Assembly (NCBI GenBank): GCA_964623465.1
Contig: CAZURZ010000001.1
Location: 1,660 to 65,659 of the forward strand
DNA from: an uncultured Elusimicrobia bacterium
GTDB taxonomy: Bacteria > Elusimicrobiota > Elusimicrobia > UBA1565 > UBA9628
Length of the DNA stretch: 64,000 nt
Direction: 5' to 3'
Numbering within the stretch: the first letter of the stretch is position 1; every line of letters begins with the position of its first letter. The notes under the pieces are model-generated. The model was not told the DNA's origin. It worked only from the letters and a program-made list of their open reading frames with translations, and ran no database searches. Positions 1 through 64,000 of this stretch are shown here, in pieces. The translations under genes were made by a program, and so were the position numbers.

Positions 1-1
1 C

Positions 2-82
2 TTCAAGCTGCAGGCGCTCTACGGACGCCTGCCGGAGCTCTTCGACAAGGTCAAGGAGCTGGAGAAGAAGAACACGATATGA
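2..82 (+). CDS. 3' end of an upstream gene of unknown function (partial; ...FKLQALYGRLPELFDKVKELEKKNTI*)
   Basis: Open frame entering the window; stop TGA at 80-82 overlaps the lpxC start. Confidence 0.3.
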   Translation, partial: FKLQALYGRLPELFDKVKELEKKNTI

Positions 83-972
83 TGAACGACAACCCGCTGC
101 AGACGACGATCGCCAAGGAAGTCGAACTCGAAGGAGTCGGCCTCCACACCGGAAACAAGTCCAAGATCACGTTCCGGCCGGCGCCGGCCAACACCGGCAT
201 ACGCTTCTTCCGCTCGGACCTCCCGGGCGTGCCCATGATCCCGGCCCGGCTCGAATTCGTGGTCACCACGGTCCGCGGCACCAACCTCGGCCTGGGCGAG
301 GCGCGCGTGCACACCGTGGAGCACGTGCTCTCGGCCTGCACCGGGCTCGGCATCGACAACCTCGACATCCTGGTCACGGCCAACGAGCCGCCCATCATGG
401 ACGGCTCGTCCCTGCCCTTCATCGACGCGCTGATCCGCGCGGGCCTCAAATCGCTCGACGCCCCCAAGCGCTGGCTCCACCTCCCGCACGAGGTGGTCTA
501 TCAGGCCAAGGACGGGGCGCGCTACCGGGCGACGCCCTCCGACAGGTTCGAGGTCGTCGCGACGCTGATCCACGACCATCCGCTGATGCCGAAGATGACG
601 CTCTCCATGACCGTCGAACGCGAGAGCTATCTCGCCGAGGTCGCCCGCGCGCGCACGTTCTGCTTCGAGCACGAGGTCGCCTATCTCAAGTCCCAGGGCC
701 TCGCCCAGGGCGGCTCTCTCGAGAACGCGATCGTCATCGGCAAGGACCGCTTCCACACGAACGAGGAAGGCCTGCGCTTCCCCGACGAGTTCGTGCGCCA
801 CAAGATGCTGGACCTCATCGGCGACCTGACGCTCATCGGCCGCCCGCTCTTCAAGATGCGCATCGAGGCCGAGCGCCTCGGCCACGCCCACAACGTCGAG
901 TTCGCCAAGCTCCTCGACGCCGCGGCCCGGAAGCTGCGCAAGCCCAAGACCCCCGCCCTGGAGGCCAAGTAA
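79..972 (+). CDS. lpxC: UDP-3-O-acyl-N-acetylglucosamine deacetylase
   Basis: 297 aa; the N-terminal and HTVEHVLSA region matches LpxC family signatures as I recall them; sits in the lipid A gene cluster. Confidence 0.9.
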   Translation: MMNDNPLQTTIAKEVELEGVGLHTGNKSKITFRPAPANTGIRFFRSDLPGVPMIPARLEFVVTTVRGTNLGLGEARVHTVEHVLSACTGLGIDNLDILVTANEPPIMDGSSLPFIDALIRAGLKSLDAPKRWLHLPHEVVYQAKDGARYRATPSDRFEVVATLIHDHPLMPKMTLSMTVERESYLAEVARARTFCFEHEVAYLKSQGLAQGGSLENAIVIGKDRFHTNEEGLRFPDEFVRHKMLDLIGDLTLIGRPLFKMRIEAERLGHAHNVEFAKLLDAAARKLRKPKTPALEAK

Positions 973-1458
973 ATGACGACCGAGACGACTCCCGCCGCCA
1001 ACCCGTTCGCCGCCGCGCCGGTCCGCTCCCTGGACATCAACGGCGTCAAGAAGGCCATCCCGCACCGCTACCCCCTGCTGCTCGTCGACCGCATCGACGT
1101 GATCCAGGAGGAGAAGTACTGCGTCGGCACCAAGATGGTCACCGCCAACGAACACTTCTTCGAGGGCCACTTCCCCGGCCAGCCCGTGATGCCCGGCGTG
1201 CTCATCGTCGAGTCGATGGCGCAGACCGCGTGCGCGATGCTGCTCTCCAAGGGCGGCTTCGAGAACAAGATCGCCTTCTTCATGGGCATCGACGAGGCCA
1301 AGTTCCGCGTGCCCGTGCTGCCCGGCTCCGTGCTCAAGCACCACATCGAGATTCTGCGCCTCGGCCGCGCCGGCAAGTTCAAGGGCGAGGCTTACGTCGA
1401 CGGCAAGCTCGCCGCGGAAGCGACGATGACCTTCGCTCTCGTCGACAAGGCGGCCTAA
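973..1458 (+). CDS. fabZ: 3-hydroxyacyl-ACP dehydratase
   Basis: 161 aa; HRYPLLLVDRI...HFPGQPVMPGVLIVE hot-dog fold motif typical of FabZ; immediately follows lpxC. Confidence 0.9.
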   Translation: MTTETTPAANPFAAAPVRSLDINGVKKAIPHRYPLLLVDRIDVIQEEKYCVGTKMVTANEHFFEGHFPGQPVMPGVLIVESMAQTACAMLLSKGGFENKIAFFMGIDEAKFRVPVLPGSVLKHHIEILRLGRAGKFKGEAYVDGKLAAEATMTFALVDKAA

Positions 1459-1462
1459 GGCG

Positions 1463-2275
1463 ATGGCGATCCATCCCAGCGCCGTGGTCGACCCGTCCGC
1501 AAAGATCGATCCGACGGCCGACATCGGCCCCGGGGCGATCATCGGGCCGGAGACCGTGATCGGCCCGCGCACCAAGGTCGGCGCGCACGCCGTCGTCGAG
1601 TTCGCGACGCTCGGCGCCGACAACATCCTCCACCCCGGCTGCTACGTCGGCACGCCTCCTCAGGACTTGAAGTACGCGGGCGAGAAGACGCGCCTGGAGA
1701 TGGGCGACAAGAACGTGGTCCGCGAGTGCGTGACGCTCAACCGCGGCACCGCGCAGGGCGGCGGCCTCACCAAGATCGGCAGCAACTGCCTGTTCATGGC
1801 GTGCTCCCACGTCGCGCACGACTGCGTGGTCGGCAACGGCGTGATCGTCGTCAACGCCGTGCTGCTCGCCGGACACGTCCATGTCGGCGACGGGGCCGTC
1901 CTGGGCGGCGGCTGCGCGATCCACCAGTTCTCGCGCATCGGACGCCTGGCCATGCTCGGCGGCGGCTCGATGAACGGACAGGACGTCCTGCCCTTCGCCA
2001 ACACCCAGGGCGACCGCGCGGTCATGCGCGGCATCAACATGCTCGGCCTCAAGCGGGCGGGGGTGCCCCCGGAATCGCGCTCGGCGCTGAAGGCGGCGTA
2101 CAAGACGCTCTTCCTCTCCGGCCTGACGCAGGCCGACGCGATCGCCCAGCTCAAGGCGGGCGGCAAGCCCGATCCGATCGTCCAGGAGTGGATCGACTTC
2201 ATCGAGTCCTCCGGCAAGCGCGGCTACATCCGTCCCGCCGCCGGCGCGACCGAGCTGGAGGAAGCGGCCGCCTAG
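1463..2275 (+). CDS. lpxA: UDP-N-acetylglucosamine O-acyltransferase
   Basis: 270 aa; left-handed beta-helix hexapeptide repeats; IHPSAVVDPSAKI start typical of LpxA. Confidence 0.9.
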   Translation: MAIHPSAVVDPSAKIDPTADIGPGAIIGPETVIGPRTKVGAHAVVEFATLGADNILHPGCYVGTPPQDLKYAGEKTRLEMGDKNVVRECVTLNRGTAQGGGLTKIGSNCLFMACSHVAHDCVVGNGVIVVNAVLLAGHVHVGDGAVLGGGCAIHQFSRIGRLAMLGGGSMNGQDVLPFANTQGDRAVMRGINMLGLKRAGVPPESRSALKAAYKTLFLSGLTQADAIAQLKAGGKPDPIVQEWIDFIESSGKRGYIRPAAGATELEEAAA

Positions 2276-3111
2276 TGGATCCGCTCGGCCTCGTCGCGGG
2301 CTCCGGACGCTTCCCGCTCCTCGTCGCCGAGGAGGCGCGGCGCCGCGGCGTGCCCGTGGTCGCGCTGGGGATCCCCGGCGTCACGGACCCGGCCCTCGAG
2401 GCCGCGGCCGGGGGGTTGACCTGGTTCAAGCTCGGGCAGATCGACGCGCCGATCAAGGCTCTCAAGGACAAGGGCGTGCGCCGCGTCGTCATGGCGGGCA
2501 AGGTCCAGCATGTCTCGCTGTTCGGCGGCGTGATGCCGGACTGGCGCGCGGCCAAGGTGCTGATGGGCCTCAAGGACAAGCGCACCGACACCATCCTCAA
2601 GGCCGTCGTCGACGAGTTCGCGAAGGACGGGCTGGAGTTCATCTCCTCCGCGCATTATCTCGAGCACCTGCTCGCCCCGAACGGCGCGCTGACGAAGAAG
2701 GCCCTCTCCAAGGAGCAGGCCGCCGACGCCGCTCTCGGCTGGAAGGCGGCCAAGGCCGTCGCAGGCTTCGACATCGGTCAGACCGTGGTCGCGCAGGACA
2801 AGGCGATCGTCGCCGTCGAAGGCATGGAAGGCACCGACGCCTGCGTCGCGCGCGCCGCCGAACTGGCCCGTTCGCAAGGCAAGGAGCCCGCCCTCGTCGT
2901 GGTGAAGGTCGCCAAGCCGCGCCAGGATTTCCGCTTCGACCTGCCCGTCGTCGGACTCGATTCGCTCAAGGCGTTCAAGGCCGCCGGCGTGAGGGCTCTC
3001 GCTCTCGAGGCGGGCTCGACGCTCGTCTTCGATCGCGACGCGTTCGCCCGCGAGGCCGACGCCGCCGGAATCGCCGTCGCCGGTTATCCCCCGGAGGGAC
3101 CCATCTCATGA
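2276..3111 (+). CDS. lpxI: UDP-2,3-diacylglucosamine hydrolase LpxI (DUF1009 family)
   Basis: GTG start immediately after the lpxA stop; LVAGSGRFPLL...VVMAGKV motif of the LpxI family; located between lpxA and lpxB as in Caulobacter. Confidence 0.8.
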
Positions 3112-4148
3112 CGCAGTCCAAGATCCGCGTCGCCGTCGTCGGCGCCGGCAAGATGGGCACGCACCACGCGCGCGCGCTGTCGAAAGCCGAGGGCATCGAG
3201 CTCGTCGGCGTCTGCGACACGAACGTCTGGAAGGCCCAGCTCGCGGCCTGGCAGTCGAACACCGTCGCCGTGCGCGACTACAAGGACGTGCTGTCCCGGG
3301 TGGACGCCGTCGTCGTCGCCGTGCCCACGCCCCTGCATTACGAGGTCGGCAAGGCGGTCCTGGAGGCGGGGGCGCACTGCCTCATCGAGAAGCCCCTCGC
3401 GTCCTCGGTCGACGAGGCCAAGGAACTCCTCGCCCTGTCGGAGGAAAACGGCCTCGTCCTGCAGGTCGGGCACATCGAGCGCTTCAACCCGGCCGTGCTC
3501 GAGGCGGTCCAGCACATCCGCGATCCGCGCTACATCACCGTCGAGCGGCTCGGCCCCTACGATCCGCGCATGAGCCACATCGGCGTGGTCATGGACCTGA
3601 TGATCCACGATCTCGACATCCTCCTGACCCTCGTCGGGTCCGAGGTCGAGTCCATCGAGGCCCTCGGCGCCAACCTCTTCGCCAAGCATGAGGACATCGC
3701 GAACGTGCGGGTGCGCTTCAAGACCGGCTGCGTCGCCGATTTGACCGCCAGCCGCATCTCGCTGACCAAGAGCCGCAAGCTGCGCGCGTTCCAGAAGGAC
3801 AGCTACATCTCCCTCGATTACGGCGGCGCCGCCCTCAAGGTCTACCGCAAGAAATCGGCGACCATCAAGAGCCTCAAGGACGTCGAGATCCTGACGCCGA
3901 AGCTCTCTTCGACCGACCCGCTGCGCAACGAGCACCAGCACTTCCTCGACTGCATCCGGCACAACCGCAAGCCGTGGCCGAGCGGCGAGCGCGGCGTCGA
4001 GGCGCTGAAGCTGGCTCTGCAGATCTCCGAGGAGTTGGAGCGCTACGAGCTGTCCGGCCACGCCGGCTCGCGCTCGCTCATCCCCTCGTGGGCCCAGGAC
4101 CTGGGCAAGATCGCCAAGAACGTCGGCAAGGACATCCTGCGCAGCTGA
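3108..4148 (+). CDS. Gfo/Idh/MocA-family NAD(P)-dependent oxidoreductase (possibly GnnA-like UDP-GlcNAc 3-dehydrogenase)
   Basis: 346 aa; N-terminal Rossmann motif VAVVGAGKMG and EKP motif; ATG overlaps the lpxI stop (ATGA); embedded in the lpx cluster. Confidence 0.8.
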   Translation: MTQSKIRVAVVGAGKMGTHHARALSKAEGIELVGVCDTNVWKAQLAAWQSNTVAVRDYKDVLSRVDAVVVAVPTPLHYEVGKAVLEAGAHCLIEKPLASSVDEAKELLALSEENGLVLQVGHIERFNPAVLEAVQHIRDPRYITVERLGPYDPRMSHIGVVMDLMIHDLDILLTLVGSEVESIEALGANLFAKHEDIANVRVRFKTGCVADLTASRISLTKSRKLRAFQKDSYISLDYGGAALKVYRKKSATIKSLKDVEILTPKLSSTDPLRNEHQHFLDCIRHNRKPWPSGERGVEALKLALQISEELERYELSGHAGSRSLIPSWAQDLGKIAKNVGKDILRS

Positions 4149-5260
4149 TGAAGGGGCCGCTTTTTCTCGTCGTCTGCGGGGATCCTTCCGGCGATCTGCA
4201 CGCGTCGGGCCTGATCCGGGCGCTCAAGGCGCGCGAGCCCGGCGCGCGCGTCGCCGCCGTGGGCGGCCCGCTCTGCCGCGAGGCCGCCGACGAGTTTCTC
4301 GAGGATCTGGCCTCCCGCGGCGTGACGGGCTTCTGGGAACCGGCCCTCAAACTCGGCTTCCTCCTCAAGCTGGCCCGCCGCATCAAGCGCTTCCTGGAGG
4401 AGCGCCGGCCGGCCGCGCTCGTCTGCGTCGACTACTACGGCTTCAACCGCCGCATCCTGCCCTACGCCAAGACCGCCGGGGTTCCCGCTTGGTATTTCGT
4501 CAGTCCCCAGGTCTGGGCCAGCCGTCCGGGACGCGTGAAGGTGCTCAAGCGTCTCGTCGACAAGATGCTCTTGATCTTTCCCTTCGAGGAAAAGATATAC
4601 CGCGACGCCGGCGTGCCCGCCGAGTTCGTGGGCCACCCCCTGCTCGACCTCATCCCCGAGCCGCCGGCGCGCCGCGAGGGCACGAATCTCGTCGGCATCC
4701 TGCCCGGCAGCCGCTCCTCCGAGATCCGCCGCCACCTCCCCGTCCTGCTCGAGGCCTTCCGCCTCCTGCGCCTGAAGAACCCGCACCTCGAGGCCCGCCT
4801 CTTCGCGGCCGCCAACCAGCCCGACTCCGCCTACGGGAAGCTGCCCGCCGGAGTCGAACTCGTGCGCGAGCACGACTACCGCGAGCGCGCGGCGCTCGAC
4901 GTCGCGCTGTGCTCGTCGGGAACCGCGACGCTCGAGAACGCCCTGCTCGGCGTGCCGATGGTCGTGATCTACAAGCTGTCCTGGCCGACCTACGCGATCG
5001 CGCGCGCGATCGTGAAGGTCAAGCACATCGCCATGGCCAACCTCCTGGCCGGCAAGACGGTGGTCCCCGAGCTGATCCAGCGCGAGGCCACACCGGCGCG
5101 CGTCTTCGTCGAGGCCTCCGCCTTCCTCGACGAGCCCGCGAAGGCCGCGGCCGCCCGCGCCGAACTGCTGGCGGTCCGCCGCTCGCTCGGGACGCCCGGC
5201 GCCGCCGGCCGCGCCGCGGACGCGCTGCTCGCCGGAATCCGCCAAGGAGCCGCGGCATGA
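4148..5260 (+). CDS. lpxB: lipid-A-disaccharide synthase
   Basis: MKGPLFLVVCGDPSGDLHASGLIRALK matches the LpxB N-terminus; start overlaps the upstream stop. Confidence 0.85.
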   Translation: MKGPLFLVVCGDPSGDLHASGLIRALKAREPGARVAAVGGPLCREAADEFLEDLASRGVTGFWEPALKLGFLLKLARRIKRFLEERRPAALVCVDYYGFNRRILPYAKTAGVPAWYFVSPQVWASRPGRVKVLKRLVDKMLLIFPFEEKIYRDAGVPAEFVGHPLLDLIPEPPARREGTNLVGILPGSRSSEIRRHLPVLLEAFRLLRLKNPHLEARLFAAANQPDSAYGKLPAGVELVREHDYRERAALDVALCSSGTATLENALLGVPMVVIYKLSWPTYAIARAIVKVKHIAMANLLAGKTVVPELIQREATPARVFVEASAFLDEPAKAAAARAELLAVRRSLGTPGAAGRAADALLAGIRQGAAA

Positions 5261-7008
5261 GCGTCCGGCGCCGCCTTCTGCGCTACCTCAAGCCGTACCT
5301 GGGCCGCTTCGGCTGGGCGTGCGCCGCGATGGCCGCCGTCTCCGCCTTCAACGGCCTGACGGTGCTCCTGCTCAAGCCGATCGTCGACGAGGTCTTCATC
5401 GCCAAGGACCTGCGCATGCTCGCGCTGGCCGTGGCGGGCCTGCCCCTGCTCGTCGCTCTCAAGGCCGTCGCCTCCTACGCGCAGAACTACTTGATGAGCT
5501 GGATCGGCCAGCGCGTCAGCCAGCAGATCCGCGAGGACCTCTTCCGGCACCTGCACCTCCTGCCGCTCGAATTCTACTCGGGCCTGCGCGGCGCCGACGT
5601 GCTCTCCCGCGTGACCGGAGACCTCACCCTGGCCCAGTCGGCCCTGACGACCCTGCCCGTGTACCTCATCCGCGACACGCTCACCGTCGCGTTCCTCGTC
5701 GCCTCGCTGTTCAAGCTCGACTGGCGCTTCGCCCTGCTCACGGTGCTGTGCTCGCCGCTGTCGCTCGCCGCCCTGCTCGTGCTCTCCAAGAAGATGCGCG
5801 CGGCCAGCCGCCAATCTCAGATCGCGGTCGACCGCCTGCACCATCGGTTCCAGGAGAGCGTCCAGGGCATGACGACGGTGAAGGCCTTCAACTACGAGGA
5901 AGGCGCCACCGAGAAGTTCCAGGAGGAGAACGAGTCCTTCTTCCAGCCGATGATGCGCTATCTGCGCGCCACGGCCCTGATGAATCCGCTTCTCGAGGCC
6001 GGCGCCTCGGTGGCGGTCGCCGCGGTGATCTGGTTCGGAGGACGGGAAGTCATCAACGGCCGCATGACTCCCGGCGCTTTCTTCGCCTTCCTCGGCGCCC
6101 TCATCGCCTCGTACGCGCCGATCAAGAATCTCGCCCGCGTCAACGCCGAGGCCCAGCGCGCCTGGGCGTCGGCCGAGCGCCTGTTCCGGCTCCTGGAGGA
6201 GAAGCCCGCCGTCCCCAAGAGCCGCAAGCCCCCGCTCCCGCCGCTCTCCCGCGCGATCACGCTCGAGGGCGCGAGCTTCAAGTATCCCGGCGCGTCCGGC
6301 TGGGCCCTGCGCGGCCTCGACCTGGAGATCCCCAAGGGCGCCCGCGTCGCGATCGCGGGTCCCAGCGGCTGCGGCAAGACCACGGTCGCCAAGCTTCTCC
6401 TGCGCCTGCACGATCCGGCCGAGGGGCGGGTCGCCTTCGACGGCGTCGACGCGCGGGAATTCGACGCGGCCTCGATCCGCGCGCGCGCCGGCTTCGTCCC
6501 CGCCGACGCCCTGCTCTTCAACGACACCGTCCTGCAGAATCTCGCCCTGGGCCGCAAGGTCGTCACCCTCTCGGAGGTCGAGCGCGCGGCGCGCGCCGCC
6601 GGAGCGGACGCCTTCATCTCGGCCCTGCCCGAGGGCTACCGCACGACGATCGGCGACTGGGGCTTCTCGCTGTCGTCGGGCCAGCGGCAGAAGCTGGCCA
6701 TCGCGCGCGTGCTGGTCAAGGACCCCGAGCTCATCGTGCTCGACGAGGCCACCTCGCATCTGGACGCCGCCTCGCGCGGGGAGGTTCTGGCGGCCCTGGA
6801 GACCGCCTTCGCCGGCCGCACCGTGGTGTCGATCACCCACGATCTCGCGTCCGCTCCTCAATCGGATCTCATCTACGTGCTCAATTCCTCCGGCTCCCTC
6901 GCCGAGAAGGGGACGCACGCCGAATTAATGCGCGCCGGCGGCCTGTACCGCCGCCTTTACGATCTCCAGAGCGCGTCGCGCGACGCCGGACCGGAGGCCC
7001 TCGCTTGA
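5257..7008 (+). CDS. msbA: lipid A export ABC transporter, fused permease/ATPase (MsbA-like)
   Basis: 583 aa; six-TM N-terminal domain plus Walker A GPSGCGKTT, ABC signature LSSGQRQ and Walker B LVLDEATS; start overlaps the lpxB stop. Confidence 0.8.
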   Translation: MSVRRRLLRYLKPYLGRFGWACAAMAAVSAFNGLTVLLLKPIVDEVFIAKDLRMLALAVAGLPLLVALKAVASYAQNYLMSWIGQRVSQQIREDLFRHLHLLPLEFYSGLRGADVLSRVTGDLTLAQSALTTLPVYLIRDTLTVAFLVASLFKLDWRFALLTVLCSPLSLAALLVLSKKMRAASRQSQIAVDRLHHRFQESVQGMTTVKAFNYEEGATEKFQEENESFFQPMMRYLRATALMNPLLEAGASVAVAAVIWFGGREVINGRMTPGAFFAFLGALIASYAPIKNLARVNAEAQRAWASAERLFRLLEEKPAVPKSRKPPLPPLSRAITLEGASFKYPGASGWALRGLDLEIPKGARVAIAGPSGCGKTTVAKLLLRLHDPAEGRVAFDGVDAREFDAASIRARAGFVPADALLFNDTVLQNLALGRKVVTLSEVERAARAAGADAFISALPEGYRTTIGDWGFSLSSGQRQKLAIARVLVKDPELIVLDEATSHLDAASRGEVLAALETAFAGRTVVSITHDLASAPQSDLIYVLNSSGSLAEKGTHAELMRAGGLYRRLYDLQSASRDAGPEALA

Positions 7009-8450
7009 TCCAGAAGAACGAGCTCCTGGCGCGCTTCGCCGCATACTCGCCCCACGTCGATCCCATCGCGCTCGAACTGGCGTGGGACTTCGCGGAAAAG
7101 GTCCATCTCAACCAGGCGCGCGCCTCGGGCGATCACTATCTGACGCACTGCGCCGCGGTGGCGGAGTCGCTCGTGGAGTGGCGCATGGACCTGCCGTCGG
7201 TGTGCGCCGGCCTCCTGCACGACACGATCGAGGACACGTCCACGACCGAGACGCAGCTGCGGGCCGAATTCGGGGAGGAGATCGCCATGCTCGTCATGGG
7301 CGTCACCAAGCTCGACGCCCTCAAGTTCGAGTCCCGCGACGAGGCCCAGGCCGAGAACTGGCGCAAGATGCTCCTGGCGACCGCGCAGGACATCCGCGTC
7401 ATCGTCGTGAAGCTCGCCGACCGCCTGCACAACATGAAGACGCTCAACTTCCTCAAGCGCGAGAAGCAGGAGCGCATCGCGGCCGAGACGATGGCGCTCT
7501 ACGCGCCGCTCGCTCACCGGCTGGGGATGTTCAAGCTCAAAGGAGAGCTCGAGGACCTGGCGTTCATGTACCTGCATCCGGAGGAGCACGCCGAGCTCTC
7601 CAAGAAAGTGGAGGCGACCTTGGCCGGCAGCGAGAAGAACCTCGCCGCCACCCGCGCCGCCGTCGAGAAGGTGCTCGAGAACGCCAACATCCCGTGCCGG
7701 ATCCTCGAACGACGCAAGACGCTGTGGTCCATCTACGGCAAGATGGAGCGCCAGGGCAAGCCGTTCGAGGACATTCAAGACGCTCTGGGCGTCCGCCTGA
7801 TCACCGACACCGTGGCCAACTGCTACGCCCTGCTGGGGATCGTCCACACCCATTTCCGCCCGGTCGCCGGCTCCTTCACCGACTACATCTCCACGCCCAA
7901 GCTGAACCTCTACAGGTCGCTGCACACCACGATCGTTTCCCCGACGGGAGAACTCGTCGAGATCCAGATCCGCACCGAGGAGATGCACCGCTCATCCGAG
8001 TACGGCATCGCCGCGCACTGGCGCTACAAGACCGGGGAATCGGCGCGCGACGCGCATCTGGAGGAGAAGCTCAACTGGCTGCGGCAGTGGATGGAGTGGC
8101 TCCAGGACCTGAACTCGCCGCGCGAGTTCCTCGATTCGCTCAAGACCGATCTCGAATTCAACCAGGTCTTCGTCTTCACGCCCGCCGGCGAGGTGAAGGT
8201 CCTGCCCGCGGGCGCCACGCCCCTCGACTTCGCCTTCGCCGTGCACACCCAGGTCGGCATGTCCTGCGTCGGCGCCCAGGTCAACAACAAGATGGTCAAG
8301 CTCGACCACGCGCTGAAATCCGGCGACATCTGCAAGATCATCACGAAGAAGGGCTCCACGCCGAAGAAGGACTGGCTGAATTACGTCAAGACCGCCCGCG
8401 CGCGCTCCAAGATCCGCCACTACCTGCGCGAACAGGGGATCGTCGCGTGA
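7005..8450 (+). CDS. short RelA/SpoT homologue: HD hydrolase + (p)ppGpp synthetase + TGS domain, no C-terminal regulatory domains
   Basis: 481 aa; HD motif HDTIED; synthetase region RLITDT...YRSLHTTI; TGS-like VFVFTPAGEVKVLPAGATPLDFAF; TTG start with GGAGG 9 nt upstream; ends directly after the TGS domain. Confidence 0.8.
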   Translation: MIQKNELLARFAAYSPHVDPIALELAWDFAEKVHLNQARASGDHYLTHCAAVAESLVEWRMDLPSVCAGLLHDTIEDTSTTETQLRAEFGEEIAMLVMGVTKLDALKFESRDEAQAENWRKMLLATAQDIRVIVVKLADRLHNMKTLNFLKREKQERIAAETMALYAPLAHRLGMFKLKGELEDLAFMYLHPEEHAELSKKVEATLAGSEKNLAATRAAVEKVLENANIPCRILERRKTLWSIYGKMERQGKPFEDIQDALGVRLITDTVANCYALLGIVHTHFRPVAGSFTDYISTPKLNLYRSLHTTIVSPTGELVEIQIRTEEMHRSSEYGIAAHWRYKTGESARDAHLEEKLNWLRQWMEWLQDLNSPREFLDSLKTDLEFNQVFVFTPAGEVKVLPAGATPLDFAFAVHTQVGMSCVGAQVNNKMVKLDHALKSGDICKIITKKGSTPKKDWLNYVKTARARSKIRHYLREQGIVA

Positions 8451-8905
8451 GGAGACTCCTCGTCCTCGCCGTCCTCCTGACGGCGGCCTGCTCCCGTCAG
8501 GCCGCGCAGAACTACAAGAAGTGCCTCAAGCTCCGCGTCGGCATGACGCGCGAAGAGATTCTCGCGGCGATGGGCCCGGCCGACGAGACGCTGCCCTACG
8601 TCGAGGGCGAAAGCCTGCCGCACATGAAGGGACGAACCGCCTATGAATGGGCCACGCCCGCGTCGATGCCCGCCCCCGTCCGCGTCTCGGTGGACGAGGC
8701 GAGCGGCAAGGCCGAGAGCATCCGCTGCGCGGACGTCGCCGTGACCGCGGCCGTGTTCGTCGAGCCGCCCGAGCCCGCCGTCTCGTCCGCCGCCGCCGCG
8801 GGCGCGCTCCAGAGCGCGCCCGTCGAAGCGCCCGCTCCGCGGCGCGCGCCGCGCGAACGCTCCTCGTCCAGCGCGATGTCCAGCGGCCGCCCTCTCACCG
8901 AATGA
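8447..8905 (+). CDS. hypothetical lipoprotein
   Basis: GTG start overlapping the rel stop; signal peptide with lipobox LTAAC. Confidence 0.5.
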   Translation: MRRLLVLAVLLTAACSRQAAQNYKKCLKLRVGMTREEILAAMGPADETLPYVEGESLPHMKGRTAYEWATPASMPAPVRVSVDEASGKAESIRCADVAVTAAVFVEPPEPAVSSAAAAGALQSAPVEAPAPRRAPRERSSSSAMSSGRPLTE

Positions 8906-9420
8906 GGCGCGCGGCCCTGCTGGCGGCCCTTCTTCTCTCGGCCTGCGGCGAGAAGGCGCCGCCCCCCGCTCAATCCGGCGCGCACCCTTCGGCCGACGCC
9001 GTCGGAGCCGAACTGGCGAGTTTCGCGCAGATCCTCGTCCCGATCGTCCCGGCGTCGCTCGACGAGTACAAACGCGCCGCCGAATTCCGGGGCGGCGAGG
9101 CCAACGTCGGGGACGGAGACGTGTCGCTGTCCTATTCGCGCGGCGCCAGCGTCGTGGCGGGTTCGACCATCACCGTGTTCGTGGGCTATGCGGGCGCCTG
9201 GCTCATGCCCGTCGAAACGACCGCGCGGCCCATGACGCCCCTTCAGTTCCTGCGCGCCCTGGACTCCGCGGTGGACTGCGCCGGAGCGGTGGTGCTCGCC
9301 CCGCGCGGGAAGCTCTACGTTCCGCGAGAGCAGCTCATGGACGTGACCATCGCGGCCCAGAAGGCCGACGCCCCGGCCAAGGACGCGCCGCTCGTCTTGA
9401 TCCGCGGCTCGGCCCGCTGA
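8902..9420 (+). CDS. hypothetical lipoprotein
   Basis: ATG overlaps the upstream stop; signal peptide with lipobox LSAC. Confidence 0.5.
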   Translation: MRRAALLAALLLSACGEKAPPPAQSGAHPSADAVGAELASFAQILVPIVPASLDEYKRAAEFRGGEANVGDGDVSLSYSRGASVVAGSTITVFVGYAGAWLMPVETTARPMTPLQFLRALDSAVDCAGAVVLAPRGKLYVPREQLMDVTIAAQKADAPAKDAPLVLIRGSAR

Positions 9421-9424
9421 GACG

Positions 9425-9928
9425 TCAGTCCCAGTCGTCGTCCGACTCGCCCAGGACCCTGGCCGCCTTCTCATCGATGAGGCGCTCCCGCGAAGCCTTG
9501 CGCTTGGCCAGCTTCTCCCTCATCTGAGCGGCGCGCTTCTCCATCTGTGAGAGCATGGCCGAATCCACGGCCAATTTCGCGTCGAACAGTTCCGCGACCG
9601 CCTTGCGGACCGCGGCCTTGTCGGCGCTCTTGCCGCCGCGGGCCAGCTCGCGGACCTTCTCCTGCGCCTCGCGGTACGCCTCGTGCTTCTCCTTCATCTC
9701 GGGGTCGAGCGGAGGCCGTCCCCGTCCCTCGCGGCCGAAGCGGCCCTCGCCGTCCGGGCGCCCTTCGCGCCCCGGCCGCCGGCGCGGACCGTCGCCCGGC
9801 TCCCCGGACTCGCCGGCGCGCTCGCTCCTCTCCACGATGACGCGCTCGGTCTCGATCTCCTCCGCGAGCGCCGTCGCGGCTCCGCCGGCGGACAGGATCA
9901 CGGCCAAAGTCAGAATCGGAATGTTCAT
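9425..9928 (-). CDS. hypothetical secreted protein (charged, coiled-coil rich)
   Basis: ATG at 9926-9928 preceded by a GGAGGAG ribosome-binding site; cleavable signal peptide MNIPILTLAVILSAGGAATALA. Confidence 0.55.
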   Translation of the reverse strand: MNIPILTLAVILSAGGAATALAEEIETERVIVERSERAGESGEPGDGPRRRPGREGRPDGEGRFGREGRGRPPLDPEMKEKHEAYREAQEKVRELARGGKSADKAAVRKAVAELFDAKLAVDSAMLSQMEKRAAQMREKLAKRKASRERLIDEKAARVLGESDDDWD

Positions 9929-9980
9929 GCGGGACTCCTCCTGGACGACGCCCCCAGGGTAGCCCGGGAAGGCCCGGGAG

Positions 9981-11543
9981 TCAACGGCGCGGCGATGTCG
10001 CGCCGGCGTGATTTCGGTCACGCCGGAGGACGGCCGCGGCCTCCTCGTCTCCCGGACGGGGGACGAACTCCCGCGCGGCGAGCCAGGCGCCGGGCGCCTT
10101 GTTCCGGTCCACGAAGACCAGCGCCGCGGGATCGGCGTGGACGAGCGCCCAACGCTCGCGCGGCAGATAGACGCAGTGCCACGGACGCGTCACCGGGACG
10201 CGGCGCCCGCCCGGAAGCAGCATCTCGCCGGCGATCCTTCCTTCGTAATTACGGATGAGCAGGGCGTCGAGCCCTCGGCGCGCGATGAAATCAGCCATCC
10301 TGTCCGGAGCGCTCAGGGCCTCGTTGATCTCGGCGACCTGTCCATGGAAGAGATAGCGTCCGTCCCCGAAGACGCGGCCTTCGGGACCGAGCCGCCAACC
10401 CAAGTAGCCGCCCCACTCGTAGGTGTTGAACACGCGCAGCGGCGCGAAGACCTCGCGCTCGGCGACGACGAAATCAACGGCCTCCCGCGCGACGAATACA
10501 TCCGAGTACGCGGCGCCGCGCGGGGTCTTGCCCGTCGTCCAGACGAGCAGCGCCGTCGCCCCGGCCAGAATCGCCGCCGCGGCTCGCGCGCCGGCGCCCA
10601 AAGCGGCGGCCGCGGCCGGAGCGAAGTAGACGCCGAACCGGGAGCTGACGGCCGCCGCCAGCGCCAAACCGGCGGCCGCGCCGGCCAACGCCGGCGCGGT
10701 TCGTCGCGCGCCCCGCGCGGCGAACGCGCCGGCGACGAGCGCCGCGATCAGCGGCCTATGGAAGGTTCGCCCCCAATCCACCGGCCCCCATTCGGCGACG
10801 AGGCGCCCGATCGGATCGCCGCCGTGGGCGGCGAAGACCGAGAGCAACCCGAGCCCGTACGGATTGAGCAGCGCGCCGAGCGCCGCTCCGCAGAACTCGG
10901 CGCCCAGGCGCTCCACGCGCCGCCCCGGGGCGAACGCGTAAACGGCGTAGAGCGCCAGGCCCGCCGGAAAGCCGGCGTGCAGGTTGCTCCACAGCGCGAA
11001 CAGGCCGAAGCCGGACAGAAACGAGGCCCGCCCCCCCTCGAGACGCCGGAGCAGGACGGAGAACAGGAACGCCGACGCCAGATCGGCGCGCAGATCCGCC
11101 GCGGGCAGCATGGCGCACGTCCACAGAGCGAAGGCGGCCGCGCGGGCCGGAGTCCCGGCGCCCTTGTCGCGCAGCAGGCCGTCGACCGGGAAGTACGCGG
11201 CGGCCAACATCGCGCCTTTCAGCAGCCACAGGCCGCGCAGGCCGGCCGCGGAGTGAACGCCGTACCAGAGGAGCTGGATCAGCCACTCGAAGTCGGCCCA
11301 AGGCTCGCCGAAGCGCGTGAACGAAAAGGGATCGCTCGAGGGAACCGCGAGATGCGCCCGGATCCAGCGCCCCGCGCTCAGGTGCCACCACAGGTCGGGG
11401 CTGTGGATGGGCAGGCAGAAAACGAACAGGGCCAGGGCGAAAGCCCAGGCCCCAAGGAAACGGCCTTCCTTGTCAGAGGAGGACAGGTTCGGTATTATCG
11501 AGTCGGCCGCGTCGCGCGCCCGGACTTGATGCAGTCGGTGCAC
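9981..11543 (-). CDS. polytopic integral membrane protein, Trp-rich (possible glycosyltransferase-like)
   Basis: 520-aa hydrophobic ORF with many predicted TM segments; the mirror + strand ORF is an Arg/Glu-rich artefact; exact start uncertain (overlaps the rpmB 3' end if 11543 is used). Confidence 0.5.
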   Translation of the reverse strand: MHRLHQVRARDAADSIIPNLSSSDKEGRFLGAWAFALALFVFCLPIHSPDLWWHLSAGRWIRAHLAVPSSDPFSFTRFGEPWADFEWLIQLLWYGVHSAAGLRGLWLLKGAMLAAAYFPVDGLLRDKGAGTPARAAAFALWTCAMLPAADLRADLASAFLFSVLLRRLEGGRASFLSGFGLFALWSNLHAGFPAGLALYAVYAFAPGRRVERLGAEFCGAALGALLNPYGLGLLSVFAAHGGDPIGRLVAEWGPVDWGRTFHRPLIAALVAGAFAARGARRTAPALAGAAAGLALAAAVSSRFGVYFAPAAAAALGAGARAAAAILAGATALLVWTTGKTPRGAAYSDVFVAREAVDFVVAEREVFAPLRVFNTYEWGGYLGWRLGPEGRVFGDGRYLFHGQVAEINEALSAPDRMADFIARRGLDALLIRNYEGRIAGEMLLPGGRRVPVTRPWHCVYLPRERWALVHADPAALVFVDRNKAPGAWLAAREFVPRPGDEEAAAVLRRDRNHAGATSPRR

Positions 11544-11695
11544 ACGTAGACGGTCTGGGTGCGGCCGTCGATGGCCACTTTCTGGCGCTGGAGGTTCGGG
11601 CGGAACACGCGCCGAGTCGCCTTATGAGAGTGGCTGTAGCTGTTGCCCGACTTAGGACCTTTCCCGCAGCCGGGAATCTGGCACTTGAATGACAT
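11495..11695 (-). CDS. rpmB: 50S ribosomal protein L28
   Basis: 66 aa; MSFKCQIPGCGKGPKSGNSYSHSHKATRRVFRPNLQ matches the L28 family. Confidence 0.85.
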   Translation of the reverse strand: MSFKCQIPGCGKGPKSGNSYSHSHKATRRVFRPNLQRQKVAIDGRTQTVYVCTDCIKSGRATRPTR

Positions 11696-11738
11696 TTCGT
11701 CATCGTAGCAAATCCCCGACGGGGGCCGCAACCACGCC

Positions 11739-13829
11739 GTGAGCGAATCTCTCACCACGCCGGTCCAGTACCTCAAAGGAGTCGGCCCCCGCCGGGCCGT
11801 GCTCTTCGAGCGCCTGGGGGTGAAGACCCTCGGGGACCTGCTCACCCACTACCCCCGCCTGTGGCAGAACCGTCATGAAACGCAGGATCTGCGCCTGCCC
11901 ACGGCCTCGGGCCTGATCGTCCTGCGCGGCCGCGTCCTGCGCGCCTCCTCCCACGGGGCCGGGCCGCGCCTGGGCATCTACAAGGCGACCTTGGCCACCG
12001 CCCACGGCAAGGTCGACTGCCTGTGGTTCAAGCACCTCTCGCGCTCCTACGACGCCTTCGCCGCATTGAAGGCCGAGGCCGCCGAGGGGGCCGATCTATG
12101 GGTGATCGGCCGAGCCGAACCCGACCTCACCGGCGTGCGCGAGATCCGCGTCGACGAGCATTACCCGCTCTCCGACGAGCGCTGGCGCCTGCACGCGGGG
12201 CGCATCACGCCGGTGTACGCCCTCACCGAGGGCCTCTCCCAGCGCTTCGTGCGCGAGGCCGCCCACAAGACGCTCGAGGCCGCCGCCGACTCCGCGCGCG
12301 ACGTGGTCCCGGCCGAGCTCATCGCCAAGCGCAAGCTGCTGGCCGCCCCGCAGGCGCTGCGCGGCATCCATTTTCCGCGCTCGGAGGCCGAGCTCGAGGC
12401 CGCCCGCGCGCGCCTGGCCTACGAAGAGCTCCTGCTGCTCGAGCTGGCCTGGATTCTCAAGCGACGCCAGACCCGCGGCGTGAACAAGCGCTTCTCTTAC
12501 GAAGTGAAGCGCACCTTGCTGACCCCATTCCGTCAGAAGGCCGGCTTCGAGTTCACCGGCGCCCAGAAGCGGGTGATCAACGAGATCTTCGACGATATGA
12601 AGCAGCCGTACCCGATGACTCGTCTGCTCCAGGGCGACGTCGGCTCCGGAAAGACCGTCGTCGCGCTTTCCGCGCTCCTGCTCGCCGTCGAGAACGGCGG
12701 CCAGGCGGCCCTGATGGCGCCGACCGAGATCCTGGCCGACCAGCACCGCGCCACGCTCGACCGCTTCCTCAAGGACCTGCCCGTGCGCGTCGCCACCCTG
12801 ACCTCCCGCGTGCCCAAGAAGGAGCGCGAGAAGATCCTCGCCGCCGCCCGCGAGGGAAAGATCGACATCCTCGTCGGCACGCACGCCCTGATCGAGGCCG
12901 GCGTGGCCTTGCCGAATCTGCGCCTGGCCGTCATCGACGAACAGCACCGCTTCGGCGTGCGCCAGCGCACGACCTTGCGCCAGAAGGGCTCTTTGATCGA
13001 TCTTCTCGTCATGACCGCGACGCCGATCCCGCGCACGCTCGCGCTCTCGCTGTACGGCGACCTCGAGGCCTCCACGATCGACGAGATGCCTCCGGGCCGG
13101 ACGCCGATCAAGACCTTCCTGTCCCCGGAGGCCGAGGCGTTCGAGGCGATCCGCAAAGAGGTGAAGGCGGGACGTCAGGCGTACATCGTCTATCCGATCA
13201 TCGAGGACAGCGCCAACCAGGACCTCCAGTCGGCCAAAGCCGAGTTCGAGCGGATCAAAACGGCCGTCTTCCCGGACATTCCCGTGGAACTCATACACGG
13301 AGCGATGACCGGAAAAGCCAAGAGCGCCGCGATGAAGAACTTCGCCCTCGGGATGGCCAAAATTCTCGTCGCGACCCAGGTCATCGAGGTCGGCATCGAC
13401 GTCCCCAACGCGACGGTCATGGTCATCCAGAACGCCGACCGCTTCGGCCTGGCCTCGCTCCATCAGCTGCGCGGCCGCATCGGCCGGGGGGCGGCCGAGT
13501 CGTACTGCCACCTCGTCGGCGATCCGCGCACCGAGGAAGCCCGCGCGCGCCTCGCCATCATGGCGGAGACCTCCGACGGCTTCAAGATCGGCGAGGAAGA
13601 CCTGAAGCTGCGCGGCCCGGGCGAGCTGCTCGGGACCGCGCAGAGCGGAGAGCTGTCGCTGCTGGTCGCCGATCTGTTTAAAGACGCCGAGCTCCTTTCA
13701 CAGGCCCGCGCCGACGCCGACGAGCTGCTCAAGGCCGACGCCAAGCTGCGCGCTCCGGGCCACGCGCTCCTGCGCGAGCGCCTGATCGCGCTGTACCAGA
13801 GCCGCTGGAACTGGATCGACCTGGCCTAG
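11739..13829 (+). CDS. recG: ATP-dependent DNA helicase RecG
   Basis: 696 aa; N-terminal QYLKGVGPRRAVLFERLGVKTLGDLL wedge region; DEAD-box helicase motifs GDVGSGKT, DEQH; GTG start. Confidence 0.9.
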   Translation: MSESLTTPVQYLKGVGPRRAVLFERLGVKTLGDLLTHYPRLWQNRHETQDLRLPTASGLIVLRGRVLRASSHGAGPRLGIYKATLATAHGKVDCLWFKHLSRSYDAFAALKAEAAEGADLWVIGRAEPDLTGVREIRVDEHYPLSDERWRLHAGRITPVYALTEGLSQRFVREAAHKTLEAAADSARDVVPAELIAKRKLLAAPQALRGIHFPRSEAELEAARARLAYEELLLLELAWILKRRQTRGVNKRFSYEVKRTLLTPFRQKAGFEFTGAQKRVINEIFDDMKQPYPMTRLLQGDVGSGKTVVALSALLLAVENGGQAALMAPTEILADQHRATLDRFLKDLPVRVATLTSRVPKKEREKILAAAREGKIDILVGTHALIEAGVALPNLRLAVIDEQHRFGVRQRTTLRQKGSLIDLLVMTATPIPRTLALSLYGDLEASTIDEMPPGRTPIKTFLSPEAEAFEAIRKEVKAGRQAYIVYPIIEDSANQDLQSAKAEFERIKTAVFPDIPVELIHGAMTGKAKSAAMKNFALGMAKILVATQVIEVGIDVPNATVMVIQNADRFGLASLHQLRGRIGRGAAESYCHLVGDPRTEEARARLAIMAETSDGFKIGEEDLKLRGPGELLGTAQSGELSLLVADLFKDAELLSQARADADELLKADAKLRAPGHALLRERLIALYQSRWNWIDLA

Positions 13830-13857
13830 GCGTGCGGACCCTGTTATACTCATCGCC

Positions 13858-14730
13858 GTGCGGCTCGCGCTCCTCCTGCTGACCCTGGCGTCTCCCTCCG
13901 TCGCGCTCGACATCGCGCGCGAGGAGTTCAACGTGCTCGGCTGGACGAACGCCTGCTCGGTCGCCGTCGAGCGCTACGCCTACCCCTATCTCGGCGAGGC
14001 CATGGTCGCCGAACCGATCACCTCGCGCCTGGGGACCTTGACCATCGAGCTCAAGGCCCCGGTGACGGTCACGCGCTGGGTGTTCGAGGCCGACGGGGCG
14101 AACACCTACGATCCGCACGCGATCGAGCGCATGAAGCGCAAGCTGCGCAAATCCGGCTTCGACCGGCCCGGCTACGCCGAAGTGATCCGCGACTCCGAGA
14201 CCGTGGTCGCGGCGGGCAGCGCGGAGGTCATCCTCTCCACGGCGATCCTGGACGCGCGGCCGGATTTCTGGCCCGATACCACGCAATGGCGCTGGGCGCG
14301 CGCGCACTACAACCCCCTGGGCACCTGCGCCCTTCTCATCTACGAGGACCGCGAGCTGCCCGAACGCTACAAGTTCCTTCTCACCCGCATCTACAACCCG
14401 AGCGCGCGCTCCGACCGGGGCCGCGCGCACGCCGTCAACGGACGCCTGCTGTTCAACAAGGGCGATCTCGAAGGCGCGCTCTTCGAGACCGAGACCGGCG
14501 CCCGCCTGGCCCCCGAGGTCGGCGGGGTCCGCTACCAGTACGCCGCCATGCTCGCCATGAACGGGCGCCCGGACGCCGCCATGAAGGAGCTGACCGCCGC
14601 GATCAAGCGCGGCGAGTCCTACCGCCGCCAAGCCGCGGAGGACCTCGACTTCGAGACCCTGCGCCATCGCCAGGACTTCCAGGAGATCGTGCTCAAGCAG
14701 CCGCGGCCCGGCCCGCCCGTGCCCCCCTGA
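13858..14730 (+). CDS. hypothetical secreted protein
   Basis: Signal peptide; GTG start lies 7 nt after a TATACT -10 element (possibly leaderless). Confidence 0.5.
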   Translation: MRLALLLLTLASPSVALDIAREEFNVLGWTNACSVAVERYAYPYLGEAMVAEPITSRLGTLTIELKAPVTVTRWVFEADGANTYDPHAIERMKRKLRKSGFDRPGYAEVIRDSETVVAAGSAEVILSTAILDARPDFWPDTTQWRWARAHYNPLGTCALLIYEDRELPERYKFLLTRIYNPSARSDRGRAHAVNGRLLFNKGDLEGALFETETGARLAPEVGGVRYQYAAMLAMNGRPDAAMKELTAAIKRGESYRRQAAEDLDFETLRHRQDFQEIVLKQPRPGPPVPP

Positions 14731-14752
14731 CGCGCGTCGCTGTGTTCAGCCC

Positions 14753-14781
14753 TTGAACACGCTCGTCCAAACGGCTATACT
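14753..14781 (+). promoter_or_regulatory. sigma70-type promoter of the metH leader (TTGAAC -17 bp- TATACT)
   Basis: Near-consensus -35 and -10 hexamers with 17-bp spacing about 100 nt upstream of metH. Confidence 0.55.
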
Positions 14782-14789
14782 GAATGAGT

Positions 14790-14842
14790 CGCAGGCGAGG
14801 ATTTGAGCCCGATTGCCCCACGCCGAATGGGAGCTAAAAAGG
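14790..14842 (+). ncRNA. SAM-II-like riboswitch candidate
   Basis: P1 stem GGCGAGG/CCACGCC encloses a 17-nt loop GAUUUGAGCCCGAUUGCC; the 3' tail AGCUAAAAAGG closely matches the SAM-II (metX) riboswitch as I recall it (GAUUUAACCGUAUUGCA loop, AGCUAAAAAGG tail); sits in the 5' leader of metH. Confidence 0.55.
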
Positions 14843-14850
14843 CAGACGAG

Positions 14851-14876
14851 ACCACGCTACGGCGTGGTTTTTTATT
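14851..14876 (+). terminator. intrinsic terminator / expression platform of the metH leader
   Basis: Hairpin ACCACGC-uac-GGCGTGGT followed by TTTTTTATTT, 3 nt before the metH ATG. Confidence 0.6.
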
Positions 14877-14878
14877 TG

Positions 14879-18405
<3,527 letters not shown>

Positions 18406-18409
<4 letters not shown>

Positions 18410-19470
18410 GCCGGCTGCTCGCCGCGCTCCTCGTCCTGCCCGCCGCCGCCCAGACGCTCCACTCCCCCGCGCTCGTCGACCGCGTCCTCGCGCGCGCCGA
18501 AAAGCTCATTCTCTCCCAGGCCGGCAAGGACGCGCGCGACGTCGCCGCCCTCGACCGCGAGGCCGAGCGTCTTTTCCGCGATCTCACGCCTCTCGGCTGG
18601 CGCGCGGCGGAGCCGCTCGGACGCGCGGCCCGCGACGGGAAACGTCCGCCCAAGGTCCGCCTGCTCGCCGCCTCCTGGCTCGGACTGCTCGGCGACCCCG
18701 CCGCTTTCGGACCCCTCGAGGACGTCCTGCTCGACGACGCGCAGCCCGGCTTCGTCCGCACGATCGCGGCTCAAAGCCTGCCCGGCACCGGCGCGCCGGA
18801 CTCCGCGGTCTCCCGCGCGCTGTGCGAGGCCCTGGCGCGCGAGTCCCTTCCGCGCGAGACCGCCGAGATCGCCCTGCTGCCGCTGGCGCGGCTGGGCTGC
18901 CGCGAGCCGGAGCCGCTGCTCCGTCTGGCGCGAGCCGGCGGCCCCCGCCCGGCCGGTCGAGACCTCGCGCTCGCGGGGGCCGCGACGGCGGCTCTCGGCG
19001 CGTCCCGCGGCCCTCTTTCCGCCCGCGCCCTGCTCGGGCTGCTCGCCTATTTCCCGCCCGAGAGCCCGGCGCGCGAACGCGTCGTCGCCGCCCTGGAGCG
19101 CCGCAGCGCAGAGCTGGCGACTTGGCTGGCTCCGGAGGCGCTTCCCGCGGCGCTCGAGGCCCTGCGCACGGAAACCGGGCGCTGGGACACGATGCTCCCG
19201 CTCATCCGCATCGCCGCCGCCTTCGGCCCCGACGCCGCGCCCTCGCTCGAGCGCCTCTGCGGCCACGGCGACGCCGAGGTGCTCGTCGCCGCCGCCGAGG
19301 CCCTGGCTTCTCTGGGCCCGGCGTCGCCCAAGGCCCTGGCCGCGTTCGAGCAAGCCGCCGCGGGCGCGATGACGGATCCTCGCTTCTCCCCCAAGGACGG
19401 CCGCCCGGATCCCGCCGCCCTCCTCGCCCGCCTCGAGAAGGCGGTCGCCGTCCTTCGCCGCGCCCGCTGA
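18406..19470 (+). CDS. hypothetical secreted Ala/Leu-rich helical-repeat protein
   Basis: ATG overlaps the metH stop; signal peptide; HEAT/ARM-like composition. Confidence 0.5.
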
Positions 19471-19508
19471 GGCGGAACATTCCGCGAACCGCCGGAGTCT
19501 CATCCGGC

Positions 19509-20132
19509 ATGAAGACCGATTACTTCCCCTTGATTCCCGGCGCGTCCTTGCGTTATTCGCTCGAACGCGCCGGAGCTCGCGGTTCGCTGCGCCTGGAGAT
19601 CCTCTTCGCCCGCCGCCGCGGCCGCGCGACCCTCGCCACCGGGCGGCGCGTGACGATCTGGGAGGGCTCCGCTCCCCGCATCGACGCGGTCGAGCTCGTC
19701 TCCGGCCCGGGCGGAGCCCGCGCCGGCGGAGCGATCGAGTTCAAGGGACCGATCGCGCTCGGCACGCGCTGGTACGACGGCGCCGACGAGTGCTGGATCG
19801 ACGGCTTCGACGGCGTGGCCGAGACGCCGGCCGGACGCTTCGCGGGCTGCCTGCGCGTCTGCTACCTGATCGCCGGCGGCGACGGCGGCTCGGGAGAGCG
19901 GCTCTACGCCCCGGGCATCGGCCTCGCGCGGGTCGAGCACCGCGACGAAAGCGATCCTTATATATGGACCCTGACCGAAAGAACCGGTCCGGGACGCGCG
20001 TTGACAAGGCCTCGCGGCGCCGTTATACTGCGCGCATGTCCCGAATCGCGGTCTATCCCGGCAGTTTCGATCCCCTCACGCGCGGCCACCTGGACATCAT
20101 CCAGCGCGCGGCCAAGCTCTTCGACCACGTGA
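19509..20132 (+). CDS. hypothetical protein (3' end doubtful, overlaps coaD)
   Basis: ORF MKTDYFPLIPG...; its 3' portion runs about 97 nt into coaD, so the true end may lie earlier. Confidence 0.3.
   Translation: MKTDYFPLIPGASLRYSLERAGARGSLRLEILFARRRGRATLATGRRVTIWEGSAPRIDAVELVSGPGGARAGGAIEFKGPIALGTRWYDGADECWIDGFDGVAETPAGRFAGCLRVCYLIAGGDGGSGERLYAPGIGLARVEHRDESDPYIWTLTERTGPGRALTRPRGAVILRACPESRSIPAVSIPSRAATWTSSSARPSSSTT
20001..20029 (+). promoter_or_regulatory. consensus sigma70 promoter (TTGACA -17 bp- TATACT) of coaD; leaderless configuration
   Basis: Perfect -35 hexamer, 17-bp spacer, TATACT -10 ending 6 nt before the coaD ATG. Confidence 0.6.
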
Positions 20133-20527
20133 TCGTCGCCGTGTCCAACAACGCGTCGAAGAAGAACGTGTTCTCCGTCTCGGAGCGAATCGAGATGGTG
20201 GAGGAGTCGATCCGCTCGCTGCCGAACGTCGACTGCGACACGGTCGGCGGACTTCTCGTCGACTACATGCGCAAGAAGAAGGCCCGCGTGCTCATCCGCG
20301 GCCTGCGCGTCGTCTCCGACATGGACTACGAATTCCAGCTCGCCTCGTTCAACCGGCGGCTGAACAAGGACGTGGAGACCGTCTTCCTCATGCCCGACGA
20401 CCAGTACACCTACCTGTCCGCCTCCATGGTGCGCGAGGTCGCCCGGCTGGGAGCCGGAACCGATCAATTCGTCCCGTCCTTCGTGGCCCGCCGCCTGAAG
20501 CTGAAATTTGGAAGTCCGAAGCTCTAG
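20036..20527 (+). CDS. coaD: phosphopantetheine adenylyltransferase
   Basis: 163 aa; IAVYPGSFDPLTRGHLDII nucleotidyltransferase HxGH motif typical of CoaD. Confidence 0.85.
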   Translation: MSRIAVYPGSFDPLTRGHLDIIQRAAKLFDHVIVAVSNNASKKNVFSVSERIEMVEESIRSLPNVDCDTVGGLLVDYMRKKKARVLIRGLRVVSDMDYEFQLASFNRRLNKDVETVFLMPDDQYTYLSASMVREVARLGAGTDQFVPSFVARRLKLKFGSPKL

Positions 20528-21359
20528 GCTCCTCGCGCTTTCCGCGGCTCTCGCCCTGGCCGCCTGCGAGCGCGCGCCCGAGACGGCCGCTCCAGCCCCG
20601 ACCCCCGAGTTGGCGCCGCCGGAGCCGTCGGCGACGCTGGTCGCCTCTCCTCTCGACTCGGCCGCGACGGGCTACACCAACGAGATGCAGGCCGCCGCGA
20701 TGCTGGAGGAGTCCGCGGACATGGGCATCGAGCAGATCTCGCGGCGCGGCGATCCCGCGCGACCGCTCCCGCCCGAGCCCGCCCTGATCCTCACCGCGGA
20801 AGAGAAGCGGCTGCGCGACGCCCGCCGCAAGGAACGCCTCGAGCGCGCCCGGCAAATGCGGCTCGATTACACGGTTCTGCGCCGCAACGCCGAGGCGGAG
20901 GATAAGAGCGTCGCCTTGTCCGGTTCCACGGTGGCCGTGATCGCCGGCCGGGAATCCGGCGGCCTGGTCGGCGTCGCGGAGGACGCGCCCGGCGTCTGGA
21001 GCGGCGCCTACGGGGGGGCCGTGGACGGGGGCGACCGCGTGATCGAAGACGCCCCGGCTTGGGCCGAGCTGTGGGGCCGGCTTTCGCGCGAGACTCCGCC
21101 CGCCGTGAACTTCTCCACGCACCGCGTCGCGGCTGTCTTCGCCGGCCATCGTCCCAGCGGCGGCTACCGCGCGCGCCTGGTCGCCATCACGCGCGAAGGG
21201 GAGCGGTGGCTGGTGCGCTGGATCGAAGAGGGCCCCGGCGCCGGCGAGACTCCTCCCGAGGGCGAGACCGCCCCCTTCCTGCTGGCCGTTCTGCCCAAGG
21301 ACGAGCGGGCCGTGCGTTGCGAGAAGATCCGCCGGCCCATAGGGCCCAAAAGAAAATAG
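20508..21359 (+). CDS. hypothetical lipoprotein
   Basis: TTG start; signal peptide with lipobox LAAC. Confidence 0.45.
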   Translation: MEVRSSRLLALSAALALAACERAPETAAPAPTPELAPPEPSATLVASPLDSAATGYTNEMQAAAMLEESADMGIEQISRRGDPARPLPPEPALILTAEEKRLRDARRKERLERARQMRLDYTVLRRNAEAEDKSVALSGSTVAVIAGRESGGLVGVAEDAPGVWSGAYGGAVDGGDRVIEDAPAWAELWGRLSRETPPAVNFSTHRVAAVFAGHRPSGGYRARLVAITREGERWLVRWIEEGPGAGETPPEGETAPFLLAVLPKDERAVRCEKIRRPIGPKRK

Positions 21360-21376
21360 GACTTTAGTCCTTTTTT
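21358..21376 (+). terminator. intrinsic terminator
   Basis: Hairpin AGGACT-tt-AGTCCT followed by TTTTT immediately after the stop codon. Confidence 0.6.
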
Positions 21377-21379
21377 CGA

Positions 21380-21409
21380 TTGACTCGGCTTTCCGCCCGC
21401 GCTTATAAT
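21380..21409 (+). promoter_or_regulatory. consensus sigma70 promoter (TTGACT -18 bp- TATAAT)
   Basis: Near-perfect hexamers about 30 nt upstream of the carboxypeptidase gene; a GGAGG ribosome-binding site follows. Confidence 0.6.
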
Positions 21410-21438
21410 GGGTCCTTGCCCGCACGGAGGATCTCCCG

Positions 21439-22764
21439 ATGAAAGCCCTCGTCCTCACGGCGCTGTGCGCCGTCTCCGCGCGCGCGCTGCCCGACGCGCG
21501 CTTCGACGACCCCGGCTCGAATCCCGCCCCCGTCGCCTCGCCCAAACCGCCTTCCTCCGCCATCACCGAGAAGGACGGGCGCGTCTGGGCCGAATTCGAC
21601 GCGGCGGGCAAGGCCGAGCGCAACGCGCTCGTCGCCGCCGGGATCAGCCTCGAGGAGATCACGCCCGGGCGCGCGGCCGGCTTCGCGACGGCGAAGGCCC
21701 TGGAACGCGCCGCCGCGAAGGGACTCAAGCCGGCCGCCAAGGTCTCGATAAGGGCCCGCTTCGGGAAGATGGATTTCCCGGACAAGGACTCCATCTACCA
21801 CAACTACAAGGAGCTCGAGTCGGCGCTGCGCGGGATCGCCGCGCGCGCCCCGGAGTCCGCGTCCGTGTTCTCCATCGGCAAATCCACGCTCGGACGCGAC
21901 ATCCTCGCCCTGCGCTTCAACAAGACCGCGCGCGGGACTCACGCGAGCGGAAAGCCCGGCATCGTCTTCCTGGGTACCCACCATGCCCGCGAGCATCTCT
22001 CCACCGAGGTGCCTCTTCTCGTCGCCAGGCACATCGCCGAGAATCGCGCCGACCCCGAGATCGCCCGTCTCCTCGAGACGCGCGACGTCTACTTCATTCC
22101 GATGGTCAACCCCGACGGCGTCGAGTACGACATCGAAGGCGGCCGCTACCACATGCACCGCAAGAACATGGCCAAGAATCACGACGGCACGACCGGCGTG
22201 GATCTGAACCGCAATTACGCCTGGGGCTGGGGCGGGGCCGGGGCGTCCTCCGACCCCGACGACGACACCTACCGCGGACCCGCGGCGTTCTCCGAGCCGG
22301 AGAGCCGCGCGGTGCGGGACTTCGTCGAGGCGCGACCGAACCTGCGGGTCCTCCTGTCCTATCACACGTTCTCCGAGCTGATCCTGTACCCCTGGGGAGG
22401 CTCGGATGATCCCATCCCGGACGCCAAGGCCCGCGCGGCGTTCCAGGCCATGGCCGGCGAGATGGCCAAGATGACCGGCTACCGCCCCCAGCAGTCCAGC
22501 GATCTCTACGTCGCCACCGGCGACACCTGCGACTGGGCGTGGGGCGCGAAAGGCATCTACGCCTTCACCTTCGAGCTGACGCCCAAGTCGATGTGGGACG
22601 GCGGGTTCTACCCCGGCGCGGACGTCGTGTCGCGCGTCGCGCGGGCGAACGTCGCTCCCGCGCTCTACTTGATCGATTTGGCCGACGATCCGCAACGCTC
22701 CCTGAAGGGCCCGAGCGCCCTCGCGGCGGCGTCCATCCCGGCGCACGGAGAAACCCACCGATGA
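21439..22764 (+). CDS. M14-family zinc carboxypeptidase, secreted
   Basis: 441 aa; signal peptide; Zn ligands in HAREH and the HTFSELILYPWG region typical of M14. Confidence 0.8.
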   Translation: MKALVLTALCAVSARALPDARFDDPGSNPAPVASPKPPSSAITEKDGRVWAEFDAAGKAERNALVAAGISLEEITPGRAAGFATAKALERAAAKGLKPAAKVSIRARFGKMDFPDKDSIYHNYKELESALRGIAARAPESASVFSIGKSTLGRDILALRFNKTARGTHASGKPGIVFLGTHHAREHLSTEVPLLVARHIAENRADPEIARLLETRDVYFIPMVNPDGVEYDIEGGRYHMHRKNMAKNHDGTTGVDLNRNYAWGWGGAGASSDPDDDTYRGPAAFSEPESRAVRDFVEARPNLRVLLSYHTFSELILYPWGGSDDPIPDAKARAAFQAMAGEMAKMTGYRPQQSSDLYVATGDTCDWAWGAKGIYAFTFELTPKSMWDGGFYPGADVVSRVARANVAPALYLIDLADDPQRSLKGPSALAAASIPAHGETHR

Positions 22765-23582
22765 CGAGAATACTCGCGGCGTCCCTGGCCGTCCTGGCGT
22801 GCGTCCCGGCGTCCGCCCAGTCCTTCGAGGCGCTGCGCGCCGCGGGAGACGCGGCCCTGCTGCAGGCGCTTCCCCTGGCCGTCCATCCCGACCTTCGCAA
22901 TCCCGGCCGCGAACCCGTTCTCCAGCCGCCCCTCGTTCCCCTGCCGATGAGGCCGGCCGCCCGGCAAGGAGCCGTCCTCGCCCGCGTCGCCCTGGCCTCG
23001 ATCGAGGAGAACTCCAAGCACGTGCTGACCCGCGTCTTCGGCGCGCGCTCCCTCGATCTCGGCGTCGCCTCCGACGCGGCGTTCAAGTCCTACTACCTGT
23101 CCTTCACGGACGCGAAGAACGCGACGACGCTCGCCCCCCTGGGAGATCTCAACCGCCTGCGCGGCAACGGAGTCGACGTCCGCATCGACGCCTCCACCGT
23201 CTACAACTTCAAGGTGTCGGTCAACGTGTTCAGCCCCGTGCGCGGCTCCACGCTGAAGATGACTCCCGTTCAGGGGACGCGCGGCCCGCAGAACGACGTG
23301 AAGACCGGCTCGGTCTTGGACGCGATCAAGGCCAAATCCGTGGTCTTCAAGGCCCGCGGACAGGAGCTGTGGCTGTTCTACGGCCGCGACGCCAAGCCGG
23401 ACGCCTCCGGGTACGCCGGCACGCGCAGCTTCTTGTTCATCAAGGAGGACGGCCTGTCGTCGAAGGCCTGGCCGCTGGCCGAGGCCGCCCTTCCCGCCGA
23501 CGCCTCCGCCGCCGTGGACCTGGGCGGCATCAAGCTCAATCTGACGCGCACCGCCGCCGGCGAGCTGATCATCCGCGAGTAG
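22761..23582 (+). CDS. hypothetical secreted protein
   Basis: ATG overlaps the upstream stop; signal peptide. Confidence 0.5.
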   Translation: MTRILAASLAVLACVPASAQSFEALRAAGDAALLQALPLAVHPDLRNPGREPVLQPPLVPLPMRPAARQGAVLARVALASIEENSKHVLTRVFGARSLDLGVASDAAFKSYYLSFTDAKNATTLAPLGDLNRLRGNGVDVRIDASTVYNFKVSVNVFSPVRGSTLKMTPVQGTRGPQNDVKTGSVLDAIKAKSVVFKARGQELWLFYGRDAKPDASGYAGTRSFLFIKEDGLSSKAWPLAEAALPADASAAVDLGGIKLNLTRTAAGELIIRE

Positions 23583-23615
23583 CCGTCCGGCGGCGCCGTT
23601 TCGTATCATCCCCCT

Positions 23616-25646
23616 ATGAAACAGCTCTTCCTGCTCGCCCTTCTTCCGCTCTGCTCGGCCGCCGCCCCGTTCGCGCCGGCTCCGTCCCTGCGCTACGAAC
23701 CCGCCCCGGGCGAGCTGATCGCGAACTGCCGCGCCGCCAAGAAAAGGGCCGAGTCCGCGCTCGAGGCGATCGTCCGCCTGCCCGCCTCCGCGCGCACGTT
23801 CGACAACACGCCCTGGGCGCTCGACCGGGCCGGCGCCGATCTCTCCGACGACACGGCCGCGGACACGTTCCTCAAGTACGTCTCCGTCTCGTCGGCCACG
23901 CGCCAGGAGGGCAACGAGTGCGAGACGCTGCTCGGACAGTTCTCCGTCGAGACCTACGCCCGCGAGGATCTCTACCGCGCCCTCAAGGAATACGCGGCCA
24001 AGGGCGAGGCGTTGAGCGGCGAATCCCGGCGCCTGCTCGACAAGGAGCTCCTCGATTTCAAGCGCTCCGGCCTGGAGCTCCCCAAGGAGAAGCGCGACCA
24101 GGTCACCGCCCTGCGCAAGAAGCTCGTCGAGCTCGAGGCGTCCTTCGGCAAGAACATCAACGAGCACAAGGACTACGCCCTGTTCGCCGCCGACGAGCTG
24201 ACGGGATTGCCCGACGATTTCGTCTCCCGGCTCGACAAGGTCGGCGACAAATGGAAGGTCGGACTGGATTATCCGGACTATTTCCCCTTCATGGAGAATT
24301 CCCTCAATCCGGCCGGCCGCCGCGTGCTGGAGGGGAAGTTCAACAACCGCGCCTCGGTGCAGAACCAGGCGATCCTGCGGGAGGTCCTGGATCTGCGCCT
24401 GAAGGCCGCGCGCCTGCTCGGCTACCCCACGCACGCCGCCTACGTGCTCGAGGACCGCATGGCGAAGGATCCTGCGACCGTCGCCGCGTTCATCTCGCGC
24501 CTGCGCGCCAAGCTCAAGCCCCTCGCGCTGGCCGAGCTCGCGACCCTGCGCGACCTCAAACGCGTGTTCGAGGGCCCCGACGCCGACCCGACGCTGCGCG
24601 CCTGGGACTGGCGCTTCTACGACAATCAGCTGAAGAAGGCCAAGTACTCGATCGACAGCCAGAAGATAAAGGAGTACTTCCCGGCCGACCTCGTCGCCGA
24701 CCAGATGCTCGCCGTTTATCAGAAGCTCCTCGGATTGAAGTTCCGGCGGATCGAAGACGCCGCCCTGTGGCACCCCGACGTGAAGCTCTACGAGATTTCC
24801 GACGCCTCGGGCGGAGAGCCGATCTCCTACTTCTACATGGACCTGTTCCCGCGCGAAGGGAAGTACAAGCACGCCGCGGCGTTCTCGCTGATCAGCGGCC
24901 GCGCCCTGCCCGACGGACGCTACAAGAAGCCGGTCTCGGCGATGGTCGCCAATTTCAACAAACCGGCCAAGAACACCCCCTCGCTCCTCACGCACGACGA
25001 GGTCGAGACCTTCTTCCACGAGTTCGGCCACATCATGCATCAGACTTTGACCAAGGCCCGCTACGGGCGCTTCTCGGGTTCGGCCACCGCCCGCGACTTC
25101 GTCGAGGCGCCGTCCCAGATGCTGGAGAACTGGGTGTGGGACGCCGAGGTCCTGAAGTCGCTCTCGGGCCACTACCAGGACCGCTCGAAGAAGCTTCCCA
25201 AGGAGCTGCTCGATCGGATGCTCGCGGCGAAGAACGTGAATTCCGGGCTCGTTCACCTGCGCCAGCTGCTCTTCGGCTCGGTCGACCAGTCCTATCACGG
25301 CAAACCGCCGTCCGACACGACCGCCGAGTACGCCCGCCTGGCCAAGCAGATATCCTTGATCCCGACCTCGGAGGGCACCCACCCGGAAGCCAGCTTCGGG
25401 CACCTCATGGGCTACGACGCCGGCTACTACGGCTACATGTGGTCGAAAGTGTACGCCGAGGACATGTTCTCCAAGTTCAAGTCCGAAGGCGTGCTGAATC
25501 CGGCGACCGGACGCCGCTACCGGACCGAGATCCTGGAGAAGGGCTCGTCGCGCGACGAAATGGAGTCCCTCAAGGCCTTCCTCGGACGCGAGCCGGGCGA
25601 GGACGCCTTCCTCGAGTCCATCGGCCTCAAACCGGGAAAAGGCTGA
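23616..25646 (+). CDS. M3-family oligopeptidase (thimet oligopeptidase / Dcp-like), secreted
   Basis: 676 aa; HEFGH zinc-binding motif in an M3A context; signal peptide. Confidence 0.85.
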   Translation: MKQLFLLALLPLCSAAAPFAPAPSLRYEPAPGELIANCRAAKKRAESALEAIVRLPASARTFDNTPWALDRAGADLSDDTAADTFLKYVSVSSATRQEGNECETLLGQFSVETYAREDLYRALKEYAAKGEALSGESRRLLDKELLDFKRSGLELPKEKRDQVTALRKKLVELEASFGKNINEHKDYALFAADELTGLPDDFVSRLDKVGDKWKVGLDYPDYFPFMENSLNPAGRRVLEGKFNNRASVQNQAILREVLDLRLKAARLLGYPTHAAYVLEDRMAKDPATVAAFISRLRAKLKPLALAELATLRDLKRVFEGPDADPTLRAWDWRFYDNQLKKAKYSIDSQKIKEYFPADLVADQMLAVYQKLLGLKFRRIEDAALWHPDVKLYEISDASGGEPISYFYMDLFPREGKYKHAAAFSLISGRALPDGRYKKPVSAMVANFNKPAKNTPSLLTHDEVETFFHEFGHIMHQTLTKARYGRFSGSATARDFVEAPSQMLENWVWDAEVLKSLSGHYQDRSKKLPKELLDRMLAAKNVNSGLVHLRQLLFGSVDQSYHGKPPSDTTAEYARLAKQISLIPTSEGTHPEASFGHLMGYDAGYYGYMWSKVYAEDMFSKFKSEGVLNPATGRRYRTEILEKGSSRDEMESLKAFLGREPGEDAFLESIGLKPGKG

Positions 25647-25707
25647 CTTAACCGAGGTTAAGCCGCGGGGCTTGACGCGGCCCCGTTCCGGGTCCATACT
25701 GCTCTCC

Positions 25708-26796
25708 GTGAACCCGAACAACCTCCTCCGCGTCGCTCTCGCCGCGCTCATCGCCGTCCCCGCCGGCCCGCTCTGGGCTCAGGACTACGGCGAGAAGGAC
25801 AAGAAGAAGGCGGAGGAGCTCGCCTCCGCCGACAAGGACTTCAAGTCCCTCCCCGAGGACGAGAAGGAGGCCGTGATCATCTTCATCGCGCGGGAGATCC
25901 ACGGACGCCGCCGCAAGGCGATCGGGGCCGCCATCACGAACATGAAGGGCGCCGACGTCGAAACGCTCAAGAAGAAGGCGAACAAGAGCCACATCGTCGT
26001 CGCCGAGCAGGACAAGGAGGCGGTGAACGTCCCTCCCGGGCCGAGCGTGATCGAGGTCAAGAGCATCGATACGCCCTCTTTCGGCCGCCTCTTCAAGGAC
26101 AACGAGTGGACCGTCGACGAGGGCTCGGCCGAGGCCGCCCAGCTCAAGCAGACCGTCGACAACATCGTCGACACCCTCAAGAAGACGAACGGCCGTCTCG
26201 TCGCCATGCACGTCGAGTCGTCCGCGAGCACGCTGCGTAACACCGGCAAGGCGGCGAAGATGACGCACCTCGAGCTGTCCAAGGCCCGCGCCGAGGCGGC
26301 CGCGCGCTTCGCGCTCGATTACCTGAAGAGCAAGGGTTACGTTCTCGACGAAGAAGAGCAGGTCACGCTCGACTTCGAGGGCTCGAACAAGAACGGCACC
26401 TCCGGCCCGTCCAGCCCCTACGCGGTCCCGGACGGCGACGATCCGAAGTACAACCCCAAGGGCTGCTGCGAACCCCCCAAGGAAGCCAAGGACGTCGTCG
26501 AGAAGATCGTAAAGGGGACAGCGACGTCCGAGGAGAAGGCCAAGCTCGCCGCCTTCTACGACGATCACAAGTACGTCCAGCTGACCTTCGACGCGCTGTT
26601 CGAAACCAAGAGTTCCAATCCCGGCGTGAACACGCCTGGCGAGGCGCACGTCGTCCAAGCTTGGGTCAACTACAAGGAAAAACCGAAGTTCCCGCGGATC
26701 CGCATCCGCATCCCGAGAATCCACATCGGCTGGCCGTTCGGAAACAAAGAGAAGCGCCGGGCCCGGCGTCAGACCCGCTGCCCGAAGTGGAAATAG
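25708..26796 (+). CDS. hypothetical Lys/Glu-rich secreted protein
   Basis: GTG start 7 nt after TTGACG-17-CATACT (leaderless candidate); signal peptide; locally lower GC. Confidence 0.45.
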   Translation: MNPNNLLRVALAALIAVPAGPLWAQDYGEKDKKKAEELASADKDFKSLPEDEKEAVIIFIAREIHGRRRKAIGAAITNMKGADVETLKKKANKSHIVVAEQDKEAVNVPPGPSVIEVKSIDTPSFGRLFKDNEWTVDEGSAEAAQLKQTVDNIVDTLKKTNGRLVAMHVESSASTLRNTGKAAKMTHLELSKARAEAAARFALDYLKSKGYVLDEEEQVTLDFEGSNKNGTSGPSSPYAVPDGDDPKYNPKGCCEPPKEAKDVVEKIVKGTATSEEKAKLAAFYDDHKYVQLTFDALFETKSSNPGVNTPGEAHVVQAWVNYKEKPKFPRIRIRIPRIHIGWPFGNKEKRRARRQTRCPKWK

Positions 26797-26809
26797 GCGA
26801 GGCGCCTGA

Positions 26810-28087
26810 TTGCTGACTTTGCTGGCGGCCCTGCTGTTCTCCGGGCCGCCGGCCGCGCGGGCGGAGGACGCCCCCCCGCCCGCCGCGGCGGAGGATTCCC
26901 GCGACGCCAACCACGACGGCACGGTGAGCGGCAAGGAACGCCGGCGCGCCAGGCGCTCCGAGCGCCGGGCCCGCCGCGGAGAGAAAAACGCCTCGGGCGA
27001 AACCGCCGTCGACGAGGAGCAGGACGCCGCCGACGCCGAAGAGTCGGCGGAACGCGGACGCAGCGCCTCCGGCGCGGCGGCCGGCGCGGCGGCCGCGCTC
27101 AAAAGCTCCATGCCCTCGCTGGATGCCGCCGCGATGCCGCCGGGAGCGGGTGGAACGGGCGGCCCGCCCGCGTCTCCCGGCGCTCCGCAACCGGGCGACC
27201 CCGCCGCCAAGGCCGCCGGGGGTTCCGCGGCCCTCGGAAGCGGCGGCGCGGCAGCCGGGGGCTTCAAGCCCTCGGCCCACAGCGCCGGAGCCAGCGGCGA
27301 CCCCGGCAAACCCAGGGCGCCTTCCGACTTCGTGCTGGCGGCCCGTTCCGGCTACGCGCCCGCTTTCGCGTCCGCGGGCCTGAAGCTCTCCGCAGACGGA
27401 CGCTCGATCGTGCGCCTCGACGGCTCCCCCGCCTCCGCCGACGACTACACGCGTCTGCAGCGCGAGATATCCGCGATGCCCGCCGCCTTGGGCCGCCGGC
27501 CCGACTTCTTCAACGCGATCAGCCCGGAGCGTTACGCCGATCTCAAGGGCGAGTACAAGACGAACAAGGACGATCCGAACTTCAAGGACGTGGGAACCAC
27601 CGAGGGGGACCGCGACTTCGTCCATACCGCGAGTTGCGACAGACTCTCCGGGGACTGCAACAAGAACGTCGAGAAGGGCGGCTACAAGAAGGGCGAGTAC
27701 GTGGCGCCCGAGGACCTGGACGCGATGTGGAACGCCCTGCAGAAGCAGATCGACGGCTCCTCCGCCGCCGAGGACGGGATGAGCCTCTCCGCCAAGGGCG
27801 AGACCCTCGCGCGCGAGACGGCCGTCGAGGCCGCCGAGGCGATCTCCGGGGAAAAAAACCGTCCGGCCGCGGCGCGGGCCGCGGCTGCCGGGACCGCGGA
27901 GGCGTCGCCGGCGGCCGCGGCCGTCGCGCAGGCGGTCGCGGCCGCGCGGAACGTCTTTCGCGGCGCCATGACGATCGCCCGGCCCGGGAGAGGCGCCGAG
28001 GGCGGAGCGGACCGGAGCGCGCTCGCCGTCGCCGCCGCCGTCCTGGGGGCGCTCGCCGCCGGCGTCCTGTTGCTGCGCCGCCGATAG
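26810..28087 (+). CDS. hypothetical Ala/Gly-rich secreted protein with a C-terminal hydrophobic anchor followed by RRR
   Basis: TTG start with signal peptide; low-complexity N-terminal half; C-terminus ...EGGADRSALAVAAAVLGALAAGVLLLRRR. Confidence 0.5.
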   Translation: MLTLLAALLFSGPPAARAEDAPPPAAAEDSRDANHDGTVSGKERRRARRSERRARRGEKNASGETAVDEEQDAADAEESAERGRSASGAAAGAAAALKSSMPSLDAAAMPPGAGGTGGPPASPGAPQPGDPAAKAAGGSAALGSGGAAAGGFKPSAHSAGASGDPGKPRAPSDFVLAARSGYAPAFASAGLKLSADGRSIVRLDGSPASADDYTRLQREISAMPAALGRRPDFFNAISPERYADLKGEYKTNKDDPNFKDVGTTEGDRDFVHTASCDRLSGDCNKNVEKGGYKKGEYVAPEDLDAMWNALQKQIDGSSAAEDGMSLSAKGETLARETAVEAAEAISGEKNRPAAARAAAAGTAEASPAAAAVAQAVAAARNVFRGAMTIARPGRGAEGGADRSALAVAAAVLGALAAGVLLLRRR

Positions 28088-28099
28088 CCCCTATACGCA

Positions 28100-28115
28100 C
28101 ATGACGGCCGTCATG
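28100..28115 (+). promoter_or_regulatory. perfect 16-bp palindrome CATGACGGCCGTCATG (candidate operator)
   Basis: Exact dyad symmetry 36 nt upstream of the first gene of the folE operon, overlapping the expected -35 region. Confidence 0.4.
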
Positions 28116-28151
28116 GCGCGAACGCGCCTCCTTGCTCTACAATGGGATAGG

Positions 28152-29564
28152 ATGCTCGATCTTCTCTTGATAAACGGCCGCGTAATCGCCTCGGACCGGG
28201 TCATCGAGGACGCCGCGGTCGGCGTGCGCGACGGCAAGATCGTCGCGGTCGGTCCGGAGCGCGAACTTGGGACCGCCCGGCGCGTCATCGACCTGGACGG
28301 CAAGGCCTTGTTTCCCGGCATGTTCGACCCCCATTGCCACCTGGGCAGCGGCGACGAGCGCACGTACGAGTACATGGCCTCCAGCTTCGAGAAGGACACG
28401 CGGGACTTCCTCATCGGCGGCGTGACGTCGATGGCCACGACGACGGTGCTCACTCGCGACCCGCTCGTCGAGAACCTGCGCCGCTCCCGCGAAGCCGCGA
28501 AGGGGCGCTCGCGCGTCGACTTCCGCTTGACGAGCGTCATCCTCACCGACGAGCACGTGGATCAGATTCCCGCGGCCGTCGCGGACGGCGTCCTGTCCTT
28601 CAAGTTCTACTGCGGCTACTGCGGCGACCAGGCCGAGCGCATGGGCATGAACCGCGACGGGGTGCCGCCCGACATGTTCTACCGCGCCTGCGAAAACTCC
28701 GTGAAGGCCGATCCCCGCGCGCTGATGATGATCCACGCCGAGGAGCCGCACGTCCGGCGCATGCTGGGCCAGCGGCTCAAAGCGTCGGGACGCGAGGACC
28801 TCGTGGCGTGGGCCGAGCACAGCCCGCAATGGTCGGAGTCCGTTCAGGTGGCGCTGTACGGCGAGATCGCTCACGAGACGAAGGCGAAGCTCTACGTCGT
28901 GCACATCTCCCGCGCGCCGACCGTGGACATGATCGAGTATCTGCGCTCGCGCGGCCACGTCATCATCGGGGAGACGCTCTCGGTCTTCCTCTCGACCACG
29001 GCGCAGGACCGCCACGCCGCCGGCGCCGGGCTGAAAGCGAAGATCCAGCCGCCGATCCGCTTCCAGGAGGATCAGGACCGCCTGTGGCGCGGACTCAAGG
29101 AAGGCTCGCTCACCGCGATCGGCACGGACACGATCCCCTACACCTCCAAGTACAAGAGCAAGGCGCCCTTCTGGGAGGCGCGCCCCGGCCTCAACATCCA
29201 GACCATCGACACTTTGCCGCTTCTGCTCACCGAGGGGTACCGCAAGGGCCGCGCCGACCTGCCCACGCTCGCGCGCGCCCTCGCCGAGAACCCGGCGCGC
29301 TACTTCGGCGCCGGAGACCGCAAGGGCCGGATCGCGCCGGGATTCGACGCCGATTTCGCGGTGATCGATCTCGACAAGCGCGCCGTGCTCGGGCACGCCC
29401 GCATGCGCGGCGGCTCCGACTATTCGATCTGGGAAGGCAAGGAGGTCACGGGCATGCCGGTGATGACGATCCTGCGCGGACGGGTGGTCTGCGAGAACGG
29501 GGAAATCGTGGGCGAGGCGGACGGCGCCTATCTCCCTCCCGAGCGCGCCGGAGTCGCGCGATGA
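28152..29564 (+). CDS. cyclic amidohydrolase (dihydropyrimidinase/hydantoinase-like, amidohydrolase superfamily)
   Basis: 471 aa; N-terminal LLINGRV...DLDGKALFPGMFDPHCHLG metal-binding motif typical of the DHPase/hydantoinase family. Confidence 0.8.
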   Translation: MLDLLLINGRVIASDRVIEDAAVGVRDGKIVAVGPERELGTARRVIDLDGKALFPGMFDPHCHLGSGDERTYEYMASSFEKDTRDFLIGGVTSMATTTVLTRDPLVENLRRSREAAKGRSRVDFRLTSVILTDEHVDQIPAAVADGVLSFKFYCGYCGDQAERMGMNRDGVPPDMFYRACENSVKADPRALMMIHAEEPHVRRMLGQRLKASGREDLVAWAEHSPQWSESVQVALYGEIAHETKAKLYVVHISRAPTVDMIEYLRSRGHVIIGETLSVFLSTTAQDRHAAGAGLKAKIQPPIRFQEDQDRLWRGLKEGSLTAIGTDTIPYTSKYKSKAPFWEARPGLNIQTIDTLPLLLTEGYRKGRADLPTLARALAENPARYFGAGDRKGRIAPGFDADFAVIDLDKRAVLGHARMRGGSDYSIWEGKEVTGMPVMTILRGRVVCENGEIVGEADGAYLPPERAGVAR

Positions 29565-30076
29565 GCGCCCCGCTGCGCTTCGGAAGCCGCAAGCTCGTGC
29601 TGGCCGTCACCGGCCGTCGGGGCGACAGCCCGAAGTGGAACGCGGAACAGGCCGCCGCCGCGAAGGCCGCGGGACGCGTCGCGGCCGGCCTCGGGCTGAC
29701 CGTGCTCACCGGAGGGCTCTCCGGCGTCATGGAGCACGCCGCGGCCGGAGCCAAGGCCGCGGGCGGCGAAACGCTCGGCATCCTGCCCGGCGGCAAGCAC
29801 GACGACGGCAACCCCTACCTCGATCTGGTCCTGCCGTCCGGCCTCGGCATCGCGCGCAACGTCCTGGTGGCCAGCGCCTGCGACTTCATGCTGGCCCTGC
29901 CCGGCGGCACCGGCACGCTCGAGGAACTCTGCTTCGCCGCCGATTTCGGACGCCCGTCGCTGTCGTGGGGAAGCTGGGACCTCGAAGGCGTGAGGAAGGT
30001 CCCTTTCCCGGACGAAGCCGCTCTCGAGAAGGCCCTGCGCGAGCTCGTCGACGCGAAGCTGAACGCCAAGCCCTGA
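29561..30076 (+). CDS. LOG-family / TIGR00725-like Rossmann-fold nucleotide-binding protein
   Basis: 171 aa; VTGRRG...LTGGLSGVMEHAAAGA...PGGTGTLEE motifs of the LOG superfamily (a family that includes the pterin-binding MoCo carrier protein); ATGA overlap with the upstream gene. Confidence 0.65.
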   Translation: MSAPLRFGSRKLVLAVTGRRGDSPKWNAEQAAAAKAAGRVAAGLGLTVLTGGLSGVMEHAAAGAKAAGGETLGILPGGKHDDGNPYLDLVLPSGLGIARNVLVASACDFMLALPGGTGTLEELCFAADFGRPSLSWGSWDLEGVRKVPFPDEAALEKALRELVDAKLNAKP

Positions 30077-30087
30077 GGAGAACGCCC

Positions 30088-30714
30088 ATGGAGATGCCCG
30101 TCGGCAAGCCGCTGTCGCCCAAGTCCGTCTCGATCGGAGAGATCGAGGACGGCATCCGTCGCGTCCTGCTCGGCCTGGGCCAAGGCGAGAAGGCCGAGGT
30201 CATGGCCAACACGCCGCGCCGCGTCGCGGAGATGTACCAGGACATCATCAACGCCCCGTGGTGCGACATCGAGATCCCGTGGAAGTGCTTCCCGAACAAG
30301 GACGCCGACGGCAAGAAGCTGATGGACGACCTGGTCATCGTCACCGACTGCCATTACGTCAGCCTGTGCGAGCACCACCTCGCCCCGGCTCTGGGCATCG
30401 CGCACTTCGCGTATTACCCCGACGAGAAGATCACGGGCTACTCGAAGATCAAGAAGGGCCTGAACTACCTCGCGCGCCAGCCCCAGCTCAACGAGCGCCT
30501 GCTCAAGCAGACGCTCGACGTCGTCGAGAGCGTGCTCGAGCCCAAGGGCTGCGCCCTCGTTCTCCAGTCGACCCACACCTGCCTGACCTGCAAGTCGAAC
30601 TCGCCGGCGCAGGAGGTCGTGACGGTCCAAGGCTTCCGCGGAATCCTGAAGGACGATCCCTACCGGCGCGAGTTCCTCGCGACCGCGTACGGCAAGCGGC
30701 CGGTGTTCGGATGA
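30088..30714 (+). CDS. folE: GTP cyclohydrolase I (type 1)
   Basis: 208 aa; NTPRRVAEMYQDI, CEHHLAP and QSTHTC motifs typical of FolE; GAGGAG ribosome-binding site. Confidence 0.85.
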   Translation: MEMPVGKPLSPKSVSIGEIEDGIRRVLLGLGQGEKAEVMANTPRRVAEMYQDIINAPWCDIEIPWKCFPNKDADGKKLMDDLVIVTDCHYVSLCEHHLAPALGIAHFAYYPDEKITGYSKIKKGLNYLARQPQLNERLLKQTLDVVESVLEPKGCALVLQSTHTCLTCKSNSPAQEVVTVQGFRGILKDDPYRREFLATAYGKRPVFG

Positions 30715-30974
30715 GCGAGAGCGAGGCGCTGGCCGCTCGCCTGCGCCAGTCCATCCAAGGCTGCACCTTGCACCTGCATGGGCCGGTGCAGGCGTGGGCT
30801 TCCATCGAGGAGGCCCGCGCCCGCGGCGTGCGCGCCGAGGACGTCGCGCGCCACGCCGTCGAGGCCTGCACGAAGCGCATCGCCGAACTGAAGGCCGAGG
30901 GGGTCTCCGGCGACGACCCGCGCGTGCGCAAGGAAGAGCTCACGCGCGCCTTCATCGAGAGGATCCTGCGGTGA
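30711..30974 (+). CDS. small hypothetical protein (87 aa)
   Basis: Translationally coupled (ATGA) between folE and the bicupin gene. Confidence 0.45.
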   Translation: MSESEALAARLRQSIQGCTLHLHGPVQAWASIEEARARGVRAEDVARHAVEACTKRIAELKAEGVSGDDPRVRKEELTRAFIERILR

Positions 30975-32011
30975 GCGACCAGGCCCGGCGCGACGCCTTC
31001 CACGCCAAGCTCCGCGCGCTCGAGCTGCGGGAGGGTTACGACTACGACGACGGCAAGGGCTTCGTCACCCGTCCGTACTGGCCGCTCCAGCCCGGCAACA
31101 AGATGAAGCCGCACCTCTGGCGCTGGCGCGACGTGCGCGAGGTCGTCGTCGAATGCGGCGAGATGGTCGGGCTCGGACACGGGACGAAGAAATACGACCG
31201 CCGCGTGCTCGCGCTGACCAATCCCGGCGCCGACGGCGACTTCACGATGACCGGCCCCCTCTTCGGCGACATCCAGCTCATCCGCCCCGGAGAGCGCGCC
31301 CCCTGCCACCGCCACACGCCGTGCGCCACGCGCTTCATCCTCGAGGGCTCCGGCGGCTGGACGAGCGTCGCCGGCGAGCGCGTGCGCGTGAAGCCGGGCG
31401 ACGTCCTCTACACCGGCCAGTTCCCGTGGCACGACCACGGCAACGACGGGACCGACGACTTCATCTTCCTCGACGTGCTCGACATCCCCCTGCTGTTCTT
31501 CACGGGCACCTCCGCCTGGGAATTCGACTACGAGCGCGTCACGGGCAGCAAGGACGTCGTGAACCAGCCGGCGAAGGACGCCGACCCGCGCCGCGCGCCC
31601 ACCGCCGACCTCGCCCATCTGTCCTGGGCCGAGGCGCGGCGGACTCTGGAGAAGACCGCGGAGCTCGAGCTCGCGGGTCCCGGAGGCGGCTCCTCCGGTC
31701 CGACCGTCTCGATCCGCGCCCGCCGGATCGCTCCCGGCGAGAAGACCCTTTCCGTCCGCCGCACGGGCTCCTTCGCCTACGTCTGCGCCGAGGGTTCCGG
31801 CACGGTCCGAGCCGGCGACGAGACGTTCGAGGTCGGTCCGCGCGACATCTTCGTGATCCCGAGCTGGGCCTGGCACTCCTTCGAAAGCGAGAAAGGGATG
31901 TGCCTCCAGTCGATCAGCGACCTCCCTCTCATCCGGAAGATGCGCCTGTTCCGCGAGCAGCGCCGGGCCGCCGACGGGACGATCTCCGACACGGGGTGGA
32001 GCGGCGAATGA
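30971..32011 (+). CDS. bicupin dioxygenase of the gentisate 1,2-dioxygenase family
   Basis: 346 aa; PGERAPCHRHTPCATRFILEG and FPWHDHGNDG motifs match the GDO cupin signatures; second cupin domain at the C-terminus. Confidence 0.75.
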   Translation: MSDQARRDAFHAKLRALELREGYDYDDGKGFVTRPYWPLQPGNKMKPHLWRWRDVREVVVECGEMVGLGHGTKKYDRRVLALTNPGADGDFTMTGPLFGDIQLIRPGERAPCHRHTPCATRFILEGSGGWTSVAGERVRVKPGDVLYTGQFPWHDHGNDGTDDFIFLDVLDIPLLFFTGTSAWEFDYERVTGSKDVVNQPAKDADPRRAPTADLAHLSWAEARRTLEKTAELELAGPGGGSSGPTVSIRARRIAPGEKTLSVRRTGSFAYVCAEGSGTVRAGDETFEVGPRDIFVIPSWAWHSFESEKGMCLQSISDLPLIRKMRLFREQRRAADGTISDTGWSGE

Positions 32012-32625
32012 GCGCGATCAAGTTCAAGCCGTCGGAGTGCGCCCTGCTCGTCGTCGACATGCAGAACGGATTCGTGCATCCCGACAGCGCGATGGGCCGC
32101 TCCCGCTCGGGCACGAAAGCCCAGCGCAAGATCGTGCCCGCGATCGTCTCGCTGGCCGCCGCCTGCCGCGAGGCCGGAGTCCCCGTGCTCTGGACGAAGC
32201 AGGAGCACTTCCCCGGAGACGTCACGCGCGCGCGCAAGAGGATCCGGCCGCACTCGGCTCGCCAAGGCTTCCTGCCCTGCCTGCGCGGGACCTGGGAGAC
32301 GGAGTTCTATCCCGAGATCGGAAGCGCGGTCTCCCCCGAGGATCACGTCGTTCCCAAGCACCGCGCCTCCGCGTTCTACGACACGAACCTCGAGACGAAG
32401 CTGCGCATGCTCGGCACGCGCTGCCTCGCGATCGCCGGCTGCAACACCGAGTTCTGCGTCGAGAGCACGGTGCGCGACGCCTACGCGCGCGATTTCGAGC
32501 TCGTGATCCTGCGCGACTGCGTCGCGGGAATCGACCCGAGGTTCCACGCGCACTCGCTCGCGGTCTTCCAGGCGTACTTCGGCGAGGTCGTCGTCTCCGC
32601 GGCGTTCCGGAGGATGTTGAAGTGA
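32008..32625 (+). CDS. isochorismatase-family cysteine hydrolase (amidase-type)
   Basis: 205 aa; LLVVDMQNGF...AGCNTEFCVESTVRDA motif with the catalytic Cys; ATGA coupling. Confidence 0.75.
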   Translation: MSAIKFKPSECALLVVDMQNGFVHPDSAMGRSRSGTKAQRKIVPAIVSLAAACREAGVPVLWTKQEHFPGDVTRARKRIRPHSARQGFLPCLRGTWETEFYPEIGSAVSPEDHVVPKHRASAFYDTNLETKLRMLGTRCLAIAGCNTEFCVESTVRDAYARDFELVILRDCVAGIDPRFHAHSLAVFQAYFGEVVVSAAFRRMLK

Positions 32626-34256
32626 GCACGCGGCCTCGCAACGCCGGCGAGGCCTTGATCCTGCGCTTGAAGTCTCTCGGCGTGGACCGTTTCTATGCCA
32701 ACCCCGGGACCGAGTTCGTCTCCATCATCAGGGGTTTTCGAGACCTGCCGCCCGCGGAGCTGCCGGAACCCGTCCTCGTCGCGCACGAGCTCCAGGCCGT
32801 GAGCATGGCGCACGGCGATTATCTCGCCACGGGCCGCCCCCAGGCCGTCATGACCCATGCGACGGTCGGCGCGGCCAACGCCGTCATCGGCCTGATCGCC
32901 GCCTCGCGCATGAACGTGCCGCTGATCTTCGTCTCCGGGATGACTCCGGCGAACGAGAGCGGCGCGGGCCGCCGCGACCGGCTCCATCACTGGGCGCAGG
33001 ATTCGAAGGATCCCGGCGCCATGTACCGCGAGTACGTGAAGCGGGAGTTCGACGTCCGCGAGCCGGGAGCCCTTCCCGGCGTCCTCGATCAGGCGTACGC
33101 GATCGCCATGACCGAGCCGCGCGGGCCGGTCGCCGTGCGCGTCTCCCGCGACGTCCTCGTCGCCGAGTCGCCGGCCTTGCCCGCTCTCGCGGCCGCCCCG
33201 GCCCCCGCGCCGGCGCCCTCCTTCGACGCCCTCTTCGCCCTGCTCGAAACGGCCCGCCGGCCCCTCGTCGTGACCAACCGCCTCGGCGTCGACCCCTCCG
33301 CGGTGCCGCTCCTGATCGCGGCGGCGCAGCGCCATGGGCTCGGCGTCTCGACGCCCGATGATTTCTACGCGAGCTTCCCGTCGGAGCACCGCCTCCATCT
33401 CGGGTATAAGCAGGGAGCGGCGCTCGCGGAGGCAGACGTCGTCCTCGTCCTGGACGTCGACGTCCCGTGGTATCCGCTCGACAACGGGCCCGCCGCCGCG
33501 GCGAAGGTCGCGCACATCGGCCCGGACCCCCGCGCCGAGAGCATCCCGCTGCGCGGCCATCGAGGCAATCTCTTCCTGAAAGCGAATCCGGCGGAGTTCC
33601 TGCGCGCGCTCGCCGCCCGGGAACCGGCCTCGGCGCTCCTGCCGGAACGCGAGGCCTGGTGCGCGACGATGCGCGCGCTGCGCCCGGCGCCCCCCGCGGC
33701 CGCGGACGGGGCTCCGCTCACGGCCGCGATCGTCTCCGTGATCCTCGCCGCGGAAGCGGGAGACGCCGTGCTCGTCAACGAGCTCGGCCTCGTCCCGGAG
33801 TTCCTGCGCCCCCGGCCCGGCGCCTATTTCCGCTCGACGAGCTCCTCGTCGCTCGGATGGGGCGTCGGCTGCGGGCTCGGGCTCGTGATCGCCCGGCCGG
33901 GCAGGACGGCGATCGTCGCCGTCGGCGACGGGGTCTTCTTCCTCTCCCCCGCGCACGGGGCGCTCCTGCTCGCCGCCCGCCGGAAAATCCCCTATGTCCT
34001 CCTGATCCTGAACAACGGGGGCATGCGCTCCGTGGCCGCGGCGACGCGTGAGGCTTATCCCGAATCCGCGGGGGACCTGCCGCTCACGGTCCAGGCCCTG
34101 GAGGGACTCGACGTGTCGAAGACGGCGGACGTCGTGGGCGGCCGGGGCGCCCGCGCATCGACGGCCGGCGAGCTCCGCCTCGCCCTGGCCGACGCCCTGG
34201 CCTTCACCCGCAAGACCGGCCGGCCCGCGGTGGTGGAGGCCCGGATCGCCGCCTAA
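32622..34256 (+). CDS. thiamine diphosphate-dependent enzyme (acetolactate synthase / benzoylformate decarboxylase superfamily)
   Basis: 544 aa; N-terminal Pyr domain and C-terminal GDGVFF...NNGGM ThDP-binding motif; GTGA coupling. Confidence 0.75.
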   Translation: MSTRPRNAGEALILRLKSLGVDRFYANPGTEFVSIIRGFRDLPPAELPEPVLVAHELQAVSMAHGDYLATGRPQAVMTHATVGAANAVIGLIAASRMNVPLIFVSGMTPANESGAGRRDRLHHWAQDSKDPGAMYREYVKREFDVREPGALPGVLDQAYAIAMTEPRGPVAVRVSRDVLVAESPALPALAAAPAPAPAPSFDALFALLETARRPLVVTNRLGVDPSAVPLLIAAAQRHGLGVSTPDDFYASFPSEHRLHLGYKQGAALAEADVVLVLDVDVPWYPLDNGPAAAAKVAHIGPDPRAESIPLRGHRGNLFLKANPAEFLRALAAREPASALLPEREAWCATMRALRPAPPAAADGAPLTAAIVSVILAAEAGDAVLVNELGLVPEFLRPRPGAYFRSTSSSSLGWGVGCGLGLVIARPGRTAIVAVGDGVFFLSPAHGALLLAARRKIPYVLLILNNGGMRSVAAATREAYPESAGDLPLTVQALEGLDVSKTADVVGGRGARASTAGELRLALADALAFTRKTGRPAVVEARIAA

Positions 34257-34273
34257 ATCAGTAAAATGAGCGC

Positions 34274-34318
34274 GCACGCCCCCGTAGCTCAGTTGGTTAG
34301 AGCAGCCTGCTCATAACG
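34274..34318 (+). repeat. tRNA-Met 5'-half fragment (attachment-site direct repeat, left copy)
   Basis: 45 nt identical to 39943-39987 (acceptor stem through anticodon loop of tRNA-Met) and no T-arm follows. Confidence 0.8.
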
Positions 34319-34529
34319 CAATCCCGCGGTCGATGCGTGTGGTTTTTCTCCCTCGGGTAAAGCCGTTCTTCGACGAGGATGCGTGTAAGCCGAGTTCCCG
34401 ACCTTACCCGGTCTTTCCCGCCTTTTCGCTCGGTTTCCAGGGTGTCTTGGCCACAGGGATGCGTGTATGCTCGTCGTCCTCCAAAACCGCGCGCCCTTGC
34501 AGAGACCGCCTGCTTCTGCTACATAAGGT

Positions 34530-34904
34530 TTGATGAAGGCCGTTCGCAGGATATTGTCGGCGCTCTTATTCGGCGGGGTGTTCGCCCCGCTGGGACCCCA
34601 CGCCCTGGTCCACGCGTGGAGCGATGCCCACTTACACCATCATGCCGACGGGGTCGCGCACTCTCATCAGCACGACGCCGATCATCATGAGCATGAGGTG
34701 TCCTCCGGCCTTTCTTGCGATCTGCGGCTCCTGCCGTCTCGCGCGTCCATTCAAGATACCGCGACGACGTTCACGTTCCTCCCCTCCGCGGCTCAGATCC
34801 AGGAAGGCCCTCGGCGCTCCACTCTTCTGTCGTCGTCCTATCGCCCCGGTGCTCCTCCCGGACACCGTGCGTCTCCCCACCTCGGCCGCGCTCCTCCCGC
34901 CTGA
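34530..34904 (+). CDS. putative His-rich periplasmic metal-binding protein (boundaries uncertain)
   Basis: Signal peptide followed by HALVHAWSDAHLHHHADGVAHSHQHDADHHEHE; the C-terminal half is low complexity and may be out of frame or not coding. Confidence 0.35.
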   Translation: MMKAVRRILSALLFGGVFAPLGPHALVHAWSDAHLHHHADGVAHSHQHDADHHEHEVSSGLSCDLRLLPSRASIQDTATTFTFLPSAAQIQEGPRRSTLLSSSYRPGAPPGHRASPHLGRAPPA

Positions 34905-34968
34905 CGGGCTTTCTTCCGTCGCGTCGTAGTCCGTTCCCGATGAACTGACCCCGTCTGTCTGGAGTGCC

Positions 34969-37900
34969 ATGCTTAACGCCATCATTCGCTTTTCTTTGAA
35001 CCGCCGCCTGCTCGTGCTCGTCGCCGCGGCAGCCCTGTCCGCTTATGGTCTGTGGGTCGCCCGGCATCTTCCCGTCGACGTCTTTCCGGACTTGAACCGA
35101 CCGACCGTCGCCATCCTCACCGAGGCTCATGGGCTCGCCCCCGAGGAGGTCGAGACGCTCGTCACCCATCCCATCGAGTCAGCCCTCAACGGCACCCCCG
35201 GCGTCGTGCGCGTGCGTTCCTCGAGCGGCATAGGCATCTCCATCGTCCACGTCGAGTTCGACTGGGGGACGGAGGTGTTCCGGAACCGCCAGCTCGTGTC
35301 GGAGCGGCTCCAGATGCTCAAGGATACCCTGCCCACCGGCATGGTTCCCATCATGGGGCCGGTCAGTTCCATCATGGGTGAAATCCAGTTCGTGGGATTG
35401 ACTAGCCCGGATGGCGCCGTCTCGCCGATGGAGCTGCGTACGCTCGCCGATTGGATCGTGCGGCCGCGCCTCATGACGCTGTCGGGAATCAGCCAAGTCA
35501 TAGTGATGGGCGGCCAGGTCAAGCAGTACCAGATCATGGTCTCAGCCGACCGGCTTCAGCGCAAGGGCATCTCCCTGGAGGAGCTCAAGCACGCCCTTTC
35601 GGAGATCAGCGAGAACACCACCGGGGGCTTCGTCGACCTCGATGATAAGGAGTTCCTCGTGCGCCCTCTGGCTCGCGTCGAATCCGCCGAGGAAATCGAG
35701 AACTCTCCCATTGGCATGCACCTGGGACGGCCGGTCCTCGTAAAGGACGTGGCTGAGGTGCGGGTCGGTCCCAAGACCAAGCGCGGGGAAGCCCGCGTCA
35801 ACGGCAAGCACTCGGTCGTGATGACCATACAGAAGCAGCCTGGGGCGAACACGATCGAACTGACGCGCAAGATCGACGCCATGATCGCCGACCTTCAGAA
35901 GAGCCTGCCGCCGGGCACGCGCCTCGAAGGAGACCTATTCAAGCAGTCGCGCTTTATCGAGGCGTCCATCTCCAACGTAGAGGACGCGTTGAGGGATGGA
36001 GCCATCATGGTCGCGATCATCCTCTTCCTGTTCCTCGTCAATGTGCGCACGACAGCGATCACTTTGGTCGCGATCCCCTTGTCCCTGCTCGTCACCGCCA
36101 TCGTCTTCAAGCTGCTGGGCATGGGCATCAACACGATGACCCTCGGCGGCCTCGCCGTCGCCATAGGCGAACTCGTCGATGACGCCATCGTCGACGTGGA
36201 AAACGTCTTCCGTCGTCTTCGCGAGAACCGCGCGGCAGGGAACCCCAAGAGCTCCTTGCGGGTGGTCTACGACGCCTCCTCCGAGGTGCGCAACTCCATC
36301 GTCTTCTCGACCATCATCGTGGTGCTCGTCTTCCTGCCGCTGTTCGCCCTCGGCGGCATCGAGGGGCGCCTGTTCGCGCCGCTCGGGGTGGCGTACATCG
36401 TCTCGTTGCTGGCCTCACTAGCCGTCTCACTGACCGTGACGCCCGCGCTCTGCTCGTACCTGCTTCCCAACGCGAAGGCGGTCGCCCACCACGACGACGG
36501 CGCGTTCGTCCGCCGCTTGAAAGCCCTGGATCGCGACATGCTCGCCAGGACCATCCATCATCCGAAGGCGTTGCTCGGTGCCTGCGCGGTCCTCCTCGCG
36601 GGCTCCTTGGCGCTTTTGCCTTTCATGGGCCACAACTTCCTCCCGGCGTTCAATGAAGGGACCGCCACCATCGGAGTCGCCGCGGCTCCCGGCATCTCAC
36701 TGGCGGCGTCGGATGAACTCGGCACGCGCATCGAGGAAGCCATGCTCTCGGTCCCGGAAGTGAAATCCACCATACGGCGCACGGGCCGAGCCGAGCTCGA
36801 CGAGCACGCCGAGGGCGTGCACTGGAGCGAGATCGACGTCGACTTCAAGGAAGGCGGACGACCGCGGCAACAGGTGCTTCAGGAGATCCGGGAGAAGGTC
36901 GAGAAGACGGGCGACGTCGCCGTCAACATCGGCCAACCCATCAGCCACCGCCTCGATCATCTGCTGTCAGGCGTCCGCGCGCAGATCGCCATCAAGATCT
37001 CGGGAGTCGAGCTGAGCGAGTTGCGCCGGCTCGGAGCGCAGGTCGAGGCCGTGCTGAAGGACATCCCGGGCGTCGTCGACCTTTCCCTGGAGCCGCTGGT
37101 CCTCATCCCACAGCTCAAGATCGCGGTCGACCGCGAAGCGGCCGCCGGACTCGGGGTGCGCCCCGGCATGCTCGCCCAAGACCTCGAGACCGCCCTGAGC
37201 GGCGAGTCGGTTGGTGAAGTGCTGGAACGGCAGCGGCGCTTCGACATCTTCATGCGGCTCGATGATAAGTCCCGGCAAGATCCGGCGTCCATTCAGGCGG
37301 TCCTCGTGAAGACCATGCCGACCGGACGGCTCGTTACGGTCGGGGATTTGGCCGAGGTCTACAAGGGAACCGGCCCCAACATGATCAACCGCGAGGGGAT
37401 GCAGCGCCGCATCGTCGTCTCGGCCAACTCGCAGGGCCGCGACCTCGGCAGCCTCATCCAGGAAATCCAAGACCGGGTCGCCGATAAGGTCCGGCTGCCG
37501 GAAGGTTACTTCATCACCTACGGCGGCCAGTTCGAAAGCCAGCAGAAGGCCGCTCGCCTGCTGATCCTGCTGGGAGCGGCGTCCTTGATCGGCATCTTCT
37601 TGGTGCTGTACGCCCATTTCCGCTCGACGGTGCTCGCCCTTCAAATCATGCTCAACGTACCGCTGGCCCTTATCGGCAGCCTTTGGGCGATCTGGCTGAC
37701 GGAGAGGACGCTGTCGGTGGCTACGATGATCGCCTTCATCACGCTCTGCGGAATCGCCAGCCGCAACGGCATCATGATGATCAGCCATTACATCCATCTC
37801 ATGAAGGAGGAGGGCGAGGCCTTCAGCGAGAAGATGGTGATCCGCGGCTCGCTGGAGAGGCTCGTGCCGGTCTTGATGACGGCCCTGACCGCCGCTCTGG

Positions 37901-38115
37901 CTCTGGTTCCCCTGCTTCTATCCCGCGGGCAGCCCGGCAAGGAGATCCTGTACCCCGTCGCCGTCGTCATCGTCGGGGGGCTGCTCTCATCGACCTTGCT
38001 CGACATCATCGTCACCCCCGCCGTCTTCCTGCGCTTCGGAAGACGACCCGCCGAAAAGCTTATCGCTCTGGAGAAGGAAGAAGCCGAGAAAGCCGCTAAA
38101 GGAGAGGTGCTATGA
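34969..38115 (+). CDS. heavy-metal efflux RND transporter, CusA/CzcA (HME) family
   Basis: 1048 aa; 12-TM RND architecture with conserved N-terminal LNAIIRFSL...GLW region typical of CzcA/CusA. Confidence 0.9.
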   Translation: MLNAIIRFSLNRRLLVLVAAAALSAYGLWVARHLPVDVFPDLNRPTVAILTEAHGLAPEEVETLVTHPIESALNGTPGVVRVRSSSGIGISIVHVEFDWGTEVFRNRQLVSERLQMLKDTLPTGMVPIMGPVSSIMGEIQFVGLTSPDGAVSPMELRTLADWIVRPRLMTLSGISQVIVMGGQVKQYQIMVSADRLQRKGISLEELKHALSEISENTTGGFVDLDDKEFLVRPLARVESAEEIENSPIGMHLGRPVLVKDVAEVRVGPKTKRGEARVNGKHSVVMTIQKQPGANTIELTRKIDAMIADLQKSLPPGTRLEGDLFKQSRFIEASISNVEDALRDGAIMVAIILFLFLVNVRTTAITLVAIPLSLLVTAIVFKLLGMGINTMTLGGLAVAIGELVDDAIVDVENVFRRLRENRAAGNPKSSLRVVYDASSEVRNSIVFSTIIVVLVFLPLFALGGIEGRLFAPLGVAYIVSLLASLAVSLTVTPALCSYLLPNAKAVAHHDDGAFVRRLKALDRDMLARTIHHPKALLGACAVLLAGSLALLPFMGHNFLPAFNEGTATIGVAAAPGISLAASDELGTRIEEAMLSVPEVKSTIRRTGRAELDEHAEGVHWSEIDVDFKEGGRPRQQVLQEIREKVEKTGDVAVNIGQPISHRLDHLLSGVRAQIAIKISGVELSELRRLGAQVEAVLKDIPGVVDLSLEPLVLIPQLKIAVDREAAAGLGVRPGMLAQDLETALSGESVGEVLERQRRFDIFMRLDDKSRQDPASIQAVLVKTMPTGRLVTVGDLAEVYKGTGPNMINREGMQRRIVVSANSQGRDLGSLIQEIQDRVADKVRLPEGYFITYGGQFESQQKAARLLILLGAASLIGIFLVLYAHFRSTVLALQIMLNVPLALIGSLWAIWLTERTLSVATMIAFITLCGIASRNGIMMISHYIHLMKEEGEAFSEKMVIRGSLERLVPVLMTALTAALALVPLLLSRGQPGKEILYPVAVVIVGGLLSSTLLDIIVTPAVFLRFGRRPAEKLIALEKEEAEKAAKGEVL

Positions 38116-38558
38116 AATACCTGAGTGTCTTGCTTGCCGCATCGCTGTCGCTTCCCGCGTTCGCGCATGATGAAGGCCACGGCCCGAAAGTCGTAGACGC
38201 GGGGAAGATGGGCGGGGTCCTGACGGCCGTCGTCCTCGCCAAGGACGCCAAGTTCGGTCCCAAGGCCGCCCTGGTCTATAAGGCCGAACTGACGCGCACC
38301 GATGACGGCACCGTTCGCATCTACTTTTACGACAAGGACATGAAGCCCCTAGACATCGCGAGCCTCCCAAAGACGGCCAAAGCGGCGCTCCAAGCCAAGA
38401 AGAATAAGAAGTGGACGAGCACGCCCTTCATCCTCGCGAAGACGGCTGATGGCTATGAAGGCAAGGCTCCGAAGCCCGCGAGCAAGCCGTTCAACATCGA
38501 CGTGACGCTGACGGAGGGCAAGCGTGAGCTTCTTGCGGCATTCGATGGCTTGGACTAG
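38112..38558 (+). CDS. small periplasmic protein (148 aa) occupying the position of an efflux adaptor
   Basis: ATGA-coupled to czcA; signal peptide then AHDEGHGP; far too small for a canonical membrane fusion protein. Confidence 0.55.
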   Translation: MKYLSVLLAASLSLPAFAHDEGHGPKVVDAGKMGGVLTAVVLAKDAKFGPKAALVYKAELTRTDDGTVRIYFYDKDMKPLDIASLPKTAKAALQAKKNKKWTSTPFILAKTADGYEGKAPKPASKPFNIDVTLTEGKRELLAAFDGLD

Positions 38559-39801
38559 GCTTCTCGCGTCATTCGCCGTCTTGGCCTTCGCCTCATGGGC
38601 GAGAGCCGAGACGACTCGCGTCGAGTTCAACGACATCCCTCGCCTGGTGCAGCAGCGCAATCGGGCGGTCTCCGGAGCGGCGCTTCAGGCGACGGCGGCA
38701 GAAGCGCGAGAGGGCGCTTTTTCCCGCTCCTTCTTGCCGACGGCGAGCCTCGACGCGGGTCTTGAGCGCTTCCAGACTGGGCGCTACCCCCACGATACCC
38801 AACCGTACGGCTCGGCCGAGGCTCGGATAAACCTGTTCCGCGGCTGGCGCGATGCCTGGAATGAGCGTCATTTGGAGAGCCTTTCTTCCGCCGCCGCGGC
38901 TAAGTCGGCGGACGAGTTGGCCTTTCAGTTGGCCGAGGCGCGGCGAGCATTCCTCAGACTCGTGCACGCACGGGAGATGGGGGCAGTCGTGCGCGAGGCG
39001 CAGACCGAGAATCAGCGTCTTCTTGAACGAGCGGATCGACGCATCAAGCGCGGCTTGGCCACGGAGACGGATCGCCTCGAGTTCGAGATCGGGGCGTCCC
39101 AGCTCAAGGAGGACGGCGAGAGCTACGCTCATTCCGAACTACAGCTGAAGTTGCGCCTGGCCGCGTTGTTAGGACTACCAGAAGATACCGAGCTCGAGAC
39201 GCCTCTAAAGCTCGATCACGTTCACGACGAAGCTCTCCTGAGCACGCCGTTCGAGCCCGGGAGCCATCGTGAAGCCAGGCTGCTAGCCGCGCAGGGCGCG
39301 GCGGCTCATGCCGAGTCAAAAGCGGCGTCCTTATGGTGGGCGCCGTCGTTGGACGCTTACGCGGGGAAATACCTGTACACGCTGCGCGAACGCGACTACC
39401 TCGCGTCGAGCCTTCGCGACGACTTCGCCGTCGGCGGCAAGCTGAGCCTGCGCCTTTTCGACGGCGGTGCAGAACGCGCCGAGGCCAAAGCCAAGCGCCT
39501 TGAAGCCGGCGGTATGGAGCAGAAACTGGCCCAGCGGCGGACCGACCTTCGGGCGCGCGTGCGCGTCGTTGAAGAGGACCTCAAGCACGACCATGAGCTG
39601 GTCCACTTTGCCGAGGATCGCATTGTGATGGCCAGCCGCTATCTCAACTCGACTTTGGACGAGTACGACCGCGGGGTCAAGAACTCGCTGGACGTCTTCT
39701 CGGCTGCGCAGCGCCTGCTCGGCTATCGCCGCGCGCTCGCCGAGCGCCGGCGCGACTACCTGCTCACAAAGGTCAACCTTTTGCAGGAACATGGCTTATG
39801 A
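38545..39801 (+). CDS. outer membrane efflux protein (TolC/CzcC-like OMF)
   Basis: About 418 aa; signal peptide; two-repeat coiled-coil/beta-barrel OMF pattern; alternative GTG start at 38524. Confidence 0.7.
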   Translation: MAWTRLLASFAVLAFASWARAETTRVEFNDIPRLVQQRNRAVSGAALQATAAEAREGAFSRSFLPTASLDAGLERFQTGRYPHDTQPYGSAEARINLFRGWRDAWNERHLESLSSAAAAKSADELAFQLAEARRAFLRLVHAREMGAVVREAQTENQRLLERADRRIKRGLATETDRLEFEIGASQLKEDGESYAHSELQLKLRLAALLGLPEDTELETPLKLDHVHDEALLSTPFEPGSHREARLLAAQGAAAHAESKAASLWWAPSLDAYAGKYLYTLRERDYLASSLRDDFAVGGKLSLRLFDGGAERAEAKAKRLEAGGMEQKLAQRRTDLRARVRVVEEDLKHDHELVHFAEDRIVMASRYLNSTLDEYDRGVKNSLDVFSAAQRLLGYRRALAERRRDYLLTKVNLLQEHGL

Positions 39802-39946
39802 CGTGGCTCAGAGCACTCCGCTCTTGCGGGTCGGGTGGGGTCAGACCTATTCGCTTCAAGCCATGGCCACACGCATGCGTGTTTTGGCCACAACGCGGCC
39901 CCAAACGACCTGTGTGGCCCTCAAAAAAGACTTAAAATATAAGCAC

Positions 39947-40020
39947 GCCCCCGTAGCTCAGTTGGTTAGAGCAGCCTGCTCATAACGGGTTGGTCCCTGG
40001 TTCGAGTCCAGGCGGGGGCA
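39947..40020 (+). tRNA. tRNA-Met (anticodon CAT), elongator-type (tRNA-Ile2 with lysidine not excluded)
   Basis: Cloverleaf: acceptor GCCCCCG/CGGGGGC, D-arm GCTC..GAGC, anticodon loop CTCATAA, T-arm CCTGG-TTCGAGT-CCAGG, discriminator A; G1-C72 and no triple GC in the anticodon stem, so not an initiator. Confidence 0.85.
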
Positions 40021-40040
40021 TCCTTTCAGGAATAAACGAC

Positions 40041-40922
40041 ATGGCCGACAAGATCAAGGGCATCATCCTGGCCGGCGGCTCGGGCACGCGCCTGTACCCG
40101 GTCACCCGCGCCGTCAGCAAGCAGCTCGTCCCGGTCCACGACAAGCCGATGATCTATTACCCGCTTTCCACTTTGATGCTGGCGGGCATACGCGAGGTCC
40201 TGATCATCACGACGCCCGAGGACCGGGCCTCCTTCGTGCGCCTCCTCGGAGACGGCTCGTGGTGCGGCATGAACATTTCGTACGCGGTCCAACCCAAGCC
40301 CGAGGGGCTCGCGCAGGCCTTCATCATCGGCGCGGACTTCGTCGGCGACGACCGCGCGGCTTTGGTGCTCGGCGACAACATCTTCTACGGCCACGGGCTG
40401 CCCGAGCACCTGCGCGCCGCCGCCAAGCAGAAGTCCGGCGCCACGGTGTTCGCCTACCACGTGAAGGACCCCGAGCGCTACGGCGTCGTCGAATTCGACG
40501 CGAAAGGCCGCGCCGTGAGCCTCGCCGAGAAGCCCGCCCAGCCCAAGTCCAACTACGCGGTGACGGGGCTCTACTTCTACGACAACTCCGTGCTCGACAT
40601 CGCCGCCAAGCTCAAGCCCTCCCCGCGCGGCGAACTCGAGATCACCGACGTGAACAAGGCCTATCTGGCCAAGGGGCGCCTCCACGTGCAGAAGATGGGC
40701 CGCGGCATCGCCTGGCTCGACACCGGCACCCACGAGGCGCTTCTGCAGGCCTCGACCTTCATCCAGGTCATCGAAGAGCGCCAGGCCCTGAAGGTGGCCT
40801 GCCCCGAGGAGATCGCCTTCAACATGGGCTGGATCACCGCCAAGCAGCTGCGCGCGCTGGCCGAGCCGATGAAGAAGAACGAATACGGACGCTACCTGCT
40901 GGGCGTCGCCGAAGGCCGCTGA
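40041..40922 (+). CDS. rmlA: glucose-1-phosphate thymidylyltransferase
   Basis: 293 aa; [16 protein letters not shown] nucleotidyltransferase motif and full-length similarity to RmlA/RfbA. Confidence 0.9.
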
Positions 40923-41686
40923 TGCTTCGTCCCGACGTCGTCGAATACCTGCGCGAGCATCTCAAGTCCTATCCCGTCGACGTCTTGCGCAAGCAGCTCG
41001 CCGAGGAAGGGGTGCCCGACGTCGACTTCAACGACTCCCTGGCGCAGGCCCTGCGCGCCCCCGCCACGGCCTCCAAAACGGCGCCCGCGGGCCGCGCCAA
41101 GGCCAGCACCGCGGCGATCGCGTTCCTCTGCGCCGGCGTGGCCGTCATCGTCTCGGTCGGCCTGTACGCCCTGGGCGGCGGCAAGCCGGGCGCTCCCGCC
41201 GAGGGGAACACCCAGAATCCCTCCGGCGAGTCCGGCTTCATCGGACACGCGGGCTGGATCGTGCGCCTTCCCAAGGACTACGTCGGCGTCTCCGATTTCC
41301 GGGACGCGGCCAAACAGCATCAAGTCGTCTATTTCTGCAAGAAGGGCACGGACCCGACCAACTTCCTCAACGAGGGCCTGTTCGGTCAGCTCGGGATCGT
41401 GAAGCTCGAGGTTCTGCCCACCCAGTTCCCGAACAACCCGACCGGAGTCGCCAATCTCTCGCGCATGGCCGCGGGCAAATACAAGAATGCGGGCGAAAAA
41501 GTGACCATGAAGAACATGCAGGTGGCCACCTTGCCCGGCGTCTCGGTGACCGTCCTCTCCCCCTTCCCGCGCGCCGAGGCCTTCGTGCTCGGACAGGATC
41601 ACATGTACTTCTTCATGGCGGGCCAGGAGGACGACGTCTGGCGCGACATAGTCCTCAGCCTGCGCGACGCCAACACCGAGAATTAG
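40922..41686 (+). CDS. hypothetical membrane-anchored protein
   Basis: ATG overlaps the rmlA stop; one predicted TM segment. Confidence 0.5.
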   Translation: MLRPDVVEYLREHLKSYPVDVLRKQLAEEGVPDVDFNDSLAQALRAPATASKTAPAGRAKASTAAIAFLCAGVAVIVSVGLYALGGGKPGAPAEGNTQNPSGESGFIGHAGWIVRLPKDYVGVSDFRDAAKQHQVVYFCKKGTDPTNFLNEGLFGQLGIVKLEVLPTQFPNNPTGVANLSRMAAGKYKNAGEKVTMKNMQVATLPGVSVTVLSPFPRAEAFVLGQDHMYFFMAGQEDDVWRDIVLSLRDANTEN

Positions 41687-41706
41687 GGCCTGGCCCTGCC
41701 GTTAGA

Positions 41707-42099
41707 TCAGTAGTCGGTCGGCGGCGGGGCGGGAACGAGCTCGGGGCAGCGGGACATCATGTAAGACCCGGGATCCGCGCTCTCCACGGCCCGGGCCTGG
41801 GCGAGCAAGGCCTCGTTGAGGGAGCGCACGACGGCCTCGCCGGAACTCGTTCCGTCGGCGGCCTGGAAGGAACAGGTCCGGGCGTCGAAGACGAAGCGCC
41901 CTTGCGCGCCGCTCACGCCGCCCGCCAGCACGGCCCGTCCCTTCTCGAACCGGCCGCCCATGGAGCGATGGCAGGAGACCTGGGCCTCATACGGCCCCGC
42001 GGGCTCGGCGGCGCGGCCCTGGGCTTTCTTCGCGACCTGGGCCGGAGCCGACGGCGACAGGATCGAGACGAGTACGGCGGCGGCGATGAACCGGATCAT
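41707..42099 (-). CDS. hypothetical small secreted protein
   Basis: ATG preceded by a GGAGGAG ribosome-binding site; signal peptide. Confidence 0.5.
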   Translation of the reverse strand: MIRFIAAAVLVSILSPSAPAQVAKKAQGRAAEPAGPYEAQVSCHRSMGGRFEKGRAVLAGGVSGAQGRFVFDARTCSFQAADGTSSGEAVVRSLNEALLAQARAVESADPGSYMMSRCPELVPAPPPTDY

Positions 42100-42250
42100 G
42101 GACTCCTCCTCGCGTCGAGCGGCGATCACAGTATGCGCGGGACGCGCGGGCGCGTCATGAGGCGAGGGACCCAGCCGGCCCTGGGTCCAAGGTCCGAACA
42201 GAAGCGGGCCGCCGCGTTCCGCGCGGCGGCCCGCTCGTCCGATCCGTCCG

Positions 42251-44890
42251 TCAGGCGCCCTTCGAGACCTTCTCGAGGGTGAGCCAGCGGTTGGTGCCCG
42301 CGAACTTCTGATGCATGCGGGTGCGCGGCTCGGCCGGCTGGGCGACTTCGGTGAGCTGCAGGTCCGCCAGCGCGTCGATGCCCCGCTCGCGGAAGCCCTT
42401 CAGCGAGTTCTCCAGCGCCATGCCCATCGTGCGGAAGGCGAGCAGGGTCGAGAACTGCAGGGTGAAGCCGAGCTTGCCGAGGGTCTCGTTGGTGATCAGC
42501 GTGTTGTTCTGCTTGGCCTTGCCCCAGTGCAGGGAGGGCGAGAGATTGAAGCCGAGCATCTGATTCGGGTAGTGCTTGTGCACGCCCTCGGCGAACCGCT
42601 GCGGGCCCTCGAGATCGGTGTTGTTGAACTCCGGCCAGATCACGTCGACGCCGAGCGAGGCCGCCTCGAGCGCGCGGTCGATCGCGTGCTGGACCGAGCC
42701 GCCGCGGCCGCCCGGCACCGCGCCGTCGACGGCGTCCGTGCGCGCGATGATGACGAGGTTGGTCTCCGAGGCCTGCGCGGCCGCCTTCACCGCGATCAGC
42801 TTCTCGATCCACTTGTTGGTGGGCACGAGGACCTTCTCGCGCTTCACGCCGTGGTGCGCGACGATGTGGCCGCAGGTGCGCTCCGCCGGGTCCTGGTCCT
42901 CGAGGTGCACGCCGGCGACGCCGGCGCGGATCAGCTCCCGGGTCAACGTGAAGGTCTGAGTCGGGCCGCCGAAGCCGGCCTCGATGTCGGCGAAGATCGG
43001 CGGGGTGTTGAGAACCTTTCCGCCGTCGTCGTAGAAGTGACGGTCGCGCGTCCCCTCGATCCCGCGCACCAGCTCGCGGACGAGGTCGACCATCATGTGC
43101 GAGGGATAGATCCCGATGTCGGGATACATGTTGTGCGCGACGGCGAGCTGCCAGCCGGACGCGTAGATCGCCTCGAAGCCGAGATCGGTCAGGAGCGAAG
43201 CCGTCATCGCGTCGTAGGAGCCCGCGGTGTGGAGGAAGGAATTTTTCGGATCGCTCAAGCGGTTCGCGAACTTCGCCTTGAGCAGGGAGCGCAGCTTGTC
43301 CGACGGATGGGTCTTCTCGTGGGGCGCGTACATCTTCGCGAACTCGGCGGCGGGGTACTTCCAGGCCTTGATGCCCTCGGGGAGAGGGGCGGCGGCTTCC
43401 TTGATCATCTGCTGGCTCCATGCGCTCGCGCGTCTGTATTTATCCGCCGTGGCGGACTCCGGACCGTTTGCGGCCAAGATTTTTCCGGTCTCTTCCTCGA
43501 ACCAGCGCGCCACGTCGGCGGCGGCGTGCACGCCGTGGCGGACGCGCTGGGCGATCATCAGGCGGTAGATGCGGTCGGTCGCCAGGTCCTCCATGAAGTT
43601 GCCGATCAGGGCGCCGTCGGCGTCGTAGCCCTTGATCATGCGCGCGCCGAGGCCGGAGAGCACCCCGAAACGGTACTCGACGCAGGTCCGGATCGCGTCG
43701 CGCGTCCCCGCCTCGGTGACGGCGCCCAGCCCCATCGGGGACGGCGTCAAGTCCGGCTTGAGGAAGCCGGGGTGGCGGACGCCGAGCTGATTGGGAGCGG
43801 GAAACTGCGAGATCGCGCCCGCGTGCTGGTCGGGATGGCCGGTCCAGGCGCCGTCGAAGCCCAGCGCGGCCTCGTTCTTCTTGTCGGCCGCGAGCTTCTC
43901 CATCGCGCGCGCGTTCACGGCCGCGTCGGTTCTGTCCGGAAAAAGCGCCGTCATGCCGCCGATCGCCAGAGCGCCGCGCTTGTGGCAGCACTCGACGAGG
44001 CGGCGGCGCAGGTTCTGAAAGAAGGGCACGTCGTGAGGGATCGTGTTCCGGTCGGGCAGTATCCAGCCCGGATCGGCGAGCTTGAAATGAAGCAGGCTCG
44101 CCATGTAGTCCCAGCGTCCGAGATTGAGGCCGATCACGTGCCGCCGCGCGGCGAACAGGATCTCCTCGATCTGATAGGCCGCCGGCAGGGACTCGATCAG
44201 AAACATGACCTTGGTCGTGCCGGGAGGGATGCCGATCGACTCCTCCATCGAGGTCAAAACCTCCGACCACCAGGCGGCCTCCTCGTGGGACTCGGTCTTC
44301 GGGATGTAAAAACAGAGCTTGGCGCGGAGCGCCTCGTCCTTCACGGAAGCGCGGCGCAGGTCGGCGGCGCCGTGGAAGACGGCGGCCAGGTCGAACAGGG
44401 CGCCGGAGACCGTCTCGCCGGGAATCGCGTTCGTCTCGTCGAGGTGCAGGCCTCGCGGGCGATAGAGCATGACCTGCTTCGAGGGCTTGATCTTCGCGGT
44501 CTTTCGCGCGGCGTCGGTGAACGAGAGCTCGCCCTTGATCGCCGCGATCACGTTGCGGTGCCCGGCGCCGACGTTCGTCCAATCGGTCGTGATCGAGTCC
44601 TCGCCGTCGGGCATGCAGCCCGGATCGGCCGTGTTCGTCATCGCGACGAGGAGCTTGGCGTTGTCGGCCGGGCCGGTGATCTGATTGCGCTGATCCGCGG
44701 CCCAGGCGGGCACGGAGACCGACCAGCTTCCCTCGGTCGCCTCGGAGGGCGGAAGATAGCCGGGCGGGCGTCCCTCGTGAGCGGCGGCCAGGGCCCGACG
44801 GCGGGCTTCGACGAGGACGCGGCGGCGGGGCTCGAACGCGCGATGCAGCGGGAGGAAGAACTCGAGCAGCTCTTTCGTGGGCGCGTCCAC
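42251..44890 (-). CDS. bifunctional glyoxylate-cycle enzyme: malate synthase A (N-terminal) fused to isocitrate lyase (C-terminal)
   Basis: Single 879-aa ORF; N-terminal half carries MS-A motifs (LNLGRWDYMAS, GFDGAWTGHPD); C-terminal half carries ICL/PEP-mutase motifs (FEAIYASGWQ, GVHLEDQ, RTCGH, IIARTDA). Confidence 0.8.
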   Translation of the reverse strand: MDAPTKELLEFFLPLHRAFEPRRRVLVEARRRALAAAHEGRPPGYLPPSEATEGSWSVSVPAWAADQRNQITGPADNAKLLVAMTNTADPGCMPDGEDSITTDWTNVGAGHRNVIAAIKGELSFTDAARKTAKIKPSKQVMLYRPRGLHLDETNAIPGETVSGALFDLAAVFHGAADLRRASVKDEALRAKLCFYIPKTESHEEAAWWSEVLTSMEESIGIPPGTTKVMFLIESLPAAYQIEEILFAARRHVIGLNLGRWDYMASLLHFKLADPGWILPDRNTIPHDVPFFQNLRRRLVECCHKRGALAIGGMTALFPDRTDAAVNARAMEKLAADKKNEAALGFDGAWTGHPDQHAGAISQFPAPNQLGVRHPGFLKPDLTPSPMGLGAVTEAGTRDAIRTCVEYRFGVLSGLGARMIKGYDADGALIGNFMEDLATDRIYRLMIAQRVRHGVHAAADVARWFEEETGKILAANGPESATADKYRRASAWSQQMIKEAAAPLPEGIKAWKYPAAEFAKMYAPHEKTHPSDKLRSLLKAKFANRLSDPKNSFLHTAGSYDAMTASLLTDLGFEAIYASGWQLAVAHNMYPDIGIYPSHMMVDLVRELVRGIEGTRDRHFYDDGGKVLNTPPIFADIEAGFGGPTQTFTLTRELIRAGVAGVHLEDQDPAERTCGHIVAHHGVKREKVLVPTNKWIEKLIAVKAAAQASETNLVIIARTDAVDGAVPGGRGGSVQHAIDRALEAASLGVDVIWPEFNNTDLEGPQRFAEGVHKHYPNQMLGFNLSPSLHWGKAKQNNTLITNETLGKLGFTLQFSTLLAFRTMGMALENSLKGFRERGIDALADLQLTEVAQPAEPRTRMHQKFAGTNRWLTLEKVSKGA

Positions 44891-45029
44891 GCGCCTACCT
44901 TAAGAAACATCGCGGCGGGCGTCAATGACCAATGAACGCGAATCGCGGACGATTTTTTCGCCCCCCCCCTTGCGATTCCCGAAAAGTCCGGTTACACTCC
45001 TAACCCACTCTCGAACGGAGGTTTACCGC

Positions 45030-45308
45030 ATGAGAAAGAAGACCGCCCGCGCGGCCGCCAAGGCCGCCCCCGCTCCCCGCAAGAAGGCCCCCGTCCGCCG
45101 CTCGCTCGTGCTCAAGCCCGAGTCGATCTCGGCCGACGAGGTCGTGCAGATCGAATCCGTCGTGAAGCGCTTCGAGGAGAGCGAGAAAGCCTGGCAGCGG
45201 ATGACCGCCGCGCCGGACGAGGACGACAAGTGGTCCTCGGTCGAGGAGCATCTTCTCGCGCGCCGCGACGGGGACGCCGAAAGACGCTGGAAATTCTTTT
45301 CGAAATAG
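45030..45308 (+). CDS. small hypothetical basic protein
   Basis: GGAGG ribosome-binding site 8 nt upstream of the ATG; divergent from the MS-ICL gene. Confidence 0.4.
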   Translation: MRKKTARAAAKAAPAPRKKAPVRRSLVLKPESISADEVVQIESVVKRFEESEKAWQRMTAAPDEDDKWSSVEEHLLARRDGDAERRWKFFSK

Positions 45309-45327
45309 GCCGCCTCGCCCCGAGAAC

Positions 45328-45365
45328 CCGCCCCCCGGCTTCCGCCGGGGGGCGGACCCTTTTTA
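45328..45365 (+). terminator. intrinsic terminator
   Basis: 11-bp GC stem CCGCCCCCCGG/CCGGGGGGCGG followed by CCCTTTTTAT. Confidence 0.6.
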
Positions 45366-45378
45366 TCTATAATCGTCG

Positions 45379-46818
45379 ATGATGAAAGAGTCGAAGCGCA
45401 CGAACGCCCTGATCGCCGTCGCCCTGGCGATGATCGCGGCGGCGTTCGGAATCTACTCGTTGATCATGATGAGCTGGCTGCGCGCCCCGTCGCGCGGCTC
45501 CGCCGCCGGATCGGCCTCGTCCCGCCTCGAGGCGGAGCAGAACCTCGCGGCCGCGCGCCGGGAGTACCGCGAACGCCTGCTCGACCCCCGCTCGCACATG
45601 CGGCTGTCCAACGCCTTGTGGAAGGCGGGACGGCCCGTGGACTCGTTCTACGTCCTCTACGCCGCCCGCCAACTCTTCGCCGAGGACGCGTTTCAACGCG
45701 CCCACGCCGAGGTCGTCCTGGGAGCAGGCGGCCCGCCGGCCGAGGCGCGCAAGCGTCTCGATTCCCTGCGCGACGCGACGGCGGCCGTTCCGCTCCACGC
45801 CGAAATCGCCCGAGAGCACCCGGACTCCCCGGAAGGCCGCATGTCGCTCGACGCGCTGTCGCGGCTCGCGGCCGGAGACGAGAACGCCGCCGGGGGCGAG
45901 TCCGCGCGGCTGGCGCGGACGGCGCTCGACGAGCTTCACCAGGACGATCCGAAGCATCCGGGCAAGCTCGGCGCGCTCGGCATGGCCCTGTTCGCGCGCG
46001 GAGACTACGCGCTCGCGCACGCCGTCGCCTCCGAAGCGCTCGCGAAGAATCCCGAGCATCCGGGCGCCGCCCAGATCATGGGCGCGCTGGCCCTCCAGCA
46101 AAAGGACATGGACGGAGCCATGCGCTGGCTGTCGGCGTCCTGGGACCGCAACCCCGACGATCTCTACAGCGCCTCCAAGCTCGCGCAGATCTACGACAAG
46201 CGCCGCTCCGATCCGGAAAGCGCTCTTCCCTTTTATCTCGCCCTCTACCGTCAGAATCCCGGGTTCGCCGACGCCGGCGAGCCCGTGGAGCGGCGCATCC
46301 GGGAGACGCTCGACGCGCGGCGCGAATCCCTCCTCAAGCACGCTCCGGTCGAGGGGCTCGGAACCCGCTTCGCGCTCGACGACGCGTCCTTGCGCGCCGA
46401 AGCCTGTCTGCGCGCCGCCGCCTTCAAGGATCCTCGCTGGGTGGAGCGCCTGGGCGAGCTCCTCGACGACGACGCGGAGATCGTGCGCCGCAACGCCGAC
46501 TACGCGCTCTTCGAGATCGGCAAAGCCGACCGCGAGGCCCTGCGCGCGCGGCGCGACGCCTGGCTGGCCAGCGAGAAGCCTCTCGTGCGCATCCGCGCGT
46601 TGAACCTCTTCGCCGACCTCGACGGCAAGACCGTGCTCCCCGCCTTGGCCGCCTCCCTGCGCGATCCGAACCCCGCCGTGCGCGCGTTCGCCAAGATCAT
46701 GGTCCTCGACCACTATTTTTCGGGAGTTCCCGAGGCGACCAAGCTGCGCGCCCGCTACCTCGCCGAGGAAAAGGATCCCGCGGCCCTGTCTCTGCTCGCC
46801 CGTTTTCCGGCGAAATGA
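45379..46818 (+). CDS. TPR/HEAT-repeat protein with an N-terminal membrane anchor
   Basis: 479 aa; TM helix then TPR-like and HEAT-like repeats; a TATAAT element 5 nt upstream of the ATG. Confidence 0.55.
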   Translation: MMKESKRTNALIAVALAMIAAAFGIYSLIMMSWLRAPSRGSAAGSASSRLEAEQNLAAARREYRERLLDPRSHMRLSNALWKAGRPVDSFYVLYAARQLFAEDAFQRAHAEVVLGAGGPPAEARKRLDSLRDATAAVPLHAEIAREHPDSPEGRMSLDALSRLAAGDENAAGGESARLARTALDELHQDDPKHPGKLGALGMALFARGDYALAHAVASEALAKNPEHPGAAQIMGALALQQKDMDGAMRWLSASWDRNPDDLYSASKLAQIYDKRRSDPESALPFYLALYRQNPGFADAGEPVERRIRETLDARRESLLKHAPVEGLGTRFALDDASLRAEACLRAAAFKDPRWVERLGELLDDDAEIVRRNADYALFEIGKADREALRARRDAWLASEKPLVRIRALNLFADLDGKTVLPALAASLRDPNPAVRAFAKIMVLDHYFSGVPEATKLRARYLAEEKDPAALSLLARFPAK

Positions 46819-47606
46819 ACTTCGTCGACACGCACGCCCATCTGGGCGACCCTCAGTTCGACGCCGACCGCGACGCCGTCTTCGCGCGCGCCGAGGCCGC
46901 CGGGATCCGCCGCGTCGTCGAGATCGCCGACCACCCGGACGAGTGGGACCGCGCGATCGCGATCGCCCGCGCGCGGCCGAAGACGGTCCGCTGCACGCTC
47001 GGCCTGCACCCGTACTACGCCGATCTCTACGACGGGAAGTTCCTGCCGAAACTCCGCGCGGCTCTCGACGCCGCTCCGGAGGCGGTCGGAATCGGCGAGA
47101 TCGGGCTCGACTACGCGAAGGCGGAAGTTCCCCGCGACGTCCAAAGACAAGCGTTCGCCGCCGTCGCCGCCGCGGGACGCGACTGGGGCGTTCCCCTCGT
47201 GATCCACTGCCGCGACGCCTACTCCGACCTCGTGCCGATGCTGCGCGAGCTGTTCCCCGCCGCTCCGCCGGCCGGCAAGCCGTGGGGCGTGATCCACTGC
47301 TTCACCGGAACGCCGGAGGAGGCGCAAGCCTGCGCCGGTCTGGGCTTCCTGCTCGGCGCCGACGGGCCGGTCACTTATAAGAAGAACGACGCCCTGCGCG
47401 AGGCCTTCCGCCGGACCGGTCCCGAGGCGGCCGTTCTCGAGACCGACGCGCCCTACCTTCCGCCCCAGTCCTCGCGCGGCAAGCGCAACGAACCCGTCGC
47501 GATCGTCGAAATCGCCGCGAAGCTGGCCGAGATCTGGGGCGTCTCCCTCGACGAGGCCGCGCGCCGGACCAGCGCCAACGCCGCCGCCCTGTACCGCTGG
47601 CCGTGA
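46815..47606 (+). CDS. tatD: TatD-family metal-dependent hydrolase
   Basis: 263 aa; FVDTHAHL...GEIGLDY...IHCRDA motifs typical of TatD. Confidence 0.85.
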   Translation: MNFVDTHAHLGDPQFDADRDAVFARAEAAGIRRVVEIADHPDEWDRAIAIARARPKTVRCTLGLHPYYADLYDGKFLPKLRAALDAAPEAVGIGEIGLDYAKAEVPRDVQRQAFAAVAAAGRDWGVPLVIHCRDAYSDLVPMLRELFPAAPPAGKPWGVIHCFTGTPEEAQACAGLGFLLGADGPVTYKKNDALREAFRRTGPEAAVLETDAPYLPPQSSRGKRNEPVAIVEIAAKLAEIWGVSLDEAARRTSANAAALYRWP

Positions 47607-48184
47607 TCCGGGACCTCGCCGACGGCGAATTCGCCGAGGCCGGCGCTCTGGCCGCCGCCGCGTTCCGCGAGGATCCCGGTTTCTCCTATATATTGCCGGA
47701 CGACGCCGTCCGGCGCTGGCGCCTTCCGTCGTTGCTCGAGGCTTTGCTGCGCGTCGACGCCGCCGCCGGCGGCTCGGTGCGCGGCGCGTTCGAAGGAGGC
47801 GCTCTCGTGGGCGTCGCCGCGTCCCTGCGTCCCGGACTGCGGAGTCCCGACCTCGTCGCCTGGATACGCCACGTTCCCGCCCTCGGCTGGCTCCTGCTCG
47901 AACCCGCCGCCCTGCTGCGCGCCCTGGCTTTGCTGCGGGCGATCGAAGGCCTGCGCCCGGCCGAGGCGGGCTACCTGCACGTGCTCGCCGTGCACCCCGC
48001 GACGCAAGGCCGCGGAATCGGGGCCGCGCTGCTGCGCGACGCGCTCGAGGGAGCGGGCGGCGAGCTCTGCCTGGAAACCTTCACCCGCGACAACGTGGCG
48101 TGGTATGAGAAGAAGGGCTTCAAGAACCGCGGCGAGGTCGTCCACGCCTCGCGGCCGCCGTTCTGGACGCTGCGGCGCGGCTAG
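47603..48184 (+). CDS. GNAT-family N-acetyltransferase
   Basis: 193 aa; acetyl-CoA binding motif QGRGIGAALL. Confidence 0.6.
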   Translation: MIRDLADGEFAEAGALAAAAFREDPGFSYILPDDAVRRWRLPSLLEALLRVDAAAGGSVRGAFEGGALVGVAASLRPGLRSPDLVAWIRHVPALGWLLLEPAALLRALALLRAIEGLRPAEAGYLHVLAVHPATQGRGIGAALLRDALEGAGGELCLETFTRDNVAWYEKKGFKNRGEVVHASRPPFWTLRRG

Positions 48185-49617
48185 ACGTTCGAGATGAAGA
48201 CGTTCTTGGTCTCGGAATACAGGTCCAACGCCTTCATGCCGAGCTCGCGCCCGAGGCCCGACGACTTGAAGCCGCCGAAAGGCCCCTCCAGGTGCACGCT
48301 CGAGCTCGAGTTCACCGATATCACGCCGCTCTGCACGGCGCGCGTCACGCGCACGACGCGCCCCACGTCGCGGGTCCACAGGGAGGCGGACAAGCCGTAG
48401 GCCGAGTCGTTGGCCAGCGCGATCGCCTCGGCCTCGTCCTTGAAGGGGATCACGGCCGTCACCGGCCCGAAGATCTCCTCCCTCACGATGCGCATCTCGG
48501 CGTCGGCGTGGGCGAAGACGGCCGGAGTCAGGTAGTGCCCCTTGGGCGGAACGCCCTTGGGCCTGACGCCGCCGCACATCAGCTTCGCGCCTTCCGCCTT
48601 GCCGGCGGCGACGTAGGAGGAAATCCGATCGCACTGCCGCCGGGAAATAATAGGACCGATCTGGGTGCCTTTCTTTTCCGGATGGCCGACGACGAATTTC
48701 TTGGCCCTTGCGACAAAACGGTCCAGGAACTTATCGTGAACCTTGGCATGGACCAGTATTCTCGAGCGGGCGCAGCAGTCCTGCCCCGCGTTGTAGAAGA
48801 CCGACCAGGCGGACTTTTCCACGCACGCATCGAGATCCGCGTCTTCGAAGATGATGTTCGGAGACTTTCCGCCGAGTTCGAGCGAGACGCGCTTGATGCC
48901 GCGGGCCGCGGCGCTCATGATCCCGGTTCCCGTCGCCGTAGAGCCGGTGAAGGCGATCTTGCGCACGAGCGGGTGCTCGACGAGAGCCGAGCCGCAGCCC
49001 GGTCCGGGGCCGGGGACCACGTTGAGGACGCCCTCGGGCAGGCCCGCTTCGGCGGCCAGGGCGGCCAAGGCGAGAGCGGTGAGCGGCGTCTCGGGGGAAG
49101 GCTTGAGCACGACGGTATTGCCGCAGGCCAGCGAGGGGCCGAGCTTCCAGGCGGCGATGACGAGAGGGAAATTCCAGGGGATGATCAGGGCGCAGATGCC
49201 GACGGGCTCACGCGTGGTGAAGTCGAGGCCGGCGGCGGCGACGGGGATGGTCTCGCCGAAGTGCTTGTTGGCCGCTCCGCCGTAGTACTCGAACACGTCG
49301 GCGGCCAGGCCGATCTCGTCCTTGGCGTCCCCGAGCGGCTTGCCCGCGGTGCGGCACTCGAGCAGGGCTAGGGAGTCCAGGTCGCGGCGGATGAGAGCGG
49401 CGATTCTGAGGAGGACCTTTCCCCTCTCCCGGGCCGGCATGGCGGGCCATGGCCCGCGCCCGGCGCGCTCCGCGGCCGCGACCGCGCGATCGATGTCGGC
49501 TGAGCCGCCTTCCGACACGCGGGCAACGCGGGAACCGTCCGCGGGATTATGGACGTCGTAAACTTGGCCGGACTTGGACGGAACGAATTTCCCGTCGATG
49601 AACAGCTGTGTCCTCAT
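48181..49617 (-). CDS. NAD(P)-dependent aldehyde dehydrogenase
   Basis: 478 aa; ALDH motifs ELGGKSP and FYNAGQDCCA (catalytic Cys). Confidence 0.9.
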   Translation of the reverse strand: MRTQLFIDGKFVPSKSGQVYDVHNPADGSRVARVSEGGSADIDRAVAAAERAGRGPWPAMPARERGKVLLRIAALIRRDLDSLALLECRTAGKPLGDAKDEIGLAADVFEYYGGAANKHFGETIPVAAAGLDFTTREPVGICALIIPWNFPLVIAAWKLGPSLACGNTVVLKPSPETPLTALALAALAAEAGLPEGVLNVVPGPGPGCGSALVEHPLVRKIAFTGSTATGTGIMSAAARGIKRVSLELGGKSPNIIFEDADLDACVEKSAWSVFYNAGQDCCARSRILVHAKVHDKFLDRFVARAKKFVVGHPEKKGTQIGPIISRRQCDRISSYVAAGKAEGAKLMCGGVRPKGVPPKGHYLTPAVFAHADAEMRIVREEIFGPVTAVIPFKDEAEAIALANDSAYGLSASLWTRDVGRVVRVTRAVQSGVISVNSSSSVHLEGPFGGFKSSGLGRELGMKALDLYSETKNVFISNV

Positions 49618-49620
49618 GGA

Positions 49621-50394
49621 CTAGAAGTAATTTGACGTGATGCCGCCGTCGACGACCATCGCGAGGCCGTTCGTCCAGCGCGACTCGTCGGAAGCGAGGT
49701 ACAGCGCCGCGTTGACGATGTCCTCGGAGCGGCCGAAGCGGCCCATCGGGATGCGGTTGAGGCGCTTGGCCTTCTCCGCCGGCTCCTTGAGCAGCCAGGC
49801 GGTGAGCAGCGGCGTCTCGATCGGGCCCGGGCAGATCGCGTTCGAGCGGATTCCTTTCGGGCCGTACTGGACCGCGAGCGACTTGGTCAGCGCGATGACC
49901 GCGCCCTTGGAGGCGGTGTAGGCGTCCTGCGGCACCGTGCAGCCGACGAGGGCCACGAAGGACGCCACGTTGATCACCGAGCCGCCGCCCGCGGCGAGCA
50001 GTTCCGGGATGCCGTACTTGCAGACGAAGGCGATCCCCTTCACGTTGACCGCGTACACCAGATCCCAGACCTTCTCCTCGGTGTCGATCACCGAGTGGTC
50101 GTCGTTGGGGAAGATGCCCGCGTTGTTGTAGATCACGTCGAGCTTGCCGAAAGCCTTCACGGCGGTCTGCACGCCCGCCTTGACCTCGGCTTCCTTCGCG
50201 ACGTTCATCGCGATCGCGACGGCCTTGCCGCCGGCGGCGGCCGCCAGATCGACGGCCTTCTGCGCCGCGGCGAGGTTCACGTCGCAGGCGACGACCTTGG
50301 CGCCTTCCTTGGCGAAGCGGATTGTCGCCTCCAGGCCCATGCCCGAGCCGGCGCCGGTGATGAGGCAGGCCTTCCCGTCGAGGCGGCCGCTCAA
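49621..50394 (-). CDS. SDR-family short-chain dehydrogenase/reductase
   Basis: 257 aa; TGAGSGMG cofactor motif and the YxxxK catalytic region. Confidence 0.85.
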   Translation of the reverse strand: MSGRLDGKACLITGAGSGMGLEATIRFAKEGAKVVACDVNLAAAQKAVDLAAAAGGKAVAIAMNVAKEAEVKAGVQTAVKAFGKLDVIYNNAGIFPNDDHSVIDTEEKVWDLVYAVNVKGIAFVCKYGIPELLAAGGGSVINVASFVALVGCTVPQDAYTASKGAVIALTKSLAVQYGPKGIRSNAICPGPIETPLLTAWLLKEPAEKAKRLNRIPMGRFGRSEDIVNAALYLASDESRWTNGLAMVVDGGITSNYF

Positions 50395-50693
50395 GAGACG
50401 ATGAGGAAGCCGGCCTTCTTCACGGCCTCGGCCAGGCGCGTCTTGCCGAGGTCGGTGTCGAGACCGCGGTCGGTGGTGACCGTCAGGTTGCGCACGACGC
50501 GGCCGCGGCCGCGCAGCTTGCCGACGAGAGTCTGGATGTCCTTCGCGGCCAGCCGGACGTTCGTGACGCCTTCCTTGTCGAACCAGCGGATGGCGAGCGA
50601 ACCGGACTTGCGGCTGGGCAGCAGCTTGAGCGTCAGCGAGGTCTCGGTGACGAAAAGATCACCGACCTCTTCCTGCGAGTTCTTATCGGACAT
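50391..50693 (-). CDS. small hypothetical protein (SUI1/YciH-like?)
   Basis: 100 aa; ATGA-coupled to the SDR gene; weak resemblance to the SUI1 fold pattern only. Confidence 0.4.
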   Translation of the reverse strand: MSDKNSQEEVGDLFVTETSLTLKLLPSRKSGSLAIRWFDKEGVTNVRLAAKDIQTLVGKLRGRGRVVRNLTVTTDRGLDTDLGKTRLAEAVKKAGFLIVS

Positions 50694-50746
50694 GGGCTTC
50701 TCCTGCTCGGCGAGGCAGTGAATCTACGATTCTTATCCGGCGCGCG

Positions 50747-51838
50747 TCAACGGGCCAGGACCGGCTGGACCGGCCAGCCGTACTCCAGCGCGCGGGCCTC
50801 GAGGGCCTTGTCCCCGGACAGCGCGATCCGCGTCCCGGAGCCGTACATCATCAAATCGACGTCGGCGGCGTCCCGCGCGATCACGAGATCCGGCGGACGT
50901 CCGACCGAGGCTTTGACGATCTCGGCCTTGCCGCCGCGCGTGGGCACGGGCTTGAGAACCGCCCCGGAGTAGCGCGTCCCGTCGAGCGAGGAGCGGATCC
51001 CCTGGACGCGGGTGCCGTCGATCCCGTAATCGACGACCGCCGCCGCCAGCACCGGCTGCGGCACGTCGTCGACGACCCAGACGTCGACGCCGGAGGCGCG
51101 CAGCTTCTGCACGAGGTCGCGCATCTCGGGGATCAGGCGCAGGCCGCGGCGGACCTTGAGCGGGGCCGCGTCGCCCTCCTCCTCCGTCACGATTTCGAGC
51201 CCGGCGGGGCGGGATTTCTCGAGCGCGAGGGCCTCGCGCGCGTAGTCCTCGGCCTCGGCCTCCTTCCAGCCGGCCCACAGGCGCATCAGATACTGGCGGC
51301 ATTCGCGCCGCCCCACCTCCCGGCACAAGCCGGCGTAGCTCGAGAGGACGCTCTTGCGGTAGCGGTGATAGCCGGGCTGCAGGCGCCACGTCGAGCTCGC
51401 GATCGCGATGAACGAGTTGTACGCGGAGCGGGCCGGCTGGCGCCCGCGGCCGACCGGGATGAGCTCCCACCACTCGTCCTCGTGCTTGAAGTCGACGTCC
51501 GTCGCCAGCTTGAGGAAGACGAGTTCGGCGGGATCGCCGCTCACGAGAGCGTCGCTCCACGGCAGGACGGCCACCGGAGGCCGGGACGCGTCGTAGCCGG
51601 GGGCCGACGAGCCGCGCTCGGCGATGAAGCGGTCGAGCGCGCCGCGGACCTCGGGCGTCCAGCGTCCGCCCATCAGCCGCGCCGGACCCTTGGCGGCGGC
51701 GGTCGACTCTTCGACCGCGGCGGGAGCGGGCTTGGGCTTCAGCCGGAAGTTCTTCGGCTTGCGCGCGGCGGCGGGCAGCGCCAGCGCGAAGATCGCGGCG
51801 CCGAAAAAAATAATTTTTCCGAGAGAATTCATCGTCAT
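50747..51838 (-). CDS. hypothetical secreted protein (HAD-like C-terminal region?)
   Basis: Signal peptide; DVWVVDD motif suggests a HAD-like fold; function uncertain. Confidence 0.45.
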   Translation of the reverse strand: MTMNSLGKIIFFGAAIFALALPAAARKPKNFRLKPKPAPAAVEESTAAAKGPARLMGGRWTPEVRGALDRFIAERGSSAPGYDASRPPVAVLPWSDALVSGDPAELVFLKLATDVDFKHEDEWWELIPVGRGRQPARSAYNSFIAIASSTWRLQPGYHRYRKSVLSSYAGLCREVGRRECRQYLMRLWAGWKEAEAEDYAREALALEKSRPAGLEIVTEEEGDAAPLKVRRGLRLIPEMRDLVQKLRASGVDVWVVDDVPQPVLAAAVVDYGIDGTRVQGIRSSLDGTRYSGAVLKPVPTRGGKAEIVKASVGRPPDLVIARDAADVDLMMYGSGTRIALSGDKALEARALEYGWPVQPVLAR

Positions 51839-51908
51839 CCTCGTCGGGCAATGTTATAAAATATCGGCACGACGAAATCTCCCGAACGGGACAATGATCA
51901 AGGGTAAA

Positions 51909-52967
51909 ATGGCCAACATCAAGAAGAGCGAGCTGCTGAAGGAGCAGATCGAGCATTTCGACATCACCAAGCACGACATGCGCCCCGTCGTCGAAGCCTA
52001 CTCGAAGATGGCTTTCTCCGCCCGCGACCTCGCGCGCGCGAGCGAGATCTACGAGAAGATGCTCGCCGACAAGGAGTGCGGCATCATCCTCTGCCTCGCC
52101 GGCTCGCTGTTCTCCGCGGGGCTCAAGAAGATCGTCTGGCAGATGGTCGAGAGCAACATGGTGGACGCGATCGTCTCCACCGGCGCCAACATCGTCGACC
52201 AGGACTTCTTCGAGGCCCTGGGCTTCAAGCACTACAAGGGTTCGAAGTGGCTCGACGACATGGCGCTGCGCGGCGCCCGCGTCGACCGCATCTACGACAC
52301 GCTCATCGACGAGGACGAGCTGGGCGAGTGCGACAACACGATCTCCGACATCATCGGCAACCTCAAGCCGAAGCCGTACTCGTCGCGCGAGATCATCGAG
52401 GAGATGGGCAAGTACCTCGTGAAGAAGTCCAAGGTCAAGGACTCGATCGTGCTTTCCGCCTACAAGAAAGGCGTGCCGATCTTCGTCCCGGCGATGTCCG
52501 ACTGCTCCGCCGGCTTCGGCTTCCTGCACCACCAGTGGCACAACCCCGAGAGCCACGCGTCGATCGACTCGGCGAAGGACTTCCGGGAGCTCGTGCGCGT
52601 CAAGCTGGCCTGCGGCGACACCGGCCTGCTGATGATCGGCGGCGGCGTGCCGAAGAACTTCGCGCAGGACGTCACCGTCGGCGCGGAGATGATCGGCCTC
52701 GAGCCCATCATGCACAAGTACGCGGTGCAGATCACCGTGGCCGACGAGCGCGACGGCGCGCTCTCCGGCTCGACCCTGCGCGAGGCGTGCTCGTGGGGCA
52801 AGGTCGCGGTCACCGACGAGCAGATGGTCTTCTCCGAAGCCACCATCGCGCTCCCGACTCTCGCCTCCTACGGCTATCACAAGGGCAGCTGGAAGAAGCG
52901 CCGCGAGCGCCGCTTCAACGCCCTGCTCAACGACGTCAACGCGAAGATCCCGGCGGCCCTCCGCTAA
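51909..52967 (+). CDS. deoxyhypusine synthase-like protein (possible DHS-type homospermidine synthase)
   Basis: About 352 aa; full-length similarity to the DHS family (GAN(I/M)VD, spermidine/NAD-binding regions); alternative ATG at 51894. Confidence 0.8.
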   Translation: MANIKKSELLKEQIEHFDITKHDMRPVVEAYSKMAFSARDLARASEIYEKMLADKECGIILCLAGSLFSAGLKKIVWQMVESNMVDAIVSTGANIVDQDFFEALGFKHYKGSKWLDDMALRGARVDRIYDTLIDEDELGECDNTISDIIGNLKPKPYSSREIIEEMGKYLVKKSKVKDSIVLSAYKKGVPIFVPAMSDCSAGFGFLHHQWHNPESHASIDSAKDFRELVRVKLACGDTGLLMIGGGVPKNFAQDVTVGAEMIGLEPIMHKYAVQITVADERDGALSGSTLREACSWGKVAVTDEQMVFSEATIALPTLASYGYHKGSWKKRRERRFNALLNDVNAKIPAALR

Positions 52968-52973
52968 GATCCC

Positions 52974-53828
52974 ATGGGTCGGGTCTTCTCCGACCTTCGC
53001 ACCGCCGAATACGGCGCCTCGGGACACCCCGAGGCGCCGTTTCGCGTCTTGCGGACCTTCGAGCGCCTGAAGGCGGCCGGGCACGCCCCCGAGAAGCCCG
53101 CGGTCTCCGCGGGATCAGACGACGTCGCCTTGGCGCACGGTCCCTCGCACCTCGACTCCATAAAGACCGGAACGTTCTCCGATCCGGACACTCCGCGGTT
53201 CAAGGCCATGGACGAGATCGCCCTCATCTCGCTCTCCGGCGCCCTCTCCGCCGCCGACGCCGCCCTGGCCGGCGAGCCCGCGTTCTCCCTGATGCGCCCT
53301 CCCGGCCACCACGCCGGAATGGACAGGGTCGCCGGCTTCTGCTATCTCAACAACATCGCCCTCTCCGCGGCGCGCATCCAGAAGAAGAAGCCCGGCACCA
53401 AGATCCTCATCGTGGACTTCGACGTGCACCACGGCGACGGCACGCAGTCGCTGGTGCTCGGGCGGGCGGACACGCAGTTCCTCTCCCTGCACCAGTTCCC
53501 CCTCTATCCGGGCACCGGCCTCGACACGCGCGCCAACTGCGCCAACATCCCGCTGGAGGCCGGAACCGACGGCGACGCCTGGCTGTCCGCCTTCGAGCCG
53601 GCCTTCGACGTCCTCCTGCGCGACAAGCCCGACGTGCTCGCCGTCTCCGCCGGCTTCGACGCGTATAAAGGAGATCCCATCGCCGGCCTCAAGCTCGACA
53701 AGGGCACGTTCAAGCGCATCGGGTCGCTTCTCGCCCAGACCAAGCTCCCGCGCTTCGCCGCGCTCGAAGGCGGCTACTCCGAGGATCTGCCGATCCTCGT
53801 CGAGAGCTTCCTCGATGGCTTCTTTTAG
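52974..53828 (+). CDS. histone deacetylase-superfamily enzyme (acetylpolyamine amidohydrolase/AcuC-like)
   Basis: 284 aa; DFDVHHGDGTQ and PPGHHA motifs of the arginase/deacetylase fold. Confidence 0.8.
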   Translation: MGRVFSDLRTAEYGASGHPEAPFRVLRTFERLKAAGHAPEKPAVSAGSDDVALAHGPSHLDSIKTGTFSDPDTPRFKAMDEIALISLSGALSAADAALAGEPAFSLMRPPGHHAGMDRVAGFCYLNNIALSAARIQKKKPGTKILIVDFDVHHGDGTQSLVLGRADTQFLSLHQFPLYPGTGLDTRANCANIPLEAGTDGDAWLSAFEPAFDVLLRDKPDVLAVSAGFDAYKGDPIAGLKLDKGTFKRIGSLLAQTKLPRFAALEGGYSEDLPILVESFLDGFF

Positions 53829-53915
53829 GTGTCAGACCTCCCACTTTCCCGCTTTTCACCGCAGAATTGCCCTTGTTAAAAAGCGGGAAAGTGGGAGGTC
53901 TGACACCAATCGTCT
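53829..53915 (+). repeat. perfect 29-bp inverted repeat (stem-loop, 22-nt loop)
   Basis: GGTGTCAGACCTCCCACTTTCCCGCTTTT ... AAAAGCGGGAAAGTGGGAGGTCTGACACC are exact reverse complements. Confidence 0.8.
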
Positions 53916-53933
53916 TTTAGCTAGAATCATCGC

Positions 53934-54977
53934 ATGCTCGACTTCGACCCCAACTCGGCCCCCGACGAGGACAGCGGCGTCTTCGGTCTCCCTCACCAGG
54001 AGAAGGACGCGGCCCTAGTGCTCGTGCCGGTGCCGTGGGAGGCGACCACGTCCTACGGCGGCGGGACCTCGAACGGCCCCCGGGCCATCCTCGAAGCGAG
54101 CGGCCAGATCGATCTTTTCGACGGCGAGGTGCACAAGCCTTACGAGCCCGGGATCTTCATGAGGCCGGAATCGAAGGATGTGCGCGCCTGGAACAAGAAG
54201 GCCAAGGCCGAAGCGCAAAAAATCATAGCCAAGGGCGGGCGGGTAGACGGGAACCGGAAGCTGCAGGCCTCGTTGAAGACGGTCAACGAGCTCAGCGAGA
54301 CGTTGAACGACTGGGTGTACGCGCAGACCAAGGAGCTCCAGGCCGCCGGCAAGATCGTCGGCCTGGTGGGCGGCGATCACAGCGTTCCATTGGGAGCGTT
54401 TAAGGCCGCGGCTGAACGTCATGGGGCCTTTGGCCTTTTGCATTTCGACGCGCACTCCGACACCCGCGACGCCTACGAAGGCTTCGTCTACTCGCACGCC
54501 TCGATCATGCGCAACGCGCTGGACCGGATCCCGAAGATCGAGAAGATCGTCCAGGTCGGCATCCGCGACTACTGCGAGCAGGAGCAGGCGTATATCGACC
54601 GTCTCGGCCCGCGCGCGAAGGTCTTCTTCGACCGCGACCTGGCCCGCGCCCGCTTCGAGGGGCGTCCCTGGAGCGAGACGGTGGACGAGATCGTGAACGC
54701 CCTGCCCGAAAAGGTCTGGATCACCTTCGACATCGACGGCCTCGACCCGCAGTTGTGCCCGAGCACGGGAACGCCCGTTCCCGGGGGTCTCCAGTTCAAC
54801 GAAGCCGTGTACCTCCTCGGCCGCGTCGCCCGCTCCGGACGGACCATCCTCGGTTTCGACCTCGTCGAGGTCGCGCCCGGCCCCACCGAGTGGGACGCCA
54901 ACGTCGCCATGCGCCTGCTCTACAAGCTGTGCGCCTGGACGATGGTCAGCCGCGGCCTGCGCTCGACCCGCGAATGA
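53934..54977 (+). CDS. speB: agmatinase / ureohydrolase (arginase family)
   Basis: 347 aa; GGDHSV, DAHSD and DIDGLDP manganese-binding motifs. Confidence 0.8.
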   Translation: MLDFDPNSAPDEDSGVFGLPHQEKDAALVLVPVPWEATTSYGGGTSNGPRAILEASGQIDLFDGEVHKPYEPGIFMRPESKDVRAWNKKAKAEAQKIIAKGGRVDGNRKLQASLKTVNELSETLNDWVYAQTKELQAAGKIVGLVGGDHSVPLGAFKAAAERHGAFGLLHFDAHSDTRDAYEGFVYSHASIMRNALDRIPKIEKIVQVGIRDYCEQEQAYIDRLGPRAKVFFDRDLARARFEGRPWSETVDEIVNALPEKVWITFDIDGLDPQLCPSTGTPVPGGLQFNEAVYLLGRVARSGRTILGFDLVEVAPGPTEWDANVAMRLLYKLCAWTMVSRGLRSTRE

Positions 54978-56065
54978 CGATCCTCGTGGTCATGGGCACG
55001 CGGCCCGAGGCCATCAAGCTCGCCCCCGTCGTCGCCGCGCTGCGCCGCCGCCGCCTGAAGACCGCCGTCTGCGCCACCGGCCAGCACCGCGAGCTGCTCG
55101 CGGGGGCTCTGCGTCCGTTCCGTCTCGAACCCGACGTGGATCTGCGCCTCATGCGCCGCGGACAGACGCCGGACCAGGTCGCGCGGCGCACGCTCGCCGC
55201 CATGAAGCCCGTCCTGAAGCGCATCAAGCCCGCTCTCGTCGTCGTCCAGGGCGACACCACGACGGCGGCGGCCGCCGCCGTCGCGGCGAGCGAGGCGGGA
55301 GTCCCTGTCGCCCACGTCGAGGCGGGGCTGCGCACCTTCGACCGGAACGATCCTTTCCCCGAGGAGCGCAATCGTGTGCTCATCGACTCGATCGCCTCGG
55401 TTCTCTTCCCCCCCACCCGAGTCGCGAGCGCGAACCTGCGCCGCGAGCGCCTAAGCGGACGCGCCGTCCATGTGACCGGCAACACGGTCGTCGACGCCCT
55501 GCGCGCCCTGAAGCCGCCGCGAGGCTCCTCCAACGAAGTCCTGGTCACCCTTCATAGACGAGAGCTGCACGGCCGCCCGCTCGCGGGCCTGTGCGCGGCG
55601 CTCGCGCGCCTGGCCGGCCGTCACCCGGAGACGGCCTTCGTGTATCCGGTGCATCCCAACCCCGCCGTGGACCGGGTCGCGCGGCGCCTGCGCCGTTCGC
55701 GGGTCCGCCTGGTCCCTCCGCTTCCCTACCCCGAGCTGCTGGCCCTGCTCGCACGCTGCCGCTTCGTCGTCACCGACTCGGGCGGCGTCCAGGAGGAGGC
55801 CGCGACTCTCGGGAAACCCGTGCTCATCGTCCGCCGGCGCACCGAGCGCCCCGAGATCATCGCCGCCGGAGCCGGCCGGCTCGTCGGCCTGGACCCCCGC
55901 CGTCTCGAGCGCGAAGCCGGCCGCCTGCTCGCCGACCCGCGCCTGCTGAGGCGGATGTCCCGGGGACGCGGCCTCTACGGCGACGGCCGCGCGGCGGAGC
56001 GCGTCGCCGCCGGGATCGCCCACTGGCTCGGACGGGGCCCCGCCCCGAAGGACTGGAGACCATGA
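54974..56065 (+). CDS. wecB: UDP-N-acetylglucosamine 2-epimerase (non-hydrolysing)
   Basis: 363 aa; ILVVMGTRPEAIKLAPV and HVEAGLRT motifs. Confidence 0.85.
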   Translation: MTILVVMGTRPEAIKLAPVVAALRRRRLKTAVCATGQHRELLAGALRPFRLEPDVDLRLMRRGQTPDQVARRTLAAMKPVLKRIKPALVVVQGDTTTAAAAAVAASEAGVPVAHVEAGLRTFDRNDPFPEERNRVLIDSIASVLFPPTRVASANLRRERLSGRAVHVTGNTVVDALRALKPPRGSSNEVLVTLHRRELHGRPLAGLCAALARLAGRHPETAFVYPVHPNPAVDRVARRLRRSRVRLVPPLPYPELLALLARCRFVVTDSGGVQEEAATLGKPVLIVRRRTERPEIIAAGAGRLVGLDPRRLEREAGRLLADPRLLRRMSRGRGLYGDGRAAERVAAGIAHWLGRGPAPKDWRP

Positions 56066-57156
56066 CCCATATCCTGCACGTCGTCGGCGCCCGCCCCAAT
56101 TTCGTGAAGGCCGCGCCCGTGATCCGCGCGCTCGCCGCCCGCAAAGGCGTGCGGCAGACCTTGGTGCACACGGGCCAGCACTACGACGCCAATATGTCCG
56201 ACGTGTTCTTCGTCCAGCTCGGCGTGCCCGCGCCCGACGTCTCGCTCGGCGTCGGCTCCGGCACGCACGCGGCCCAGACCGCACAGGTCCTGGCCGGCTT
56301 GGAGCCCGTCCTACTCGACAAGAAGCCCGACGCCGTCGTCGTCTACGGAGACGTGAACTCGACCGTCGCCGCCGCCCTGGCCGCGGCCAAGCTCAGGATC
56401 CCCCTCGCCCACGTCGAGGCCGGCCTGCGTTCCGGGGATCGGGACATGCCCGAGGAGCTCAACCGCCTGGTGACCGACCAGCTCGCCGACCTTCTGCTCA
56501 CGCCCTCGAAGGACGCGGACCGCAATCTCGCGCGGGAGGGGATTCCCGCGTCCCGCGTCCGCTTCGTCGGCAACGCGATGATCGACACCTTGATCCGCCT
56601 CCTGCCCGCGGCGAAGCGCCCGGCGTCTCCCCGCCTCGACGGCCCGTACGTGCTCGCCACGATCCACCGCCCCGCGAACACCGACCAGCCCGCGGCCCTT
56701 CTGAAGCTGATGCGTTCTCTCGCCCGAATCGCCCGGACGGCGACGGTGGTTCTTCCCCTCCACCCGCGCACGCGCAAGCGCCTCGACGACGCAGGCTGGA
56801 AGGCCCCCGCGGGACTGGTCCTGACGGAGCCGCTCGGCTACCTCGAGTTCCTCGCTCTCCAGCGGGACGCCGCGCTGGTGATCACCGACTCCGGAGGCAT
56901 CCAGGAGGAGACCACCTACCTGGGAGTTCCGTGCCTGACCGTGCGCACGACCACCGAGCGGCCGGTGACCGTCACGCACGGAACCAACCGCCTGATCAAG
57001 GATCCGGCGTCTTTGGCCGAGGCCGCCGCCGCCGCTTTGAAGAAGAAGCGCGGCAAGAGCGTTCCGCCGAAGCTCTGGGACGGAAAGGCCGGCGAGCGGA
57101 TCGCCTCGGCCGTGCTGGCCCTGGCTCAGCGGCGCGCGGCCAAGACCGCGTCGTAA
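56062..57156 (+). CDS. UDP-N-acetylglucosamine 2-epimerase paralog
   Basis: 364 aa; ILHVVGARPNFVKAAPV and HVEAGLRS motifs; tandem with the first copy and ATGA-coupled. Confidence 0.85.
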   Translation: MTHILHVVGARPNFVKAAPVIRALAARKGVRQTLVHTGQHYDANMSDVFFVQLGVPAPDVSLGVGSGTHAAQTAQVLAGLEPVLLDKKPDAVVVYGDVNSTVAAALAAAKLRIPLAHVEAGLRSGDRDMPEELNRLVTDQLADLLLTPSKDADRNLAREGIPASRVRFVGNAMIDTLIRLLPAAKRPASPRLDGPYVLATIHRPANTDQPAALLKLMRSLARIARTATVVLPLHPRTRKRLDDAGWKAPAGLVLTEPLGYLEFLALQRDAALVITDSGGIQEETTYLGVPCLTVRTTTERPVTVTHGTNRLIKDPASLAEAAAAALKKKRGKSVPPKLWDGKAGERIASAVLALAQRRAAKTAS

Positions 57157-58243
57157 GCCGCGACGACCTGGCCGGCGGCGCGCTCCCAGGAGAAATCCTT
57201 GCAGCGCGCGAATCCCCTCTCGCGGCAGCGCGCGCGCAGCGCCTCGTCGAAGGCGATCGCCTCCATCCCGCGCGCGAGATCCTCGGCCGTCGCGTCGACG
57301 TGCACGCCCGCGTCCGCCACGATCTCGGTCTGGGCGCCGCCGCGCGCGGCCACGGTCGGAATTCCGCAGGCCATGGCCTCGATCAAGGGCAGGTGAAAGC
57401 CCTCGAGAGACGAGGCGGACACGTAGGCCGCGGCCTTCTGATAGTACGTGTGGACGTCCTTCTGGGCGACGTTGCCGGCGAAGGTCACCGCCTCCGAGAG
57501 GCCCGCGTCGCAGAGCAGCCTCTCCAGGATCTCCTGCTCGTCTCCGGGCGCGCCGCAGATCACGAAGCGGTGCGGGGCCTCAGGGCGCTTCTTCTTGAAG
57601 CGGATGAAGCCCTCCATGAGGATCTTCGTGTTCTTCGTCGAGCGCGTGACTCCCACGAACAGGAAGTACGGAGCGGCCTTCGGGTCGCGCGGCGAGTCGT
57701 CGGGCTTGAAGCCGTCGAGCGGGGCGCCGTAGTAGACCACGTCGATCTTGTCCGGTGAAACGCCGAAGTCGCGCACGGCCGCGTCCTTGGCCGTGCCGGA
57801 AATGGAAAGAATCTTGTCGGCCTGGCGCACGGAACGGGGCAGGAGGCGGTTGAAGTAAAACTCGTCCCAGGCCGAAAAGGCGGTGTGCTCGGCGTAGGCC
57901 AGGGTCATGACCGACGCAAGCCTGTCCAGGCGCGGGATCCAATTGGAGAACCCGTGAACGAGGTCGACGCCCATATCGAGCAGCTTCTTCTCCTGCCAGC
58001 GCAGGCCGAGGAACTCCTCCGCCGGAAGCAGGAGCTTCTGCGGCGCCTTCAAATGAAGCGCGGTGAAGTTCTTCTGCTTCGGCAGGTCGAGTTCGGCGAG
58101 GCGCTCGGGCCGGCTCCAGAAGGCGCCGTAGAGGATATATTCGTTCCTGGCGTCCTCTTTCGCCAGCGCGCGGACGATCATTTCCGTATACCGCCGGAAC
58201 CCCCCTCCCGCGAGGGCCCCGGAGATCTCGAGGGCGATCCTCA
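57126..58243 (-). CDS. glycosyltransferase family 4 (GT-B fold)
   Basis: 372 aa; C-terminal EGFHLPLIEAMACGIPTV GT1/GT4 motif; start ATG at 58241-58243. Confidence 0.8.
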
Positions 58244-59167
58244 TTTCGCGACGCGCGCGCGGTACCAGGCCACGGTGCGCCACAGGCCGCGCTCGAGGTC
58301 GACCTTCGGACGCCAGCCGGCATGCAGGCGCGCCAAAGTCCCGTCGGCTCGCCGGCGCGACGTCTTGTCCCAGCCGCGGCGCGGGGTGAAGACGACCTTC
58401 ACCCGCTTGCCGCAGGCCTCCTGGACCAGCTCGGCCAGGCGCTTGATCGACGTCTCCTTGCCGGTGCCGAGCTGGTAGACGCGCGGCCCCAAGGTCTTCT
58501 TCGAGCGGGCGACGGCGATCGTTCCGGCGACGATGTCGTCGACGTAGGTGAAGTCGCGAGTCTCCTTCCCGTCGCCGGTGATGGTCAACGGCTCGCCCGC
58601 GAGCACCTTCTCGATCCAATTCACGATCACGTTGCGGTAGCGTCCCGGCCACTCCCCGGGCCCGTAGCAGTTGTAGTAGCGCACGGTGCGGACCGGAACG
58701 GCCCCGATCCTGCGGTAGTAGCGGGCATACAGCTCGCCGGTGAACTTCGAGGCCATGTACGGGGTGCTGAAGCCCTCGACGAGGCCGGCGTCCAGGTCCC
58801 CGGTCAGGGACGAGGTCGAGGCGAACAGGAAGGACTTGAGGCCGCGGATCTTTGCCGCGCCCTCGAGCATCAGCACGGTGCCGAGCGCGTTGGCGCGGAA
58901 ATCGTCCACGGGATGGTCGCAGGAATTCTGGTTGGCGAAGAAAGCCGCCAGATGATAGATCTCGTCGTAGCCGCGCCTGAGGACCCTGGCGACGGTCTCC
59001 GCGTCCCCGACGCTCCCCTTCACGAACTCGACGCCGCGCGGAAGATTCTCGCGGCGGCCGGAGGTCAGGTTGTCGAGGACGACGACGCGGCTCCCTTCGC
59101 GGACGAGCGCGGAGACGAGGTTTCCCCCGATCGCTCCCGCGCCGCCCGTGACGAGAATCCGCTTCAT
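58241..59167 (-). CDS. NAD-dependent nucleotide-sugar epimerase/dehydratase
   Basis: 308 aa; ILVTGGAGAIG Rossmann motif and the YxxxK region. Confidence 0.85.
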   Translation of the reverse strand: MKRILVTGGAGAIGGNLVSALVREGSRVVVLDNLTSGRRENLPRGVEFVKGSVGDAETVARVLRRGYDEIYHLAAFFANQNSCDHPVDDFRANALGTVLMLEGAAKIRGLKSFLFASTSSLTGDLDAGLVEGFSTPYMASKFTGELYARYYRRIGAVPVRTVRYYNCYGPGEWPGRYRNVIVNWIEKVLAGEPLTITGDGKETRDFTYVDDIVAGTIAVARSKKTLGPRVYQLGTGKETSIKRLAELVQEACGKRVKVVFTPRRGWDKTSRRRADGTLARLHAGWRPKVDLERGLWRTVAWYRARVAK

Positions 59168-59616
59168 TTAACGCCGGCCGCGCCTCTGCATGCGCTCGCC
59201 GCGGTTCTCGCGGCGCTCGCCCCGGCGCTCGGCCCGCTCGCCGCGGCGCTCGCGGCGCTCGCCCTGGCGCTCCATGCGCTCGCCGCGCTTCTCGCGCCGC
59301 TCCCCGCGCGACTCCATCTTGTCGGCCGCGGCGCCGACCCGCTCGGCGGCGCGCTCGTTCCCCTTCTCCTCGAGCCGCTCCGCCTTGCCCTCGAGCTTGT
59401 CGGCTCGCTCCTGCATGTTCTCGCCCTGCTCCTGCAGCTTCTCTCCGCGCTCCTGGCGCCGCTCGCCCTGGCGCTGCCTGCGCTCGCCGCGGTTCTGCAT
59501 CTTCTCGCCCTGGTTCTCGACGCGCTCTCCGCGCGTCGGGGCCGGGGCCTCGCCCTCGGCGCGCGCGCCGGGCGCGGACAGCAGAAGAACCGCCGCCAGC
59601 ATGGAATTCTTGATCA
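59168..59616 (-). CDS. secreted tandem-repeat protein (RGERRE-type repeats)
   Basis: ATG with an AAGGAGAG ribosome-binding site; signal peptide; body made of about 15 degenerate RGER(R/M)E(R/K)(R/Q)GE repeats mirrored by short nucleotide tandem repeats. Confidence 0.5.
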
Positions 59617-59637
59617 TGGCACTCTCCTTAATACGGG

Positions 59638-60987
59638 TCATATCCGCTCGAAGTAACGGCCGCGCTCCCAATCCGTGACCGCGCGGTCGTAGGCCGCCTG
59701 CTCGGCCTTGGCGGCGTGCAGGTAGTGGGCGTGGACTTCAGGTCCGAAGGCCGTCTTGGCCGCGTCCGACTTCTCGAACAGGGCGATCGCCTCATGCAGG
59801 GTCTTGGGCACCGGGGAGACCTTGGACTTGTACGCGTCGCCCACGAACTCGGCCGGCGGTTCGATCCTCTTCTCGATCCCGTGCAGGCCGGCGGCGATCA
59901 CCGCGGCGAAAGCGAGATAGGGATTCGCATCGGCTCCGGGGATGCGGTTCTCGATGCGCAGGGAGTTCCCCTCCCCCACCACGCGGAAGCCGCACGTGCG
60001 GTTGTCCCGCGCCCAGGCGATGCGCGTCGGCGCGAAGGTCGCGGATTGATACCTTTTATAGGAGTTCACGGTCGGCGCGAATAGCACGGAAAATTCGCGA
60101 GCGAGCGTCATCATCCCGCCAAGGAACCATTTAAATTCTTTTGTGGGTTTTCCCCCCGCCGAGAATACCGAGCGCTTTCCGCTCCTGTCCCACAAGCTCG
60201 CGTGAATGTGGCACGAGGAGCCGGCGAGCTTGTCGCTGTACTTGGCCATGAAGGTCAGCGACGCGCCCTTCTGCATCGCGATCTCTTTGGCGCCGTGCTT
60301 GTAGAGGGTGTGCAGGTCGGCCATGCGCACGGGATCGGCGTACTCGAGATTGATCTCGTGCTGGCCGGGGCCCCACTCTCCCTTGGAGTTCTCGACCGGC
60401 ACGCCCGAGTCCTCCATCAGGTCGCGGATCGCGCCGACGACCGGCTCTTCGCGCGTGCCCTGGAGGATGTGATAGTCCTCGATGTAGGTTCCGTAATGCT
60501 CGAGACCGGTCCAGTTCTTCTTCTGCGCGCTCTCGTACGTTTCACGCAGCAGGTAGAACTCGAGCTCGGAGGCCATCTTGAGCGACCACCCCTTGGCGGC
60601 GGCGCGCGCGACCTGGTCCTTGAGCATCTGGCGCGGCGCGACCTTCACGGTCTTCTCGTGCGCCGCGTCCATCACGTCGGCCACGACGAGCGCCGTGCCC
60701 GGCAGCCAGGCCGTCTTCCACCAGGCGCCCAGGTCGGGCACGAGCGCGAAATCCTGATAGCCCTTGTCCCAGCTCGTCAGCGCGAAACCGGGCACGGGAT
60801 CCATCTCCATGTCGACGGTGAGCAGGTATGCGCAGGCGTGGGTGCCGTGGTCGGCCACCGCCTTGGCGAAGTGCCGCCCGGTGAAGCGTTTTCCGATCCA
60901 GCGGCCCTGCATGTCGGGCATCGCCAGGATGACGGTGCGGATTTCCCCCTTCTTGATGAGGGAAAGAAGCGAAGACGCGTTGGCCAT
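59638..60987 (-). CDS. glutamine synthetase-family enzyme (GlnA / gamma-glutamyl-amine ligase type)
   Basis: 449 aa; beta-grasp N-domain plus a catalytic domain carrying GS motifs. Confidence 0.8.
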   Translation of the reverse strand: MANASSLLSLIKKGEIRTVILAMPDMQGRWIGKRFTGRHFAKAVADHGTHACAYLLTVDMEMDPVPGFALTSWDKGYQDFALVPDLGAWWKTAWLPGTALVVADVMDAAHEKTVKVAPRQMLKDQVARAAAKGWSLKMASELEFYLLRETYESAQKKNWTGLEHYGTYIEDYHILQGTREEPVVGAIRDLMEDSGVPVENSKGEWGPGQHEINLEYADPVRMADLHTLYKHGAKEIAMQKGASLTFMAKYSDKLAGSSCHIHASLWDRSGKRSVFSAGGKPTKEFKWFLGGMMTLAREFSVLFAPTVNSYKRYQSATFAPTRIAWARDNRTCGFRVVGEGNSLRIENRIPGADANPYLAFAAVIAAGLHGIEKRIEPPAEFVGDAYKSKVSPVPKTLHEAIALFEKSDAAKTAFGPEVHAHYLHAAKAEQAAYDRAVTDWERGRYFERI

Positions 60988-61116
60988 GGGTCGAAGTGTA
61001 AGATAAAAGCGCAATCGTGTCCAGGCCGGGGACGGGCAAAAACGGCTAATATACTTAACAACGCTTAACAACACTGAACAATCTAATATGATATAATATA
61101 ACAATAATGACGAGAC

Positions 61117-61145
61117 TTGACAACTTTTCGGTACTTTGGTAGTAT
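61117..61145 (+). promoter_or_regulatory. sigma70-type promoter of parAB (TTGACA -17 bp- TAGTAT)
   Basis: Consensus -35 hexamer, 17-bp spacer and a good -10 inside the AT-rich intergenic region. Confidence 0.5.
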
Positions 61146-61155
61146 CAATTCGTCG

Positions 61156-61208
61156 AGTTTTCACGTGTAAATTCGACCAATGACTTGACTTGTTTTCACG
61201 TGTAAACA
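61156..61208 (+). promoter_or_regulatory. two parS-like near-palindromic sites (GTTTTCACGTGTAAA / TGTTTTCACGTGTAAACA)
   Basis: CACGTG core with TGTTT/AAACA flanks resembling the canonical parS TGTTTCACGTGAAACA but carrying one extra base pair per half-site; located in the parA leader. Confidence 0.5.
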
Positions 61209-61211
61209 CCA

Positions 61212-62027
61212 ATGGCCGAAATTATTGCGATCGCGAACCAAAAAGGGGGTGTGGGAAAGACCACCACCGCCGTCAATCTGGCCTCTGCTTTGGCTGTTTT
61301 GGGGCATGACACCCTCCTGATCGACATGGACCCCCAGGGCAACGCCACCTCCGGGGTGGGGTTCAATAAGCTGGAATTCGATCCGAACCTATACGATGTC
61401 CTGGTCGATCTCCTGCCCCTGGAAAAGACCATCAAACAAAGCCCGCTGCCGAAACTCTCCGCTGCGGGGTCCAATAATGATCTGGCCGGGGCCGAAATCG
61501 AGCTGGTTTCGGCTTTGGCCCGCGAGAGCCGGCTGAAAGGGGCCCTTTCGGCGGTCAAAAACAAATATGAATACGTCGTCATCGACTGCCCTCCTTCTTT
61601 AGGGCTCCTGACGGTCAATGCCCTGAACGCCTCCGACCGCATCATTATCCCGATTCAGGGGGAGTATTACTCCATGGAAGGCCTGGCCGCCTTCTTGGCC
61701 GCGGTGGACCGGATCAAGGGCGCCCTCAATCCCAAGCTCGAGGTCGAGGGGGGGGTCCTCACCATGTTCGACTCCCGCATGACCCTGTCCAACCAGGTCA
61801 AGGACGAGGTGTTCAAGTACTTCGGCCCCAAGATGTTCGGCGCCATCATCCCGCGCAACATCCGCCTGGCCGAGGCTCCCGGCTTCGGGCAGAGCATTTT
61901 CCAGTACGACCCCAAGTCCAAGGGCGCCGAGTCCTACATGGCCTTCGCCCACGAGTTCCTTTCGCGCCGCGGGAAGTCCCAACCGCCGGCCCCCGTCACC
62001 CCCGAAACCACGGAGAACCCTGCATGA
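61212..62027 (+). CDS. parA: chromosome partitioning ATPase ParA/Soj
   Basis: 271 aa; deviant Walker A KGGVGKTT. Confidence 0.9.
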   Translation: MAEIIAIANQKGGVGKTTTAVNLASALAVLGHDTLLIDMDPQGNATSGVGFNKLEFDPNLYDVLVDLLPLEKTIKQSPLPKLSAAGSNNDLAGAEIELVSALARESRLKGALSAVKNKYEYVVIDCPPSLGLLTVNALNASDRIIIPIQGEYYSMEGLAAFLAAVDRIKGALNPKLEVEGGVLTMFDSRMTLSNQVKDEVFKYFGPKMFGAIIPRNIRLAEAPGFGQSIFQYDPKSKGAESYMAFAHEFLSRRGKSQPPAPVTPETTENPA

Positions 62028-62923
62028 CCCGCAAAGCCCTCGGCCGCGGCCTGTCCGCGCTCATTCCCGCCGCTCCCAGCACGCCGACGTCCGAGACCGG
62101 CGGGAACGTCTCCGTCATAGGGGGCATCACGCGTGTGCCCGTCGACAAGATCCGCCCGAACCATCTCCAGCCCCGCCGGCACTTCGAGCCGGAGGCCCTC
62201 TCCGAGCTGGCCGCCTCCATCAAGCAGCACGGTCTGGCCCAGCCCATCGTGGTCTCCTACGACTCCGCCTCCCGCTCCTACGAGTTGATCGCCGGCGAGC
62301 GCCGCTGGCGCGCCACCCAGCTCGCCGGCCTCAAGGAGATCGACGTGGTCGTGCGCGAGCCGCGCGACGAGAAGCACCGCATGGCGCTGACCCTCATCGA
62401 GAACCTCCAGCGCGCCGACTTGAACCCCATCGAGGTCGCGCTCGGCTACCTGCGCCTCATGAAGGAGTTCGCGATCAACCAGACCGCGCTCGCCGAAGAG
62501 ATGGGGAAATCCAAGGCCGCGATTTCGAACACGTTAAGATTATTGGAACTGAGTGACGAGATTCAGAAGGCCCTGCAGTTCGCCCAGATCACCGAAGGCC
62601 ACGGCCGCGCTCTCCTCGGCATCGATGATCCCAACCTCCGCCATGCCGTGTTCCAAAAGGTTCTCGCGGACAAATTGTCCGTCCGCGAGACCGAGTCTCT
62701 TGCCCGCGAGATGGAGCTCGGTCCCGCTCCCGTCGAAGTCAAAGAGGGGAAGAAACCCGCGACCAAAGCCGCCGACCTGCGGGCTCTTGAAGAATCCCTG
62801 CAGCAGAGCCTCGGCACCAAGGTCGTGATCCGCTCCAAGAAGAATGGCGCGAAAGGCACGATCGCGATCTCGTATTTCTCCTTCGAGGACTTCGATCGCA
62901 TCATGAATATCCTTAAAAAATAA
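62024..62923 (+). CDS. parB: chromosome partitioning protein ParB/Spo0J
   Basis: 299 aa; ParB box GERRWRA and HTH region; ATGA-coupled to parA. Confidence 0.9.
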   Translation: MTRKALGRGLSALIPAAPSTPTSETGGNVSVIGGITRVPVDKIRPNHLQPRRHFEPEALSELAASIKQHGLAQPIVVSYDSASRSYELIAGERRWRATQLAGLKEIDVVVREPRDEKHRMALTLIENLQRADLNPIEVALGYLRLMKEFAINQTALAEEMGKSKAAISNTLRLLELSDEIQKALQFAQITEGHGRALLGIDDPNLRHAVFQKVLADKLSVRETESLAREMELGPAPVEVKEGKKPATKAADLRALEESLQQSLGTKVVIRSKKNGAKGTIAISYFSFEDFDRIMNILKK

Positions 62924-63918
62924 TGATAATTTCATATTTTATTCTGGCCGCGGCTCTCGCCGCGAGCGCCGCCGACGGCCTGCCGCCCGCGCTCTCCACG
63001 AGCTCGATCGTGCCGACCATCGTCACCTTGGCGCCGAACGTCCACGAGTACGAGCGCTTCGCCGACGGCGGCCCCGACGCGAACTGGTACGCGGGCTTCA
63101 ACAACGCGTGGATCGTGAAACTGCCGCCGGCGCCCGCGGGTGATTTCGCGCGCGCCTTCATCGGCGCGAAACTCGGCCGCGCGAAGACGCGCCCCGTCGC
63201 GGGCAAGCCGTGGCTGCGCGAGGTGATCCCGGGCAAGGTGTACGCCGGCATCTCGGGCTCGCCGGCGTGGTCCTCCGAGCAGAGCTTCTTCCTCGCCGAG
63301 ACGCGCGACATCCCTCTCGAAGCGGACCCGCAGGCGCGCGTCGACGGCATCGGCGGCGGCGAGTGGTTCTGGGCCGAGGTGCCGATGTCGCAGGTCAGCT
63401 TCACCCAGCCGAACTACCTCATCGTCTGGTCGCCGACGAACTACTTCACCAAGGCCTCGAGCGCGCCGATCCTGGCCGCGGCCGACATCGAGAATTCGGG
63501 AGAAACGCGCGCCTGGCTGAACCGCTCGATCCTCGGCGTGCCGCCGCGCGCCAAGGGCGCCTCCCTCGAGACGCCGCTCAACACCTTGGCGCCCGCCATC
63601 GCCATCAAGCTCGTGCCGCCCGGCCCCGACGAGCCGGCCGTCTCCGTGGCCGACTTCACCGCCGCGCGCGTGGGCAAGAGCGTGGTCGTTCGCTTCTCCG
63701 CCGCGGGCGAGGACGTCGTCGACGCCTGGGTCGAGGCCTCGCGCGACCAGCTCGAGTGGCAGCGCGTGTCGCGCCTCGGGCGGCGCCCGCCGTATACCTT
63801 CTCCCTGCCCGCCGACAAGGCCCCGCTTCCCGGCGCCTTCCTGCGCGGCGCCGCCCGCGCCGCCTCCGGCGTGGTCGGCTACTCCGAAGGCTACATGATC
63901 CCTTATGCGCCGCGGTAA
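62923..63918 (+). CDS. hypothetical secreted protein
   Basis: ATG directly after the parB stop; signal peptide. Confidence 0.5.
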   Translation: MIISYFILAAALAASAADGLPPALSTSSIVPTIVTLAPNVHEYERFADGGPDANWYAGFNNAWIVKLPPAPAGDFARAFIGAKLGRAKTRPVAGKPWLREVIPGKVYAGISGSPAWSSEQSFFLAETRDIPLEADPQARVDGIGGGEWFWAEVPMSQVSFTQPNYLIVWSPTNYFTKASSAPILAAADIENSGETRAWLNRSILGVPPRAKGASLETPLNTLAPAIAIKLVPPGPDEPAVSVADFTAARVGKSVVVRFSAAGEDVVDAWVEASRDQLEWQRVSRLGRRPPYTFSLPADKAPLPGAFLRGAARAASGVVGYSEGYMIPYAPR

Positions 63919-64000
63919 CGGGCTCGTCGTCGGCGTCGTCGGCGCCACCGGCATGGTCGGGAGAGAGCTGGTCTCGCTCCTCGACAAGAGAGGCTTCCCG
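63919..64000 (+). CDS. N-terminus of an NAD(P)-binding semialdehyde-dehydrogenase-like protein (Asd/ArgC-like), partial
   Basis: VVGVVGATGMVGRELVSLLDKRGFP Rossmann N-terminus; truncated by the window end; start codon unclear. Confidence 0.3.

What the first reader, a model, noticed from the sequence alone, without database searches (positions are those of the whole stretch)
14753..14878. SAM-II-like riboswitch followed by an intrinsic terminator in the leader of metH
A near-consensus promoter (TTGAAC-17-TATACT) initiates an approximately 90-nt leader. It contains a stem (GGCGAGG/CCACGCC) enclosing a 17-nt loop GAUUUGAGCCCGAUUGCC and a 3' tail AGCUAAAAAGG. Loop length and sequence and the tail closely resemble the SAM-II riboswitch as I remember it from the metX structure (loop GAUUUAACCGUAUUGCA, tail AGCUAAAAAGG). 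SAM-II normally controls translation by sequestering the ribosome-binding site. Here the aptamer is followed 8 nt later by a GC hairpin plus U-tract directly abutting the metH start codon, which suggests transcription attenuation instead. Control of metH by SAM-II is also not the usual gene context.
Basis: partly seen in the sequence, partly recalled or inferred. Interest (0 to 1): 0.6.

Follow-up and report, generated by a model that had tools for sequence, protein, structure and literature searches.

The report
SAM-II/SAM-V-type riboswitch controlling metH
The leader of the methionine synthase gene metH carries an unannotated variant of the known SAM-II/SAM-V family of S-adenosylmethionine-sensing RNA switches, followed by a transcription terminator; it is conserved in about 90 related sequences but is missed by the standard RNA family database.

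Summary
They belong to an RNA element conserved upstream of metH in Elusimicrobiota genomes and metagenomes (92 covariance-model hits, 84 distinct; window 89 bits, E about 1e-19).

Rfam SAM-II scores 11 bits against a threshold of 36, and SAM-V gives no hit. Comparative analysis still shows an H-type pseudoknot with SAM-II/SAM-V topology, and every nucleotide that contacts SAM in the SAM-V crystal structure has a counterpart.

Only the outer GGC/GCC of the proposed 7-bp stem is a supported helix (P1). The inner part belongs to a lengthened P2, giving P1 of 3 bp and P2 of 8 bp plus a bulged A. SAM-II has P1 of 6 bp or more and P2 of 4 bp; SAM-V has 4 and 6.

A terminator after SAM-II is normal according to the literature, not unusual. 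metH as the main target is unusual.

The likely mechanism is a SAM-dependent OFF switch. SAM docks the 5' strand into the triplex and frees the terminator. Without SAM, that strand can pair with the terminator's 5' half. This last step is inferred and energetically weak.

Verdict: new variant of a known kind, moderate interest.

The parts
14753..14758 (+). -35-like hexamer TTGAAC
   Evidence: Promoter scan
14776..14781 (+). -10 hexamer TATACT. The inferred transcription start is about 14788, 5-7 nt before P1.
   Evidence: A TATAAT-like box lies at a conserved distance in the relatives. The same layout is described for SAM-II in PMC1273637.
14794..14796 (+). P1 5' strand GGC. It is also the start of the proposed switching strand.
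   Evidence: Pairs with 14822-24. 99.2% of cells are paired in 84 sequences. Outer pair G-C 72-73, A-U 3, G.U 3, C-G 1.
14797..14806 (+). L1 / triplex third strand GAGGAUUUGA. U14802-04 correspond to SAM-V U8-U10.
   Evidence: Invariant GAGGAUUU in the protein-retrieved genome set. Mapping to the SAM-V structure text.
14807..14809 (+). P2a 5' strand GCC
   Evidence: Pairs with 14841-43. First pair GC 55, UA 10, AU 4, CG 4.
14812..14816 (+). A + P2b 5' strand UUGC (SAM-V A18, U19, U20, G21, C/U22 equivalents)
   Evidence: Invariant UUGC. Pairs with 14833-37.
14817..14820 (+). P2c 5' strand CCCA, an extension of P2 absent from SAM-II
   Evidence: Pairs with 14828-31. Compensatory C-G to G-C in L023 and L037. 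Fourth pair GC/AU/GU.
14822..14824 (+). P1 3' strand GCC
14825..14827 (+). L3 GAA. It occupies the place of SAM-V A40-A42. In some relatives an optional P3 hairpin is inserted here.
   Evidence: L3 is usually N-A-C or N-A-A. P3-like insertions occur in L028, L031, L056, L081, L085 and L096.
14828..14831 (+). P2c 3' strand UGGG
14832..14832 (+). Bulged nucleotide between P2c and P2b (A here; variable in the family)
   Evidence: A 53, U 13, C 11, G 7
14833..14838 (+). P2b 3' strand GCUAAA. U14835 is the single bulged U (SAM-V U47, which pairs with the SAM adenine). A14836-38 correspond to A48-A50.
   Evidence: Invariant in the genome set. Roles taken from PMC6061858.
14841..14843 (+). P2a 3' strand GGC
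14844..14847 (+). Linker AGAC. With 14848-50 it can pair weakly with L1 UUUG in the proposed antiterminator.
   Evidence: inferred
14848..14877 (+). Intrinsic terminator: stem 14848-57 / 14862-71, loop UACG, U-tract. The 5' strand CCACGCU (14852-58) is complementary to GGCGAGG.
   Evidence: All 10 pairs show changes on both sides across the family. Antiterminator complementarity.
14879..18409 (+). metH (cobalamin-dependent methionine synthase, 1176 aa), the regulated gene
   Evidence: Pfam S-methyl_trans, Pterin_bind, B12-binding_2, B12-binding and Met_synt_B12

Best explanation
The roughly 90-nt metH leader is a SAM-responsive OFF riboswitch of the SAM-II/SAM-V structural superfamily.

Fold: the aptamer (14794-14843) is an H-type pseudoknot.
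- A 3-bp P1 (GGC/GCC) stacks under a long P2, made of P2c CCCA/UGGG, a bulged A, P2b UUGC/GC(U)AA and P2a GCC/GGC.
- The 5' strand GAGGAUUUGA lies in the P2 major groove as a triplex third strand.

Switching (inferred): P2 is a local hairpin that can form without ligand. What SAM would stabilise is the docking of the 5' strand, that is P1 plus the triplex.
- With SAM, the 5' strand is held in the aptamer. The terminator (14848-14877) forms and transcription stops before metH.
- Without SAM, the free strand GGCGAGGAUUU can pair with the linker and the terminator's 5' strand (CCACGCU). This delays terminator formation and allows read-through.

What is shown: conservation, the pseudoknot, conservation of the binding-site nucleotides, the terminator, and the gene association. 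What is inferred: that SAM is the ligand, the OFF logic, and the antiterminator.
For: - Family: the model finds 34 genome copies, all directly upstream of metH, and 92 hits in total.
- Structure: P1, P2a, P2b/c and the terminator are 96.8% paired. 15 pairs show changes on both sides, against 6.1 in shuffles (0 of 500 reach this). Slid controls give 35-53% paired.
- P1: the outer pair covaries (A-U in L030, L082 and L122; C-G in L085).
- P2a: all four Watson-Crick pair types occur.
- Binding site: every SAM-V contact named in PMC6061858 (U47, U8-U10, U19, U20, G21, A48-A50, A18) has a conserved counterpart. The crystallised metY SAM-V RNA even has the same P1, GGC/GCC.
- Rfam: SAM_alpha is the only riboswitch family among the weak matches, and in L113 it is the top match.
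- Gene contexts found without regard to the gene: metH in 37 of 61, MetY-type PLP enzyme, class-I methyltransferase.
- Two expression platforms for one aptamer: a terminator in most copies; in L113, L116 and L108 the 3' tail overlaps the Shine-Dalgarno sequence or abuts the start codon, with no terminator.
- Antiterminator: 6 of 7 positions can pair in all 27 sequences, and the terminator varies only at positions outside the pairing or opposite its mismatch. L086, L087, L100 and L109 carry a perfect CCUCGC in otherwise different terminators. When transcripts are folded without the terminator's 3' strand, its 5' strand pairs with the GGCGAGG columns for 4.6 of 5.5 expected pairs.
Against: - No Rfam SAM family reaches its threshold.
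- P1 is only 3 bp, and two sequences break its outer pair (L100 C.A, L056 A.A).
- The invariance of GCGAGGAUUU, UUGCCCC and GCUAAA in the metagenome set was partly imposed by the search pattern. Only the 34 protein-retrieved genome copies are unbiased for those columns.
- The antiterminator has no compensatory support, because its 5' partner is invariant. Its complementarity is only moderately above shuffled controls (mean z -1.5).
- In the window the antiterminator conformer is about 8 kcal/mol less stable than the terminator conformer (-18.8 against -26.5), so it could only act kinetically.
- L013 and L015 keep the hairpin and U-tract after losing the aptamer, so the hairpin may not depend on the aptamer.
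- No ligand-binding or expression data exist.
Confidence: 0.78

Rival explanations
1. It is an ordinary member of SAM-II (RF00521), folded: a 7-bp P1 (GGCGAGG/CCACGCC) closing a 17-nt loop.
For: The Rfam model aligns over its full length to 14785-14858 with that P1. In the window itself the stem is 6 of 7 complementary.
Against: The score is 11 bits against a threshold of 36. Across 27 relatives the helix is 77% paired with no covariation. One middle pair never forms and the other forms in only 5 of the 14 sequences that have a base at that position. In L023 and L037 its pair at 14800/14818 breaks while the competing P2c pair is compensated. SAM-II is defined by P1 of 6 bp or more and P2 of 4 bp, and neither is met.
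Confidence: 0.05
2. It has the same fold but senses a different ligand, such as SAH, another SAM-related metabolite or a polyamine, as happened with the SAM-I variants that sense spermidine.
For: Variant aptamers can change ligand (PMC10853860). P1, P2 and the third strand differ in length from SAM-II and SAM-V. A few copies precede genes with no obvious link to methionine: AAA_25 ATPase, Rrf2, small unknown proteins, BcrAD_BadFG.
Against: In the known cases of ligand change, the ligand-contacting nucleotides mutated and the gene context moved away from SAM. Here all the contact positions are kept, including the U.A-U triple that recognises the sulfonium, and the main contexts are metH and metY. 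An SAH sensor in front of metH would be expected to switch expression ON, which does not fit a design that favours termination.
Confidence: 0.08
3. It is an independent small RNA gene (promoter, about 85 nt, terminator) that acts in trans and only happens to lie next to metH.
For: The unit has its own promoter and a strong terminator. Weak Rfam matches to sRNA families such as RsmY and istR appear.
Against: Those Rfam matches are driven by the terminator hairpin alone (alignments). The element is always on the same strand and directly upstream of the gene, in more than 70 metH loci. Versions without a terminator fuse the aptamer tail to the ribosome-binding site or the start codon, which only makes sense for control in cis. 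A terminated riboswitch transcript could still have a secondary role in trans.
Confidence: 0.05
4. It is a chance resemblance: the hairpin is simply the terminator of the upstream gene (which ends at 14730), and the rest is an unstructured spacer.
For: The hairpin lies about 120 nt downstream of the upstream ORF. L013 and L015 keep the hairpin without the aptamer.
Against: A conserved -10 box lies between the upstream gene and the element. Model E-values are about 1e-19. The covariation is significant. The same element precedes other genes in unrelated contigs.
Confidence: 0.02

Closest known systems
SAM-V riboswitch (Rfam RF01826; metY/bhmT of Candidatus Pelagibacter; PDB 6FZ0)
   Same: [quoted passage not shown] A short P1 with the identical sequence GGC/GCC in the crystallised metY RNA. 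P2 extended below the G-C/C-G core. A single bulged U opposite the SAM adenine. The UUU third strand and AAA tail. An optional P3 stem-loop between the P1 3' strand and the rising P2 strand, followed by A-rich L3. Some family members (L113, L116, L108) use the tail to mask the ribosome-binding site or start codon, as SAM-V does.
   Different: No Rfam SAM-V hit at E<=10. P1 is 3 bp rather than 4. P2 is 8 bp with an extra bulged nucleotide rather than 6. The third strand is 9-10 nt rather than 7, with an invariant GAGG extension. The element is G+C-rich and occurs in Elusimicrobiota-type genomes, not in marine alpha-proteobacteria or Bacteroidetes. Most copies, including the window, use a terminator rather than translational control.
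SAM-II riboswitch (Rfam RF00521 SAM_alpha; metA/metX; PDB 2QWY)
   Same: The only riboswitch family among the weak Rfam matches (11-15.5 bits) and the top match in L113, aligning GAUUUGA, UUGC and GCUAAA.AGGC. The same pseudoknot topology, and per PMC6061858 the same SAM-binding core as SAM-V. A promoter a few nucleotides before P1 and an intrinsic terminator between P2 and the ORF are typical of SAM-II (PMC1273637). A G+C-rich P2a is also typical.
   Different: The score is far below the gathering threshold. P1 is 3 bp against 6 or more. P2 is 8 bp plus a bulge against 4. P3 is present in some members. The phylum differs. metH is the dominant target, whereas the SAM_alpha regulon is metY/metA/metX/hom/metC/metW.
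SAH riboswitch (RF01057), which in my recollection often precedes ahcY-metF-metH in beta- and gamma-proteobacteria
   Same: A riboswitch in front of methionine-cycle genes including metH.
   Different: No Rfam hit. A different fold. It is an ON switch for SAH recycling. The element here has SAM-II/V binding-site nucleotides and an architecture that favours termination.

Membership tests
SAM-II (RF00521) | Covariance-model score at or above the Rfam gathering score (36 bits) | tested here: not met
   11.0 bits, E=1.9 on 106 nt. 15.5 bits for relative L113. No gathering-level hit in the window or in 35 related loci.
SAM-II (RF00521) | H-type pseudoknot: P1 stem plus P2 pseudoknot supported by covariation | tested here: met
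   P1 is 99.2% paired, with A-U, G.U and C-G variants. P2a shows four Watson-Crick pair types. The whole structure beats all 500 shuffles and all slid controls.
SAM-II (RF00521) | P1 of 6 bp or more and P2 of exactly 4 bp, no P3 (PMC6061858 supplement) | tested here: not met
   P1 is 3 bp. P2b+P2c is 8 bp with a bulged nucleotide. P3-like hairpins occur in some members.
SAM-II / SAM-V shared core | Conserved ligand-site nucleotides: bulged U, UUU third strand, UU of the descending strand, G-C/C-G below the site, AAA tail | tested here: met
   U14835, U14802-04, U14813-14, G14815/C14816 with G14833/C14834, A14836-38 and A14812. These are invariant or nearly so in the genome set and family-wide.
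SAM-II / SAM-V shared core | Binds SAM and discriminates against SAH | not testable with these tools
   Needs in-line probing, ITC or equilibrium dialysis.
SAM-II (RF00521) | Usual layout: promoter a few nucleotides before P1, intrinsic terminator between P2 and the ORF | tested here: met
   Layout described in PMC1273637.
SAM-V (RF01826) | Covariance-model hit | tested here: not met
   No SAM-V match at E<=10 in the 106-nt or 201-nt searches.
SAM-V (RF01826) | P1 4 bp, P2 6 bp, P3 stem-loop in most members | tested here: not met
   P1 is 3 bp (same GGC/GCC sequence as metY SAM-V). P2 is 8 bp plus a bulge. P3 is absent in the window and most Elusimicrobiota copies, and present in a minority.
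SAM-V (RF01826) | Translational control: Shine-Dalgarno sequence within or next to P2a | tested here: not met
   The window has a terminator, and the start codon is 36 nt past P2a. The feature is met only in L113 and L116 (AGGAGG in the tail) and approximately in L108 (the AUG abuts the tail).
Intrinsic (Rho-independent) terminator | G+C-rich hairpin directly followed by a U-tract, conserved as a structure | tested here: met
   A 10-bp stem plus UUUUUU. All 10 pairs show compensatory changes across 84 sequences. Termination activity itself was not tested.

The most novel reading that the evidence does not exclude
This is a third, separately nameable class within the SAM-II/SAM-V clan. It has P1 of 3 bp, P2 of 8 bp, an invariant GAGG extension of the triplex strand, and an optional P3. 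Its 5' triplex strand, rather than its 3' tail, is the switching element, because it doubles as the antiterminator. The class is widespread in Elusimicrobiota and in other uncultivated lineages, and is sometimes found in tandem. Some copies have been recruited to genes outside methionine metabolism (AAA_25 ATPase, Rrf2, small unknown proteins).
Probability: 0.35. Interest if true: 0.6.

Novelty: new variant of a known kind. Interest (0 to 1): 0.45.

Why it matters
- **Distribution:** it extends the SAM-II/SAM-V pseudoknot-triplex solution for sensing SAM to a phylum (Elusimicrobiota) and to metagenomic lineages where no such riboswitch is annotated.
- **Annotation gap:** the current Rfam models miss a whole branch of the family. 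Genome annotation therefore leaves metH regulation in these organisms unexplained.
- **Structural insight:** P1 gets shorter as P2 and the third strand get longer (SAM-II, then SAM-V, then this family). This natural series shows which parts of the fold can change while the SAM pocket stays fixed.
- **Mechanism:** if the 5' strand really is the switching element, it offers a concrete, testable model for how transcriptional riboswitches of the SAM-II type couple triplex docking to termination. I found no such model in the papers I read.
- **Practical use:** the new covariance model could be used to annotate methionine regulons in uncultivated bacteria.

Tried and rejected
- **Rfam at gathering threshold** on the window and on 35 related loci found no SAM family. 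Permissive searches gave only sub-threshold SAM_alpha matches. The sRNA matches (RsmY, istR, anti-hemB and others) are caused by the terminator hairpin.
- **My first reading of CCCNG...CNGGG** as a separate 'P3' hairpin conflicting with P1 was replaced after I read the SAM-V structure paper. It is an extension of P2, and its 'loop' holds the P1 3' strand and L3.
- **My recollection of a 'SAM-II long loop' family** in Weinberg 2017 was not confirmed. The paper does not mention SAM-II.
- **Literature searches** for SAM-II with Elusimicrobia found nothing.
- **A viral-contig scan** for the motif found nothing.
- **Single-sequence MFE folding** of the leader is uninformative for the pseudoknot (z = -1.9).
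- **L092, L093 and L135** from the pattern scan look like chance matches, lacking P2a and P2c, and were excluded.
- **Not attempted:** taxonomy of the non-metH metagenomic contigs.

Full report
**Observation**

- A promoter-like TTGAAC-17-TATACT at 14753-14781. The scan finds it, against 0.1 sites expected in shuffles.
- GGCGAGG at 14794-14800 and CCACGCC at 14818-24.
- A 17-nt loop, and the tail AGCUAAAAAGG at 14832-42.
- A 10-bp G+C-rich hairpin (14848-71) with a U-tract.
- An ATG at 14879 opening a 1176-aa protein with all five MetH domains.

The upstream genes are recG (11739-13829) and an unassigned ORF (13858-14730).

Rfam 15 at gathering thresholds finds only a tRNA in the window. With permissive filters on 106-201 nt, SAM_alpha (RF00521) aligns over its full length but scores 11.0 bits (E=1.9, gathering score 36). 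SAM-V, SAH and SAM/SAH do not appear at E<=10. The higher-ranked sRNA matches rest on the terminator hairpin alone.

**Comparative evidence**

The MetH N-terminal domain retrieved 80 loci from species-representative genomes. The closest are high-G+C Elusimicrobiota MAGs.
- A regular expression and then a covariance model (R1, built from 27 aligned leaders) found the element immediately upstream of metH, on the same strand, in 34 loci at E<1e-5. The window copy scores 89 bits. There is no second copy in the 64 kb.
- A -10 box of TATAAT type sits at a constant distance from the element, 13-15 nt before GGCGAGG.
- A pattern scan of metagenomes that ignored gene context gave 61 more loci. In total, 92 model hits (84 distinct) were aligned.
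- None of the 35 related loci scanned reaches any Rfam SAM gathering score. The relative L113 gives SAM_alpha 15.5 bits, again below threshold.

**Structure**

- It is 77% paired, with no covariation.
- One of its two middle pairs never forms, and the other forms in only 5 of the 14 sequences that have a base at that position.
- One inner G-C pair breaks in L023 and L037, exactly where a competing pair is compensated (C-G to G-C).

The conserved fold became clear after reading the SAM-V crystal structure paper (PMC6061858). In window coordinates:

| Element | Coordinates | Sequence |
|---|---|---|
| P1 | 14794-96 with 14822-24 | GGC / GCC |
| Third strand (L1) | 14797-14806 | GAGGAUUUGA |
| P2a | 14807-09 with 14841-43 | GCC / GGC |
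| P2b | 14813-16 with 14833-37 | UUGC / GC(U)AA, U14835 bulged |
| P2c | 14817-20 with 14828-31 | CCCA / UGGG, set off by bulged A14832 |
| L3 | 14825-27 | GAA |

On the 84 distinct sequences this pseudoknot plus the terminator is 96.8% paired. Fifteen pairs change on both sides, against 6.1 in shuffles (0 of 500 shuffles reach this), and slid controls give 35-53% paired.
- P2a shows GC 55, UA 10, AU 4 and CG 4 at one position.
- The outer P1 pair is G-C in 72 sequences. It is A-U in all three sequences with a 5' A (L030, L082, L122), C-G in L085, and G.U in three. There are two exceptions, L100 and L056.
- Variable hairpins are inserted after the P1 3' strand in L028, L031, L056, L081, L085 and L096, where SAM-V has its P3. 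L025 has a roughly 70-nt insertion between P2c and the P1 3' strand, and L068 has a hairpin inserted after AUUU in the third strand.

**Relation to SAM-II and SAM-V**

According to PMC6061858 and its supplement, SAM-II has P1 of 6 bp or more, P2 of 4 bp and no P3. SAM-V has P1 of 4 bp, P2 of 6 bp and usually a P3. The two share an almost superimposable SAM pocket. The present family continues that trend: P1 of 3 bp, P2 of 8 bp plus a bulge, and a third strand of 9-10 nt against 7. The crystallised metY SAM-V RNA has the same P1 sequence, GGC/GCC.

Every contact named for SAM-V has a conserved counterpart here:
- U47, the bulged U that pairs with the SAM adenine.
- U8-U10 of the third strand.
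- U19, U20 and G21.
- A48-A50.
- A18. Its equivalent here is A in 68 sequences and C in 14; the Rfam SAM-II consensus has C at that position.

One caveat applies. In the metagenome set, GCGAGGAUUU, UUGCCCC and GCUAAA were required by the search pattern. For those columns only the protein-retrieved genome set is unbiased, and there they are also invariant.

**Ligand and logic**

SAM is inferred, not shown. Three things support it:
- The pocket is conserved.
- The gene contexts fit: metH in 37 of 61 context-blind hits, MetY-type PLP enzymes (L081, L125) and a class-I methyltransferase (L113, L116).
- Aptamer variants known to have changed ligand mutated their contact residues and changed gene context (PMC10853860). 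Neither is seen here.

The same aptamer occurs with two kinds of expression platform. Most copies have a terminator. In L113 and L116 the tail reads GCUAAAAGGAGG just before the start codon. In L108 and L137 the metH AUG directly abuts the tail, with no terminator. This is typical riboswitch behaviour and argues against a stand-alone sRNA.

**Expression platform**

How the switch works is my inference.
- P2 is a nested local hairpin (-10.4 kcal/mol) that needs no ligand. What SAM should stabilise is the docking of the 5' strand.
- That strand, GGCG-A-GG, is complementary to the terminator's 5' strand, CC-R-CGY. Six of seven positions can pair in all 27 genome sequences.
- The terminator varies only at the position opposite the mismatch and at positions outside the pairing.
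- In sub-lineages with different terminators a perfect CCUCGC appears instead (L086, L087, L100, L109).
- When transcripts are folded without the terminator's 3' strand, its 5' strand pairs almost exclusively with the GGCGAGG columns: 4.6 of 5.5 expected pairs.

Against this step:
- There can be no covariation, because one partner is invariant.
- The enrichment over shuffles is moderate (mean z -1.5).
- The antiterminator conformer in the window is about 8 kcal/mol less stable than the terminator conformer (-18.8 against -26.5), so it could only act kinetically.
- L013 and L015 keep the hairpin after losing the aptamer.

I put about 0.8 on 'SAM-II/V-type SAM OFF riboswitch' and about 0.5 on this particular antiterminator.

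**Novelty**

I found no description of this variant. Rfam 15 does not capture it, literature searches found nothing, and Weinberg 2017 does not mention SAM-II at all. The absence of a report is limited by the library I could search.

The gene context (metH) differs from the alpha-proteobacterial SAM_alpha regulon (PMC4239095), although SAM repression of metH makes biological sense.

I classify it as a new variant of a known kind. It has the same pocket and topology, but different helix lengths, a different phylum and a different main target, and it falls below the thresholds of both existing models. Interest is moderate.

Noticed in passing
L085:1487-1795 (identical in L128) and L119:332-700: Two complete units, each with an aptamer and its own terminator, lie in tandem. 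The second aptamers have GGUGAGGCUUU or GGCGAGGCUUU (C in place of the A before UUU). L085 has yet another copy at 2398-2541, before an NAD-dependent epimerase gene.
   Followed up: partly
L108:4203-4280 and L137:4609-4686: The same aptamer lies in front of metH with no terminator. The metH AUG follows the tail directly (GCUAAAGAGGAUG), so the start codon or ribosome-binding region would be masked by P2a. This is a translational version for the same gene.
   Followed up: yes
L113:1722-1807, L116:386-471: The aptamer tail reads GCUAAAAGGAGGCGUCAUG in L113 (GCUAAAGGAGGCGUUAUG in L116), so the Shine-Dalgarno sequence lies inside the P2a 3' strand, upstream of a class-I SAM-dependent methyltransferase (Methyltransf_11). 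There is no terminator.
   Followed up: partly
L086, L087, L100, L109 (aptamer hits listed): One sub-lineage of the motif is followed by a terminator with a perfect complement (CCUCGC) to the invariant 5' GCGAGG. In L087 and L109 it precedes an AAA_25 (RepA-like) ATPase; in L086 and L100 it precedes unassigned ORFs. Neither context has an obvious link to methionine. A scan of viral contigs for the motif found nothing.
   Followed up: partly
L096, L123, L141: The motif precedes a small conserved protein of about 90-125 aa containing ELVEAFNREVGNPGWTGARGAYLAALHREF. It has no Pfam match.
   Followed up: no
L122:1563-1681: The motif precedes an Rrf2-family transcription regulator in a low-G+C contig.
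   Followed up: no
L013:1469-1568 and L015:2880-2983: In these metH leaders the aptamer is degenerate (L013) or absent (L015). A new GGGTATAAT -10 box sits directly before the retained terminator-like hairpin and U-tract, so the hairpin persists without the sensor.
   Followed up: no
window 14872-14881: The window's metH ATG (14879) follows the terminator U-tract with no recognisable Shine-Dalgarno sequence (UUUUUUAUUUGAUG). L016 is the same. Close relatives such as L001 have AAGAGGAAC and a TTG start instead.
   Followed up: no
L017:2888-2986: An aberrant member. A small hairpin or a longer P2a (GCGCC/GGCGC) is inserted after the third strand, and AAUAGGCC replaces AAUUGCC in the P2b 5' strand.
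   Followed up: no
window 39947-40020: A tRNA gene on the + strand (Rfam 67 bits). By eye the anticodon loop reads CUCAUAA, i.e. anticodon CAU (Met or Ile2). It is the only Rfam gathering-level hit in the window.
   Followed up: no

Follow-up and report, generated by a model that had tools for sequence, protein, structure and literature searches.

Gene content and boundaries of the operon

GC3 phase profiling of the window, by which we mean the whole 64-kb stretch of DNA that was analysed, identified seven consecutive coding segments on the + strand, extending from about 28100 to 34256. These genes (g1 to g7) and the features found on either side of them are listed below, together with the family or comparison on which each gene assignment is based.

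28100..28115, no strand: palindrome CATGACGGCCGTCATG, perfect, 16 bp, in the gap between the upstream gene and g1
28152..29564, + strand: g1, cyclic amidohydrolase of the hydantoinase/allantoinase/dihydropyrimidinase superfamily, 470 aa (PF01979/PF07969)
29561..30076, + strand: g2, SLOG/LOG-like predicted nucleotide N-glycosidase, PtnC homologue, 171 aa (PF18306 LDcluster4, 1.5e-28)
30088..30714, + strand: g3, PtnA-type GTP cyclohydrolase I homologue, 208 aa (PF01227, 2e-38)
30711..30974, + strand: g4, PtnB-family small protein, 87 aa (hhalign to actinobacterial PtnB)
30971..32011, + strand: g5, gentisate-1,2-dioxygenase (GDO)-type bicupin, 346 aa (Cupin_2, twice)
32008..32625, + strand: g6, isochorismatase-family cysteine amidohydrolase, 205 aa (PF00857, 7e-44)
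32622..34256, + strand: g7, ThDP-dependent enzyme, 544 aa (TPP_enzyme_N/M/C)
34274..34318, + strand: truncated 5' tRNA-Met copy whose 45 nt exactly match the 5' part of the tRNA-Met at 39947-40020

The first-pass annotation had described seven co-directional, coupled genes, and this was borne out by the junction sequences. Five of the six junctions are 4-nt ATGA/GTGA overlaps (at 29561, 30711, 30971, 32008 and 32622), and at the remaining one, between g2 and g3, there is an 11-nt gap with GGAG preceding g3 at 30088. None of the 12 other co-directional junctions in the GC3-based gene list of the 64-kb window overlaps. The start of g1, which had been placed at 28101 (487 aa), was revised by orthologue alignment; 28152 (470 aa) is most likely the true start because all orthologues begin at the equivalent Met, and a 64-nt gap therefore separates the upstream gene from g1. 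The palindrome within this gap lies 36 nt 5' of the likely g1 start. An identical palindrome is located 35 nt 5' of the g1 orthologue at another locus, L010 (7903-7918), where the upstream gene is a different one. Within the window a single exact copy exists, where chance would give 0.3 even allowing 2 mismatches, and the palindrome is a candidate operator for g1 to g7. The truncated tRNA-Met copy marks the 3' boundary of the gene set.

Families and active sites of the encoded proteins

Pfam and NCBIfam profile searches confirmed the earlier family assignments of all the proteins for which a family had been named, and the 87-aa protein g4 again fell into no Pfam or NCBIfam family. As read from the sequences, active-site residues are intact in all seven proteins.

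The cyclohydrolase homologue g3 scores below every NCBIfam FolE cut-off (128 vs 162-202 bits). It is 54% identical to Streptomyces pathocidini PtnA (3e-66) and about 35% identical to canonical FolE, and an identity gap parts the g3/PtnA clade (≥49%) from canonical FolE (≤37%). At about 20 positions the two groups each conserve a residue, but not the same one; these include a Q to N switch beside the guanine-binding Glu and an R to K switch in the phosphate-binding segment. The Zn/catalytic residues C94, H96, H97, H163 and C165, the guanine-binding E136, and S119, K120 and R45 are all retained, as are all the Zn and catalytic residues listed for PtnA (PMC7109123). Clade-specific substitutions are found at N135, K123, A101 and S161 along with a C-terminal extension, the changes invariant within the clade being NER in place of QER, K replacing an invariant R, A instead of F after HHLxP and S instead of A before HxC. 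The earlier suggestion of a cyclohydrolase outside the usual folate, BH4 or queuosine role thus holds, g3 being a member of the PtnA clade and not a housekeeping FolE. The folB, folK, queD, queE and PTPS-like partners that had been reported missing were not detected among the operon proteins and the nine flanking ORFs scanned.

The SLOG protein g2 and PtnC belong to the same Pfam family (PF18306) and align with 41% identity over 93 aa (3e-9; identity of g2 to PtnC 36-41%), bearing in mind that SLOG similarity at 35-50% is frequent in unrelated contexts. The catalytic residues (R99/E122 in g2, R95/E118 in PtnC) do not vary in any class, and neither does the PGGTGTLEE motif. It had been proposed that this LOG-like protein binds or processes the FolE product; processing downstream of the cyclohydrolase is retained, whereas pterin or MoCo binding is disfavoured by the PtnC homology and the kept catalytic Arg/Glu. 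On sequence grounds, g2 is better read as a PtnC-like nucleoside-5'-monophosphate N-glycosidase than as a pterin/MoCo binder.

The g4 family aligns with actinobacterial PtnB in hhalign (98% probability, E 1.5e-13, 86 columns). The protein is predicted to form a four-helix bundle (AF2, pLDDT 83.6) with conserved Cys18 and His21, and its model has no significant fold match in the PDB. Among 1.84 billion representatives the family accounts for just 47 clusters, and some of its members are fused to DUF3050/HamA or NUDIX domains.

The four accessory enzymes could each be placed in a superfamily while scoring under the cut-offs of the specific families compared. For g1, the scores were 226 bits for allantoinase, 219 for D-hydantoinase and 197 for ErtD, each under the equivalog cut-off; its top PDB match is the L-hydantoinase 1gkr (2e-52), and the metal-ligand motifs HxH (78/80), K168, H212, H268 and D343 are kept (487-aa numbering). 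The bicupin g5 scores 208 bits against TIGR02272 (cut-off 442), matches 2d40 best in the PDB (2e-47), and keeps the Fe ligands H113, H115 and H154 plus R121 and H156, which we take to be the positions touching the substrate carboxylate in GDO and salicylate dioxygenases. For g6 the nearest families, RutB with 87 bits and BiuH with 68 bits, stay well under cut-off; its top PDB match is RutB 8bkd (6.5e-22), and the D17/K117/C150 triad is kept. Finally, g7 scores 397 bits against PRK08327 (cut-off 456), has benzoylformate decarboxylase 4q9d as its top PDB match (1e-23), and keeps the GDG-X26-NN motif at 435-465 and Glu56.

Conservation and modularity of the gene set

The gene neighbourhood was compared with that of other genomes, and all seven genes were found together, with the order rearranged, at L010, L013 (=L006), L011, L016 and L014, and in part on the truncated L012. 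These loci represent at least five other MAG lineages with three gene orders, host GC of 0.37-0.70 and unrelated flanks. The seven-gene set is a conserved functional unit, far beyond what is expected by chance. A SLOG gene adjoins the PtnA-clade gene at 26 of 27 genome and encoding-contig loci and on all 16 viral contigs; at the one locus where none was counted (L015), the contig ends inside the cyclohydrolase gene.

Genes for the bicupin, the SLOG protein and the amidohydrolase also recur without PtnA/PtnB. At L028, orthologues of g1 (52%), g6 (47%), g5 (41%) and g2 (50%) adjoin a formamidase-like gene and a divergent PF02649 cyclohydrolase-family protein, the latter a weak assignment at 25.7 bits against the FolE2 model. 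L030 encodes a NUDIX-bicupin fusion, a SLOG protein and a g1 orthologue (56%), while L029, L194 and L195 each combine an MFS gene with the bicupin and SLOG genes; an aminotransferase is present in addition at L194, together with a g1-like amidohydrolase, and at L195, which is truncated. No cyclohydrolase was seen in the available flanks of L029, L030 and L194, and so a start from GTP may not always be a given for this second group of genes, termed module B below. Relatives of g5 at 41-43% identity adjoin SLOG genes, one of them being fused to NUDIX, and ordinary relatives at 39-41% belong to aromatic-acid operons of the AraC/TctC kind (L031-L033). Fusion to NUDIX, seen for the bicupin and for PtnB, indicates that these enzymes work on nucleotide substrates.

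Genes for NOS, DUF3050, NUDIX or efflux proteins were found neither in the 64-kb window nor in most of the seven-gene loci, and no dedicated exporter or resistance gene was found at the seven-gene loci. Crp/Fnr-type regulators and FNR-like boxes flank four of these loci, and an aldehyde dehydrogenase gene lies near the operon in L014 and L016. The distribution of the cassette is sporadic and island-like, and host labels include the predatory lineages Bacteriovorax, Bdellovibrionales and Myxococcales.

Proposed pathway and comparison with known systems

In the 8-azaguanine (pathocidin) cluster of S. pathocidini (ptnABCDEF/8-azg; MIBiG BGC0002508; PMC7109123, PMC7674941), the proposal for PtnA is that it cuts C8 out of GTP with no pterin being made. 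8-Azaguanosine was isolated, and the products of the PtnA route, 8-azaguanosine and 8-azaGMP, keep the ribosyl bond; PtnC acts in vitro as an 8-azaGMP nucleosidase, freeing the finished base from the 5'-monophosphate (PMC7109123). Closure of the triazole from NO-derived species needs no enzyme, and a NOS mutant is rescued by nitrite feeding and makes traces even when unfed (PMC7109123).

We see an even chance that these genes specify a specialised pathway starting from GTP. It would consist of two recurring modules, be related to but distinct from the 8-azaguanine route, and remodel the base at the nucleotide stage. From the homologies, kept catalytic residues, co-occurrence and modularity described above, we infer what each step does chemically and in which order the steps follow. 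In module A (g3 and g4), the Zn-dependent cyclohydrolase g3 would open GTP's imidazole ring, with C8 leaving as formate, and would skip the Amadori rearrangement needed for a pterin, so that its product would be 2,5-diamino-6-ribosylamino-4(3H)-pyrimidinone triphosphate; g4, as a small iron-binding partner, may help this step or the subsequent one. Module B (the g5 dioxygenase, the amidohydrolases g1 and g6, and g2) would then carry out oxidative and hydrolytic remodelling of the base with the ribose phosphate still attached, after which g2 would free the finished heterocycle and ribose 5-phosphate. A 2-oxo acid arising from GDO-type ring cleavage is the probable substrate of the ThDP enzyme g7; in a PtnA/B-less variant, an aminotransferase occupies the cluster position that g7 holds in class III. 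Since the PtnA/B/C core is joined by four ring-cleaving or amide-hydrolysing enzymes in place of a NOS, the product is probably purine-like. Against this reading, PtnA was insoluble and its product only proposed (PMC7109123), and the enzyme roles given here are predicted. The lack of a dedicated exporter or resistance gene at the seven-gene loci is unusual for an antimetabolite cluster, and GDO-type enzymes normally require an o-hydroxy-carboxylate aromatic, whose origin from ring-opened GTP is not obvious. The reservations noted above for the L028 cyclohydrolase and for SLOG similarity also apply.

That g3 is an ordinary housekeeping folE with functionally unrelated neighbours is effectively refuted by the conservation data. 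The genes stay together through three rearrangements and in hosts of 0.37-0.70 GC, five junctions are 4-nt overlaps, g3 lies under every FolE equivalog cut-off, and a SLOG gene is linked in every PtnA-clade locus that reaches far enough downstream; we give this reading almost no credence even though host data on a second folE cover the 64-kb window only. A pterin pathway, as the first-pass annotation had considered, would start with dihydroneopterin triphosphate made by g3 as a genuine GTP cyclohydrolase I; the adjacent gene products would alter or break down this pterin, and the SLOG protein would bind it like the MoCo carrier protein. The PF01227 membership of g3 with all Zn and catalytic residues is compatible with this, as is the linkage of module B to a FolE2-family protein at L028. 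Some NUDIX enzymes are dihydroneopterin-triphosphate pyrophosphatases, and those of the relatives could equally be of this kind. We nevertheless consider it very improbable, because g3 falls in a clade whose characterised member is proposed to keep the ribosyl bond, canonical invariant FolE residues are replaced in its active-site motifs, g2 keeps the N-glycosidase Arg/Glu, and pterin-route families are absent from the operon and the flanking ORFs scanned.

Catabolism or salvage of guanine nucleotides appears rather unlikely. Here C8 would be removed and the ring degraded to ammonia, urea and small acids, with the SLOG protein recovering ribose 5-phosphate and the ThDP enzyme decarboxylating a 2-oxo acid. 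A cyclic amidohydrolase, a RutB/BiuH-like hydrolase, a ring-cleaving dioxygenase and a 2-oxo-acid decarboxylase are indeed typical of N-heterocycle degradation, the absence of an exporter or resistance gene and the aldehyde dehydrogenases near two operons would fit, predatory hosts would have plenty of prey nucleotides, and the MFS transporter of module B variants could import. However, catabolism begun from GTP by a PtnA/PtnB pair is unknown anywhere; the sole characterised pair is biosynthetic, and its other contexts look biosynthetic or phage-like. A purine mineralisation cassette would be useless to phages, the island-like distribution is unlike core metabolism, and the NUDIX-bicupin fusion suggests channelled nucleotide processing. 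We regard it as distinctly unlikely that the operon makes 8-azaguanine or some other 8-azapurine without a NOS. PtnA/B/C would act as in Streptomyces, with N8 drawn from ambient nitrite/NO or from a donor made by the accessory enzymes, or these enzymes would tailor or detoxify the triazolopyrimidine. The complete PtnA/B/C triad, the non-enzymatic triazole closure and the nitrite rescue and traces reported for the NOS mutant (PMC7109123) favour it; other cassette classes join the triad to a HamA-type DUF3050 oxygenase, an oxidative nitrogen-chemistry enzyme, and the Crp/Fnr-type regulators and boxes would fit O2-/NO-responsive control. On the other hand, the 64-kb window and all seven-gene loci lack NOS, DUF3050 and any known nitrite-forming enzyme, generation of NO or nitrite is known for none of the four accessory families, and g2 is just 36-41% identical to PtnC. 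The accessory module also occurs with SLOG in the absence of PtnA/B and therefore works on a nucleotide independently of them.

Setting the preferred pathway beside known systems, g3 shares with canonical FolE (folate, BH4, 7-deazaguanine) the PF01227 fold family, Zn ligands, catalytic His, guanine-binding Glu and phosphate-binding Ser/Lys; it differs in identity, sub-cut-off score, clade-invariant substitutions and C-terminal extension, and at the loci examined its constant partners are SLOG and PtnB, never folB/folK/queD/queE. Similarly, g2 has the SLOG Rossmann fold, PGGxGTxxE motif and catalytic Arg/Glu of the LOG/PpnN phosphoribohydrolases, but belongs to the LDcluster4 subfamily PF18306 and scores under the TIGR00730, TIGR00725 and cytokinin-LOG cut-offs. 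The bicupin architecture, 3-His Fe site and Arg/His of gentisate, salicylate and 5-nitrosalicylate 1,2-dioxygenases are kept in g5, which stands apart by its score (208 vs 442 bits), its genomic tie to a predicted nucleotide N-glycosidase and its NUDIX-fused relative. In the bacimethrin, blasticidin S and mildiomycin pathways the base is modified on the nucleotide and then released by an N-glycosidase, and the riboflavin, toxoflavin and vicine routes begin with GTP cyclohydrolase II, the diaminopyrimidine nucleotide being the branch point; the strategy is alike, but the enzyme families are other and have no sequence relation to the window proteins.

The closest relatives of the window proteins (g3 up to 71%, g4 48-60%, g2 48-54%) are found in phage-like and actinobacterial cassettes joining PtnA/B/C to HamA, a DUF3050 haem-oxygenase-like type of oxygenase (PMC12522199). 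There the partner is a single DUF3050 oxygenase, sometimes PtnB-fused, with or without NUDIX, and the set of four accessory enzymes is lacking. With the ptn cluster, the operon shares the three-protein core (g3 = PtnA; g4 = PtnB, small iron-binding; g2 = PtnC, LDcluster4 nucleosidase) and the strategy of changing GTP at the nucleotide level and releasing the base afterwards. The first-pass annotation could name no matching pathway; this still holds for the full seven-gene combination, of which no description was found in the literature that could be searched, but not for g3, g4 and g2, which match the 8-azaguanine proteins. The nitric-oxide synthase PtnF, the NUDIX/acetyltransferase PtnD, the MFS efflux protein PtnE and an upstream HemN-like radical SAM gene belong to the ptn cluster and are absent from the window, whereas the window operon adds the four accessory enzymes, and the hosts are Gram-negative-type MAGs here and actinomycetes there. 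Given these differences in gene content and host, the product is likely to be a different one, probably related to but not identical with that of 8-azaguanine biosynthesis.

Organisation and boundaries of the operon

Raw ORF lists for the window were noisy because of its GC content of approximately 69%. GC3 phase profiling delineated seven consecutive coding segments on the + strand at approximately 28100-34256: a cyclic amidohydrolase (g1), a LOG-like protein of the SLOG family (g2), a cyclohydrolase (g3), an 87-aa protein (g4), a bicupin (g5), an isochorismatase-type hydrolase (g6) and a ThDP enzyme (g7). The junction sequences showed 4-nt ATGA/GTGA overlaps at five of the six operon junctions, and g3 is preceded by an 11-nt spacer containing GGAG. 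No overlap was observed at any of the 12 other co-directional junctions in the GC3-based gene list of the whole window. These results bear out the seven co-directional, coupled genes described in the first-pass annotation, and its seven family assignments all held in Pfam and NCBIfam profile searches. Its start for g1, at 28101, was not retained, as orthologue alignment places it at 28152 (470 aa). The features discussed in this section are as follows.

Features in and around the operon
25672-26796, ORF without a Pfam family, upstream of the operon
26810-28087, ORF without a Pfam family, upstream of the operon
28100-28115, palindrome CATGACGGCCGTCATG (7903-7918 in L010)
34274-34318, copy of the 5' part of tRNA-Met(CAT)
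34332-34340, 34378-34386 and 34458-34466, 9-mer GATGCGTGT
34969-38115, AcrB-type RND pump
38524-39801, outer-membrane factor
39947-40020, intact tRNA-Met

The 64-nt gap between the upstream ORF and the revised g1 start holds a perfect 16-bp palindrome, CATGACGGCCGTCATG. L010, a locus from an Elusimicrobia-labelled MAG, has an identical palindrome at the same spacing ahead of its operon, although the gene upstream is a different one. Its conservation upstream of the operon is limited to these two loci. On this pattern it is a candidate operator of the operon; the window yielded no cognate regulator. The most likely extent of the transcription unit is from near 28100 to 34256. A longer operon taking in 25672-28087 was considered and rejected, since neither of these ORFs occurs in L010 or in any other locus and the palindrome marks a separate start. 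The two ORFs, which lie directly upstream of the operon, are strongly coding (GC3 of about 0.9) and have signal-peptide-like N-termini; one product is Lys/Glu-rich, the other is Ala/Gly/Pro-rich with a C-terminal hydrophobic anchor, and M14 and M3 peptidase genes precede them.

Only 17 nt past the operon stop is a 45-nt exact copy of the tRNA-Met 5' part, extending to the anticodon loop, and the intact tRNA-Met follows 5.6 kb downstream of this fragment. The segment between them (34319-39946) carries the pump and outer-membrane factor genes, has a GC content of 0.62-0.645 as against about 0.70, and resembles an insertion at the tRNA gene that is bounded by a direct repeat. Just past the fragment, three copies of the 9-mer GATGCGTGT fall within a 135-nt stretch, and the rest of the window has none (chance expectation 0.34); judging from this arrangement, the repeats might serve the inserted segment as recombinase sites of the arm type or as regulator sites. 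A tRNA-Met also adjoins the related cluster in L013 (8261-8337), where the cluster begins 1.7 kb downstream with a transposase remnant in between. That a tRNA-Met adjoins the cluster in both places suggests an island-like mobility of the operon. In L006, which is the same locus of this 37%-GC MAG, an ISL3 transposase fragment was found at 8412-8543, and genes for a NUDIX protein and a TadA/RibD-like deaminase (8897-9963), both lacking in the window, precede the cluster.

Homology to the 8-azaguanine cluster and predicted active sites

To our knowledge, the 8-azaguanine pathway is the only characterised user of PtnA, PtnB and PtnC, the homologues of g3, g4 and g2 respectively. The ptn cluster consists of PtnA, a GCH I homologue that is essential and has never been obtained soluble; PtnB, a small iron-binding protein with 'no close homologs'; the LOG-like PtnC, which in vitro cleaves 8-azaGMP and neither GMP nor the diaminopyrimidine nucleotide; PtnD, a NUDIX protein; PtnE, an efflux pump; and PtnF, a nitric-oxide synthase (NOS) (PMC7109123). 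PtnA was proposed to excise C8 of GTP hydrolytically, without a subsequent rearrangement (PMC7109123), and PtnB is listed in the literature as a putative N-N bond-forming enzyme. Our re-annotation of the Streptomyces ptn locus (L024) recovered exactly the published gene set. By homology, three of the seven genes belong to this known system. The earlier statement that the operon matched no nameable pathway therefore falls for g3, g4 and g2; it stands for the seven-gene combination, which was not found in the literature searched, and neither was a wide spread of the cassette among non-actinomycetes and phages, nor PtnB fusions. In that literature, PtnA/PtnB are named only in two 2020 papers and one 2024 review.

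The g3 protein is 54% identical to PtnA (3e-66). Its residues C94, H96, H97, C165, E136, R45, S119 and K120 are those listed for PtnA, the sole R-to-K change among the listed residues being K169 at the position of PtnA R165 (PMC7109123). We compared 55 sequences of the PtnA clade (the g3-type cyclohydrolases) with 55 canonical FolEs, from phages. Zn ligands, catalytic histidines and the guanine-binding Glu are common to both groups, but about 20 positions are conserved within each group with different residues. Relative to canonical FolE, the clade changes Q to N in the QER motif, an invariant R to K following the Ser-Lys phosphate site, F to A following HHLxP and A to S preceding HxC, and it has its own C-terminal extension; N135 and K123 are 100% conserved in the clade, as are the corresponding Q and R in the 55 canonical enzymes. 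Short of proof, these substitutions are compatible with a changed reaction outcome.

The g4 gene overlaps the g3 stop by 4 nt. In profile-profile comparison, the g4 family matched actinobacterial PtnB over its full length (98% probability, E 1.5e-13), and a PtnB query directly detected g4 orthologues (2e-8 in L014). These matches identify g4 as a PtnB-type small protein, a putative iron-binding metalloprotein. The g4 model is a generic helical bundle with no significant Foldseek match in the PDB (best E 0.5). PtnC falls in the same Pfam family as g2, PF18306 (LDcluster4), and the two align at 41% identity. The catalytic Arg/Glu of PtnC are invariant and are kept in g2, where PGGTGTLEE (114-122) and R99 represent the LOG-type PGGxGTxxE motif and catalytic Arg. 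The g2 protein passes PF18306 (99.7 against 26.3 bits) and lies below the LOG cut-offs (TIGR00725, 79 against 106.9; TIGR00730, 44 against 96; cytokinin LOG, 25 against 300).

The active sites of the four remaining enzymes are intact, and all seven operon proteins score below the cut-off of every characterised equivalog, 'FolE' itself reaching 128 bits against 162-202. In g1 the ligand motifs of a binuclear metal centre were found at 78/80 (HxH), 168 (Lys, the position carbamylated in this family), 212 (His), 268 (His) and 343 (Asp), numbered on the 487-aa form. Its closest PDB match is an L-hydantoinase, it is about equidistant from allantoinase (226 against 358 bits), D-hydantoinase (219 against 393) and ErtD (197 against 600), and it could be placed in no single characterised hydantoinase, allantoinase or dihydropyrimidinase subfamily. 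In the bicupin g5, H113, H115 and H154 (the 3-His Fe site), R121 and H156 align with the structure 2d40; the latter Arg and His are the positions that contact the substrate carboxylate in GDO/SDO structures. The Asp-Lys-Cys triad of g6 is D17, K117 and C150 (PF00857, 150 against 27 bits); RutB and BiuH are its nearest relatives, and the RutB equivalog was missed (87 against 378). The g7 protein has the N and C ThDP-binding domains (PF02776 and PF02775), GDG435...NN464 (the GDG-X(24-27)-NN motif) and Glu56 as the catalytic Glu; its nearest relatives are PRK08327, for which it lies just under the cut-off (397 against 456), and benzoylformate decarboxylase.

Recurrence of the seven genes and of their component modules

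All seven genes were observed together in L010, in the same order and with 72-96% identity, in L011 (Bacteriovorax), L016 (Bacteriovoracaceae) and L013/L006 ('bacterium'), and in L014 (Myxococcales), where they form two divergent units; L012 is a truncated copy. The conservation of the set, which the first-pass annotation had put forward for checking, is thus upheld. The order in L011, L016 and L013 is PtnA-PtnB-amidohydrolase-SLOG-bicupin-isochorismatase-ThDP. Host GC ranges from 0.37 to 0.70, against 71-96% identity of the PtnA-like protein. The flanks of these loci are unrelated and contain no transporter or resistance gene, and L013/L006 alone has a separate NUDIX gene. Beyond the seven genes, the one neighbour that recurs is a Crp/Fnr-family regulator, which leads or flanks the cluster, with FNR-like boxes (TTGAY-N4-RTCAA, perfect or with one mismatch) ahead of the unit of regulator and cluster in L011, L014, L015 and L016. 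In the regulators of L011 and L016, an N-terminal CxxC and two more Cys might bind an Fe-S cluster; the L015 regulator lacks them.

FNR-like boxes and Crp/Fnr regulators
L011, 9187-9200 and 9263-9955
L016, 6794-6807 and 6845-7549
L015, 5083-5773
L014, 5179-5192

Homologues of the cyclohydrolase form a tight family (57-100% identity) present in many metagenomes. When one genome per species was scanned, 18 loci emerged, two of them in the 8-azaguanine producers Streptomyces pathocidini and S. morookaense. The PtnA/PtnB/SLOG triad occurs with NOS in Streptomyces, and with quite different biosynthetic-looking genes in clusters of Acidimicrobiia, Microthrixaceae, Actinoplanes and Dactylosporangium.

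The BGC-like clusters with the triad are L001-L004, L017 and L025 (Acidimicrobiia/Microthrixaceae), L020 (Actinoplanes), L021 and L018. One type carries DAO, 2-hydroxyacid dehydrogenase, FA_desaturase/PhzF, Amidohydro_2, ATP-grasp and APH genes together with an ABC exporter and a paralogue resembling AsnRS/AspRS, and DUF3050 may be present or absent; the other carries radical SAM-SPASM, amine oxidase and NRPS C-PCP genes. In Streptomyces hoynatensis (L019), ptnA-E follow a HemN-like radical SAM gene, with no NOS within 10 kb and an isochorismatase homologue at 14989-15543.

In phage-like contigs (L007, L008/L009, L034-L049 and L114, including IMG/VR contigs) the triad accompanies a HamA-type DUF3050 oxygenase. 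HamA, which has been implicated in N-N bond chemistry, is a haem-oxygenase-like oxygenase that is mono-iron and binds 2-oxoglutarate (PMC12522199). These contigs carry DnaG, RecA, DHFR, lysozyme and many small ORFs, and their cassettes often include a CBU_0592-like small membrane protein and sometimes a NUDIX gene. Viral contigs were bimodal in identity to g3, with 16 at 49-71% and all others at or below 37%. A number of the high-GC IMG/VR contigs may in fact be bacterial DNA that was misclassified. Phages may produce a modified base, 8-azapurine-like or of another kind. A full HMM search showed the PtnB family to be rare, with 47 clusters among 1.84 billion representatives (members include P0139, P0141, P0142, P0143, P0152, P0155, P0156 and P0159). 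It includes PtnB-NUDIX and PtnB-DUF3050 fusions, the PtnB domain being joined to the DUF3050 N-terminus in L008, L034-L036 and L049.

Relatives of the bicupin with 41-43% identity again adjoin an SLOG gene, without PtnA or PtnB. In L028, orthologues of g1 (52%), g6 (47%), g5 and g2 (50%) have as neighbours a molybdoenzyme, an aminotransferase, a formamidase-like protein and a divergent member of PF02649, the FolE2 family. L030 combines a g1 orthologue (56%) with SLOG, an aminotransferase and a NUDIX-bicupin fusion. L029, L194 and L195 share MFS, bicupin and SLOG genes; L194 adds an aminotransferase and a g1-like amidohydrolase, and L195 an aminotransferase, after which the locus is truncated. 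Since the triad and the bicupin-SLOG sets recur separately, the window operon is a junction of two modules, g3 with g4 (module A) and g5, g1 and g6 (module B), which have the SLOG enzyme in common. We hold only loosely to the idea that a GTP cyclohydrolase always precedes module B, through non-orthologous displacement: such a gene was seen only in L028, where the PF02649 protein is a weak FolE2 match, and none lies in the available flanks of L029, L030 and L194. Bicupins of 395 aa (39-41% identity) were rejected as members of the system, as they belong to ordinary AraC/TctC aromatic-acid catabolic operons. In a metagenome scan with the SLOG alignment, 79 of 80 loci encoded generic LDcluster4 proteins without partner genes, so SLOG similarity alone is not diagnostic; the scan gave no further L028-type examples. 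A reading as a defence system was also discarded, PADLOC yielding only marginal PsyrA-SLOG similarity.

Proposed route, alternatives and comparison with known systems

Taking together sequence homology, intact active sites, gene co-occurrence and the fusions tying PtnB and the bicupin to nucleotide pyrophosphatases, we tentatively suggest, as a possibility somewhat short of a probability, that the operon makes a novel GTP-derived heterocycle, a purine or pyrimidine mimic, through chemistry without known precedent. Here g3, with g4, would convert GTP to formate and a 2,5-diamino-6-ribosylamino-pyrimidinone nucleotide. The bicupin would act directly on the nucleotide base, which it would reshape together with the amidohydrolase and the isochorismatase-type hydrolase. 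Cleavage of the GDO type would give a 2-oxo acid to be taken by the ThDP enzyme, and the SLOG enzyme would free the final base. In the PtnA-less variants an aminotransferase gene is found in the cluster instead of that for the ThDP enzyme. Whether a cluster is NOS-type, HamA-type or bicupin-type, PtnB tracks PtnA, and clusters lacking PtnA lack PtnB as well. This co-variation argues that PtnB would be a partner of the cyclohydrolase, serving its step or passing on its product, or a partner of the downstream oxidase, and not a dedicated triazole-forming enzyme.

Since NO or nitrite closes the triazole without an enzyme (PMC7109123), an 8-azapurine could be made independently of NOS, but no nitrogen-oxide source is encoded: tblastn with PtnF found no NOS in the 64-kb window or in L010-L016, and did find it in the Streptomyces loci L022, L023, L024, L026 and L027. 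No DUF3050 domain was detected in the 64-kb window by tblastn. Module B, moreover, works without PtnA/B, which also speaks against an 8-azapurine. Catabolism of guanine nucleotides fits in part: it agrees with the enzyme families and with the absence of an exporter, but poorly with the settings in which PtnA/B are otherwise seen, which are biosynthetic or phage. Neither a true pterin pathway nor an ordinary folE with unrelated neighbours is likely. Among the seven genes and the nine flanking ORFs scanned there was no folate, BH4 or queuosine partner gene, in agreement with what had been noted at first pass, and g3 fails all curated FolE cut-offs (128.5, 122.7, 118.8 and 108.3 bits against 162, 174, 181.6 and 202).

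If the operon is biosynthetic, a new natural product of the nucleobase-analogue kind could come from it, as could a dioxygenase working on a nucleotide base; if catabolic, it would be a new route for guanine-nucleotide degradation instead. The PtnA/B/C cassette is reused as a module far beyond Streptomyces, with at least four other contexts: the seven-gene operon, the HamA-type phage-like cassettes, the PtnB-HamA and PtnB-NUDIX fusions, and the actinobacterial BGC-like clusters. This opens dozens of divergent orthologues, with GC contents of 37%-73%, to biochemistry, and adds a comparative argument on the role of PtnB.

Compared with canonical FolE (EC 3.5.4.16), g3 shares the CEHH ... HxC signature (C94, E95, H96, H97, H163 and C165) but lacks the Q of the QER motif and the R of the SKxxR segment. 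The bicupin g5 reaches 208 bits against the gentisate 1,2-dioxygenase equivalog cut-off of 442 and differs from that enzyme in lying among nucleotide enzymes, unlike L031-L033, which have an aromatic-acid context. With the ptn cluster the window shares genes of the PtnA, PtnB and PtnC type. It differs in having no PtnF and, by tblastn of the 64-kb window, no PtnD (NUDIX) or PtnE (efflux) homologue, and in carrying four other enzymes in their place.

Follow-up and report, generated by a model that had tools for sequence, protein, structure and literature searches.

Gene content and repeat structure of the locus

The window, which is the whole 64-kb stretch of DNA from an uncultured Elusimicrobiota bacterium analysed here, contains a single tRNA gene called by ARAGORN, an intact tRNA-Met(CAT) on the + strand at 39947–40020 (Rfam tRNA, 67 bits). 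The beginning of this gene occurs a second time upstream of it, on the same strand. An exact 45-nt direct repeat, GCACGCCCCCGTAGCTCAGTTGGTTAGAGCAGCCTGCTCATAACG, composed of the 4 nt upstream of tRNA-Met and nt 1–41 of the gene, has two copies in the window, the right one within the intact gene (39943–39987, +) and the left one as an orphan 5′ fragment (34274–34318, +), at a spacing of 5669 bp and exactly where the first-pass annotation had placed them. The repeat spans the whole 7-nt anticodon loop (gene nt 33–39) and then 2 nt of the 3′ strand of the anticodon stem. Sequence identity ceases abruptly at each end of the 45-mer, the regions upstream of the two copies are unlike each other, and a search with a 36-nt core allowing ≤3 mismatches finds only these two sites in the window, with none expected from shuffled sequences. 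The left copy begins 18 nt past the stop codon of the gene for a TPP-dependent enzyme, outside any conserved protein domain. A TAAAAT hexamer read from the sequence at 34262–34267 (+) is a putative −10 box belonging to the native, displaced promoter of the tRNA, and a TA(A/G)AAT box stands 7–9 nt upstream of the same tRNA in 12 metagenome relatives.

Over the window, Rfam at E ≤ 1 matches only the intact tRNA-Met and gives no match at the left copy, and local alignment of the 45 nt following the left copy with the 3′ half of the tRNA scores below the shuffle mean. These two results effectively refute a second tRNA, or one with a degenerate 3′ half, at this position, and the left copy is a clean truncation and not a tRNA. 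A second tRNA had been thought unlikely from the outset, and ARAGORN, Rfam and the 3′-half alignment all agree with that judgement.

ORFs and profiles matched the gene content proposed earlier between the repeats, namely a His-rich protein, a CzcA/CusA-type RND pump, a small periplasmic protein and an outer-membrane factor. The first cassette gene (34533–34904, +; ORF translation) encodes a small secreted His-rich protein with an atypical GC by codon position (0.71/0.55/0.71) and no Pfam or NCBIfam match, the N-terminal ~60 aa of which are conserved at three other cassette loci, L009, L010 and L005. Homology to these loci starts at a conserved, promoter-like leader (CTTGC...TTCTGCTACATAA; 34496–34532, +), which may act as the cassette promoter. 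The second gene encodes an HME-type RND permease of the CusA/CzcA family (34969–38115, +; Pfam ACR_tran, 2e-266), with 831.9 bits against the TIGR00914 (CusA/CzcA) cut-off of 701.45 and CusA as its best PDB match (3e-154). The three-methionine metal site of CusA, M573, M623 and M672 in the numbering of the structure literature, aligns to G, W and H in the pump (phmmer alignment to CusA chain 3t51_A), and the three methionines expected of a CusA-type Cu(I)/Ag(I) transporter are thus not found in it. The third gene overlaps both of its neighbours and encodes a 148-aa periplasmic protein (38112–38558, +) with no family match and with 393 homologues, across which an AHDEGHGPK motif is invariant. 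Its AF2 model is a small beta-sandwich (pLDDT 85.8) unlike the MFP fold; it was given no function by fold, as the FN3/Ig-like matches were only weak (E > 0.01, TM ~0.35). The fourth gene encodes a TolC-like outer-membrane factor (38524–39801, +; Pfam OEP (PF02321), 6.7e-23, two stretches), which matches TIGR01844 and TIGR01845, both below cut-off.

A CusA/CzcA-family permease and an outer-membrane factor in the same operon are thus present, as in an HME-RND tripartite system, and profile searches found no membrane-fusion adaptor (CusB/CzcB, HlyD-type) among the MFP families in any cassette protein. An MFP gene is also absent from the Pfam annotation of neighbour genes in nine loci (L001, L005, L009, L010 and L023–L027). 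Compared with CusCFBA/CzcCBA, the window cassette is alike in a permease that passes the CusA/CzcA model and has CusA as its best solved relative, and in the TolC-like factor of its operon. However, it differs in that neither it nor the nine homologous loci have a CusB/CzcB membrane-fusion gene, in the G/W/H that replaces the methionine triad, and in two unannotated His-bearing periplasmic proteins that it has instead.

Composition and chromosomal neighbourhood

The segment between the repeats is foreign in composition. Its GC is 0.60–0.66 compared to 0.68–0.77 in the left flank, with 0.61–0.63 over the first 700 bp, where a lower GC had already been remarked on, and its GC3 is 0.76–0.85 compared to about 0.91–0.94 in the adjacent flank genes. 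In L005 and L010 this cassette has a host-like GC3 of 0.91–0.95.

The last gene before the orphan encodes the TPP-dependent enzyme, which is acetolactate-synthase-like (32643–34256, +; Pfam TPP_enzyme_N/M/C; GC3 0.91), and its cupin–isochorismatase–TPP synteny recurs, at 72% aa identity, in L006, L007 and L008, which are relatives within the Elusimicrobiota. The order in L007 is amidohydrolase, TPP enzyme and tRNA-Met; in L018, peptidase M3 is upstream of tRNA-Met. On the right, the intact tRNA is followed by rfbA, a glucose-1-phosphate thymidylyltransferase-type NTP transferase (40041–40922, +; Pfam NTP_transferase; GC3 0.94), which lies directly after the same tRNA in at least seven relatives (L009, L011, L012, L014, L015, L016 and L019). 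Both flanks are therefore linked to tRNA-Met in relatives, showing that the island splits an ancestral neighbourhood.

Repeated motifs inside the two repeats

Each repeat is bordered on its inner side by an arm with short repeated motifs. The left inner arm (P′-like; 34319–34495, +) has three copies of GATGCGTGT (34332–34340, 34378–34386 and 34458–34466) and one of TGGCCACA (34448–34455). The right inner arm (P-like; 39802–39942, +) has a palindrome, ACACGCATGCGTGT (39869–39882), two copies of TGGCCACA (at 39864 and 39885) and GTGTGGCC (39912–39919), and a promoter block, AAAAAGACTTAAAATA (39924–39939, +), stands at its end. The motifs of the left arm recur in the window solely in the right arm: all three copies of TGGCCACA in the window lie in the arms, and all five copies of ATGCGTGT in the 64 kb lie ≤150 nt inside the two repeats, compared to 0.88 expected, a count reached in none of 100 shuffles. 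The arm motif was first spotted by eye and the statistics were run afterwards, with an exclusive 8-mer of at least four copies occurring in 0 of 20000 random pairs of equal-sized segments as against the five copies observed. The number of shared 8-mers had been considered as the motif statistic, but 25% of random pairs attain it, and this exclusive-k-mer test took its place.

Placed end to end, the two arms make up an attP-like site of ~275 bp that has three direct copies on one side and an inverted pair on the other. To judge from their arrangement, the motifs are laid out like attP arm sites, and they may be binding sites of a recombinase. The five copies of the 8-mer are perfect, as are the 45-nt repeats. 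As regards the two states that the first-pass annotation had offered for the element, decayed or mobilised in trans, this perfection leans towards att sites that would still be intact. From the orphan to the cassette, the + strand has no terminator-like site, and transcription from the displaced native promoter of the tRNA may run on into the cassette.

Searches for a recombinase and a donor

Profile searches of all frames between the repeats (ORFs ≥95 aa) found no recombinase of any family, in agreement with the earlier statement that no tyrosine or serine recombinase lies there, and the integrase that Islander demands was thus not found. The rest of the 64-kb window has none among its ~55 called genes, and no integrase was found upstream of tRNA-Met in L011, L014 and L018. 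A collection of viral contigs was scanned three times, for the core, for the attL junction and for the arm motif, without a match, so that neither a free attP nor one in a prophage was found. Compared by BLAST with plasmids and phages, the island gave only distant similarity in the RND gene, at 65–68%. A direct-repeat search around the cassette on the prophage contig L028 found no att-like pair.

Related loci and age of the insertion

The cassette–promoter–tRNA junction of the window is also present in L009 and L027. The three agree in all 16 nt of the promoter block, which is different in cassette-less relatives, the T-arm allele and the downstream genes vary among these carriers, and a GC3 break coincides with the tRNA in L027. 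About 95 nt of the right arm (39802 to about 39893) are missing from L009 and L027, the left arm has no counterpart in L009, and no orphan was found within 1.9 kb upstream of the L009 cassette; either the arms disappeared from the L009 and L027 copies or they were added in one lineage only. At one position of the D-loop both window copies have T, where L009 and L027 have C, and none of the sequences seen can therefore be the direct donor.

The nucleotide identity between the window and L027 is 89% for the cassette and 87% for rfbA, and at third positions the cassette diverges from L027 and L009 by 0.29–0.38. A neutral orphan of such an age would be expected to have 6–8 changes (P(zero) ≤ 0.002), compared to the 45/45 identity observed. 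Integration was therefore recent or the sites have been maintained.

A metagenome scan with the 5′ half of the tRNA returned 12 contigs, all with the intact gene and none with the cassette, the orphan or the GGTT allele of the window. We found no conspecific empty site, as even the nearest genomes share only 72% identity in the TPP enzyme: a scan of genome contigs for this enzyme gave two relatives at that identity, with local synteny over at most three genes, and a protein search gave nothing between 72% and 100% identity. A shared ancestral arrangement in relatives with no empty site had been named beforehand as evidence against an insertion. Part of this was found, in that L009 and L027 share the junction, but the 12 relatives are cassette-less and the orphan is too well preserved for the age that the cassette divergence implies.

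Discussion

The segment is, in our view, probably a non-autonomous, CIME-like island from which the tRNA regains its promoter and 5′ half, and whose integrase has been lost or acts in trans. According to this explanation, 34319–39942 would be a small island that entered tRNA-Met(CAU) by site-specific recombination of the tyrosine-integrase type, centred on the anticodon loop, with an attachment site that carried a tRNA promoter and gene nt 1–41. The promoter and 5′ fragment native to the chromosome would have been displaced to the left end (attL, 34274–34318), and the working gene would have been rebuilt at the right end (attR, 39943–40020) from the promoter and 5′ half of the island and the chromosomal 3′ half, leaving the former attP arms just inside each repeat. 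The arm motifs, i.e. the three copies of GATGCGTGT on the left and the inverted pair and TGGCCACA repeats on the right, would serve as binding sites for the recombinase and its accessory proteins, and the cargo would be a four-gene heavy-metal-type RND efflux cassette. The recombinase would be encoded elsewhere and act in trans, as for cis-mobilizable elements, or would have been lost. Under the att model, the predicted empty site reads ...AGTAAAATGAGCGCGCACGCCCCCG...CTCATAACGGGTTGGTCCCTGG... and then rfbA, and the predicted circle junction reads ...AAGACTTAAAATATAAGCACGCCCCCG...CTCATAACGCAATCCCGCGGTCGATGCGTGT.... We infer that a recombinase made the junctions, with the crossover probably within the anticodon loop. 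The earlier reading of a foreign segment in tRNA-Met with a re-supplied 5′ half is supported by the flank synteny, the foreign codon composition, the exclusive arm motifs and the non-tRNA character of the orphan.

The main rival to site-specific integration is a homology-driven insertion without an integrase, in which DNA from an L027/L009-like donor entered by RecA-dependent recombination anchored on the conserved tRNA and possibly on rfbA. Two routes are possible, a single Campbell-type crossover of a circular fragment in the 45-nt homology or homology-facilitated illegitimate recombination with its illegitimate end at tRNA nt 41. We regard such an insertion as unlikely, even though the window has no integrase anywhere, the cassette–promoter–tRNA unit pre-exists in the L009 and L027 chromosomes, and homology would be on offer in a tRNA that is near-identical across the lineage, for which the 4 extra upstream nt (GCAC) are typical too. 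It leaves unexplained both the exclusive repeated motifs at the two inner ends and a junction placed exactly at the anticodon stem-loop, for which we estimate a chance of ~1 in 10 with a random breakpoint. Furthermore, a length of 45 nt is close to the lower limit for efficient RecA recombination, and the arm segments are absent from the only candidate donor types seen, L009 and L027. An old dead island, integrated before the window, L027 and L009 split, with the integrase since deleted and the orphan kept identical by gene conversion, would account for the lack of an integrase, for a right junction common to three genomes and for the like divergence of cassette and rfbA from L027. We find it improbable, as the orphan is identical at 45/45 positions and the five 8-mers are perfect despite a third-position divergence of ~0.3, the arm motifs would be beyond the reach of gene conversion, the island GC3 is un-ameliorated in both the window and L027, and identity is lost abruptly at both ends of the 45-mer.

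The two other explanations are weaker still. An assembly chimera, in which two organisms were joined through the conserved tRNA sequence, is conceivable for a window that is part of a 74.8-kb MAG contig, with a tRNA conserved between community members and an island whose GC is unlike that of its flanks. However, such a join cannot make the junction between tRNA nt 41 and CAATCCCGCGG, and a truncated copy with arm and cassette must exist in some real genome. The two flanks also share a high GC3 (0.91 and 0.94) and are each syntenic with tRNA-Met in relatives, so that a chimera is highly improbable and would, in the worst case, make only the identity of the left flank wrong. The least credible explanation, with next to no probability in our estimate, is that the left copy is a second tRNA gene, divergent or decaying after duplication. 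A duplicated promoter and 5′ tRNA segment in L007 does show that local duplication occurs at the locus, but the left copy has neither an ARAGORN call nor an Rfam match, its sequence past nt 41 is unrelated to the 3′ half, its upstream region differs from that of the intact gene, and decay would not put 45 perfect nt beside total dissimilarity.

Returning to site-specific integration, we compared the island with systems already described. Among the 3919 islands of Islander, 159 have a 5′ tDNA fragment and 3760 a 3′ fragment, and the crossover is anticodon-centred in 2083, which makes this the commonest tDNA sublocation (PMC4383910). The re-supplied 5′ half of the window had been called unusual; it does belong to a minority class, but the label overstates the case for a class already known (159 of 3919, PMC4383910). 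Like the 5′-fragment islands of Islander (Hudson, Lau & Williams 2015, PMC4383910), the window has an intact tRNA gene and a direct cognate end fragment, here on one replicon and one strand, and the 5′ fragment lies upstream of the gene, as predicted for tDNA integration by those criteria. The block of identity ends at the anticodon stem-loop, 2 nt past the loop, which fits the commonest crossover sublocation, and the 5.7 kb of the island is within the 2–200 kb range, with the fragment outside any conserved domain. The window island is unlike them in having no tyrosine integrase, so the Islander integrase filter would reject it, and in being very small, with cargo only and an uncultured Elusimicrobiota host.

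A second comparison is with the Streptococcus CIMEs, for which we follow the definition given in the ICEberg 2.0 paper (PMC6323972). Profile searches found integration and conjugation genes to be absent from the island, as the CIME definition asks, and from its sequence the island lies between what may be an intact attL and attR; as with CIMEs, its mobility would hang on the recombinase of a related element. In contrast to CIMEs, the target is a tRNA 5′ half and not the ICESt-family sites, and no cognate ICE, IME or prophage was identified. Tycheposons of Prochlorococcus build tRNA-seeded flexible islands, and tRNA-Met(CAT) is among their targets (bioRxiv 10.1101/2020.12.28.424599). The window island shares with these a foreign variable region on one side of a specific tRNA, partial tRNA copies that mark past integrations, and niche-adaptation cargo. 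It is unlike them in belonging to another phylum, in having none of the hallmark genes (recombinase and replication module), and in carrying a single cargo unit between its repeats.

A bolder reading, which we put forward as speculation and think unlikely to hold, is that Elusimicrobiota have an undescribed family of integrase-less 'cargo cartridges' and that the island is one of its living members. Each would consist of a minimal attP (arm sites, tRNA promoter and 5′ half) fused to one operon. A recombinase with its gene elsewhere, directed at the tRNA-Met(CAU) anticodon loop, would carry it from host to host, and the native promoter, displaced but still active, would come to lie upstream of the cargo operon. 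The cargo might be a new two-component-adaptor variant of HME-RND systems without a classical membrane-fusion protein.

The non-autonomous island that we prefer is real but fairly ordinary as a genomic island; its class is already known, and current understanding is not overturned by it. Hardly any mobile elements have been described from the uncultured phylum Elusimicrobiota, and the window provides a clean and precisely bounded case of the horizontal acquisition of a metal-efflux operon in this phylum. It also shows that islands dropped by integrase-dependent finders can still have a recognisable att architecture. The cargo poses the question of how a conserved CusA/CzcA-family pump can function with an outer-membrane factor when no membrane-fusion gene adjoins them. 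Finally, should the att sites prove active, the cognate integrase and its binding motif could be sought with the island as a minimal substrate, and the element would supply the promoter of an essential tRNA.

Results

The tRNA-Met gene and its 5′ fragment

The only tRNA gene found in the window by ARAGORN, tRNA-Met(CAT), lies on the + strand at 39947-40020, and the 45-mer GCACGCCCCCGTAGCTCAGTTGGTTAGAGCAGCCTGCTCATAACG, made up of 4 nt of upstream sequence plus nt 1-41 of the gene, is present at 39943-39987 and again at 34274-34318. Searching the window with up to three mismatches returned these two copies only, where chance predicts none. The repeat ends two bases past the 7-nt anticodon loop; the sequence 5′ of it is unlike in the two copies (...AGTAAAATGAGCGC vs ...ACTTAAAATATAA), and the left copy runs on beyond it into CAATCCCGCGG.... 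At E ≤ 1, Rfam reported the intact gene alone and left the left copy unmatched, and no similarity to the tRNA 3′ half was detectable 3′ of this copy; the left copy (the orphan) is thus a clean 5′ truncation and not another tRNA, as the first-pass annotation had thought likely. The acceptor stem (GCCCCC...) and variable-loop/T-arm region of the intact gene are nearer to E. coli ileX than to elongator metT, so the product may be not tRNA-Met but the lysidine-modified tRNA-Ile2(CAU). Relatives carry one of two T-arm alleles (GGTCCCTGG...CCAGG vs GGTCGCTGG...CCAGC) and either T or C at a D-loop position, and neither polymorphism follows the promoter type.

Gene content of the island

Between the repeats (34319-39942) lie the four genes that had been listed previously: a His-rich secreted ORF (34533-34904), which precedes the gene for an RND permease (34969-38115; ACR_tran 2e-266), a 148-aa protein (38112-38558) whose gene overlaps both neighbours, and a TolC-like outer-membrane factor (OMF; 38524-39801). 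The pump is a member of the CusA/CzcA family, scoring above the TIGR00914 CusA/CzcA cut-off with CusA as its best solved relative, and its TM4 reads VDDAIVDVEN (AcrB-like DD). The three CusA methionines (M573, M623, and M672 in the CusA structure numbering) align to G, W, and H, so the Cu(I)/Ag(I) specificity given in some source annotations is unsupported, and the name ‘CusA/SilA Cu(I)/Ag(I)’ of close homologues is, judging from sequence, probably wrong on specificity. No membrane-fusion gene (CusB/CzcB/HlyD-type) was found in the window cassette or in nine homologous loci (L001, L005, L009, L010, L023-L027). For the 148-aa protein, whose gene is flanked by those of the RND permease and the OMF, 393 homologues were found; an invariant AHDEGHGPK follows its signal peptide, with HDEGHGPK as the mature N-terminus. 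Its AF2 model, a small beta-sandwich, is confident (pLDDT 85.8) and has no informative structural neighbours, with weak FN3-like matches only.

No ORF of at least 95 aa in any frame between the repeats matched a recombinase family, in agreement with the first-pass annotation. Across the window as a whole, none of the ~55 genes with GC3 support did so either; these are housekeeping genes (e.g. LpxC, FabZ, RelA/SpoT, RecG, MetH, GlnA, and ParAB). An 879-aa ORF on the − strand (42251-44890) joins malate synthase (MS_N, TIM barrel, and MS_C) to an isocitrate lyase/PEP-mutase domain and is a fused glyoxylate-shunt enzyme; it lies within a ~3.4 kb segment (41707-45100) missing from the otherwise syntenic related contig L011.

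Insertion into an ancestral neighbourhood

The segment between the repeats is an insertion, as seen from its composition and from the linkage of both the right and the left flank to the tRNA, which bears out the proposal of a foreign segment in tRNA-Met. GC3 is 0.76-0.85 in the island genes, and 0.91 and 0.94 in the flanking TPP enzyme (32643..34256) and rfbA (40041..40922); in the cassette-bearing contigs L005 and L010, cassette GC3 is 0.91-0.95, like that of the local neighbours there. The tRNA is intact in 12 JGI metagenome contigs, none of which carries the cassette upstream of it, and rfbA lies directly 3′ of it in 6 of the 12, as well as in L009. On the left, L007 (uncultured Elusimicrobia MAG contig CAZTZW010000009.1) shares with the window the run of amidohydrolase, GTP cyclohydrolase, cupin, isochorismatase, and TPP enzyme, which reaches tRNA-Met 7 kb further on, and peptidase M3 is upstream of the tRNA in the related contig L018, as it is in the window. 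The orphan therefore stands where the left flank would be expected to have its tRNA, and the intact copy where the right flank would. The next relatives of the TPP enzyme are 72% identical; the ones that could be assigned to a named record, L006 and L007, are Elusimicrobiota MAGs.

In L014, a further relative, the genes on the 5′ side of this tRNA (2476-5054) include one for a Schlafen/AlbA_2 + HATPase_c_4 protein and have a GC3 of 0.65-0.69 between flanks of 0.85-0.96, which adds to the evidence that foreign DNA gathers upstream of the tRNA. A second, independent orphan of this tRNA was seen in L007 (18420-18604), where a terminator hairpin, promoter, and tRNA nt 1-32 precede a 40-nt spacer that contains a perfect 10-bp hairpin; the 57-nt promoter region and tRNA start recur at the contig end. 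This duplication takes in the promoter, and its identity ends before the anticodon loop, unlike the window.

The cassette in other genomes

Copies of the four-gene cassette are common across Elusimicrobiota and Bdellovibrionota contigs, where their surroundings are unrelated. In L009 (Logan DRR493918), a cassette of 85% nucleotide identity is followed by the same promoter block as in the window (AAAAAGACTTAAAATA), tRNA-Met, and rfbA; to its left are a LysR-type gene and that of a 397-aa secreted protein, and no orphan tRNA fragment was found in 1.9 kb. The closest cassette-bearing relative, L027 (Logan SRR28401809; 89% identity), has the same promoter and tRNA-Met and then 3.1 kb of other genes before rfbA (2161-5320: DUF1579, a 391-aa protein, a 160-aa protein, and HlyIII), so variability extends to the region 3′ of the tRNA; this interval yielded no 3′ tRNA fragment. 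Relative to both contigs, the window has ~95 extra nt past the OMF stop codon and the whole left arm.

In other hosts, too, tRNA genes occur near the cassette: a tRNA-Ser-like gene starts ~90 nt past the OMF stop at the end of L023 (14834-14963), tRNA-Ser(CGA) is 2.4 kb downstream in L010 (17295-17384), and tRNA-His is 2 kb upstream in L005 (7899-7975). A distant version of the four genes, with a 45% identical 148-aa protein, lies in L028 (5700-15200; IMG/VR UViG 3300048589_001596, 49.5% GC) inside a lambda-like prophage head module, portal/terminase vs S49 protease/capsid E genes being on either side; CNNM/CorC and DUF1232 genes are also present, and no direct repeats were found to flank this cassette.

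Motifs at the island ends

The 8-mer ATGCGTGT has five copies in the 64-kb window, all just inside the repeats (left arm, 34319-34495; right arm, 39802-39942), compared to 0.88 expected, and five were reached in 0 of 100 shuffles. In the left arm, GATGCGTGT starts at 34332, 34378, and 34458; the right arm has the palindrome ACACGCATGCGTGT (39869-39882), and the three copies of TGGCCACA (34448, 39864, and 39885) are confined to the arms. The motif-bearing arm segments are absent from L009 and L027, and the arm motifs had 0 matches in viral contigs. An earlier, cruder statistic was uninformative; as the motif had been spotted by eye, a test that made no reference to it was then applied. Among 20000 random same-size segment pairs, 0 had an 8-mer with at least 4 copies exclusive to the pair, the highest exclusive count being 3, in 3 pairs.

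Placed end to end, right then left, the two ends form a site of ~275 bp, in which an inverted motif pair ~107 nt before the anticodon loop is followed by the tRNA promoter and tRNA 5′ half, and then by three direct motif copies at ~+23, +69, and +149. At the sequence level, this layout is that of an attP (~250 bp according to Islander; PMC4383910) with arm-type sites, and the arm motifs are candidate recombinase-binding sites.

Discussion

Of the islands in Islander, 3760 have a 3′ fragment and 159 a 5′ fragment, and the sites of 2083 are anticodon-centred (PMC4383910), so the 5′-half configuration, which the first-pass annotation had put forward as unusual, is a documented minority and not a novelty. 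The locus passes all the criteria of Islander tDNA islands except the integrase filter. Its closest match is the CIMEs (cis-mobilizable elements, a term from the ICE field), which likewise have no mobility genes, and like tycheposon-seeded islands it is a variable region anchored on a tRNA; membership in either group is not demonstrable.

We consider it probable that the island arose by site-specific integration, in which a tyrosine-type recombinase, now absent from the island, would have inserted an element at the anticodon loop of tRNA-Met, the element bringing the promoter and nt 1-41. A homology-driven insertion from an L027-like donor, by a Campbell-type crossover or homology-facilitated illegitimate recombination, would need no integrase and agrees with the pre-existing cassette–tRNA linkage, but it is unlikely, leaving both the arm motifs and the junction at the anticodon stem-loop unexplained. 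Less probable still is an old, inert island held uniform by gene conversion; the shared junction would fit, while the perfect arm motifs and unameliorated composition are at odds with it. An assembly chimera could at most have misassigned the left flank and is very improbable, as the truncated-tRNA/arm junction cannot arise in this way, and we give practically no weight to a second tRNA gene at the left copy, excluded by the Rfam search and the dissimilar downstream sequence. If site-specific integration occurred, the displaced native tRNA promoter may read into the efflux operon, since the + strand from the orphan to the cassette has no intrinsic-terminator-like site.

The same arrangement in relatives had been named beforehand as evidence against insertion, and L009 and L027 partly present it. 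Insertion is nevertheless not judged refuted, because GC3 in L027 breaks at the tRNA (0.83-0.86 in the cassette; 0.91-0.95 in most downstream genes, with one at 0.86), the 16-nt promoter block accompanies the cassette, whereas T-arm allele and downstream genes vary, the cassette is absent from 12 other relatives, and the orphan is undiverged. At third codon positions, the window cassette diverges from those of L027 and L009 by 0.29-0.38; a neutral 45-nt orphan that old should carry 6-8 substitutions (P(zero) ≤ 0.002), and 0 were observed, with all five 8-mer copies perfect. The unchanged orphan and perfect motifs thus suggest either that the window integration postdates the cassette divergence by a wide margin, in which case the unit would have moved, or that the att sites are kept intact.
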